32,000 bases of DNA, taken from NCBI RefSeq assembly GCF_035285525.1, contig NZ_JAYKGW010000183.1, positions 9,783-41,782 on the forward strand. The letters run 5' to 3'. Source of the stretch: Okeania sp. (GTDB lineage: Bacteria > Cyanobacteriota > Cyanobacteriia > Cyanobacteriales > Microcoleaceae). The notes below the pieces were generated by a model. The model was not told where the DNA came from. It saw only the letters and a program-made list of their open reading frames with translations, and searched no databases. Shown here in pieces: positions 1 to 32,000 of the stretch. Position 1 is the first letter of the stretch, and each line of letters starts with the position of its first letter. The translations under genes were made by a program, and so were the position numbers.

Positions 1-1
1 G

Positions 2-331
2 GAAGTTTTTCGACTTTTAACAGTAGGTGGTCAAGTTATTATTCTGGATGGCAACCAAAAAACTTTACGACAAACTGAGTGGCTGACAGAAATCTTTGAG
101 GAACCTTATATTAAGTCTTATGCTAAAGGTAATGTCGATGCTTGGTTAGGTGCTGCGGGATTTGGTCTAGTAGAAACCCAGGATATATGGTTGGTACATC
201 AGGTTAGTAGTGGGATTAAGTCAGTGTTAGGTCAAGACTCAGGGGTTATACCAGAAGTTAATTATAATTTATCAAATAATTGGGATAATGATAGTGGTAA
301 TTTTCCGGCTCCAGCTTATTATAGGAATTAG
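2..331 (+). CDS. C-terminal fragment of a class I SAM-dependent methyltransferase (5' end outside window)
   Basis: Frame open from the window edge to TAG at 329-331. Hand translation EVFRLLTVGGQVIILDGNQKTLRQTEWL... resembles the post-motif-II part of Methyltransf_11/25-type enzymes. Confidence 0.5.
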   Translation, partial: EVFRLLTVGGQVIILDGNQKTLRQTEWLTEIFEEPYIKSYAKGNVDAWLGAAGFGLVETQDIWLVHQVSSGIKSVLGQDSGVIPEVNYNLSNNWDNDSGNFPAPAYYRN

Positions 332-456
332 CGTTTACAAATACAGCATATTTCGGAGTAGAGTTAAAAAAACTATTGCAACCTAGTTTTAACCACTATA
401 TTTAGGGTTGCTGCCTAAGTTCTAAATTATTTAGGTAGAGTTGTTTTTCTTATTTT

Positions 457-522
457 CTACTCCCTACTCCCTACTCCCTACTCCCTACTCCCTACTCCCT
501 ACTCCCTACTCCCTACTCCCTA
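457..522. repeat. STRR-type tandem heptamer CTACTCC, about 9 copies, immediately upstream of the HAD gene
   Basis: Perfect tandem CTACTCC units counted by hand. Degenerate patches of the same heptamer occur at about 1728-1765, 1850-1875 and 1990-2010. Confidence 0.9.
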
Positions 523-538
523 AAAACTAATAATTGAA

Positions 539-1231
539 ATGACTTTGAAAGCTGTTTTATTCGATTTTAATGGTGTAATTATTAACGATGAATTTCTGCA
601 TGAAAAATTAATAGAGCAAGTGCTACTTGAAGAAAATTTGTTGCTTAAACCAGGAGAATATCAGAAATTTTGTTTAGGAAAAAATGATCGTACTTGTTTG
701 GAAGATATTTTAATCCAAAGAGGTAGATATGTGAAAGAAGAATACTTAGAACATTTAATTAAACGCAAAACTTTAGCTTATCAAAAACAGTTAGAAAGTC
801 TTGAAGAGTTACCAATTTATTCAGATACCCTAGATTTTATCAATCTGGTTTCTCAAGCTAATTTGAAAATGGCTGTGGTTACTGGTTCTATCCAAAATGA
901 AGTAGAATTAGTTTTAAATAAAGCTAATTTAACTGATTATTTTCAGGTAATAATTGGTGGAGATCATGTCAAAGCTAGTAAACCAGAACCTGATGGTTAT
1001 TTATTAGCAGTAGATATTTTAAATCAACAATATCCAGATATTAATCTCCAGCCTTCAGAATGTTTAGTAATTGAGGATACTTTTCCAGGTATTGAAGCTG
1101 CTAAAAGAGCAGGAATGTCTGTGGTTGGAGTTGCTCATACTTATCCTTTTCATATGCTCCAACGTTTGGCTAATTGGTGTGTTGATTATCTTACTGATTT
1201 AGAATTAGACAGAATACAAGAGGATAATTAA
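539..1231 (+). CDS. HAD-IA family hydrolase (beta-phosphoglucomutase/phosphatase-like)
   Basis: 230 aa. Motif I LFDFNGVI, motif II VVTGS, Lys in KASKPEPD, motif IV VIEDTFPGIEAAKRAGM. Confidence 0.8.
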   Translation: MTLKAVLFDFNGVIINDEFLHEKLIEQVLLEENLLLKPGEYQKFCLGKNDRTCLEDILIQRGRYVKEEYLEHLIKRKTLAYQKQLESLEELPIYSDTLDFINLVSQANLKMAVVTGSIQNEVELVLNKANLTDYFQVIIGGDHVKASKPEPDGYLLAVDILNQQYPDINLQPSECLVIEDTFPGIEAAKRAGMSVVGVAHTYPFHMLQRLANWCVDYLTDLELDRIQEDN

Positions 1232-1469
1232 TAATGGATAATGGATAATAGATAATTAACTGGACAATATAAAGTTCTTCTAAAAAACTATTTCAGTATC
1301 TACAGCTCTGACTAGAGAGTGTCTAAATTTAGTATCACTGAAACCGTCATTTTTTCAAGCTTGGTAATTAATAATGGATAATTGATAATAAGAATTATTT
1401 TTATTATCATATTATTTGTTAATTTTTTGTATAAAAAACTACTTTTTTTGTGCAAAAATTAGGAAGATT

Positions 1470-1600
1470 TCTACTGCTTAATTACCTGATAGGCAGATTA
1501 AATCTAAAAGTATTTACAAGTAAAGATTTTAGCCTTTTTATAGTCTTTGAAAAGTACCAAATTTTCAATTCACTTAACCCTTAAAAAGTGAGTATTTTGG
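1470..1600. repeat. Dispersed non-coding repeat, inverted copy of the element at about 6335-6425
   Basis: The reverse complement shares blocks TATAAAAAGGCTAAAA.TTTA, CTTT.AGATTTAATC and TTTT.AGGGT.AAGT.AATTGAAA with 6335-6425. Confidence 0.45.
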
Positions 1601-2048
1601 TGTGATAGCAATTCCCATGCATTATTGCTATACTTGAGGAATACTTCAGTCATCAAATAATTAACACAAACCAAATCATTTTTTGCCAATTTTAGCTAAG
1701 TTAATGTGAATTTTTCTGATGTTTACTTCTCCCCCACTCCCTTACTCCCCTACTCCCCTGCTCAATCAAATCTAGAAAACTTTTTGAGAAATGGTATAAC
1801 TATGGCAGAAAAATCAAGGAACAATGAAATTTTCCCCTACTTTTTCTGTCTTCTCCACTTTCCCCACTCCCCACGCTATAGTTTGCTGAAAAAGCAAACC
1901 CTAATTAGGACTTGCTGATTAAATATTAAAGTCTTTCACAATTTTTATCACTACTTCCTCTATAAATCCCTATTCTGCTTAACTCTTCACTACTCCCTAC
2001 TCCCTACCTTCACAACAAGACTTTTTCAGCAAACCCTAAGTAGGGTTA

Positions 2049-2292
2049 GCGTATGGAAATATGAAACCATTGACAGATAAAGTTTTTAGCAATTTTATGC
2101 CTGGAAAAAGTATCAGCTTTTAGGTCAAAAAGGTGAAAAAAGTTAGGAGAAAAAGTTTAGTAGGACAGAAAAATTAAGAGACAATTATTCCAGCTAATTC
2201 CTTTATAACTGCCATTCCTCCTGGATTTCAGCATTGCTGGATTCTGGCTCCTCCCCACTACTAAAAAACTTTTTCAGTAAACTCTAAGTAAA
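2049..2292. repeat. MITE-like dispersed element (family with core GCGTATGGAAAT.TGAAA...TGACAGATAAA.TTTTTAG)
   Basis: Core shared with 4425-4627. Bounded by the ACTTTTTCAG(C/T)AAAC(C/T)CTAAGTA motif, which recurs at 1885-1915, 4598-4625, 6175-6200 and 13085-13115 in either orientation. Confidence 0.55.
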
Positions 2293-2501
2293 GAAACACA
2301 TCAATTTGTAAAGATATTCGTAATGATTGTAACTTATTATGTGTAAGTTCCCCTTGTATTAGCAGGTTTAAGTTATTATTGATTGATAAATATAAAAGAA
2401 TGGTTAAGAAAACTAAAAATTAGGAAAATATGTGTCTAAGGATACGTCCTAATTATCATTCTTGAATAATCCTCTAAATAAAGACGGATATAAAACTTAT
2501 C

Positions 2502-2747
2502 ATGGAGATTCTTATGACTCCCACAATGTTACGTCAACTTTGGTCTGTAGTAGAAAGCTCTCAAGCTACAACATTAGTATCACTGGATGATGCCACCTTA
2601 GTTCAGTGGTTAGTCAAACAGTTGAAAAGAAAAAGTACCCTAAATGGTAGGGAAGCAGATGTAATTAATGAATATATCGAATCTCGGTTATCCCTAATTA
2701 GGGATTTAGCTGAGGAACGGTTGGGAAGTGAACCTTTACTGACCTAA
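2502..2747 (+). CDS. Hypothetical small protein (81 aa)
   Basis: ORF with non-repetitive, protein-like composition in an otherwise repeat-filled spacer. No motif recognised. Confidence 0.4.
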   Translation: MEILMTPTMLRQLWSVVESSQATTLVSLDDATLVQWLVKQLKRKSTLNGREADVINEYIESRLSLIRDLAEERLGSEPLLT

Positions 2748-3001
2748 GAAACAGATTAAATGGGTCTTAGCAACTCAGAAGTTATGACTTCTGTCCTTTT
2801 GGGATGGAACAGATTAAGCTGTTTAAATGCAAAACAGTGAATTAGTATTTTTTACTATTAGGTCTAAATTTAAAATTAAAATCGAAAATCTAAACTATTT
2901 AGATAGAGAAGAAAAAAAGTTTTTGCTTGAGAAGTTCTAGCTTAAGACTATGCTAATTTTTAGTAGATCACTTTTTTCAAAATTAATAAAAAGAAAAAAC
3001 T

Positions 3002-4072
3002 ATGCAGAAATGGGGATCTATTCTAATCGCAGCTATCTTGATGGTACTACCTCTAACAGCTTGCGAAACAGAAAGTACATCAAACCAAGCAGAATCTAGC
3101 CAAGAAACTCAAGAAACAACCAGTCGTTTAGATACTGTCAAAAGTCGCGGTAAATTAATCTGTGGTGTAGATGGTGGTATTCCTGGATTCAGTTTTGTGG
3201 ACCAGAACGGTGAATACTCAGGAATAGACGTAGATGTTTGTAAAGCGGTTGCTGCTGCTTTATTTGACGATCCAAATGCTGTGGAATACCGCAACTTAGA
3301 CTCAACAGAGCGTTTTACAGCTGTTAGCGGTGGAGAAGTAGATATGCTATCTCGAAACACAACCTGGACTATTAGTCGAGATACCAGTGTTGGCCTAGAA
3401 TTTGCTCCTACTACATTCTATGATGGCCAAGGAATGATGGTTCGTGCTGATAGTGGGATTGAAAATTTAGAAGGTTTCCAAGGGAAATCAATTTGTGTTG
3501 AAGCTGGGACAACTACAGAATTAAACTTAACAGATAATCTTCGGGAAATAAATGTCGAAGCAGAAACATTAACTTTTCAACAAGCAGACCCTGCTTATGC
3601 TGCTTATGCAGAGGGACGTTGTGATGGGATGACCTCTGATAAATCTCAATTATTAGGTCGCCGTAGTACCCTACCAAATCCAGAAGAGCATATAATTTTG
3701 GGTGTTACTATGTCCAAAGAACCTCTAGGTCCAGTAACGATAAATAATGATTCTGGTTGGTTTGATGTGGTTAAATGGGTGACTTATGCTTTGATAGAAG
3801 CAGAAGAGTTAGGTATTACTCAAGCAAATGTAGATGACTTAAAAGCAAATTCTGAGGACCCTACAATCAGACGCTTTTTAGGAGTCGAGGGAGACCTGGG
3901 TAAAGGTTTAGGTTTAAGTAATGATTTTGCCTACAGAGTAATTAAGAATGTTGGTAACTACAGTGAAGTTTACAGTCGTAGTTTAGGAGAAGAATCTCAA
4001 TTTAAGTTACCTCGTGGTATGAATGATTTATGGACTAAGGGTGGATTACTTTATTCTCCTCCTTTCCGTTAA
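3002..4072 (+). CDS. natF: Polar/general amino-acid ABC transporter substrate-binding lipoprotein (AapJ/NatF-like)
   Basis: 356 aa. Signal peptide ending in the lipobox-like LPLTAC. Family-3 solute-binding protein. First of an SBP, two permeases and an ATPase in the same orientation, as in natFGH-bgtA of Anabaena. Confidence 0.85.
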   Translation: MQKWGSILIAAILMVLPLTACETESTSNQAESSQETQETTSRLDTVKSRGKLICGVDGGIPGFSFVDQNGEYSGIDVDVCKAVAAALFDDPNAVEYRNLDSTERFTAVSGGEVDMLSRNTTWTISRDTSVGLEFAPTTFYDGQGMMVRADSGIENLEGFQGKSICVEAGTTTELNLTDNLREINVEAETLTFQQADPAYAAYAEGRCDGMTSDKSQLLGRRSTLPNPEEHIILGVTMSKEPLGPVTINNDSGWFDVVKWVTYALIEAEELGITQANVDDLKANSEDPTIRRFLGVEGDLGKGLGLSNDFAYRVIKNVGNYSEVYSRSLGEESQFKLPRGMNDLWTKGGLLYSPPFR

Positions 4073-4424
4073 TTAGCTATTAGCTTTTAATATTTCTTGA
4101 CGGAATGCTCCGCAAACAGCCATCAGTATTTTAGCATTTTTGGATTGATTCGACAATTCTATAAATTAGTGCTAACTTGACCATAACTTTATAATAGCAG
4201 AGATTTGGGAAAAAATCTATGATTTAATTTCCCAAATCTTGAAAAAATTTAGTTTCATTTATCTAGTCTCTACAAAATTCATAATGGATAATTGATAACG
4301 AAAACTATGACAATCTCTAAATAGGTTAGCTGGCAAGATTCATAACACAAATAAAATAGAGCTACTATATCTTGGAATTATCCACTCATTATTAATTATT
4401 AATTATCCATTATTAATTAGGCTT

Positions 4425-4627
4425 TGCGTATGGAAATCTGAAAAATATGACAGATAAAATTTTTAGTATTTTTAGGTTCTGAGAAAATGCAACTTTTTGG
4501 ATAGCTCTGTTACGGTTCCCGAAAAATCAAAAAGGAGCGTATTTTGGGGAAGAGTTGATCTCAAAAAATACCCCCCATCGCCAATCCCCCTATCTTCTTA
4601 AAAAGACTTTTTCAGCAAGTTCTAATT
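4425..4627. repeat. MITE-like dispersed element, same family as 2049-2292
   Basis: GCGTATGGAAATCTGAAAAATATGACAGATAAAATTTTTAG core and terminal GACTTTTTCAGCAAGTTCTAAT. Lies in the natF-natG spacer. Confidence 0.55.
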
Positions 4628-4676
4628 ATTAATTATTAATTATCCATTATTAATTATTCCCTACTCTCTAAAAAAA

Positions 4677-5843
4677 ATGATTCACGAGAAAAATCAAAAA
4701 ATTCCTCTATGGCGAGATGAGAGATTTTGGCGTATTGCCCTGCAAGTTCTTGTCATAGTAATTTTGGTTGGGGTAGCAGCTATAATGATTAGCAACCTCA
4801 GCCGTAATTTAGCACAACAAGGTACAAAGTTTGGCTTTAGTTTCCTAAATAATGAAGCAGGATTTAGTATTAGTGAAAGTTTGATTCCTTACGCACCGAA
4901 AGACCCTTATAATCAAGTTTTATTAGCAGGTTTAGTTAATTCTCTGCGAGTCATGATTTTAGGAATTTTCTTCACCACAATAGTGGGAATATTAGCAGGA
5001 ATTGCTAGTTTTTCTGAGAATTGGTTACTCCGAAATTTGAATCTAATTTATGTGGAAGTTGTCAGAAATACTCCTTTATTATTGCAGTTATTTTTCTGGT
5101 ATTTTGCGGTTTTTTTCACTTTGCCAAGACCACAAGAAAAATTAGAATTACCCGGACCGATATTTATGAGTAAACGAGGAATTGCTATTCCTTGGCCGGA
5201 AAATAATTTGAATGTTTGGTTATGGTTAATAGTTTTAGTTATAGGAGCGATCGCTGCAATTTTTATTTGGCAATGGCGGAATAAATTAATGACAGAAAAA
5301 GCAGCGTCTGGTCAACCACAAAATATAGCTTTAATTAGTATGGGAATTATTGCCATATTTATTATTATATTTGGATTAGGTTGGCAAGCACCTAGAGTAA
5401 CAAATGCTGGAGGAACAGAAGGGGGATTAAATTTAACTTTAGAACTTTCAGCTTTATTGGTAGGATTGGTATTTTATACAGGAGCTTTTATTGCCGAAAT
5501 TGTTCGTTCTGGTATTCAAGCAGTACCGAAAGGGCAATGGGAAGCAGCGAGGTCTTTAGGATTAAAGTCTGGTTTAGTAATGAGATTGGTGATTTTTCCT
5601 CAAGCATTACGAGTGATGATTCCACCATTAAATAGTCAATATATGAACTTAGCAAAAAATTCTAGTTTAGCAATAGCTATTGGTTATCCAGATTTGTATG
5701 CTGTGGCGAATACTACTTATAATCAATCAGGTCGTCCAATAGAAGTATTTATCATTTTAATGGTAGTTTATCTTACCATCAATTTGATAATTTCATTGTC
5801 TATGAATTTCTTGAATAAAACTGTTCAATTAAGAGAAAGATAA
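4677..5843 (+). CDS. natG: Amino-acid ABC transporter permease (AapQ/NatG-like)
   Basis: 388 aa, multiple hydrophobic spans. His/Glu/Gln/Arg-type permease region GIQAVPKGQWEAARSLGL. Confidence 0.85.
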   Translation: MIHEKNQKIPLWRDERFWRIALQVLVIVILVGVAAIMISNLSRNLAQQGTKFGFSFLNNEAGFSISESLIPYAPKDPYNQVLLAGLVNSLRVMILGIFFTTIVGILAGIASFSENWLLRNLNLIYVEVVRNTPLLLQLFFWYFAVFFTLPRPQEKLELPGPIFMSKRGIAIPWPENNLNVWLWLIVLVIGAIAAIFIWQWRNKLMTEKAASGQPQNIALISMGIIAIFIIIFGLGWQAPRVTNAGGTEGGLNLTLELSALLVGLVFYTGAFIAEIVRSGIQAVPKGQWEAARSLGLKSGLVMRLVIFPQALRVMIPPLNSQYMNLAKNSSLAIAIGYPDLYAVANTTYNQSGRPIEVFIILMVVYLTINLIISLSMNFLNKTVQLRER

Positions 5844-6334
5844 TATCAGTTATTAGTACCTCCTACTGAACGAACTAGGAGGCTTGAAAATACAGAATAT
5901 TCTTTTTTTATTCTCTTGAAACTAAAGTTTGAGGCTGAGTTGATAAACTAAAAAATCTTCGGGGTTGGTGAATCAAGCTATGAAAGTTAAACTTAGCTAA
6001 ATATATAATAACTTTTCTGTTAAGAGTTAGCCGATGAGTATTAATAAACAATTCACAATCATAGCCAAAAACACCAATGCCAAATCTTCTTATCATAGAA
6101 GTTAAAGTTAACAATCCTAGGGGCGGGTTTCTCAGTTAAGTTAACGAGCTTTTCACATACATTTAGTTAGATAAGCCCCCCTAATTAGGGTTTACTAAAA
6201 AAAACAAAATGTAGGGAGAGTGAGAGCTTTGAAGCCCACCCCTAACCCCTCCCAGGAGGGGAAAACAGAGTCAAGTAGAACGAATAATTTTTCCTAATTT
6301 TTTCTGTCTCGTATTATCCCAAAATTATCAATTT

Positions 6335-6425
6335 TTGAGGGTAAGTTAATTGAAACAGGCACACTTTTTTCAATTATAAAAAGGCTAAAAATTTTATTGA
6401 ATAGTGCTTTGAGATTTAATCAGTA
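6335..6425. repeat. Dispersed non-coding repeat (partner of 1470-1600) within a repeat-filled natG-natH spacer
   Basis: See 1470-1600. The neighbouring 6230-6265 carries a CCCCTAACCCCTCCCAGGAGGGG palindromic patch of a kind also seen at 22320-22365. Confidence 0.45.
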
Positions 6426-6542
6426 ATTCCTAATTCTTAAGAACTATATTTCATGTACTGAGAATCTACTGTATCTATACATTTTTTCCTTTTTTTTTGA
6501 ACATTTATTTACTTCTTCCTTCTTCCTTCTTACTTCTATAAT

Positions 6543-7754
6543 ATGAAAATAATAAATACAACTAAATCTTCAGCTCCACCATTTGCCGAAACTAATTCTC
6601 TAGAATGGCTGAGAAAAAATTTTTTTAGTTCTTGGTACAATACCTTAATCACTTTAATATTATTCAGCGTAATTATTTCGGCAATAACTAACTTTATTTC
6701 CTGGGCAACAACTCAAGCAGAATGGCAAGTAATTGATACTAACTTACCATTATTAATGGTAGGTAGATATCCCAGAGATCAATATTGGCGAATCTGGGTA
6801 ATAGTTGGCATAATTTCTAGTTTCTCTGGTTTTTCTTGGGGAATTATTGCCAGAAAAGCAACTACATTATTTACATTACCAATATTAATTTTTATCGCCT
6901 TTTTACCCGCTATTCTATTATTAATCCCTGTAGATATACCATTTAAAATATTGCTAGTGGGAATGGTAATTTTACTTATTGTTGCTGCCTGGATAGGCAA
7001 ACAATTAGGCAGAAAAAATAATAACTTAGGTAAATATTTATCCTTGGCTTGGTTTATTGCTTTAATATTAATTCTCTGGTTAATTGGAGGTGGATTAGGA
7101 TTAAAATCTGTATCTACAAATGACTGGGGTGGTTTAATGCTAACTATATTAACTTCTGTAGTTAGCATTTTATTATCTTTTCCATTAGGAGTTTTATTGG
7201 CTTTAGGTAGACAAAGCAAATTGCCAGTAATTAGAATATTTTCTATTGGTTATATTGAAATTATTAGGGGATTACCTTTAATTTCAATTCTGTTTATGGG
7301 GCAAATAATGATTCCTCTATTCTTGCCAGATGGAATGAGACCCGATAGAATTTTACGAGCAATTTTAGGATTAACTTTGTTTAGTTCCGCTTATTTAGCA
7401 GAAAATATTAGGGGTGGTTTACAAGCTGTACCTAGAGGTCAAAGTGAAGCGGCAAAAGCATTAGGTTTAAATACTCCATTGAGTGTGGGATTAATTGTTT
7501 TACCTCAAGCTTTAAAAGTAGCTATTCCATCAATTGTTGGTCAATTTATTAGTCTATTTCAAGATACAACTTTATTATCAATTGTCGGATTAGTAGAATT
7601 GTTAGGTATTAGTCGTTCGGTTTTAGCTCAACCTCAATTTTTAGGAGATTATGCAGAAGTTTATTTATTTGATGGTGTACTTTTTTGGATTATTTGTTAT
7701 GCTATGTCAGTCGGTAGTCGGCAGTTAGAGAAAAAGTTAAATACTACTCATTAA
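6543..7754 (+). CDS. natH: Amino-acid ABC transporter permease (AapM/NatH-like)
   Basis: 403 aa, multi-TM. GLQAVPRGQSEAAKALGL permease signature region. Confidence 0.85.
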   Translation: MKIINTTKSSAPPFAETNSLEWLRKNFFSSWYNTLITLILFSVIISAITNFISWATTQAEWQVIDTNLPLLMVGRYPRDQYWRIWVIVGIISSFSGFSWGIIARKATTLFTLPILIFIAFLPAILLLIPVDIPFKILLVGMVILLIVAAWIGKQLGRKNNNLGKYLSLAWFIALILILWLIGGGLGLKSVSTNDWGGLMLTILTSVVSILLSFPLGVLLALGRQSKLPVIRIFSIGYIEIIRGLPLISILFMGQIMIPLFLPDGMRPDRILRAILGLTLFSSAYLAENIRGGLQAVPRGQSEAAKALGLNTPLSVGLIVLPQALKVAIPSIVGQFISLFQDTTLLSIVGLVELLGISRSVLAQPQFLGDYAEVYLFDGVLFWIICYAMSVGSRQLEKKLNTTH

Positions 7755-7903
7755 TTAGGGAATAGGGAACAGTAAAGAAGACAAAAAAACATGAAATACT
7801 AGATTTTCATAATAATTAGTAGGTACTCAAAACAATAATTTTTATGAAAAAAATTCAATCTAGATTTACATCTCATTTGAAAATAGTATACTAACTCTAA
7901 GGT

Positions 7904-8071
7904 CAGGATTCAGCAGTCAGCTATTGCTTTTATCTCAAACTAAAAGCTTTATGATACGGTTGCTGATAAATCAGAAATTTTTCTAAGTATAAAATTATGT
8001 TTTCTAGCATATATTCGTTTAAATATCCTCCTTAAAGTTGATGTTTTTATTACTGATAGCTGAATGCTTAC
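7904..8071. mobile_element. MITE (family with CAGCATTCAGC..TCAGC-type terminal inverted repeats)
   Basis: Left end CAGGATTCAGCAGTCAGCTAT and right end ACTGATAGCTGAATGCTTAC are inverted repeats. The interior is homologous, in inverted orientation, to 26448-26658. Confidence 0.6.
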
Positions 8072-8113
8072 ACTCTAAGTTATTTGTGAAAAAAACTATT
8101 TTGTAAAAGTGAA

Positions 8114-8971
8114 ATGAAAGTTAGAAAATTTGCAGAACATAAAATTATTTTGGGAGATATAATTTCTGTTTTGGATGATTGTGTAGAAGACAATAGTATT
8201 GACCTAATATTTGCTGACCCTCCCTATAATATTGGTAAAAAATTTAATGGCAAACAAAAAAAATGGGATTCTGATGATGAGTATATAAAATGGTGTTATC
8301 AATGGCTAGATTTATGTATGAGGAAATTAAAAAAAACAGGTAGTATTTATATTATGGCAGCAACACAATATATGCCGTATATAGATATTTACTTAAGAGA
8401 TAAAATTACTATTCTTTCCCGAATTATTTGGTATTATGATAGTTCGGGAGTTCAGGCAAAAAAATATTTTGGTTCTTTATATGAACCAATTTTATTTGGA
8501 GTAAAAGATAAAAATAATTACACCTTTAACTCTGAAGAAATAAAGGTTGAAGCTAAAACAGGTGCAGTGCGTAAATTGATTGATTATCGCCAACAAAATC
8601 CAACAGTTTATAATTCTCAAAAAGTGCCGGGAAATGTGTGGTATTTTCCTAGAGTGAGATATAAAATGGCTGAGTATAGAAATCATCCAACTCAAAAACC
8701 AGAAGCTTTATTAGAAAGAATTATTAAAGCAAGTAGTCATCCTGACGATGTGATTCTAGATTTATTTGCTGGAACTTTTACCACTTCTGTAGTTGCTCAA
8801 AGATTGGGAAGGAAATCTATCAGTATAGAAATAGAAGAAGAATATGTAAAATTAGGATTAGAAAGATTGAATTTTGTTTCTGATTTATCGGGAACCGTAA
8901 ATCAAAGTAATCATGCTATTTTAAACGGTCGAGATATTCAATTAACTTTAAACCTAAATATAGGTGATTAA
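8114..8971 (+). CDS. Type II DNA methyltransferase, beta-class amino-MTase (N6-adenine or N4-cytosine)
   Basis: 285 aa. Catalytic FADPPYN near the N-terminus and the SAM-binding DLFAGTFTT near the C-terminus (the beta permutation). Stop TAA directly abuts the next ATG. Confidence 0.85.
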   Translation: MKVRKFAEHKIILGDIISVLDDCVEDNSIDLIFADPPYNIGKKFNGKQKKWDSDDEYIKWCYQWLDLCMRKLKKTGSIYIMAATQYMPYIDIYLRDKITILSRIIWYYDSSGVQAKKYFGSLYEPILFGVKDKNNYTFNSEEIKVEAKTGAVRKLIDYRQQNPTVYNSQKVPGNVWYFPRVRYKMAEYRNHPTQKPEALLERIIKASSHPDDVILDLFAGTFTTSVVAQRLGRKSISIEIEEEYVKLGLERLNFVSDLSGTVNQSNHAILNGRDIQLTLNLNIGD

Positions 8972-9913
8972 ATGGAACATGAATTTACAAAAGTAATCAA
9001 GAATGCTTTGAAAGATACTTATGGAAATAAATCAGAATTAATATACTCAATTTCTCCTATTTTACAATATATTAACCTGAAAACTAGAGCTGCTAATCGA
9101 GGCTCAAAAGCTAGAAGTTCTTTTGGAAACCTATATGCTATTTATGTCTTAGTTGAAGATTATCTGCAAAAGGGTTTTGACGACAATGGTAAATATATTT
9201 CCTATGAAGGTAGCAAATATTCTCAACTTTTATGCAGACAAAGGAAATTACCTTTTGGTCAAAAATTACAAAATCATGCCTTAAACCATAGACTAAACCA
9301 AGAGTTTAAAAAATATTTCCCAACTTGTGATTATGTTCCAGTTATTAGAGAGACTTCAAACAATAGATATTGGTTCAATGAAAATCTACTATTTTGTATA
9401 ATTGAAGAACAAACTTATAATCTAGCTAAAATCATTATTGAAATAATTGAGATGTATATTTCTACAAAAACAAATGCTTTTGAAGACTTCATTAAATCTT
9501 GCCAGCCAATAAGTCAATTAACAGAAGTAAATCCCAATGAAGCTGTTGATTTTATTGTTAAACTTCTACAACCAAATATAGATGCAAGATTGTTTGAAAT
9601 TGTTAGCTATAGCATTTTGAAATATTATTACTATAAACAGACTGTATTTTTTGGTTTTGATCTACAAGATATACAACAAGAAAACTTGAAATTATACAAA
9701 ACAGGGCGAACTAATGCCAATGATGGGGGCGTAGATTTTGTAATGAAGTCATTAGGTAGATTTTTTCAAGTTACAGAAACAACGGATTTCAAAAAGTCCT
9801 TTTTAGATATTGATAAAATAGAAAAAGATCCCTATATTTCATTAAGTCTACGGAAAGTAAGGATAAATTACTTGAAAAAATTAGAAAAAATTCACAAAAG
9901 CAATACTCTGTAA
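8972..9913 (+). CDS. Putative cognate restriction endonuclease; 3' end apparently frameshifted (reading continues in another frame to 10071)
   Basis: Abuts the MTase gene. Contains GRTNANDGGVDFVM, reminiscent of Mrr-cat/PD-(D/E)xK nuclease cores. The family is not recognised with certainty. Confidence 0.6.
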   Translation: MEHEFTKVIKNALKDTYGNKSELIYSISPILQYINLKTRAANRGSKARSSFGNLYAIYVLVEDYLQKGFDDNGKYISYEGSKYSQLLCRQRKLPFGQKLQNHALNHRLNQEFKKYFPTCDYVPVIRETSNNRYWFNENLLFCIIEEQTYNLAKIIIEIIEMYISTKTNAFEDFIKSCQPISQLTEVNPNEAVDFIVKLLQPNIDARLFEIVSYSILKYYYYKQTVFFGFDLQDIQQENLKLYKTGRTNANDGGVDFVMKSLGRFFQVTETTDFKKSFLDIDKIEKDPYISLSLRKVRINYLKKLEKIHKSNTL

Positions 9914-10207
9914 ATCTAATAGTTGAGAAATATATGAACTGCATAGAAGAAATCATCAATTTGCCAACCATCATAGAACGTTTTTACCAGAATGTAGAAA
10001 TAGGATATTTAAGTAATATATTGGAAGAAGTAATTAAGCAGAGCCAAATAGAATTTAACTATGAAGTATAATAATTACCAAAAGTTAATATGAAAAATGA
10101 TAGAGTAGAAAGAATAATTTTCTAGTTAGGGTGGCTACAAAATATTATAACCTTTTAATATTAATAGCTATTCCCTGTTCCCAGTTAAGTGTTCCCTAAA
10201 TAAGAAA

Positions 10208-10987
10208 ATGACACAAATAAAAACAGAAAAAACTGATACACTAATAGATGCTAATATCGGAATTATTGCTACAGATGTTCATAAATGGTATAGCAATAAT
10301 TTTCATGTTCTCCGTGGAGTAAGTCTCACAGTTAAACGTGGAGAAGTAGTAGTAATTATGGGTCCGAGTGGCTCTGGTAAATCAACTTTTATCCGTACCT
10401 TTAATGCTCTAGAAGAATTTCAAAAAGGTAGCATTATTATTGATGGTATTAACTTATCCTACGATTTGAAAAATATTGAGACTATTCGACGGGAAGTGGG
10501 GATGGTATTTCAACAGTTTAATTTGTTTCCTCATCTCACAGTTTTGCAAAATGTTACCCTCGCTCCCATTTGGGTACGTCGATGGCCGAAAGCTAAGGCC
10601 GAAGAAGTGGCAATGCAACTTTTGGAAAGAGTAGGTATTTTGGAACAAGCGAAAAAATTCCCTGGTCAACTTTCCGGAGGTCAACAACAAAGGGTAGCGA
10701 TCGCTCGTGCTTTAGCAATGCAGCCCAAAATTATGTTATTTGATGAACCGACTTCAGCATTAGACCCGGAGATGGTACGGGAAGTTTTGGATGTGATGCG
10801 GGGTTTAGCAGAAGATTCAGGAATGACGATGGTAGTGGTGACTCACGAGGTAGGGTTTGCACGGGAGGTAGCAGATAGAATAGTGTTGATGGCGGATGGG
10901 TTATTGGTAGAAGAAGCGACTCCAGATGAATTTTTCCAAAATCCCAAAGAAGAACGTACCCGGAAGTTTTTGTCACAGATATTGTAG
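10208..10987 (+). CDS. bgtA: Amino-acid ABC transporter ATP-binding protein (AapP/BgtA-like)
   Basis: 259 aa. Walker [11 protein letters not shown]-loop, signature LSGGQQQR, Walker [13 protein letters not shown]-loop VTHE. Confidence 0.9.
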
Positions 10988-11067
10988 AGAAATCTGTGGT
11001 TAGTTGAAGATGATTATGACTGGGTGGATAGTCGTCTTTATATCTAGAGAAATTTTTTAGTTTGATG

Positions 11068-11112
11068 GCGATCGCTTTTTAGGAAATAGGAAAGCGATCG
11101 CATGGTTTTTAT
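11068..11112 (+). terminator. Rho-independent terminator candidate after bgtA, built from two HIP1 sites
   Basis: GCGATCGCTTT / AAAGCGATCGC 11-bp stem, 12-nt loop, then ATGGTTTTTATT. Confidence 0.5.
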
Positions 11113-11221
11113 TACAGCAACTAAACCTGAGTATAGTTGAACTTAGGGGCGATATTAAATAAAGTGCTACAATATTTATTAATTTCAATAATAATGAAGT
11201 GTACTGATAACTGAAAAACTA

Positions 11222-11861
11222 ATGAAAAAAACCCAAATACAGATACCCACAGATACTTGGATAACAGCAACCTGGCAAGAATATATCCAAACTATTGACG
11301 ATCCTAGTTACGAAAAAGCCAAAAGTTATTACCACAACGGACAATTTAGAATCGAAATGCCACCAGCAAACAAGCAAAGTAAAGACCATATAGTTATTAC
11401 TACCATAGTTAACTTATTTGCAATGGCAAATAAAGATTAAGGTAGATGGCAGAAATGAATGTATTTATCGCAAAACAGGACTTCGAGCAGCTCAACCAGA
11501 GGCTTCCTTTTATTTTAGAGAAAATGCAGATGTAGTTTCTTGGGAAGCATCTATTGTTGACTTAGATATTTATCCTCCACAAAATTTAGTTATAGAAGTT
11601 GCCAATACTTCCCTTTCTGATGATAAAGGGGAAAAGCGTTTGCTGTATGAAGCCATGAATGTTGCTGAATATTGGATAGTTGAGGTACAGAAGCTAGAAG
11701 TTATTGCTTTTGCTATTGCTAATGGAGGTAGCAAAAGAATTAACCAGTCTCAAGTTTTGCCTGGTTTAGCAATTTCTTTATTAGAGAAAGCACTGCAACG
11801 TACTCGTCGAGAAAATCAACTGGAAACTTACACTTGGTTATTCAGTCAGTTTCAGTCGTAG
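11222..11861 (+). pseudogene. Uma2-family (DUF820) endonuclease gene split by a frameshift near 11430-11440
   Basis: Two overlapping ORFs in different frames (11222-11440 and 11418-11861). Together they give the Uma2 pattern: N-terminal TWQEYIQ...GQFRIEM, C-terminal PQNLVIEV...SDDKGEKRLLYEAMNVAEYWIVE. Confidence 0.65.
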
Positions 11862-11981
11862 AGTTGGCGCTTGGTGGAGCGTTGGCGAAGCAAGTGCGGC
11901 AGCTATATCGCTAATTCTGAAATCATACCCTATTTGTAGAGAGCGAATGGAACTCGCCTCTACTGTGCCGAAATGAAAACT

Positions 11982-13007
11982 CTATTCCGCAGTTAAAACA
12001 ATCCGATAACGAGCTTTGTTTGCTAATACCTTATCTATTGCTTCATTAATTTGAGAAATAGGCATAGTTTCAATCATTGGTTTAATTTGATGAACTGCTG
12101 CAAATTCTAACATTTCTGTCATAAAACTCCGACCACCAACTACACTACCAGCGACTGCTTTTTGCTCGAAAACTAAAGGTAATAAAGGTATATTTAAGGT
12201 GGAAACAGGAAGCCCAAGTAAACAGAAAACACCATTCTTAGCTAATAAACCAAAAGCTTTATCCCAATCAACTTCTGATGAAACAGTGCTAAGCAGTAAA
12301 TCTACACTACTACTAGCTGCTGCGATTTCTTCTTCACTTTTCCAATTACAAAAATGATGCGCTCCAAATTCTTTGGCTTCTGCTTCTTTATCCGGTGAAG
12401 TAGAAAAAGCAGTCACCTCTGCTCCCATTGCTCTAGCAAATTTAATGGCTAAATGTCCTAATCCTCCTATTCCTATTACTCCTACTTTTGTGCCAGGATA
12501 TTTGACATAGGTGCGCAGGGGAGTATAAACTGTGATTCCAGCACAAAGCAATGGTGCTGCACTTGCAGAATCTAAACCATCAGGTATTTTGTAGGCAAAA
12601 TCAGCAGGAGCGCGTAACTTGTCAGCAAACCCCCCATGATTTCCCACAATTAAACCTGTGTAACCTTTACGACAAACATTTTCTTCTCCTCGTAGACAAG
12701 CATCACAGACTCGGCAAGAATTACGAATCCAACCAAAACCGACGCGATCGCCAATTTTCAGAGAGGTTACATCTGCACCTACTTGAGTAACATTTCCGAC
12801 TACTTCATGGCCAGCAACTAGAGGAAAACTACTCACTTCCCAGTCATTGTCTCTCATGTGAATATCAGTATGGCATAAACCATTATGGGTGACTTGAATT
12901 TCTATGTCATTAGCACTTAAAGGCTTAGGTTCATATTCCCATTGTTTGAGTTTTTCACCTACTTTCAAAGATGCGTAGGCTGTAAATGTTTCAGTAGTGG
13001 ACATCAT
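11982..13007 (-). CDS. Zn-dependent NAD(P)-alcohol dehydrogenase, cinnamyl-ADH/YahK-like
   Basis: 341 aa. CHTD catalytic Zn ligand region, GHEVVG, structural-Zn cluster CRVCDACLRGEENVC, Rossmann GIGGLGH. Confidence 0.9.
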   Translation of the reverse strand: MMSTTETFTAYASLKVGEKLKQWEYEPKPLSANDIEIQVTHNGLCHTDIHMRDNDWEVSSFPLVAGHEVVGNVTQVGADVTSLKIGDRVGFGWIRNSCRVCDACLRGEENVCRKGYTGLIVGNHGGFADKLRAPADFAYKIPDGLDSASAAPLLCAGITVYTPLRTYVKYPGTKVGVIGIGGLGHLAIKFARAMGAEVTAFSTSPDKEAEAKEFGAHHFCNWKSEEEIAAASSSVDLLLSTVSSEVDWDKAFGLLAKNGVFCLLGLPVSTLNIPLLPLVFEQKAVAGSVVGGRSFMTEMLEFAAVHQIKPMIETMPISQINEAIDKVLANKARYRIVLTAE

Positions 13008-13296
13008 AAGTTTCCGTGTGAAAAAATTATTACTATTTATATTAACTCTAGATGTTCCCTATCTCCCTAATATCACCTTCTTTAATTAAGGTTTGTTAAA
13101 AAAGTCTTTTTGCCCTTGGTAGGGAAGAGTTAGAAATAATGACTATTATACCAAACATTAAACTTTATATCATACTATAAAATAGTGAAAAAATAGCCCC
13201 ATATTCACCATTCCCTCTATCCACCTAATTTTATAGTTCCCAAAGCGATCGCCAACTTAAATAAATTGACTAGCATCATCAAAAATGGGTGAGTTT

Positions 13297-13442
13297 AAAA
13301 AATGTGTTAAATTTCCTGTTTGGGAATATAATTAGGGTAAATTTGTGAAAAAATTACAGATATACTGCTTTAGCTATTATTGAAGTTTTCTGCTGATTGA
13401 ATTCAGTGTCGGTAACTATTTATTATTTAAAGAAACTGTCAC
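13297..13442 (+). repeat. Decayed duplicate of the promoter, 5'UTR and first ~18 codons of the AAA ATPase gene (copy of 13694-13839)
   Basis: 146-bp hand alignment with few mismatches. The start codon position reads CTG instead of ATG, and the stub frame ends in TAA a few nt past the homology. Confidence 0.85.
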
Positions 13443-13700
13443 TTTTTAATTACTGAAAATATTCTTTAATCAGCAAAATTAACTTCTTTTATCAATTAAC
13501 TCATCAGGATAGAAAAGTACACCCTAATTAAACTATAAGAAACTACTAGGTGCTAAAGTATTCGGAGAAGTTAGTTAAAAACAGCCCAAATATTGTCTAA
13601 GATGGATTTGCTATAACCAAAACCCTGAACAGTAGGGCCGAATGACATTTCCTCCTAGTGTAGTCTAGCGAGCTGTAATTAGTTTCTACTTATAAAAAAT

Positions 13701-13729
13701 TTGTTAAATTTGCTATTTAGGAGTATAAT
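13701..13729 (+). promoter_or_regulatory. Sigma70-type promoter candidate for the ATPase-RloB operon
   Basis: TTGTTA (13701-13706), 17-nt spacer, TATAAT (13724-13729), about 57 nt upstream of the ATG at 13787. The same box pair is conserved in the upstream stub copy. Confidence 0.5.
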
Positions 13730-13786
13730 TAGGGTAAATTTGTGAAACAAACACAGATATACCACTTTAGCTATTCTTGAACTTTT

Positions 13787-15076
13787 ATGCTGATTGAATT
13801 CAGTGTCGGTAACTATTTATCTTTTAAAGAAACTGTCACCTTGAGTATGGTGGCGACAAATGTTAGTGCCAAGAATAAAAGTGTTGATGAAAATAATGTT
13901 TTTGATGTTGATGAAGAGTTAAGTTTGCTCAAAAGTGTTGCTGTTTATGGTGCTAATGCTAGTGGCAAAAGTAATTTGATTAAAGCAATGGCTTTTATGC
14001 GTTGGTTTGTGCTTAATTCATCAAAAGAAACTCAGATAGAAGATGCTATTAATGTGGAAGAGTTTAAATTAAGTACGGAGACTGAGGGAAAGCCTTCTTA
14101 TTTTGAAATAGTCTTTATTTTAGAAAATAAATTATATAGATATGGTTTTGAAGTAGATGAAAAACAGGTTATTTCTGAGTGGTTATTTTATGTACCAAAA
14201 GTAAGAGAAAGTAAGTTATTTGAACGGGATGAAAATGGTATCAAGATTCCTACTAAGATTTTTCAAGAAGGAAAATTAATCATAGATAAGACGAGAAATA
14301 ATGCACTTTTTCTTTCTGTAAATGCTCAATTTAACGGCAAAATTTCTACAAGTATTTTGCGATGGTTTATGGATTTGAATATAATTTCAGGATTACATAG
14401 TGATTTATATAAAAGAGTTACAGTTCAATATTTTCAACAACATAGTGAATATAAAAACGAGATTATTCAATTTATTAGACAATGGGATTTAGGTATTGAT
14501 AATATTGAAATTGACACAATAAATATTTTACCAGAACAATTTTCTCAAATTTATTCAGAAGAATTTAGAAAACGTATGAGCGATGTAGGAGTGCAAGCTG
14601 ATGAAATTCAAACATATCATAAAAGATATGATTCTAAAGGTAAAATAGAATCTATAGTAATATTTGATTTTGAAGAAAATGAGTCAGATGGTACTCAAAA
14701 ATTATTTGCTTTTGCAGTACCAATTTTGCAGAGTTTAAAAAATGGAGAAATTTTAATAATAGATGAACTTGATGCTAGATTACATCCCATAATTAATCGT
14801 ACAATAATCGAGCTATTTAACTCTAATCAAACTAATCCTAAAAATGCTCAACTAATTTTTACAAATCATGATACTAACTTACTTAATAGTAAGATGTTCA
14901 GATTAGACCAAATATGGTTTACAGAAAAAGATCGGCAAGGAGCAACCGATTTATATTCTTTAGTTGAATATGAAATTAAAAACGAAGAAATTTTTAAAGA
15001 TGATTATATTAAAGGTAGATATGGAGCAATACCTTTTCTTGGAGATTTAACCGAATTATTTGAAAAAAATGGGTAA
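13787..15076 (+). CDS. ABC-type AAA_21/AAA_15 family ATPase (AbiLi/RloA-like)
   Basis: 429 aa. N-terminal MLIEFSVGNYLSFKE, Walker A GANASGKS, signature-like ESDGTQKLF, Walker B ILIIDELDARLHP, H-loop FTNHDT. Confidence 0.85.
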   Translation: MLIEFSVGNYLSFKETVTLSMVATNVSAKNKSVDENNVFDVDEELSLLKSVAVYGANASGKSNLIKAMAFMRWFVLNSSKETQIEDAINVEEFKLSTETEGKPSYFEIVFILENKLYRYGFEVDEKQVISEWLFYVPKVRESKLFERDENGIKIPTKIFQEGKLIIDKTRNNALFLSVNAQFNGKISTSILRWFMDLNIISGLHSDLYKRVTVQYFQQHSEYKNEIIQFIRQWDLGIDNIEIDTINILPEQFSQIYSEEFRKRMSDVGVQADEIQTYHKRYDSKGKIESIVIFDFEENESDGTQKLFAFAVPILQSLKNGEILIIDELDARLHPIINRTIIELFNSNQTNPKNAQLIFTNHDTNLLNSKMFRLDQIWFTEKDRQGATDLYSLVEYEIKNEEIFKDDYIKGRYGAIPFLGDLTELFEKNG

Positions 15077-15719
15077 AAAAAAAGCATCTGGTAAAAATCA
15101 TCAAAATTCTCGGAATGAGAAAAGTAAATATGCTCGCTCAAGAAATGAAAAAGTAAAAACACGAAAAGCAAAAGAGCGTTTTTTAATAGTTTGTGAGGGC
15201 ACAAAAACTGAACCAAATTATTTTAAAAGTTTTCCTGTTCCTAAAGATGTAATTGAAGTTGATGTACTAGGTGTTGGTAAAAATACGATTAATTTAGTTG
15301 AAAAAGCTCTAAGAATCAAACAAGAAGATGGTGATTACGATAGAGTTTGGTGTGTATTTGACAAAGATTCGTTTCCACCAAAAAATTTTAATGCAGCAAT
15401 AAAATATGCCGAAGATAATAATGTTGAAGTCGCATATTCTAATCAAGCTTTTGAAGTTTGGTACTTGTTACATTTTGACGATCCTTATATCCCAAAGTCT
15501 CGCAAAGACTATGAAAAACTTTTAACTAAAAGGATGAATCAAAAGTATGAGAAAAATAGCAATGAAATGTACAAAATGTTGCTTGATAGACAACCTCAAG
15601 CAATTAAGAATGCAGAGAAGTTATTAAAACAATATAATCCACCTAATCCTGCTAATGATAATCCTTCCACAACAGTACATTTATTAGTTAAAGAACTGAA
15701 TAGATTTGTTCGTAAATAA
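15069..15719 (+). CDS. RloB-like TOPRIM-related protein (AbiLii/OLD-nuclease-like partner)
   Basis: FLIVCEGTKTEPNYF, VWCVFDKD and VAYSNQAFEVWYLLHF match my memory of RloB-family motifs. The ATG at 15069 overlaps the ATPase stop by 8 nt; the ORF track starts at TTG 15060. Confidence 0.8.
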   Translation: MGKKKASGKNHQNSRNEKSKYARSRNEKVKTRKAKERFLIVCEGTKTEPNYFKSFPVPKDVIEVDVLGVGKNTINLVEKALRIKQEDGDYDRVWCVFDKDSFPPKNFNAAIKYAEDNNVEVAYSNQAFEVWYLLHFDDPYIPKSRKDYEKLLTKRMNQKYEKNSNEMYKMLLDRQPQAIKNAEKLLKQYNPPNPANDNPSTTVHLLVKELNRFVRK

Positions 15720-15814
15720 GTGTAGCGATCGCCTTTCTCATTATTCTCTCAATTCACTTAACATTTTCATTCTCTGAGAGCTACCTATAAAAAAAATTGG
15801 AAAGAAAATAAAGC

Positions 15815-15843
15815 TTGCATTCTCGAATCAAATCTGATAGTAT
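15815..15843 (+). promoter_or_regulatory. Promoter-like element in repeat unit 1
   Basis: TTGCAT, 17-nt spacer, TAGTAT. Confidence 0.4.
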
Positions 15844-16138
15844 TATGTTATTGGGGTAAACTCGCCTATATACTAGACTTTTTATTCAACTCAAGAAGTA
15901 AGGACGATTTCCCATAGGGAATGCTGCGACCCAATCGCGAATCGCCCCTAGATTTTTACCGTGACTAAATTTGGCAATTTTAATAATGTCCGCTGGCACT
16001 ACATTTATTAGTTAAAGAACTGAATAGATTTGTTCGTAAATAAGTGTAGCGATCGCCTTTCTCATTATTCTCTCAATTCACTTAACATTTTCATTCTCTG
16101 AGAACTACCTATAAAAAAAATCGGAAAGAAAATAAAGC

Positions 16139-16167
16139 TTGCATTCTCCAACAAAATCTGATAGTAT
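16139..16167 (+). promoter_or_regulatory. Promoter-like element in repeat unit 2
   Basis: TTGCAT, 17-nt spacer, TAGTAT. Confidence 0.4.
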
Positions 16168-16463
16168 TATGTTATTGGGGTAAACTCGCCTATACACTAG
16201 ACTTTTTATTCAATAAAAGAAGTAGGGACGATTCGCGATTGGGTAGGAGCATTCCCGTTTGCGAAATCGCCCCTAGATTTTTACCGTGACTAAATTTGGC
16301 AATTTTAATAATGTCCGCTGGCACTACATTTATTAGTTCAACAACTGAACAGATTTGTTCGTAAATAAGTTGAGCGATCGCCTTTCTCACTATTCTCTCA
16401 ATTCACTTAACATTTTCATTCTCTGAGAGCTACCTGTCAAAAAAATCGGAAAGAAAATAAAGC

Positions 16464-16492
16464 TTGCATTCTCGAATCAAATCTGATAGTAT
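16464..16492 (+). promoter_or_regulatory. Promoter-like element in repeat unit 3
   Basis: TTGCAT, 17-nt spacer, TAGTAT. Confidence 0.4.
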
Positions 16493-16546
16493 TATGTTAT
16501 TGGGGAAAACTCGCCTATATGCTAGACTTTTTATTCAACACAAAAA

Positions 16547-16574
16547 GTAGGGACGTTTCATGGAACGTCCCTAC
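16547..16574. terminator. Perfect hairpin, likely bidirectional terminator between the repeat array and the convergent minus-strand operon
   Basis: GTAGGGACGTT / AACGTCCCTAC 11-bp stem with a 6-nt loop. On the minus strand it is followed by TTTTTGTGTT; on the plus strand by TGTGGTTTATT. Confidence 0.6.
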
Positions 16575-16632
16575 TGTGGTTTATTCAAATGAAAATCGCT
16601 ATAAGTCATCTAACGATTTATGGCTCAAAATA

Positions 16633-16998
16633 CTATCTAGCTACAGGAAGCAATAATTCGTTGGCGGGAGCGCCCCGTGAAACTTCTTCCCACTGGGGAG
16701 CGATGGGAGCGTATTTACAATAACAGATGACGATGCGGGTATCGGTGTCAAAACTGGCAAACTTTTCGACCCGCGTTACTATCCAATCTCCTTCTCTGGC
16801 ATGAGTAATAGCATCTTGGTCGTCAGTTTTATAGGCACGAGTACGATCGCCTATTTCGGGAATCGTCGGATTTTCTTCAGCGCTCCAGTTTTCTTCTAAA
16901 ATGTCAGTTAGACTTTGACGAGGCATCAGTATTCGTTCTTCCCATCCATGTTCGCTCATACCTTCTGTTTTATAAACTATCCAGGTTTCAGTTGTCAT
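16633..16998 (-). CDS. Hypothetical protein (~121 aa from the MTTETW start), third gene of a small operon
   Basis: Visibly more GC-rich, protein-like ORF. The internal ATG at 16998 is preceded by GAGGA and overlaps the upstream gene by 11 nt. No family recognised. Confidence 0.6.
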   Translation of the reverse strand: MTTETWIVYKTEGMSEHGWEERILMPRQSLTDILEENWSAEENPTIPEIGDRTRAYKTDDQDAITHAREGDWIVTRVEKFASFDTDTRIVICYCKYAPIAPQWEEVSRGAPANELLLPVAR

Positions 16999-17170
16999 AG
17001 CGGTTATCCTCAAAAGTTGTTTGTTCTCCCTCAAAGACGCAATCGACTTTGAGGATTTTGTCTTTATTTGGGCGGACTTCTACAAGTTTCCAGCCATATT
17101 TCTGCTCCATCTCCCGACATTTTGCGGGATCGGTGGCAGAGTGAATATTTTTGCTATTTTTAGACATCAA
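16988..17170 (-). CDS. Hypothetical small protein (60 aa), second gene of the operon
   Basis: ORF tightly packed between the flanking genes (3-nt gap upstream, 11-nt overlap downstream). Confidence 0.5.
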   Translation of the reverse strand: MMSKNSKNIHSATDPAKCREMEQKYGWKLVEVRPNKDKILKVDCVFEGEQTTFEDNRYDN

Positions 17171-17173
17171 GCT

Positions 17174-17437
17174 TTATCCTACAGATAGACTGTGTGTCTG
17201 TGATTTTTTGGCGATCGCTTCCTCCTGTAGTAGCTCTTCTAACTTTGCTCTGACTTTATCCTGCCAGTTTGGAATATTTTTGATAGTTGCTAAGTCATTA
17301 GAGTCAATTCTCAATGCGAGTAAAGCTTTGTTTGGTTTCTCTGGGTTTTTGGCTTGAAAAGCATACTTAGAAATTCCTGGATTGCCTCCTGGTCTTCCAG
17401 GTCGGGAACTCTTTGCTTTGTGTTTAGTCGCGATCAT
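17174..17437 (-). CDS. Hypothetical small basic protein (87 aa), possible DNA-binding regulator; first gene of the operon
   Basis: Basic N-terminus KHKAKSSRPGRPGGNPG followed by a predicted helical region. Sits next to the repeated operator-like motif. Confidence 0.5.
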   Translation of the reverse strand: MIATKHKAKSSRPGRPGGNPGISKYAFQAKNPEKPNKALLALRIDSNDLATIKNIPNWQDKVRAKLEELLQEEAIAKKSQTHSLSVG

Positions 17438-17469
17438 TCTTTGTCCTCAATCATGTCCAATCCTTTGTT

Positions 17470-17544
17470 CATATTATAGCACGTTAACACGCAAAGAAAT
17501 ATTTTATATTAATGGTTGACATTTATATGTTAACACGCTATGAT
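17470..17544. promoter_or_regulatory. Divergent promoter region with two direct GTTAACACGC motifs
   Basis: Minus strand: TGCTATAAT extended -10 (complement of about 17472-17480). Plus strand: TTGACA (17516-17521), 17 nt, TATGAT (17539-17544). GTTAACACGC at 17483-17492 and 17529-17538; each copy lies beside or between promoter boxes. Confidence 0.5.
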
Positions 17545-17604
17545 AATAAACGTATAAATTAAGAGGCCAGCATTCAGCCGTCAGCAGTAATTGACAAAAT
17601 ATCA

Positions 17605-17839
17605 TTAATTTTCATAAGTTTTAGCTATTGATCCTGTTAATAATTTATGGCGCTCGGCTATTGGCAAACGAGCAATTTCTTTGAGAGATAACTGATTTTT
17701 AGAATCAACTTCAGATAGTTTCAATTTATGTTGAATAAACTGCAATATTGTCTAGCACTTCCTGTTGTTTTTCAAGTGGTAATAATTTCAGATTATCTAT
17801 GATTTCTTGTTCAATATTATTGTTTATTATTGCTGTCAT
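17605..17839 (-). pseudogene. DUF2281-like antitoxin gene with a frameshift; the downstream partner is reduced to a 13-codon stub
   Basis: MTAIINNNIEQEIIDNLKLLPLEKQQEVLDNIAVYST* continues in another frame as IQHKLKLSEVDSKNQLSLKEIARLPIAERHKLL...YEN*. Span length is 235 nt, not a multiple of 3. Confidence 0.55.
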
Positions 17840-17855
17840 AAAAGTAATCTCCCAT

Positions 17856-18053
17856 TCATAAAATGCGGCGATCGCTCACCCCATCTTTTACATCACATTC
17901 CCCAGAATTTTTACCTAAATCCCAAATAGAAGGTGTTTTTTTGATGGTGGTAATAATAATTTTCCCATTTTCTTGAATAATGTCAAATTCTTGGTTTTCT
18001 CCTAACAATTCTTTAGGTATTAATAAGCCTTCTTCTGTTGCTGTTAATTTCAT
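17856..18053 (-). CDS. AbrB/SpoVT-like antitoxin-type small protein, paralog of 19800-20012
   Basis: 65 aa, MKLTATEEGLLIPKELLGENQEFDIIQENGKIIIT. Near-identical N-terminal 50 aa to the 19800-20012 product. Confidence 0.55.
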   Translation of the reverse strand: MKLTATEEGLLIPKELLGENQEFDIIQENGKIIITTIKKTPSIWDLGKNSGECDVKDGVSDRRIL

Positions 18054-18120
18054 GTTTAATTACCTCAATTCATTTTGTAAATTAATTCATTAAAATCGCC
18101 CTATTTCAGAATGGCAATAC

Positions 18121-18411
18121 TTATCCCAAATTTTCAATTTCCTGTAATACATCTACCAAAGTAGGAGCATTTGAGGAAATAACATTTTCTTGACTTCCAT
18201 CATCTTTATGGTGGGGAAAATTTGGTAAGTTTAGCTTTTTATGATGTTCAGTATTGTCATAGCGGAAAATCAGATTATTTGAGGCAGTCATATATTGATA
18301 GGAATACATATCGCGCTCTATTGTTAATTCTAAATCTACAAATTTTCGCACCATTAAAACAGAATTATCTAGAAACTTTATTTCCCCTCGAATCATACCT
18401 TCGCGCATCAC
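18121..18411 (-). CDS. TumE-family (DUF6516-like) toxin-type protein; N-terminal part lies in another frame up to about 18514, so probably a pseudogene
   Basis: LIFRYDNTEHHKKLNLPNFPHHKDDG matches the remembered TumE motif (RYDN..HH....PHHK). Upstream, LLFEDYFQQLYDLIVACEIVQNFQIITS reads in a different frame. Confidence 0.55.
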   Translation of the reverse strand: MMREGMIRGEIKFLDNSVLMVRKFVDLELTIERDMYSYQYMTASNNLIFRYDNTEHHKKLNLPNFPHHKDDGSQENVISSNAPTLVDVLQEIENLG

Positions 18412-18491
18412 TTCTTTGAGAGGTTATAATCTGAAAATTTTGCACTATTTCACAAGCTACTATTAAGTCGTAAAGTTGTTGGAAGTAGTCT

Positions 18492-18782
18492 TCAAATAAC
18501 AAATTCAATATCTCCCAATTTTTATATCTTTTCTTCGAGTCGTTTCAACATCAAAGCTTCCCCTATCCATTCATCTAATTCTAATGTTTATTCAAATTCA
18601 TCATTCTCATATCGAAGCAGAAATTCTTGAGTAGGTAACTGATATTTTTATTCAAATTATAAGAGTCTTTTTTTAGTTTGAGAAATTCCCGATTTCAGGG
18701 ATTTTATCCTGTCAAACCTCATCTTTTCAATCATGTTTTTTAATGATTCTGGGTCTCGACATTTAATTTTTAGTTCTGGCAT
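18492..18782 (-). pseudogene. Degraded small antitoxin-like gene with four TAA nonsense codons and at least one frameshift
   Basis: MPELKIKCRDPESLKNMIEK...QTKKRLL*FE*KYQLPTQEFLLRYEN / EFE*TLELDEWIGEALMLKRLEEKI*KLGDIEFVI*. Coordinates are approximate. Confidence 0.5.
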
Positions 18783-18808
18783 ATTTATTATCTCCTTTAA
18801 AAGTAATT

Positions 18809-18839
18809 GTAGGTTGGGTTGAGGAACGAAACCCAACAA
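18809..18839. repeat. REP-like palindromic dispersed repeat (GTAGGTTGGGTTGAGGAACGAAACCCAACAA)
   Basis: 8-bp stem GTTGGGTT/AACCCAAC. The same element occurs at 19732-19762, 22436-22470 and 31878-31910, with a variant at 18941-18977. Confidence 0.85.
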
Positions 18840-18840
18840 T

Positions 18841-18928
18841 AGAAATCTCCATAAAAGAGGAAATAGGGAAGAATAATTGATAATTTATGGATAAAAATTG
18901 ATTCTACTTTTTATTTTTGGAAATTTCT
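18841..18928. mobile_element. MITE with AGAAATCTCCA.../...TGGAAATTTCT terminal inverted repeats and AAT target duplication
   Basis: 88 bp, flanked by AAT on both sides. Same family as 20046-20155. Confidence 0.7.
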
Positions 18929-19022
18929 AATAGTAAAGCTTTGTTGGGTTGAACGATAGTGAAACCGAACTTACGGCTGATAACTGATAACTTTTTAGTT
19001 AGGTTAGTAACTATATCAATTA

Positions 19023-19433
19023 TCATGGTAACATTTTAAAGCCAGCTTGAAAAAAATGGTTATCTAAAGTTAAAGCTGTAACTATCTTTCGTTGTTTCAT
19101 AATTATAAATGATAAACAATGAGTTAGAGAATAGGATTTATCTTGATGCTTTTGAAAATATTGCCATCCTTAATTAAATAGATTTTGATCGATATTAATC
19201 AATTCTATCTCAGGACTTTCTAATAGTTGATTACCAACTTCCACTGCTTTATAATGAAGGTTTCTACTATTGAAGAAAGTTACAACTTCATCAAAAATAT
19301 ACGTTGTTGTTACTAAAAAAGGCTTAGATTTTACTAAAAAATTCCAATTTTCTAATACTTGTTGATGAGCGTCTTCACTTTTGATTTCTAGAGCCAAAAT
19401 ATAGCTAGTATCCAAAAAATAGATTTCTTTCAT
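19023..19433 (-). pseudogene. vapC: PIN-domain VapC toxin gene with an in-frame TAA at 19170-19172
   Basis: MKEIYFLDTSYILALE... stops after 87 aa. The same frame continues GWQYFQKHQDKSYSLTHCLSFIIMKQRKIVTALTLDNHFFQAGF to TGA at 19023-19025. Total 411 nt, a multiple of 3. The usual TDC Asp reads THC. Confidence 0.7.
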
Positions 19434-19513
19434 TGTTGATTATAAAGATAACGGTCGTGATTAATTGCGCCATCGTTTACATCGCATTCCACAGGTGTTG
19501 CTGTTAATTTCAC
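19430..19513 (-). pseudogene. Internally deleted remnant of the AbrB-like antitoxin paralog, overlapping the vapC start (ATGA)
   Basis: VKLTAT|PVECDVNDGAINHDRYLYNQQ*. The N-terminal 6 aa and C-terminal tail match the 19800-20012 product; the middle is missing. Confidence 0.6.
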
Positions 19514-19731
19514 GTTTAATTACCTCAATTAATTTTGTATATTAATTCATTAAATAGAAGCGATCGCCAATTAAAAAATTAAAATAATCGCCAACTGATA
19601 ACTGATTTTATGGTTCAATCCAGTCTTCACAAGCTGCAATTAAAATATTAGCAACTCGATTATCGAGAGCTTCTTTGAACGCTTCTGTCTTCCGCGTAGC
19701 GGTACGATAGTGAAACCCAACCAAACCCTAC

Positions 19732-19762
19732 TGTTGGGTTTCGTTCCTCAACCCAACCTACG
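19732..19762. repeat. REP-like palindromic dispersed repeat, truncating a second vapC copy after about 11 codons
   Basis: CTGTTGGGTTTCGTTCCTCAACCCAACCTACGG. The minus-strand ATG at about 19803 gives MKEVYFLDTSYTLA and then runs into the repeat. Confidence 0.8.
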
Positions 19763-19799
19763 GCTAAAGTATAGCTAGTATCCAAAAAATAGACTTCTT

Positions 19800-20012
19800 T
19801 CATTGTTGATTATACAGATAACGGTTGCGATCGCTAACCCCATCTTTTACATTAAATTCCACAGGATTTTTACCTAAATCCCAAATAGAAAGTGTTTTTT
19901 TGATGCTGGTAATAATAATTTTTCCATTTTCTTGAATAATCTCAAACTCTTGGCTTTCTCCTAATAATTCTTTAGGTATTAATAAGCCTTGTTCTGTTGC
20001 TGTTAATTTCAT
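19800..20012 (-). CDS. AbrB/SpoVT-like antitoxin-type small protein, paralog of 17856-18053
   Basis: 70 aa, MKLTATEQGLLIPKELLGESQEFEIIQENGKIIIT...DRNRYLYNQQ. The stop overlaps the truncated vapC start. Confidence 0.55.
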   Translation of the reverse strand: MKLTATEQGLLIPKELLGESQEFEIIQENGKIIITSIKKTLSIWDLGKNPVEFNVKDGVSDRNRYLYNQQ

Positions 20013-20045
20013 ATTTAATTACCTCAATTAATTTTGTAGATTAAT

Positions 20046-20155
20046 AGACATCTCCAGAAAAGAGGGAACGCTTAACACAACCGCGCTTAACTGGGAAGAA
20101 GAATTGATAATTTATAGATAATAATTGATTTTACTTTTTATTTTTGGAGATGTCT
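20046..20155. mobile_element. MITE (same family as 18841-18928) inserted in the leader of the antitoxin paralog, AAT target duplication
   Basis: AGACATCTCCAGAAAA...TTTTTGGAGATGTCT inverted ends. Filled site is GATTAAT[MITE]AATTCATTAAAAT. Empty paralogous sites read ATTAATTCATTAAA(A)T at about 18088 and 19545. Confidence 0.75.
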
Positions 20156-20264
20156 AATTCATTAAAATTACTATATTTCAAAATTGCCATGCTTATGCTA
20201 TCTTTAAACACTATAGATTGGGCGCTGCGTTACACTCCGTTAACGCATCCTAGTGGGCTGAAAA

Positions 20265-21293
20265 CTACGAAACAGAAGAACACCTGCTAACTTCAATATT
20301 CTTCCTGAGTTGCGACAGGAACTTATTTGAGGTAATTCTCACTAGAATTGAAGCGATCGTATCTCGATGCAGTGTCTTTTCCTTCGAGTAAAGCATCTGC
20401 TTACACGTTTTGTGTTCTTGCTTGAGGTACGCCAGACAATCAGCGTAAACCCCCTTGTTTACCATTATGTCTAGAATTTCGCGATATTTACTGTCGTCAA
20501 TAGCTTCCAGTCTCAATTCTTCGAGTCGTTTCCTCTCTTGCTCATTACATCTTTGAGTCATTAAATAAACTGCCAACGTGAGTTTTCCATTTATAAAGTC
20601 TGAAAATTGATCCTGATATGGTTTTTCCAGCTTTGATAAATTCTCAACTGGCAGTGCAAAATCACCGAAATCATTTGCAGCTTGAGTAGCGGCTCCATAG
20701 ATAGCCCCCATTTCATAAAGTAGTTCGTCAGGCTTTCCTGCCACAATCGAGCCTGCAAAAAAACAACTCCCGTAAAATACACCAGAAAGCAGTCTACACC
20801 GCAGTTGATAAGCCTCTAGAAAATTATCGTAGTCTTGATATTCACTTATTCTAGAAACCTGTAGGTCTCGAATATCCATCATCTGACCAAGATAAACTTG
20901 GTGGTTTATTTGACTCAGAAGTGGTAAAACTGATGTCAGACTATGCTCTTCTAGAATTTGTTGGGCAATTTCTCTAAGTTGAAACCCAGATATAACTAGC
21001 TTTCGTTTATTTTCAGGGCTATCATACCCATGCTTTTCATCAAGAAACCAGTTAATCACATAAGTTGAGCAGTTTAGGACCTCAAAACTTGCACAAACTG
21101 GAAGAATCTCCTTCCAGTTTTGACCTCCGTTAATTTCATAACCTGTTCTGATCTGGAGATCCCGTAATCGAGGGTGGCCATGTCGCTTCATCGGAAGTAG
21201 CTTCACTTCCGGACTCAACTTGTCCATATAGTGTTTGATAAGTATATCTGTTGCTTGTGACGTCTCTTCCATGAGATTGAAATACTGGCTCAT
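20265..21293 (-). CDS. Trans-isoprenyl diphosphate synthase-fold (polyprenyl synthetase-like) protein with non-canonical Asp-rich motifs
   Basis: 342 aa. Aligns by eye to the IspA-type layout: GHPRLRD (for GKRLRP), VINWFLDEKHGYD in place of the first DDxxxxD, LGQMMDIRD, GAATQAANDFGDF in place of FQxxDDxxD, INGKLTL. Confidence 0.6.
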   Translation of the reverse strand: MSQYFNLMEETSQATDILIKHYMDKLSPEVKLLPMKRHGHPRLRDLQIRTGYEINGGQNWKEILPVCASFEVLNCSTYVINWFLDEKHGYDSPENKRKLVISGFQLREIAQQILEEHSLTSVLPLLSQINHQVYLGQMMDIRDLQVSRISEYQDYDNFLEAYQLRCRLLSGVFYGSCFFAGSIVAGKPDELLYEMGAIYGAATQAANDFGDFALPVENLSKLEKPYQDQFSDFINGKLTLAVYLMTQRCNEQERKRLEELRLEAIDDSKYREILDIMVNKGVYADCLAYLKQEHKTCKQMLYSKEKTLHRDTIASILVRITSNKFLSQLRKNIEVSRCSSVS

Positions 21294-22057
21294 TTGTCAC
21301 CCCCTTTCTGATAAATTCGGTATTGATCGTTTTGGTAAGAAATTAGTTGGAAGCCTGCTGAACTCAACATACCTTCTACATAATCGAGTTCGAGTAATCG
21401 CATTTGTACTCTTTGATGTTCCGTAATACTCTCATGTTTGTGACACACATAATCAATAATGAGATATTGCTCCCCATCAACCCAATTTTTGCTAACGGTT
21501 CTTTCAAACGACATTTCCCCATCAAACTTATCTAATTTACTGTGATTAGCATTTGATGTGGTAATAATTAAATACCCTCCGTCATATAAGTGTGCAGCAA
21601 CCCGTTCAAAACTTTGTTGAATAGCATCTATATCCTGGATATGGCTAGCAAGTAAAAAGGTATCACTATCACGAATAAAAGCCCAAGCACCACCACGGGA
21701 ATAGGCAGCATCAAATGTCTGATCGAGTTCAAGATTACATACATCTTGACAATAGAGTTCTACTTGAGAACCCAAGCAAGTCTGAGCTTGAGCAAGTAGC
21801 GACGTGCTTGTATCTATCCCAGTGATTTGGAGTAGAGGTTTCAACTGAATAAGTTGTTCTGCTAGCAAACCAGTTCCGATTCCTATATCCAAGATTTTTT
21901 GCCGATTTCCCAAAATCTCTAGCAGTTCGGTTGCAATTGCTCTATAATCTCGGTTCCTTCCAATGAAAGCATTATAGAAATTGGACATACCTTTGTATAG
22001 ATCGGCATCACGGGATTCGAACTTGGCTATCACCTGTTTTATATCAGAGTTGTTCAT
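21290..22057 (-). CDS. Class I SAM-dependent methyltransferase
   Basis: 255 aa. Motif I ILDIGIGTGLLAEQL. The stop overlaps the start of the downstream gene (ATGA at 21290-21293). Confidence 0.8.
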   Translation of the reverse strand: MNNSDIKQVIAKFESRDADLYKGMSNFYNAFIGRNRDYRAIATELLEILGNRQKILDIGIGTGLLAEQLIQLKPLLQITGIDTSTSLLAQAQTCLGSQVELYCQDVCNLELDQTFDAAYSRGGAWAFIRDSDTFLLASHIQDIDAIQQSFERVAAHLYDGGYLIITTSNANHSKLDKFDGEMSFERTVSKNWVDGEQYLIIDYVCHKHESITEHQRVQMRLLELDYVEGMLSSAGFQLISYQNDQYRIYQKGGDK

Positions 22058-22435
22058 ACTCCAAGAAATTCCTAAAACTTTGGCTGTTTTTTCTAACTAT
22101 AACAGAACTTGTGTAAAGATACTATATAGTCTTAATATAAAATCCGTCAGAATTCAGAATTTCCTCCGGAATACTCCGCAAACAGAATTCAGAATCCAGA
22201 AGGGAAAAGAACTCAGAATTATTTCTGCTCTGGGTGGGGTTAGGTTTTTCACCCCAAACTACAGTTTTCAGTTATCAGTGAACCCAGAAACCGGGTTTCT
22301 TTGCGTAAGTCGGATATTTTCCCCTTTTCTTATCCCCCCTTTCAAAGGGGGGTTAGGGGGGATAAACACCTTACTATTGTTCGGTTTCGGTTCCATGCTA
22401 CGCAATGCTAGCGCCAACAACAAAAGCTACGCGCT

Positions 22436-22470
22436 ATTGTTGGGTTTCGTTCCTCAACCCAACCTACGCA
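22436..22470. repeat. REP-like palindromic dispersed repeat overlapping the metH stop codon
   Basis: ATTGTTGGGTTTCGTTCCTCAACCCAACCTACGCA. The metH TAG (22464-22466) is the CTA of the repeat's ...CCTACG end. Confidence 0.85.
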
Positions 22471-25400
22471 CTAAAATATTTCGCCACAGGATGATAAGTA
22501 ACGATCGCCGTAGTAGACTGTTCAGGATAAAGCTGTTCGCTCTCATCCATATACATATCAATCCTCTTAGTATCCAACAAGTCTAACTGTTTGAACTGAT
22601 CTTGCATATTCGGACAAGCAGGATAACCGAAACTATAACGGGAACCCTGATAACGCTGTCTCAGAATATCCTTAATATTATCTGCATCCCCTGCACCGAA
22701 ACCTAACTCTCGACGAATCCGAGCGTGTAACCATTCTGCCATTGCTTCGGCAGTTTGTACCGCCATCCCGTGGAAATACAAATAATTTGTATATTCGTTT
22801 TCAGCAAACAATTTCTGAGCAAACTCGGTTGCTATTTCTCCTACTGTTACAGCGTGCATTGGGAACACATCAATAATTCCCGAATCCTTGGGAGCAAAGA
22901 AGTCTGCAATACACAACCGTCGTCCTGACTTTTGCCGAGGAAACTCAAAACTGTTCACAACTTTTGTTGCTTTTCCAGTCTGAGTCACTTCCTCTGAGTC
23001 ATAGATTAAAAGTGTATTTCCTTCTGCTTGACAAGGGAAATAACCATATATTGCTTGGGGATGTAGTAACTTGTCTTCAACTACCCGTGACTTCCAAGTT
23101 TCCAGAATCGGATAAACTTTCTCAGCTAAAAACTCATTGTATTCTTCCCGTGGTTGTCCTTGGGGTTTGCGGAACTGCCATTGCCCTGCCATCAACGCTT
23201 GCAAATCTAAATACCAGAATAATTCCTCAAATGGCATATCTTCTGGTTGCAATAACTTGGTTCCCCAGAATGGAGGAGTCGGGCGATCGATATCTACTGG
23301 TACATCATCGGAACGTCGAGTATCTACGACAACTGGTTCAGCAGGTTGAGTTTCTTCTTTTTCTTGAGATTTAACTTTCGTAGCAACTTTACCATTACCC
23401 TTACCGTTTTCTTCTGCAAACTCACCCAAGAAACCTTTAATATCATCCCACTTATTTTCTGATTTTGCTGGCATCAATTTATCCATGAAATTTAAGTCAG
23501 AAAACGCATCTTTACCATAAACGACTTTACCTTTGTAGGTATTTTGGCAATCTTCATTCACGAATTTCGGAGTAAGAGCAGCACCACCTAAAATCACCGG
23601 AACTGTAATACCTTCTGCGTTAAATGTTTCCAAGTTATCTTTCATAAATGCAGTTGACTTCACCAATAAACCACTCATGGCGATACAGTCAGCATTATGT
23701 TCTCGGTACGCAGCAATAATATTATCAACTGGTTGTTTAATTCCTAAATTAATTACCCGATAACCATTGTTGGAAAGAATGATATCTACCAGATTTTTAC
23801 CAATATCGTGAACATCTCCTTTTACAGTAGCAATCAAGAATGTTCCCTTAGAATTATCCTCACCAGCTTCCTCTGATTCCATGAAAGGTTGTAGATAAGC
23901 AACCGCTGCTTTCATAGTTTGAGCAGACTGCAATACAAATGGTAATTGCATTTGCCCGGAACCGAATAATTCTCCCACTACTTTCATGCCATCTAATAAA
24001 TAGACATTGATGATATCTAAGGGCGGATATTTTTCTAAAGCTTTTGCTAAAGCATCCTCTAAACCGATACGTTCCCCATCAATAATATGTTGTTTTAAAC
24101 GTTCTTCAATTGGTAAATTTTGGGTAGCCGAACGGTCTTTTTTAGTTGTTTTACCCTGGAACATTTTTGTTAGTTCAGTCAGAGGATCATAAATACAAAT
24201 ATCCCCATCAAATTCCCGTTGGTCATATATTAGCTTCCGACAAACTTCTTGATGTTCTGGTTCAATTTTTGCTAGGGGTAAAATCTTACTAGCACTAACA
24301 ATAGAACCATCTAAACCTACTGCCATTGCTTCATGCAAAAATACCGAGTTCAACACTTGTCTAGCTGCCGGATTTAAACCAAATGAAATGTTAGAAACCC
24401 CAAGCATTATATGACAACCTGGTAATTCTTCCCGAATCCTTTTAATAGATTCAATAGTGGCTTTTCCATTTTCCCTATCCTCCTCGATACCTGTAGAAAC
24501 GGGCAAAGCTAAAGTATCAAAGAACAATTCATGGGCAGGAATCCCATATTCTATTGCTGCATCATAAGCTCGTTTAGCTATTTCAAATTTCTTATCCGCC
24601 GTTCGAGCCATTCCATCTTCATCAATAGTTCCAACTACCACACCAGCACCATATTTTTTGGCTAATTCTAATACTTTATAAAAACGAGGTTCTCCATCTT
24701 CATAGTTAGTAGAATTGAGCAAACATTTACCACCGACAACCTTTAAACCAGCCTCCATTTTTTCCCATTCAGTGGAGTCTAACATTAGAGGTAAATTAAC
24801 ATTTGTCACTAAACGAGATGCTAATTCTTTCATATCTCGGACCCCATCACGCCCCACATAATCAACGTTAACATCAAGAATATGTGCCCCTTCTTTTACC
24901 TGAGATTTTGCTAAAGCAACTAAACCATCCCAATCTTCTTTTTCTAGTAAAGTTCGACATTTTTTAGAACCACTAGCATTCAATCTTTCTCCCACAATTA
25001 AAAAGGAGTTATCTTGTTCGTAAGTTTCTGAAGAATAGATGGAAGCTGCTGAAGGAATAAATTTATATTCTCGTTGTTTTGGTTGGAGAGTTTCAGTAAT
25101 TTCAGCTAATGCTTGAATATGGTCTGGACGAGTACCACAACAACCACCAATAACTTGCACTCCCAGGTCTTCAATAAAGTGCATTAATGCCATTTTTAAC
25201 TCTAAAGGAGTTAATTTGTAGTGAGCTTGTCCGCCGATATTTTCTGGCAAACCAGCATTAGGAACACAAGAAACAACAAAAGGAGAATTTTCTGATAAAT
25301 AACGAATATGTTCCTTCATTAAATCAGGACCAGTAGCGCAATTTAATCCTAAAATATCAATCGAATAAGGTTCTAAAATTGTTAGGGCAGCATTAATTTC

Positions 25401-26024
25401 TGAACCAACTAACATAGTGCCAAAAGATTCCATAGTTACTGACACCATGATCGGGCGACGTTCACCTTTTTTAGCAAAGGTTTCTTCTATACCATTTAAA
25501 GCAGCTTTTATTTGCAAAACATCCTGACAAGTTTCCACAATAAATAAGTCTACTCCCCCATCCCAAAGACCTTCTGCTTGTTCCGTAAAGCCATCTTTTA
25601 AGGTGTCAAAATCAATATGTCCGAGGGTAGGTAATTTAGTTCCTGGTCCCATCGAACCAGCCACAAATCTAGGTTTTTCTGGGGTAGAAAATTCGGCAGT
25701 AACAGACTTTGCTAATTCCGCTGCTTTTTTATTTAGATAGTAAGCTTGGTCTGCTAAATCGTATTCTGCCAAGACAATTTTTGTCCCACCAAATGTGTCA
25801 GTTTCTATCACATCCGCACCTGCTGCCAGGAAGTCTCGGTGGACTTTAGCTACAGCTTCTGGCTTAGTATGGACAAGATATTCGTTACAACCTTCATATT
25901 CTGCACCACCGAAGTCTTCTGCTGTAAGGTTTTGCACTTGTAGATTAGTACCCATTGCCCCATCAAAAACTATGACTGGGCGTTCTGGACTATGCAGACG
26001 ATTTAAAAAAGGACTGTTCATCAT
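22464..26024 (-). CDS. metH: Cobalamin-dependent methionine synthase
   Basis: 1186 aa with the full domain order: Hcy-binding (S-methyltransferase), pterin-binding, B12-binding with DVHDIGKN (DxHxxG), and the C-terminal AdoMet activation domain. Confidence 0.95.
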
Positions 26025-26056
26025 GGTGTATTTAATATTTTTTTTAGCTTTCAGTA

Positions 26057-26084
26057 ATTATACTACTTTTTTGAAAGTTGGAAA
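26057..26084 (-). promoter_or_regulatory. Candidate metH promoter
   Basis: Minus strand: TTTCCA, 16 nt, TATAAT, about 30 nt upstream of the ATG. Confidence 0.3.
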
Positions 26085-26447
26085 GCAACTTGTTTTCTAA
26101 ATGATAATATAGATTATAGGGCTTAAGTTAGCAACTATAAACAAATATCAAATATAACCATTTAACCGTGAGCGATTAGCTTTAAGTTATTAACTTATTT
26201 ATCACACCAAAAAGGTAATTAGCCTTTAAAAATAACAGGACTTACGTAAAATAGCAAATTATACACCAGGTGTAGGAGTGTTTCATGTCGCGCCAGGGAT
26301 ACGGCCGTTTGCTTCCCATACTTCGTAACCTCCCTACTAGATATAGTGGTTCTGGGTAAGTCCTGAAGAATTAAAAGTTATTTTTGTGCAATATTCCGCA
26401 GGAAATGCTGAATGCTAATAATGCTTACTATCAAACTTAAAAAATAG

Positions 26448-26658
26448 GTCAGCATTCAGATATTAGCTGTCAGCTATCCTCCTGGGTCGGAGCTGCGCTA
26501 ACAGCAATAAAAAACTCAGTTTTCAGGAGGATATTTGAACGAATAAAAAAAGTGAAAAATGAACTTTGTAGTCAGAAAAATATCTGATTTATCACGCCCA
26601 CTGTATCATAAATCTTTTTTCTCAAAATAAAATCAACACCTAAGTGCTGAATGTTTAC
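26448..26658. mobile_element. MITE, same family as 7904-8071 (inverted orientation)
   Basis: GTCAGCATTCAGAT...and...GTGCTGAATGTTTAC ends. The interior blocks GATTTATGATACAGT...GATAAATCAGATATTTTTCT...ATTCGTTCAAATATCCTCC match the other copy. Confidence 0.6.
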
Positions 26659-27044
26659 AAAAACAGGTTTTATTTAAGAAAAATTATCTATAATTAGTAA
26701 TTATTCATTACTTCTAAGCCTTAGGAATAGGACTGGGAAAGTAACTTTTTTATTCTTTCTCAATTTCAAGGGTTGTTTTTACTTTAATAACGGAATGCTC
26801 ACTAACAAAGAATAACTAAAATTAATGTAAGCATTCACCTATTAGCTGTGATTCCTCAACAAAAAGAGGCAGTTTAAATGCCATATAAAATTTTGGTAGT
26901 TAAGATTTAATTCTTACAGAATCAGCTATTGATTTTAGTTAAGAGAAAAGCACTCTTCTGGTTGCCGATAGCTTACGGCTATTTGCGCACCATGACCTAG
27001 GAAATGCTGACAAATTAACTTAATAAATATAGAATAATAAACCT

Positions 27045-29552
27045 ATGTTCAGGATTGAACAATTACCACAAATTAAAATTTCTCAAAAGTTACAACTTTG
27101 GTGGCAAAACAACCGAAAAAAGAACAAATCATCCCGCAGTTTTATGTTGAATTTCCTGGTTGGAAGTACAACTGTAATAGTGAGTATTTCTGCTGTTTAT
27201 AGTTATAGAGTTGTTCGGTATTTGATTCTAGATAATTTAAAAGAAAATGCTTTGTTGGAGGTAAAAGTAGGAGCTAATAATATTGATAAATGGTTGGCTA
27301 GTAGAAAAATTGAGATACTAACTACAAGCAATACTCCTACTTTCCGAACTATGGATTGGTCAATAGTTGAACCTTTATTAAAATATAAACAATTGCGATC
27401 GCCAGATTTTTTATTCTTTTCGATGATTAATCTGGATGGTTCTTTTTATACTAGCAAAGTAGGTAAAGCTAAAGCCAATCTGAAAGATTTCAAGTACATT
27501 AAACGGGCTATTGCTGGTGATGTAAATGTTTCCGATCCACTCAATTCTTCTACGGTTAATAGACTCATGGTTTTTATTGCTGCCCCTGTTTCCTCAGATT
27601 CTTCTAACATGAAAGAACCAATAGGAGTTATAACAGGTGCAATCCCCATCAACCGGATGACAGAAGTAGTCAATAGTTTACAATATGGTCCTAATAGTTA
27701 TGCTTTTGCTCTTAATTCCCAAGGAAAGTCAATATTTTGCCCTGAGTCAAAAATCAAAGGCAAGGGGAACAAACCTAATATCAATTTTTTAGCGTCGGAA
27801 AACCCCAACATCAAAAATATTACTAGAAAAATGGTCGCTAAGGAGAAGGGGATAGAATTAGTCGAAATAAATAAACAAAAAGTTTATCTTGCTTACATTC
27901 CCATAGAAGAAGCAGATTGGTCTTTGGGTTTAATCATTCCTAGAGAAAATATTGAATCCCAACTCAAAGCACTAAATCTGATGGCTTTAGTAGTTCTGAG
28001 TTTAACCATGACGATGATTATAGTATTGTGGAAGGTGCAATCATTTGAACAAAATCAACTCAAAAAGACAAAAGAAGCTGCTGAGACTGCTAACGAAGCT
28101 AAAAGCGAGTTTCTGGCAAATATGAGTCACGAGTTACGCACCCCTCTTAACGGGATTCTTGGTTACGCTCAAATTATGAATAATTCTCAGTCTTGGGGAG
28201 AAAAAGAACAGAAAGGGATTAGAGTTATTGCTCAATGTGGTTCTCACTTATTAACTCTGATTGATGATATTCTAGATATTTCTAAAATAGAAGCTCAGAA
28301 ACTGGATTTAGAACCCCATGATTTTCATTTTCCTGCTTTTCTGCAAGGAGTTGTTGAAGTTATTCGGATTAAAGCAGAGCAAAAAAGAATTGAATTGGTT
28401 TATCAAGCAGACTCCAATCTACCTATTGGTATAATTGCAGATGAAAAACGCTTGCGCCAAGTTTTAATAAATTTATTAGGTAATGCGGTCAAATTTACTG
28501 ATACTGGTAAAGTCGTTTTTAGAGTCAAAAATTCCCCAGAGCAGTCAAGTCAGAGTCTAGAATTATCCGAGAATCAAACTCAAGTAACACCTGATTCTAA
28601 CTCCCATCCATCTAAAACAATTAAATTTACAGTTCAAGATACAGGAGTTGGGATTCCAGAAGACAAAATTGAGACTATTTTTGCTCCTTTTGAACAAGTA
28701 GGAGCGCCAGCGAAGAAGTCTCAAGGAACAGGATTAGGGTTAGCTATTAGTAGTCAAATGGTTAAACTTATGGGTTCAGAGATTAAAGTAAAAAGTCAGT
28801 TGGGTGTAGGTAGTACATTTTCCTTTGCAGTTAAATTTCCTCTTAGTTATGATTTGGTGCAATCATCTTCTCATCTAGATGGAAAACAGATTATTGGTTA
28901 TGAAGGAGGAGAAAAAACTATTCTCGTTATTGACGATCGCTGGGAAAATCGCTCTGTACTGATTAATTTACTGAAACCACTTGGTTTTACTACTGTGGAA
29001 GCGGAAAATGGTTCTGAAGGTTTAGCTAAAATAGAACAACTGAAACCAGATTTAGTTGTTACAGATTTATATATGCCAACAGAGGATGGTTTTGAGATGC
29101 TTAAGGAACTGCGGACTTCAGATGAACTCAAAGATTTGCGGGTGATTGTTTCTTCAGCTTCCGTATCAAATATAGATCGCCAATACGGTCTTGATGCTGG
29201 TGGGGATGATTTTTTGCCTAAACCTGTTAATGCACAAGAGTTGTTTAAAATGTTGGAAACACATTTAGAAATTGAATGGAAATATTCTCAAATAGAAAAT
29301 CTGGAAATAAGTTCGCGATCGCCCGTTTTAAGTACAGTTATTGACAAATCTCAAGTCTTAGCTCCACCAGTTGAGGAGTTAGAAATATTACTCGATTTAG
29401 TACGGAGAGGAAATCTGCAAAAATTAATTGAAAAAGCTGAACAACTTCAGCAGTTAGACTCGAAATATACTTCTTTTATTGAACCAATTTTACAATGGGC
29501 AGATAATTTTCAAGCAGATGAAATAGAAGATTTTATTATGAGTTTTTGTTAG
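27045..29552 (+). CDS. Hybrid sensor histidine kinase/response regulator with an extracytoplasmic dCache-like sensor
   Basis: 835 aa. TM, ~270-aa periplasmic region, TM. H-box SHELRTPLN, N-box LLGNAVKFT, G1 DTGVGI, G2 GTGLGL. REC with ILVIDD...VVTDLYMP...K. About 110-aa C-terminal extension. Confidence 0.9.
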   Translation: MFRIEQLPQIKISQKLQLWWQNNRKKNKSSRSFMLNFLVGSTTVIVSISAVYSYRVVRYLILDNLKENALLEVKVGANNIDKWLASRKIEILTTSNTPTFRTMDWSIVEPLLKYKQLRSPDFLFFSMINLDGSFYTSKVGKAKANLKDFKYIKRAIAGDVNVSDPLNSSTVNRLMVFIAAPVSSDSSNMKEPIGVITGAIPINRMTEVVNSLQYGPNSYAFALNSQGKSIFCPESKIKGKGNKPNINFLASENPNIKNITRKMVAKEKGIELVEINKQKVYLAYIPIEEADWSLGLIIPRENIESQLKALNLMALVVLSLTMTMIIVLWKVQSFEQNQLKKTKEAAETANEAKSEFLANMSHELRTPLNGILGYAQIMNNSQSWGEKEQKGIRVIAQCGSHLLTLIDDILDISKIEAQKLDLEPHDFHFPAFLQGVVEVIRIKAEQKRIELVYQADSNLPIGIIADEKRLRQVLINLLGNAVKFTDTGKVVFRVKNSPEQSSQSLELSENQTQVTPDSNSHPSKTIKFTVQDTGVGIPEDKIETIFAPFEQVGAPAKKSQGTGLGLAISSQMVKLMGSEIKVKSQLGVGSTFSFAVKFPLSYDLVQSSSHLDGKQIIGYEGGEKTILVIDDRWENRSVLINLLKPLGFTTVEAENGSEGLAKIEQLKPDLVVTDLYMPTEDGFEMLKELRTSDELKDLRVIVSSASVSNIDRQYGLDAGGDDFLPKPVNAQELFKMLETHLEIEWKYSQIENLEISSRSPVLSTVIDKSQVLAPPVEELEILLDLVRRGNLQKLIEKAEQLQQLDSKYTSFIEPILQWADNFQADEIEDFIMSFC

Positions 29553-29570
29553 GGTTAAAAGAGGAAGTAG

Positions 29571-30292
29571 GAAGTAAAAAGTAGGAGAAAAGAATTGATG
29601 ATTTATGTTAGATAATTTTTGCAGTTCCAGCATCCTGCTTGTTATAGGATGGAAGTCTGAAATGCAAAGATAGAGATTAATCATTAAATATACCTCACTT
29701 TCCTCAAAAGTGCTGTAAATCACCGATTTCTATAGCAAGTCCTGTTAATATGGTAATCCTAAATAGGTTGTAAATAATTAACAATTAACAATTAATAATT
29801 AATAATTACCTTTTCTTGATTAGAAAAGGATTGGTTAAAAGGAATTTTTTTTCTATGAAGGGAGTAAAAGTAGGAGAAAAGAATTGATGATTTATGTTAG
29901 ATAATTTTTGCAGTTCCAGCATCCTGTTTGTTATAGGATGGAAGTCTGAAATGCAAAGATAGAGATTAATCATTAAATATACCTCACTTTCCTCAAAATT
30001 GCTGTAAATCACCGGTTTCTATAGTAAGTATTCAGCAGTCAGCTATTGTGACTGGAAAAGAGTATAATTTAGTTATGACTGACGTAAACCAACCAAGAAA
30101 CTGGGTTTATTGCCATGATATTGTTGTTCAAACCAAGAAATTTCCTTGATCAACCCGGTTTCTGCGTAAGTCCTGCTAATATAGCAATCCTAAATAGGTT
30201 GTAAATAATTAATAATTAACAATTAATAATTACCTTTTCTTGAGCAGAAGAGGATTAGTTAAAAGCAATTTTTTGATTTTTTTTGTATGAAT
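29571..30292. repeat. Tandem duplication of a ~289-bp non-coding unit directly after the kinase stop; second unit interrupted by an insertion
   Basis: GTAGGAGAAAAGAATTGATG... starts at 29581 and 29870. The units are near-identical apart from the insertion at 30030-30171. Confidence 0.85.
30030..30171. mobile_element. ~142-bp insertion (composite of dispersed repeats) in unit 2 of the tandem duplication
   Basis: Filled site: CTATAGTAAGT[insert...GCGTAAGT]CCTGCTAAT. Empty site in unit 1: CTATAGCAAGTCCTGTTAAT (29731-29750). Contains ATTCAGCAGTCAGC and CCGGTTTCTGCGTAAGTCCTG, motifs seen elsewhere in the window. Confidence 0.65.
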
Positions 30293-30335
30293 AGAGAGAC
30301 TTTATACCTTAATCATTCGGTAAAATTTGATTGTA

Positions 30336-30396
30336 GGGGTTTGGTCTCCAAATCCCTTAGTGTTTCCCTTTGGAGACCAAACCCCTCAAGTTTTTT
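30336..30396 (+). terminator. Very strong hairpin plus T-run (terminator-like or MITE core)
   Basis: GGGGTTTGGTCTCCAAA / TTTGGAGACCAAACCCC perfect 17-bp stem, 16-nt loop, then TCAAGTTTTTTC. Outer inverted repeat AATCATTCG...CGAATGATT. Confidence 0.5.
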
Positions 30397-30546
30397 CTAA
30401 CGAATGATTTCATATTGCTATAGTAACTTTAATTTTCCTTGAAAAATATTTTTTCTTCCAAGAGAATCAGATAATGATTTAATAAATTATAACTGACGGA
30501 TTAATGCTTAGGATTTTTTTAGAAAAAAAAAAGGAATAGTAAATTA

Positions 30547-31815
30547 ATGACAAGTAAACTTAGTTCAGAATACATTTTAGTTGTAGATGATACTCTAACT
30601 AATCTTAAAGTAATGGTTCAAACTTTAAGTGAAGAAGGATATGAAGTTCGCACAGCAACTAGCGGTGAACGAGCAATCAAACAAATTTCTTATGATTCAC
30701 CACATTTAATTTTGCTAGATATACAAATGCCTGGTATTGATGGATTTGAAACTTGTAAAAAATTAAAAGAAAACCCAGAAACAAAAGAAATTCCAGTAAT
30801 TTTTATGACTGCTCTTTCAGACCCTAAAAGCATAGTTAAAGGTTTTAAATTAGGAGCCGTAGATTATATTACTAAACCATTTCAAGCAGTTGAAGTTTTG
30901 GCTAGGGTAAAAACTCACATACATTTACAACAATTAAGAAACAATCTAGAAAAAGAAGTAGCTAAAAAAACTAATGAACTTACTGAAGCTTTAGATCAAT
31001 TAAAAACATCTCAAGCAAAACTAATTCAAACGGAAAAAATGTCGGCATTAGGAGAATTAATGACTGGAGTAGCTAATGAATTAAATCATCCTATTGGGAC
31101 AATTTATAGTAATTCTTATCATATAGAAACCTATATTAAAAATCTCTTCTATCACTTATCTCTTTATCAAAAAAATTATCCTCATCCTGTGGCAGAAATT
31201 ATTAAAAATGCTGAAGAAATAGATCTAAATTTCTTGATTGAAGATTTCCCTAAAATGGTTATTTCTATGAAGGCAAGTTCGGAAAGAATTAAATACCTAA
31301 GCACCTCTTTACAAAAATTTGATAAAAAAACTATTTTGAAAATTCATGACAGTATTGATAGCACTCTATTAATTATGAAGCATCGCCTGCAAGCTAATCA
31401 TGATCGTCCAGCTATTAAAGTAGTCAAAAAATATGGAGATGTACTCAAAATTGAATGTTTTCGCGGACAATTAAATCAGGTATTTGTGAATCTAATTTCT
31501 CATGCTATTCATCGAATTAATAAGTTGGGTAAAAAAATAGGTTTTTCTAACTGGCAAGTCGAACCTCAAATTGTAATTCAGACTGAAATGAATGAGGATA
31601 GAACCAAAGTAATTATTAAAATTAAAGACAACGGTGTGGAAATGTCAGAAGAAGTTAATGCAAAAATTTTCGATCCGGTTGCTAATATTAAAGAAACGGG
31701 TTTAAGTCTGTCTATTACTCATCAAATTGTGGTAGAAAATCATAATGGCAAAGTTTATTTTGAGTCAAGTTTAAATCATGGTTCAGAATTTATTTTGGAA
31801 TTACCAATAGAGTAA
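30547..31815 (+). CDS. Response-regulator receiver fused to a histidine-kinase-like domain with degenerate catalytic boxes
   Basis: 422 aa. REC: VVDD...LLDIQMPGIDG...K. Coiled coil. The kinase-like part reads GVANELNHPIG, NLISHAIHRI, DNGVEM and ETGLSLSI where H, N, G1 and G2 boxes are expected. Confidence 0.85.
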   Translation: MTSKLSSEYILVVDDTLTNLKVMVQTLSEEGYEVRTATSGERAIKQISYDSPHLILLDIQMPGIDGFETCKKLKENPETKEIPVIFMTALSDPKSIVKGFKLGAVDYITKPFQAVEVLARVKTHIHLQQLRNNLEKEVAKKTNELTEALDQLKTSQAKLIQTEKMSALGELMTGVANELNHPIGTIYSNSYHIETYIKNLFYHLSLYQKNYPHPVAEIIKNAEEIDLNFLIEDFPKMVISMKASSERIKYLSTSLQKFDKKTILKIHDSIDSTLLIMKHRLQANHDRPAIKVVKKYGDVLKIECFRGQLNQVFVNLISHAIHRINKLGKKIGFSNWQVEPQIVIQTEMNEDRTKVIIKIKDNGVEMSEEVNAKIFDPVANIKETGLSLSITHQIVVENHNGKVYFESSLNHGSEFILELPIE

Positions 31816-31818
31816 ATT

Positions 31819-31846
31819 CAAAAGTTAAAAGTCAAAAGTCAAAAGT
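31819..31846. repeat. STRR-type tandem heptamer (C/T)AAAAGT, 4 copies, right after the stop codon
   Basis: CAAAAGT TAAAAGT CAAAAGT CAAAAGT. Confidence 0.8.
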
Positions 31847-31877
31847 TAGAAATTAGTAGATATAATAAATTCCCAAG

Positions 31878-31910
31878 TAGGTTGGGTTGAGGAAACGAAA
31901 CCCAACAAAA
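31878..31910. repeat. REP-like palindromic dispersed repeat
   Basis: GTAGGTTGGGTTGAGGAAACGAAACCCAACAAA. Confidence 0.8.
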
Positions 31911-31948
31911 ATACTTCCTCTACTCCCCTATTCCCTAAAAAAAACATT

Positions 31949-32000
31949 ATGGATTTTGATAGAGTAGATATATTTGCTGAAACTAAATATCCTGGTAATT
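31949..32000 (+). CDS. N-terminal 17 codons of a gene running off the window, possibly PhzF-family isomerase
   Basis: MDFDRVDIFAETKYPGN resembles the PhzF-family N-terminus (VDVFT...GNP). Far too short to be sure. Confidence 0.3.
   Translation, partial: MDFDRVDIFAETKYPGN

Follow-up and report, generated by a model that had tools for sequence, protein, structure and literature searches.

Immediately downstream of an AbiL defence operon in the cyanobacterium Okeania sp., a segment of about 325 bp is repeated in tandem, each unit combining the 3′ end of a gene with a non-coding element (X) and the remains of earlier rearrangements. We favour, with moderate confidence, the view that this array arose when a scarred junction was incidentally amplified in place, and that the core of X, which is probably functional and most plausibly a promoter, was multiplied by accident. 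The window referred to throughout is the whole 32,000-nucleotide (nt) stretch of DNA that was analysed, and the array unit was dissected by comparing it with 13 related loci (L001–L013).

A tandem array follows an AbiL operon

The RloB protein encoded in the window shares 100% identity with WP_324238020.1 of Okeania sp., a genus of the order Oscillatoriales and the family Microcoleaceae, so the Nostocales setting given in a preliminary description of this DNA has to be abandoned. The same description recognized an ATPase/TOPRIM defence pair. That identification was upheld by matches to AAA_21 and RloB, and Pfam and PADLOC together specify the pair further as AbiLi and AbiLii. The two genes are adjacent and overlap by 8 nt, in the two-gene arrangement of AbiL; upstream of them lie two fused pieces of another such operon:

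13787–15076, plus strand: AbiLi-type ABC/AAA_21 ATPase gene (Pfam AAA_21, E = 4.7e-47; PADLOC AbiLi, E = 4.9e-103)
15069–15719, plus strand: AbiLii/RloB (TOPRIM-like) gene (Pfam RloB, E = 1.9e-49; PADLOC AbiLii, E = 2.1e-34)
13259–13489, plus strand: remnant of a deleted second AbiL operon

The matches of this gene pair to AbiLi and AbiLii are thus strong ones. AbiL, like the related ATPase plus TOPRIM/OLD pairs RloAB and PARIS, has been described as a system of two proteins without an RNA partner (PMC13064643), and we saw no sign that the pair in the window needs X.

The 2.05-kb operon (13686/13693–15732) shares 80–87% identity with AbiL operons in the contexts of L001, L003/4, L005/6 and L010; towards the X-less loci L001 and L003/4, this similarity ends at a HIP1 site just past the stop codon. 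In the operon remnant, the first piece (13259–13445) comprises the promoter/5′ untranslated region (UTR) and the first 19 codons of an AAA_21 gene, in which CTG has replaced the start codon. The remnant is 89% identical to the 5′ end of the intact operon (13693–13842) and 88% identical to L001 4582–4765. Its second piece (13456–13489) matches sequence that lies downstream of rloB in relatives (91% with L001 6687–6720 and 88% with L003 6684–6717).

Tandem Repeats Finder reported a single long-period array in the window, at 15676–16559 (period 325, 2.7 copies, 92% matches, score 1505). MAFFT alignment placed the unit bounds at 15676–15999, 16000–16324 and 16325–~16559, in agreement with the tandem units that had been aligned by hand to starts at 15676, 16000 and 16325:

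15676–15999, plus strand: array copy 1, with the real rloB 3′ end (15676–15719), HIP1, X, an imperfect palindromic element and a spacer relic
16000–16324, plus strand: array copy 2, with a non-coding rloB stub (16000–16043), X, an inverted palindromic element and a spacer relic
16325–16559, plus strand: array copy 3, truncated, with an rloB stub carrying five substitutions (16325–16368), then X

Copy 1 opens 44 nt upstream of the end of rloB (gene 15069–15719), and every copy starts with the last 14 codons and the stop codon of that gene, a 44-nt stub. The preliminary description had called the copy 2 stub identical and had given copy 3 a change of KE to QQ plus one synonymous substitution. 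The alignment confirms both statements: 49 of 49 positions of the real rloB 3′ end are matched in copy 2, and 5 of 49 differ in copy 3, including K→Q, E→Q and the synonymous AAT→AAC. The stubs of copies 2 and 3 both lack a start codon, and that of copy 3 is decaying. Across the array, the copies diverge by 2–10% per segment.

The unit is an apparent patchwork of rearranged pieces

Comparison with the related loci indicates that each unit is a patchwork of rloB stub, HIP1, X, palindromic element and spacer relic, in which the following elements can be placed:

15725–15890, 16049–16213 and 16374–16539, plus strand: element X, ~165 nt (nhmmer)
15799–15890, 16123–16213 and 16448–16539, plus strand: X core, 91 nt (alignment)
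15815–15843, 16139–16167 and 16464–16492, plus strand: promoter-like motif TTGCAT-17 nt-(TGA)TAGTAT (read from the sequence; invariant in all X homologues)
15898–15951, plus strand: imperfect palindromic element of copy 1 (alignment)
16222–16276, plus strand: palindromic element of copy 2, inverted relative to that of copy 1 (alignment)
16536–16604, minus strand: dispersed palindromic element, consisting of a 13-bp stem (16546–16575) and ~30 nt of flank

The HIP1 palindrome GCGATCGC lies at 15725–15732 in copy 1. At the other end of the unit, a 38-nt spacer piece (15954–15991 and 16279–16316) is 89% identical to L009 2172–2209, which is a DUF433/DUF5615 intergenic spacer situated 1.3 kb downstream of X in L009. 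This piece is best read as the relic of a deletion that predates the duplication.

The palindromes are less uniform than first described. The preliminary description placed a terminator-like hairpin in every unit, with a T-run in copies 1 and 2; hairpins are indeed present and a T-run follows copies 1 and 2 only, but the units are not equivalent. Copy 2 forms a long imperfect hairpin with a T-run (−26.7 kcal/mol, z = −3.6). The plus-strand hairpin of copy 1 (−14.8 kcal/mol, z = −0.9) is not above shuffles, because it is the inverted version of the copy 2 hairpin: the two copies carry the palindrome interior in opposite orientations, and arms 15917–15957 and 16216–16256 are 85% complementary. 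In copy 3, the supposed perfect 11-bp hairpin is really a 13-bp near-perfect palindrome (16546–16575; −20.9 kcal/mol, z = −4.4) with a poor T-run on the plus strand, and the likeness of this copy to copies 1 and 2 stops within the left arm of the next palindrome. A terminator scan listed 16546–16575 alone for the units, as terminator-like on both strands, and the element at 16536–16604 is probably a two-way terminator between the array and a convergent 133-amino-acid (aa) open reading frame (ORF; 16633–17034, minus strand). Together with its flank, the copy 3 palindrome is 77–79% identical to L003 4509–4579, L010 2322–2392 and L008 511–569, each of which sits just upstream of the local AbiL operon, and it has a further match at L003 9952–9981. 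Given this recurrence at L003 (two sites), L008 and L010, we regard it as a dispersed element.

Scars of repeated recombination had been named in the preliminary description as an alternative to an array of small RNA (sRNA) genes, and the spacer relic, the deleted AbiL operon and the breakpoints at HIP1 and at a dispersed palindrome give that alternative the better support; the locus as a whole is prone to rearrangement. Under incidental amplification, the ancestral locus would have consisted of the AbiL operon, HIP1, X and a palindrome, as L009/L010 do now, with toxin–antitoxin (TA)-like genes further downstream. A deletion of ~1.25 kb would first have joined the palindrome to the DUF433/DUF5615 spacer fragment. 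A 324-bp segment that began at rloB codon −14 and ended with the spacer fragment would then have been tandemly duplicated, and a second, more recent duplication would have yielded copies 1 and 2. Finally, one copy may have had its palindrome inverted, and another palindrome may have been the site at which the last copy was cut. Because the breakpoints fall at HIP1 and palindromic elements, template switching or unequal recombination at such sites is the suggested driver, and the same process could have produced the gene-3′-stub arrays at other genes of the clade. The X core would act as an extended −10 promoter, from which a short plus-strand transcript may run from ~15850 into the palindrome, and the amplification would have left three copies of this promoter by chance.

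Contig L007, from a metagenome, has the order 5′-truncated rloB fragment, HIP1 and one X. It appears to be a deletion derivative of an L010-type locus, and the deletion ends at the centre of a palindrome of the same family.

The core of X is conserved and promoter-like

The preliminary description reported TTGCAT-17 nt-TAGTAT on the plus strand of every unit, and the sequence bears this out in all three copies. In copy 1, TTGCAT occupies 15815–15820 and TAGTAT 15838–15843, and a TG before the −10 hexamer makes it an extended −10. The motif agrees with the sigma-70 consensus at 7 of 12 positions and was unlisted by a consensus promoter scan; promoter-like sites are not enriched in 15000–17500 (5 versus 7.6 ± 2.8 in shuffles).

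Conservation of X is concentrated in its 91-nt core (GGAAAGAAAAT...TTATTCAA), which is identical at 79–84 of 91 positions between lineages (87–92%, four lineages; K 0.11–0.12). The 65–70 nt from HIP1 to the core retain 35–48 of 70 positions (51–70%; K 0.55–0.78). Synonymous sites of the flanking genes, compared between the window and L010, L003 and L001, are ~79% identical (dS 0.24–0.29). With K at 0.11–0.12 against a dS of ~0.25, the core therefore evolves roughly half as fast as neutral sequence around it, a sign of moderate constraint. The conservation and covariation tests on X both draw on four lineages; the constraint is measured over 91 nt, and part of it could reflect mosaic exchange. 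The longest invariant block in X, TCTGATAGTATTATGTTATTGG, holds the extended −10 region, and conservation stops at TTATTCAAC. These patterns suggest that the core probably has a function, most plausibly that of a promoter.

A wholly neutral history, in which X is functionless, has no transcription from a promoter of its own and owes its conservation to recent lateral exchange of a short patch, seems to us rather unlikely, although several observations fit it. Between the close relatives L007 and L009, seven of nine differences in X fall within the core and not in the flank, which argues against strong purifying selection; inside the array, conservation of the core does not exceed that of the remaining unit; and both the imperfect match to sigma-70 and the mosaic breakpoints evident at HIP1 are in keeping with it. 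Such a history has more difficulty with a core that persists at near 90% identity in four lineages, one of them in a different context, next to 65 nt that do not, and with a divergence about half that of local synonymous sites.

Few copies of X were found, and its tandem state is confined to the window

An exact search with a 23-mer of the X core gave one match in 185,579 species genomes. This locus (L002) belongs to the metagenome-assembled genome (MAG) Cyanobacteria bacterium P01_H01_bin.35 and has a single X with no RloB nearby, flanked on one side by a truncated FGE-sulfatase gene and on the other by cobW-type genes. In L003, the locus of this MAG that has the AbiL operon, there is no X. 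With an exact 19-mer of X, one match was obtained in the JGI metagenomes (L007) and none in viral contigs. These collection scans were by exact match, which diverged copies of X escape; nhmmer, run on the window and on the 13 loci, added no further copy. The many scattered copies expected of a genome-wide dispersed repeat or MITE were not seen in the exact-match scans or with nhmmer.

X stands after rloB in two independent Okeania lineages and away from AbiL in one (L002). In L009, L010 and L011, the RloB protein (P0003, 76% identical, from a cluster that includes a member from Okeania sp. SIO3B5) is encoded in an intact operon that is followed by a single X. No X follows rloB in L001, L003/4, L005/6, L008 and L012/13, which represent four or five lineages. 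The link between the unit and this operon type that the preliminary description envisaged thus holds for the two lineages with X after rloB, but it fails for most AbiL operons of the clade, which lack X, and for the X of L002, which lacks AbiL. Tandem copies occur in the window alone, L007, L009, L010 and L011 each having a single copy, and the tandem arrangement is not conserved. The position of X directly after rloB in two lineages and in L007 is a point against incidental amplification, in that a tie to AbiL is possible.

RNA-based readings of X

The principal reading in the preliminary description was an evolved multi-copy sRNA array, with a promoter, a ~100-nt transcript and a terminator in each unit, serving as the RNA component of the AbiL pair. 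Parts of that model stand: the core with its promoter-like motif is conserved, X comes after rloB both in the window and in L009/L010/L011/L007, a hairpin lies within 6–56 nt of X in both rloB-linked lineages, and a stub-bearing array is transcribed in the sister genus Trichodesmium (PMC4143802). Neither the tandem state nor the hairpins are conserved, however. In the window, X is followed 6 nt on by the palindrome and in L009 ~56 nt on by a strong hairpin (z = −7.1), the two being unrelated, and L002 has none; the copy 1 hairpin, as noted, does not exceed shuffles. Most AbiL operons of the clade manage without X, X occurs without AbiL in L002, and AbiL itself has been described as two proteins with no RNA (PMC13064643).

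Tests on the RNA level also weigh against this model. Rfam 15 gave no match in the whole window at the gathering threshold and none in 15500–16800 at E ≤ 10, and no tRNA, tmRNA or known RNA family was found. A conserved RNA structure was also rejected: RNAalifold on the four lineages found no compensatory pairs in X on either strand, with consensus folds of −5.0 and −6.4 kcal/mol. Putative X RNAs (short, long and minus-strand) formed no duplexes with the start regions of AAA_21 and rloB that were above shuffles in RNAduplex, and we reject trans-antisense control of the operon by an X RNA on this ground. Overall, we judge an evolved sRNA array of this kind to be improbable.

A related proposal, that X is a short plus-strand RNA (promoter-driven or 3′ UTR-derived) of one cyanobacterial AbiL sub-lineage that became amplified to three copies, is in our estimate a long shot. 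If it were true, an RNA partner would for the first time be known for an ATPase plus TOPRIM/OLD defence pair. More generally, should the X core turn out to work as a promoter with a link to AbiL, an RNA element would be added to a family now thought to be protein-only.

The minus strand offers a further reading, in which RNA transcribed across the stubs would lie antisense to the end of rloB, with a possible modulating effect on the operon. In copy 2, the stub matches the rloB 3′ end at 100%, the Trichodesmium array is transcribed opposite its stubs (PMC4143802), and the copy 1 palindrome in a 118-nt context folds better on the minus than on the plus strand (−30.5 versus −22.6 kcal/mol). Copy 3 also has a TTGACA-17-GAAAAT match on the minus strand at 16440–16412, but its −35 arises from copy 3-specific substitutions and is absent in copies 1 and 2 and in relatives; with the consensus fold weak and the copy 3 stub decaying, we hold a functional minus strand to be very doubtful.

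Several other identities for X were rejected. Derivation from a diverged operon promoter/5′ UTR (13560–13790) gave an alignment score of 23, which 41 of 500 shuffles reached. The open stretches of X and of the unit have no start codons, which speaks against a protein-coding role. A 58-aa ORF in L009/L011, with its ATG inside the core, is interrupted after 4–18 codons in L002 as well as in each of the three copies of the window; all of the roughly six L007–L009 differences within it are nonsynonymous by reading. When the six-frame translation of X was concatenated and searched against 5.8 billion proteins, nothing was returned at E ≤ 10. For a plasmid or phage origin, blastn at its 'distant' setting gave no match in PLSDB or INPHARED. 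Finally, the core sequence TTATGTTATTG resembles a XerD arm, but by inspection it lacks a dyad partner at the spacing that a Xer/dif-like site requires.

Stub-bearing arrays elsewhere in the lineage

The array belongs to a kind already known from Microcoleaceae. Near Tery_0080 in Trichodesmium erythraeum IMS101, seven tandem repeats of 736–973 bp give rise to the most abundant non-coding RNA (ncRNA); each unit contains duplicated 3′ parts of Tery_0080, and the array is heavily transcribed (Pfreundt et al. 2014, PMC4143802). As there, the units in the window are hundreds of bp long, each joins a 3′ gene part to unique non-coding sequence (here with a period of 325 and a 44-nt rloB stub per copy), and the unit at the outer end is incomplete and has diverged further than the others. 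The two arrays, compared by description, differ in scale (seven units of 736–973 bp versus 2.7 units of 325 bp). Start sites and RNAs of ~260 nt have been demonstrated in Trichodesmium (PMC4143802), against a putative promoter here, and the Trichodesmium RNA comes from the strand opposite the stubs, whereas the promoter-like motif here lies on the stub strand.

Within the compared loci, L002 has an array of 313 bp × 2.3 (2745–3479) in which the final 81 codons of cobW are repeated together with the terminator of that gene, and it adjoins X. L005 has arrays at 6688–7247 and 8596–9676, a different 86/152-nt array standing directly after rloB and a second one 2 kb on. Since stub arrays occur in L002, L005 and Trichodesmium, this kind of array is known in the lineage and is not peculiar to operons for defence. 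Two of about five non-redundant AbiL loci (the window and L005) have a tandem array immediately behind rloB; that frequency is perhaps beyond chance and counts against incidental amplification. The adjacency of the L002 gene-stub array to X is likewise a coincidence that incidental amplification leaves unexplained.

Two better-known systems of tandem non-coding repeats resemble the array less closely. Like the NsiR1 array of Anabaena/Nostoc, it consists of tandem direct repeats for which a promoter, a short transcript and a terminator were proposed per unit. Unlike NsiR1, its units are about five times longer and carry a gene stub and DNA relics, it has no Rfam match even at E ≤ 10, it is not conserved in relatives, and its host is not one of the heterocystous Nostocales. 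With the repeats of type III toxin–antitoxin systems (ToxI/antiQ), it shares a position beside an abortive-infection gene. ToxI/antiQ repeats are ~35–36 nt long and sit upstream of an endoribonuclease toxin, which processes them. The units here are 325 nt, lie downstream of AbiLii and carry a gene stub, which sets them outside that class, and neither Pfam nor PADLOC found a ToxN/AbiQ-type protein among the neighbours.

If X does yield an RNA, the stub-bearing array would capture one moment in the origin of ncRNA arrays with high expression, such as that of Trichodesmium. Even if it is only a scar, it still records a recurrent process in the Okeania/Trichodesmium lineage, in which palindromes and HIP1 sites serve as breakpoints and gene 3′ ends are tandemly duplicated together with downstream sequence. 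Such duplication could feed the large, heavily transcribed non-coding fraction of these genomes. The window contains other local duplications as well, at 17868–18086/19827–20045 and at 29569–30274.

Palindromes and rearrangement of the array and operon

In the tandem array that follows rloB, the imperfect palindrome of copy 1 (15898–15951) lies in the opposite orientation to that of copy 2 (16222–16276). The two palindromes carry about 15% extra differences, although their flanks are 97–100% identical; a simple recent flip between the copies would leave these additional changes unaccounted for. They may instead have come from template switching at the quasi-palindrome or from gene conversion by a different member of the family.

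In a related locus (L007, 741–800), a deletion has taken out the AAA_21 ATPase gene together with roughly two thirds of rloB. The left endpoint of this deletion falls in the middle of the palindromic element AGTAGGGA..TCCCTACT, which suggests that palindromes are hot spots of rearrangement.

A second AbiL operon, present as a remnant

The leftover of a second AbiL operon (AAA_21 gene plus rloB) occupies 13259–13489 of the window. It comprises the AAA_21 promoter region and 19 codons, with the start ATG changed to CTG, and this 5′ piece is joined to sequence found downstream of rloB in the related loci L001 and L003. Such a fusion structure implies that two different AbiL variants would formerly have been adjacent, or that one took the other's place.

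The 3′ end of rloB (ATTTATTAGTTAAAGAACTG, 15679–15695) recurs almost exactly, in direct orientation and over about 20 nt, in the remnant (13418–13434). Its partner there corresponds to AAA_21 codons 10–17 (ATTTATTATTTAAAGAAACTG in the remnant), which in the intact AAA_21 gene lie at about 13814–13835. The operon could be excised through this near-repeat; the positions of the near-repeat and of the remnant junction do not coincide.

Tandem arrays in related loci

A second case of a gene-3′-stub array adjoining X, the non-coding element of about 165 nt present in each array unit, is found in MAG P01_H01_bin.35 (L002, 2745–3479). Here the 313-bp unit, repeated 2.3 times, consists of the 81 terminal codons of cobW at its 3′ end and the cobW intrinsic terminator, and the truncated third unit adjoins the only X copy of this MAG.

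A different tandem array (L005, 6688–7247) begins 46 nt past the rloB stop in Okeania sp. GCA_010672625.1, with 86/152-nt units that each contain two small hairpins. The AAA_21 gene of this locus has decayed to a 124-aa remnant, and 2 kb farther downstream there is another array (8596–9676).

Genomic setting and other repeats

The array is located within a TA/defence island. Small TA-like genes are duplicated together with their upstream regions (17868–18094, 19496–19554 and 19827–20053); the ORFs encode 65 and 70 aa, are 93% identical in DNA and neighbour TumE and PIN genes.

A 34-nt palindromic repeat, GTAGGTTGGGTTGAGGAACGAAACCCAACAATAG, is found in both orientations.

Positions of the 34-nt palindromic repeat
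Window 18809–18842
Window 19728–19761, within a broken PIN-like ORF (19660–19803)
Window 22434–22467
L002 3931–3964, where an FGE-sulfatase gene is truncated

Farther along the window, 17 nt past the stop of an 835-aa gene, is a non-coding near-tandem duplication (29569–30274) with no gene stub; two stretches recur, one of 172 nt (96.5% identity, 290-nt spacing) and one of 114 nt (86% identity, 431-nt spacing). The heptanucleotide CTACTCC is perfectly repeated 9.4 times at 457–522, upstream of the window's first ORF, and related CTACTCC-like runs occur at 1983–2013.

Follow-up and report, generated by a model that had tools for sequence, protein, structure and literature searches.

By textbook definition a trans-prenyl synthase carries two DDxxD motifs; can a protein that shares the fold of these enzymes, and has exchanged the first Asp of both motifs, still be an enzyme, and if so, what would it make? 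The question is raised by two genes in a stretch of 32,000 nucleotides from an Okeania sp. (contig NZ_JAYKGW010000183.1, positions 9,783 to 41,782; hereafter the window, whose own coordinates are used throughout): one for a class I SAM-dependent methyltransferase (MT; 21290..22057, minus strand, a 255-aa open reading frame) and one for a non-canonical protein of the trans-isoprenyl-diphosphate-synthase fold (PT; 20265..21293, minus strand, 342 aa). The reading that we prefer, tentatively and at somewhat less than an even chance, is that an archaea-derived, non-canonical PT would act on C5 diphosphates and, together with MT in a coupled cassette, would yield a methylated isoprenoid.

The first-pass annotation had described the two genes as overlapping by ATGA, and the open reading frames bear this out: both lie on the minus strand, the overlap occupies 21290..21293 (minus strand), and the junction reads GACAAATGAGCC, in which the TGA stop of MT shares 4 nt with the ATG of PT, a stop/start arrangement that, as read from the sequence, would couple translation of the pair. 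Because a D-L-Y-x-G-M-S stretch upstream of Met24 of MT is conserved in the homologue alignment, and because GGAG lies 3 nt before the ATG at 22057, we favour the 255-aa start (homologues are about 240 aa long) over the 232-aa gene call in the database. A promoter-like site upstream of this start (22121..22150, minus strand) is a weak consensus match and a candidate only; promoter and terminator scans of the window returned no more sites than did shuffled sequence, and Rfam gave no match in the window, so that no riboswitch or RNA element was found upstream. A 25-nt hairpin repeat, GTTGGGTTTCGTTCCTCAACCCAAC, is present in three exact copies in the window where none is expected, and two of them, one downstream of the cassette (19733..19757, plus strand) and one directly after the metH stop (22439..22463, plus strand), are direct repeats that bracket the two genes.

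The assignment of PT to the trans-IPPS (i.e., trans-isoprenyl diphosphate synthase, IDS) fold draws on Pfam, profile alignment, a structure model and Foldseek. PT scores 43.5 bits on PF00348 (polyprenyl_synt; cutoff 27), a domain present in 38 of 38 PT homologues, and a profile of its family matches solved hexaprenyl, heptaprenyl and GGPP synthases over the full length (E 1e-13 to 1e-11), which substantiates a layout that had earlier been recognised by eye. The AlphaFold model is all-helical (pLDDT 90.3, pTM 0.89), and its 50 best Foldseek matches are all trans-IPPS (TM 0.61-0.77; 0.70-0.77, with probability 1.0, for the best neighbours); terpene-synthase Pfam models gave no match to PT. On this modelling PT is predicted to have the trans-IDS fold, and the structural check that had been proposed for it thus came out in its favour.

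The departures from the canonical active site are several. The region I loop of PT, equivalent to GGKRLRP, is G39-H-P-R-L-R-D45 (21159..21179, minus strand) and appears as gkprLRd against the GGKRLRP of 4JXY in the HMM alignment. The same alignment places N81-W-F-L-D85, followed by E-K87 (21033..21053, minus strand), at the position of the first Asp-rich motif (FARM) and its RRG, opposite DDVVD in 4JXY and DDIMD in 1WY0, and N207-D-F-G-D211 (20661..20675, minus strand) at that of the second, opposite DDIMD and DDVLD. The residues that the first-pass annotation had read at these three sites were all correct, but the register of the first was off: its 'FLDEKHGYD' begins two residues late. Among the IPP-site residues R42 and R44 are kept; the canonical Lys has become Pro41, the His before the FARM Asn74, and RRG the single K87. 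Also retained are the Q of the 'FQ' motif, the GKxTL and GQxxD regions and K237, and these features, together with the IPP-site arginines, would count against a non-elongating PT. The NSE/DTE triad is absent from PT, in which the ninth position, counted from the Asn of NDxxD, is P215, not Glu.

N81, D85, K87, Q204, N207, D208, D211, K224, D228, Q229, D232 and R310 are invariant in 34 homologues, to 30% identity, as are G210 and R44, and R42 is nearly so. In the wider family, about 160 of 167 sequences have Asn at position 1 of the first motif, with position 2 variable, and about 160 of the 167 have NDxxD as the second. Both genes are under purifying selection, with dN/dS against orthologues of 0.06-0.15 for PT and 0.12-0.25 for MT. 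Because the motifs are invariant and dN/dS is low, the motif changes in PT are not chance degeneration, and a pseudogene or decayed IDS is ruled out; the same evidence argues for an active site maintained by selection.

Where might such a protein have come from? The wider PT family comprises 172 clusters at E<1e-30, mostly from DPANN archaea (named members are Pace-, Nano-, Micr-, Woese- and Iainarchaeota), and carries the signature NxxxD / NDxxD. In a neighbour-joining tree, built without bootstrap, the bacterial PT sequences form a single clade that branches from within the archaeal radiation; because of this nesting, and because the named members are all archaeal, the cyanobacterial PT is best read as archaea-derived, from an uncharacterised DPANN-centred family, with archaea the probable donors. 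Contamination by archaeal DNA was considered and rejected, since cyanobacterial contigs of 480-668 kb carry the pair and it occurs in cultured Okeania sp. KiyG1 and Roseofilum BLCC strains. At DPANN loci the PT gene overlaps a NUDIX gene on its downstream side, which scores above the NCBIfam equivalog cutoffs for type-1 IPP isomerase (IDI); four proteins of the wider family carry PT and an IDI-like NUDIX domain in a single chain, with either domain first. These operons and fusions suggest a tie of PT to C5 isoprenoid diphosphates; however, adjacency to IDI is equally expected of an ordinary IDS, and to that extent counts against our reading. At one archaeal locus (L041) PT overlaps a different class I methyltransferase downstream, unrelated to the cyanobacterial MT, and in one Woesearchaeote its neighbour is a second IDS-like gene, in which DDVFD is retained. 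Literature on IDS NDXXD motifs, DPANN isoprenoid genes and cyanobacterial prenyl-PP methyltransferases held nothing specific on a characterised member.

The association of PT with MT is strict. Conservation of the pair as neighbours, which the first-pass annotation had put forward as a check, was seen in 17 of 17 bacterial loci recovered (from Okeania, Symploca, Caldora, Roseofilum, unclassified cyanobacterial MAGs and one non-cyanobacterial MAG), with MT upstream of PT. All 12 cyanobacterial loci scored have a stop-start overlap (ATGA in nine, TAATG in three; the window was also scored), and the flanks of the pair are otherwise unrelated between loci. In view of this adjacency, the codon overlap, the purifying selection on both genes and the unrelated flanks, MT-PT is an autonomous, translationally coupled two-gene cassette. 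Across loci, no third conserved gene (cyclase, phosphatase or transporter) stands beside it.

In the window the cassette adjoins metH, and AbiL, toxin-antitoxin-like ORFs and repeats at 13.8-20.2 kb agree with an earlier remark that the pair sits at the edge of an accessory island. A role as a defence-system component, suggested by AbiL, restriction-modification and toxin-antitoxin neighbours, was rejected because elsewhere the pair adjoins psbEFLJ (in other Okeania), an sdhA-like gene, Band_7 or two-component genes; PT has no PADLOC match, and MT gives only a generic methyltransferase-domain match to mad2. A search of IMG/VR found no relative, leaving a phage-borne or viral origin without support.

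MT itself is a class I enzyme in sequence and in predicted structure: it matches Pfam Methyltransf_25/11/12/23/31, all above cutoff, its model has a pLDDT of 90.5, and its SAM-binding motif I, L56-D-I-G-I-G-T-G-L64 (21866..21892, minus strand; codons read directly), has D, G, G, T and G invariant in 37 homologues. Its closest solved structures are 1Y8C, 3D2L, PsmD, TylM1/DesVI, CalS10 and CypM, with CcbJ also among its relatives. With the sugar N-methyltransferases TylM1/DesVI/CalS10, the indole C3-methyltransferase PsmD and the orphans 1Y8C/3D2L it superposes at TM 0.68-0.76, and TylM1/PsmD/1Y8C-type enzymes share with it an N-terminal Y-x-x-F/Y-D helix and a C-terminal beta-sheet lid, but identity to these is only 15-20%, and 1Y8C has nothing that corresponds to FD-x-AYSRGGAW and LASHI, two motifs invariant in the MT family. 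Because its structural neighbours are mostly amine-acting N-methyltransferases, and because its closest paralogues, which share 43-47% identity with it, have a coupled class III aminotransferase gene, an amine substrate would fit the relatives of MT better than an olefinic prenyl diphosphate does, which counts against our reading. BioC is the best NCBIfam match of MT and its paralogues, yet this identity was rejected, the scores of 45-49 bits lying far below the cutoff of 185, and the aminotransferase likewise falls short of the cutoff for BioA. Nor is MT related to the known prenyl-diphosphate C-methyltransferases (GPPMT, IPPMT/Lon23/humMT, BezA, SodC/FPPMT): the GPP/IPP/FPP group gave no phmmer match to MT at E<=0.01, GPPMT is absent from the top 60 matches of the MT profile (only VbFPPMT appears, at E 1.7e-3 and over the SAM core), and the Foldseek top 50 holds no prenyl-diphosphate C-methyltransferase.

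How might such a cassette work? We suppose that PT is an active enzyme of its fold and that it would bind C5 diphosphates (DMAPP, IPP) by way of Mg2+, for which N81/D85 and N207/D208/D211 would serve as ligands, with the retained basic residues R42, R44, K87, K224 and K237 probably assisting in binding of the diphosphate. The metal site would be less anionic than the canonical one, and ordinary iterative head-to-tail elongation is probably not what PT performs; a single or irregular condensation, giving a short non-canonical prenyl diphosphate, seems the more likely reaction. The logic of the motifs suggests this departure from standard elongation, as does the behaviour of published D-to-N mutants: in an insect trans-IDS, regular coupling fell strongly once the first Asp of the FARM was changed to Asn (PMC10960109), and a connection between an NDxxD second motif and irregular coupling has been proposed (PMC10960109). 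Against our reading, a mealybug FPPS-like enzyme with NDxxD still had regular activity (PMC10960109). MT would act in the same pathway, methylating either the C5 precursor or the product, and the output would be a methylated isoprenoid outside the C5n rule; that the two genes share a pathway is suggested by their adjacency in all 17 loci with different flanks, by the codon overlap in 12 of 12, and by the independent association of PT with a methyltransferase at L041. The cassette may have reached marine mat-forming cyanobacteria by one archaea-to-bacteria transfer and later have moved between genomic sites.

Several other explanations compete with this one. PT could be a divergent but regular short-chain synthase, i.e., the FPP/GGPP synthase of DPANN archaea, in which Asn replaces an Asp ligand and chemistry is unchanged; in cyanobacteria it would then supply a dedicated prenyl-PP pool or take up an MT-methylated C5 unit, as in the longestin pathway, where a prenyl synthase then incorporates the unit methylated by Lon23. 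In favour of this explanation, PT forms operons and fusions with type-1 IPP isomerase, much as crtE is often found in an operon with idi, the breadth of the family across DPANN suggests a housekeeping role, and R42, R44, Q204, K224, K237 and the GQxxD region are all retained. Precedent exists both for regular activity in transIDS11, which has NDYYD (PMC10960109), and for methylation of IPP, by Lon23 (PMC10881772). We consider a regular synthase rather unlikely, however, given that substitutions at the first Asp of each motif and at the second Asp of the FARM go together with replacement of the region I Lys, the pre-FARM His and RRG, that the Woesearchaeote PT beside a DDVFD gene argues that the two are not redundant, and that MT is not homologous to Lon23, IPPMT or GPPMT. 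Cyanobacterial hosts must already make GGPP and solanesyl-PP, and strong purifying selection would hardly be expected to persist on a redundant regular IDS carried by a mobile cassette in cyanobacteria. A distinctly unlikely alternative makes PT an IDS-derived terpene synthase or diphosphate lyase, analogous to the insect IDS-like terpene synthases and to the logic of GPP-MT/2-MIB synthase, that only ionises a prenyl diphosphate (perhaps one methylated by MT) and releases a hydrocarbon or alcohol. Its IPP-binding loop is altered (Lys to Pro, with RRG lost), N-D-x-x-D resembles the start of the class I cyclase motif, (N/D)Dxx(S/T)xxxE, and a cassette of methyltransferase and synthase matches the architecture of 2-MIB and sodorifen modules (PMC10881772), but the second-substrate site remains for the most part invariant, P215 stands where the NSE motif has its ninth-position Glu, no cyclase occurs among the top Foldseek matches, all of which are IDSs, and MT is no relative of the known prenyl-PP C-methyltransferases.

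The amine-acting relatives of MT point in another direction, namely that PT transfers a dimethylallyl or geranyl group to a non-isoprenoid amine, indole or peptide, much as ComQ is a peptide prenyltransferase of the trans-IPPS fold, and that MT N- or C-methylates the same scaffold. TylM1, DesVI, CalS10, CypM, CcbJ and PsmD indeed methylate amines or indole C3, the paralogues of MT are those coupled to an aminotransferase, and IDI would supply DMAPP as the donor; against this, the conserved basic residues of PT fit a second diphosphate substrate, and the pair has no conserved neighbour that encodes a precursor peptide, a CDPS or an amine-forming enzyme. RiPP or cyclodipeptide prenylation was specifically considered and rejected, since the lone CDPS, 2 kb from the archaeal homologue L003, recurs in no other locus; nor did the loci examined show a conserved small ORF or kinase, so that the ComX-like peptide and ComP/ComA genes of a ComQ context are absent, and we regard acceptor prenylation as very improbable. 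Finally, the loss of canonical Asp-rich motifs is also seen in small subunits (transIDS4, PMC10960109), and the PT of L020 adjoins a second IDS-like gene, as might be the case if PT served as a regulatory or non-catalytic subunit, in the manner of the small subunit of GPPS or subunit 2 of decaprenyl synthase, and modulated a canonical host IDS, its link to MT being incidental. This is the least credible of the four and in our view highly improbable: the polar residues that line the pocket at both motif positions are invariant, no large-subunit or other IDS partner gene is found in any cyanobacterial locus, the coupling to MT is strict (17/17), and PT is fused directly to IDI.

Our preferred reading, a non-canonical PT acting with MT on C5 diphosphates, has a bolder form that is possible though on balance doubtful. 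The NxxxD/NDxxD proteins may be a new catalytic class, in which a metal cluster of fewer negative charges directs a non-head-to-tail or single-turnover reaction of DMAPP, an undescribed core step of DPANN isoprenoid metabolism; its capture by marine mat-forming cyanobacteria through inter-domain transfer, and the addition of MT, might then give a methylated hemi- or irregular monoterpenoid, perhaps a signal or volatile. A clade of some 170 clusters, mostly from DPANN archaea, has changed the first Asp of both motifs, yet shows strong purifying selection and a repeated link to IDI; if the enzymes are active, either the metal-binding rule of this fold is looser than assumed or the chemistry is new, and either outcome bears on how DPANN archaea with reduced lipid pathways make or remodel isoprenoids. 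The cyanobacterial pair, a likely example of archaea-to-cyanobacteria gene transfer, is a compact and directly expressible module; a new non-C5n isoprenoid building block might come of it, which would be useful to those who engineer non-canonical terpenoids.

Compared with canonical trans-IPPS (the archaeal GGPPS 1WY0, the hexaprenyl-PP synthase 4JXY and the HepPPS component 2 9KP1), PT has the same alpha-helical fold and is collinear over its full length; it has in common with them the GQxxD and GK(L)T(L) regions, the Q that precedes the second motif and two region I Arg, and, like them, it is genomically linked to IPP isomerase. It differs in that DDxxD has become NWxxD in the first motif and NDxGD in the second, and in that a single invariant Lys replaces the RRG after the FARM; its profile is clearly apart from those of canonical IDSs (best PDB match E 1.6e-13, about 15-18% identity). 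An Asn for the first Asp of the second motif recurs in irregular IDSs of the chrysanthemyl diphosphate synthase (CPPase) type, CPPase itself carrying NDxxD. However, plant and insect irregular IDSs are FPPS derivatives that keep the first DDxxD, whereas PT is changed in both motifs and belongs to an archaeal lineage; no specific sequence relationship to CPPase-like IDSs was found, and the nearest solved relatives of PT are medium- or long-chain or archaeal enzymes, not FPPS.

Compact modules of a methyltransferase and an isoprenoid enzyme that make non-canonical terpenoids have been described (PMC10881772), and MT-PT shares with GPPMT/2-MIB synthase, SodC/SodD, BezA, IPPMT and Lon23 the logic of placing a SAM methyltransferase beside an enzyme of class I isoprenoid fold. 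The first-pass annotation had held that the pair matches none of the known sets, and we concur: MT is unrelated to their C-methyltransferases, and PT has neither DDxxD nor NSE/DTE. A known prenyl-PP methyltransferase module (2-MIB, sodorifen, BezA, IPPMT) was accordingly rejected as an identity for the cassette, in that MT has no specific homology to those enzymes and PT does not belong to the cyclases. The known methyltransferases of prenyl-PP form one group of homologues (Lon23 and GPPMT, for instance, share 38% identity), and the MT of the window falls outside it; and where the methyltransferase of a 2-MIB- or sodorifen-type module is partnered by a DDxxD/NSE cyclase, the partner of MT is IDS-like.

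The methyltransferase (MT) and prenyl-synthase-like (PT) genes that the first-pass annotation had described as overlapping by ATGA both lie on the minus strand, and their coordinates match exactly those it gave: a 255-aa ORF for MT at 21290-22057 and a 342-aa ORF for PT at 20265-21293, with the TGA stop of MT sharing four bases with the ATG of PT (GACAAATGAGCC). Its assignment of MT to the SAM methyltransferases is borne out by scores above cutoff for five Pfam class I methyltransferase models, and the prenyl-synthase fold that it proposed for PT is evident both from profile searches (43.5 bits against a cutoff of 27 for PF00348, polyprenyl_synt) and from structure prediction. The AlphaFold model of PT, built from 34 sequences, is all-helical (mean pLDDT 90.3, pTM 0.89), and the 50 PDB structures that Foldseek ranks closest to it are without exception trans-isoprenyl diphosphate synthases (probability 1.0, TM up to 0.77). 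A profile from 17 PT homologs aligns over its full length to solved hexaprenyl, heptaprenyl, GGPP and octaprenyl diphosphate synthases (E 1.6e-13 to 1e-7). No NCBIfam equivalog describes PT, the top match, IdsA, reaching only 23.5 bits against a cutoff of 468.

Within this fold, the catalytic motifs depart from those of canonical isoprenyl diphosphate synthases (IDSs). By HMM alignment, GGKRLRP is replaced by G39-H-P-R-L-R-D45, the ExxH ahead of the first motif by E71..N74, the first DDxxD by N81-W-F-L-D85, the RRG that follows it by a single Lys (K87), and the second DDxxD by N207-D-F-G-D211. The first-pass annotation had the letters right, but its 'FLDEKHGYD' begins two residues inside the true first motif. 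In all 34 full-length PT homologs, down to 30% identity, N74, N81, D85, K87, Q204, N207, D208, G210, D211, D228, Q229, D232 and R310 are invariant, and dN/dS relative to orthologs is 0.06-0.15 for PT (0.12-0.25 for MT). The invariant positions and low dN/dS of PT rule out a decayed active site; as judged from these alignments, the site is an alternative one kept by selection.

In an index of 5.8 billion proteins the PT family is small, with 38 matches. When 1.84 billion cluster representatives were searched exhaustively with an HMM, 172 clusters were recovered at E<1e-30, 593 at E<1e-10 and only 4,611 at E<1e-3, so the PT profile is well separated from ordinary IDSs. Among 167 of the best matches that we aligned, the first motif begins with Asn in all but about seven, its second position varies (W, S, A, L or I), and about 160 carry N-D-x-x-D as their second motif; because these features are nearly universal, the signature NxxxD/NDxxD delimits a large family. 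Its named members belong to Pacearchaeota, Nanoarchaeia, Micrarchaeia, Woesearchaeota and Iainarchaeota; a Methanosarcinales MAG and a Binatia MAG add to these. The only annotation that any of them carries is 'polyprenyl synthetase family protein'. No viral copy turned up in IMG/VR, and neither Pfam, NCBIfam and the PDB nor the searchable literature yielded a characterized member; the family, about 170 clusters in all, appears to be uncharacterized throughout. In a neighbor-joining tree built without bootstrap, the MT-paired bacterial proteins are monophyletic, nested inside the archaeal radiation and sister to the archaeal 'NW' subgroup (NW-type below), a placement that suggests, with moderate force, a single transfer from archaea to bacteria.

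We gathered 43 loci by scanning GTDB species genomes and JGI metagenomes and by looking up single proteins. Each of the 17 bacterial loci, which represent Okeania, Symploca, Caldora, Roseofilum, unclassified cyanobacterial MAGs, one TARA scaffold and one GC-rich non-cyanobacterial MAG, has an MT ortholog directly upstream of PT, at identities of 46-73% for MT and 66-87% for PT; the pair is kept together in other genomes. The MT stop overlaps the PT start in the window and in 12 of 12 cyanobacterial loci scored, as ATGA nine times (the window included) and as TAATG three times. When the flanks of the recovered loci were compared, no other gene was common to the genera: the pair adjoins psbEFLJ in Okeania; Symploca has an sdhA-like flavoprotein there, Roseofilum has Band_7/flotillin, the TARA scaffold has two-component genes and the window has metH. 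Since housekeeping proteins of the window cluster with Okeania at identities of at least 90%, and the cassette nevertheless occupies a different site from that in other Okeania, MT-PT is an autonomous two-gene cassette that relocates.

A 25-nt hairpin repeat (GTTGGGTTTCGTTCCTCAACCCAAC) occurs in three exact copies in the window, against none expected by chance: one on the minus strand at 18813-18837, and two on the plus strand at 19733-19757 and 22439-22463 that form direct repeats on either side of the cassette. It was not found in 40 related loci searched, and spurious 'LGFVPQPNL' ORFs are its translation. The stretch at 16000-20200 is rich in repeats and small toxin-antitoxin-like ORFs, including a 235-nt direct repeat (16000-16234 and 16325-16559), a PIN-like ORF (19170-19433) and two copies, 93% identical, of an AbrB/SpoVT-like ORF, 'MKLTATE.GLLIPKELLG' (17856-18053 and 19800-20012). 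Elsewhere, on the plus strand, are an AbiL-type abortive-infection pair at 13787-15719 (a 429-aa AAA_21 ATPase matching PADLOC AbiLi, E 5e-103, and a 219-aa RloB-like protein matching AbiLii, E 8e-35) and, at 8114-9913, a type II restriction-modification pair (N6_N4 DNA methylase and REase_II, E 7e-122). The latter sits within an apparent amino-acid ABC transporter operon (3002-10987), whose SBP_bac_3 gene and two permease genes lie upstream of it and whose ATPase gene (10208-10987) lies downstream.

In archaea, a 220-aa HTH_10 protein precedes NW-type PT genes in 13 loci, and in six a NUDIX gene follows with overlapping reading frames. Three of these six score as type-1 isopentenyl-diphosphate isomerase (IDI) by both of the equivalog cutoffs in NCBIfam (e.g., 162.7 bits against 127 and 122 against 105.8). 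The resulting operon of HTH_10, NxxxD-NDxxD prenyl-synthase-like and type-1 IDI genes is seen in DPANN archaea (loci L003, L018, L019 and L036-L038). In addition, four wider-family proteins join PT to an IDI-like NUDIX domain in a natural fusion, in both orders (PT-NUDIX in P0166 and P0219, NUDIX-PT in P0244 and P0249). Because operons and fusions with IDI recur with independent origins, there is a strong guilt-by-association case that the family would act on IPP and DMAPP. One archaeal locus (L041, 163-2612) has the order HTH_10, PT, methyltransferase, the last being a class I gene that shares 17 nt with the 3' end of PT; this methyltransferase is 25% identical to the window MT, lacks its signature motifs, and represents a second, independent PT-methyltransferase association. 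On one Nanoarchaeota-type contig (L003, 5345-6028) the HTH_10-PT-IDI operon has a cyclodipeptide synthase gene (PF16715) 2 kb upstream, and none was seen near any other PT homolog.

The IDS fold, the strictly conserved alternative site, the coupling to MT (strict in bacteria) and to IDI (in archaea), and the nesting of the bacterial clade within archaea lead us to infer that PT would bind C5 isoprenoid diphosphates, and would do so at a Mg2+ site that is modified and less anionic. In published mutagenesis, changing the first Asp of the first Asp-rich motif to Asn strongly lowered regular coupling, and a second motif of the form NDxxD has been suggested to mark a step on the way to irregular coupling (PMC10960109). 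We regard a divergent but ordinary IDS as unlikely. In a Woesearchaeote (L020) the HTH_10-PT genes adjoin an IDI::IDS fusion with a canonical first motif (DDVFD) and NDTCD as the second, which argues that PT is not simply the sole IDS of that organism. Since canonical IDSs are already present in cyanobacteria, and given the two altered motifs, we tentatively favor, as a hypothesis, a non-standard reaction: PT may carry out one condensation only, or an irregular one, or some other reaction that does not iterate, and MT would supply or finish a methylated unit. A terpene synthase or lyase derived from an IDS seems rather improbable to us, every top structural match being a diphosphate synthase; a non-catalytic subunit accords so poorly with the invariant site that we give it very little credence.

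The affinities of MT bear on a further alternative, in which PT prenylates an amine or indole that is then N- or C-methylated. A database gene call starts MT at Met24 (232 aa), but a D-L-Y-x-G-M-S segment N-terminal to Met24 is kept among homologs and GGAG precedes the ATG at 22057; the 255-aa ORF, with this ribosome-binding site, is therefore more likely to be the real gene, and the Met24 start would remove a conserved N-terminus. The nearest solved relatives of MT (model pLDDT 90.5) are the orphan methyltransferases 1Y8C and 3D2L, the indole C3-methyltransferases PsmD, SgMT and SeMT, and the N-methyltransferases TylM1, DesVI, CalS10, KedS8, CypM, CcbJ and glycine N-methyltransferase. The MT family has invariant FD-x-AYSRGGAW and LASHI motifs, and a sister group of paralogs in Moorena, Symploca and Okeania (236 aa, 43-47% identical) also carries YSRGGAW and LASHI. 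These paralogs are encoded in a conserved trio, between a 180-aa protein without known function and a class III aminotransferase whose top NCBIfam matches are PRK06148/PRK06149 (L026, 6404-9092; L027, 5896-8580), and the adjacent aminotransferase hints that the ancestral MT substrates may have been amines. Prenylation of an amine or indole nonetheless strikes us as doubtful, a little more so than the terpene synthase or lyase.

For a specialist the pair is a lead that can clearly be tested at little expense, and it brings to light an archaeal enzyme family that is large and unstudied. The prenyl-diphosphate C-methyltransferases known so far are all homologous to one another (PMC10881772). They are effectively missing among the matches to MT, the only one being an FPP methyltransferase at E 1.7e-3 that covers the SAM core alone, in keeping with the first-pass view that the pair resembles none of the known sets; MT is instead similar to enzymes of the 1Y8C/PsmD/TylM1 type. 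MT-PT is not categorically new; judged by its motifs, PT is a putative enzyme of the trans-IPPS fold with a new catalytic signature, and the pair is a candidate new kind of methyltransferase-plus-isoprenoid cassette.
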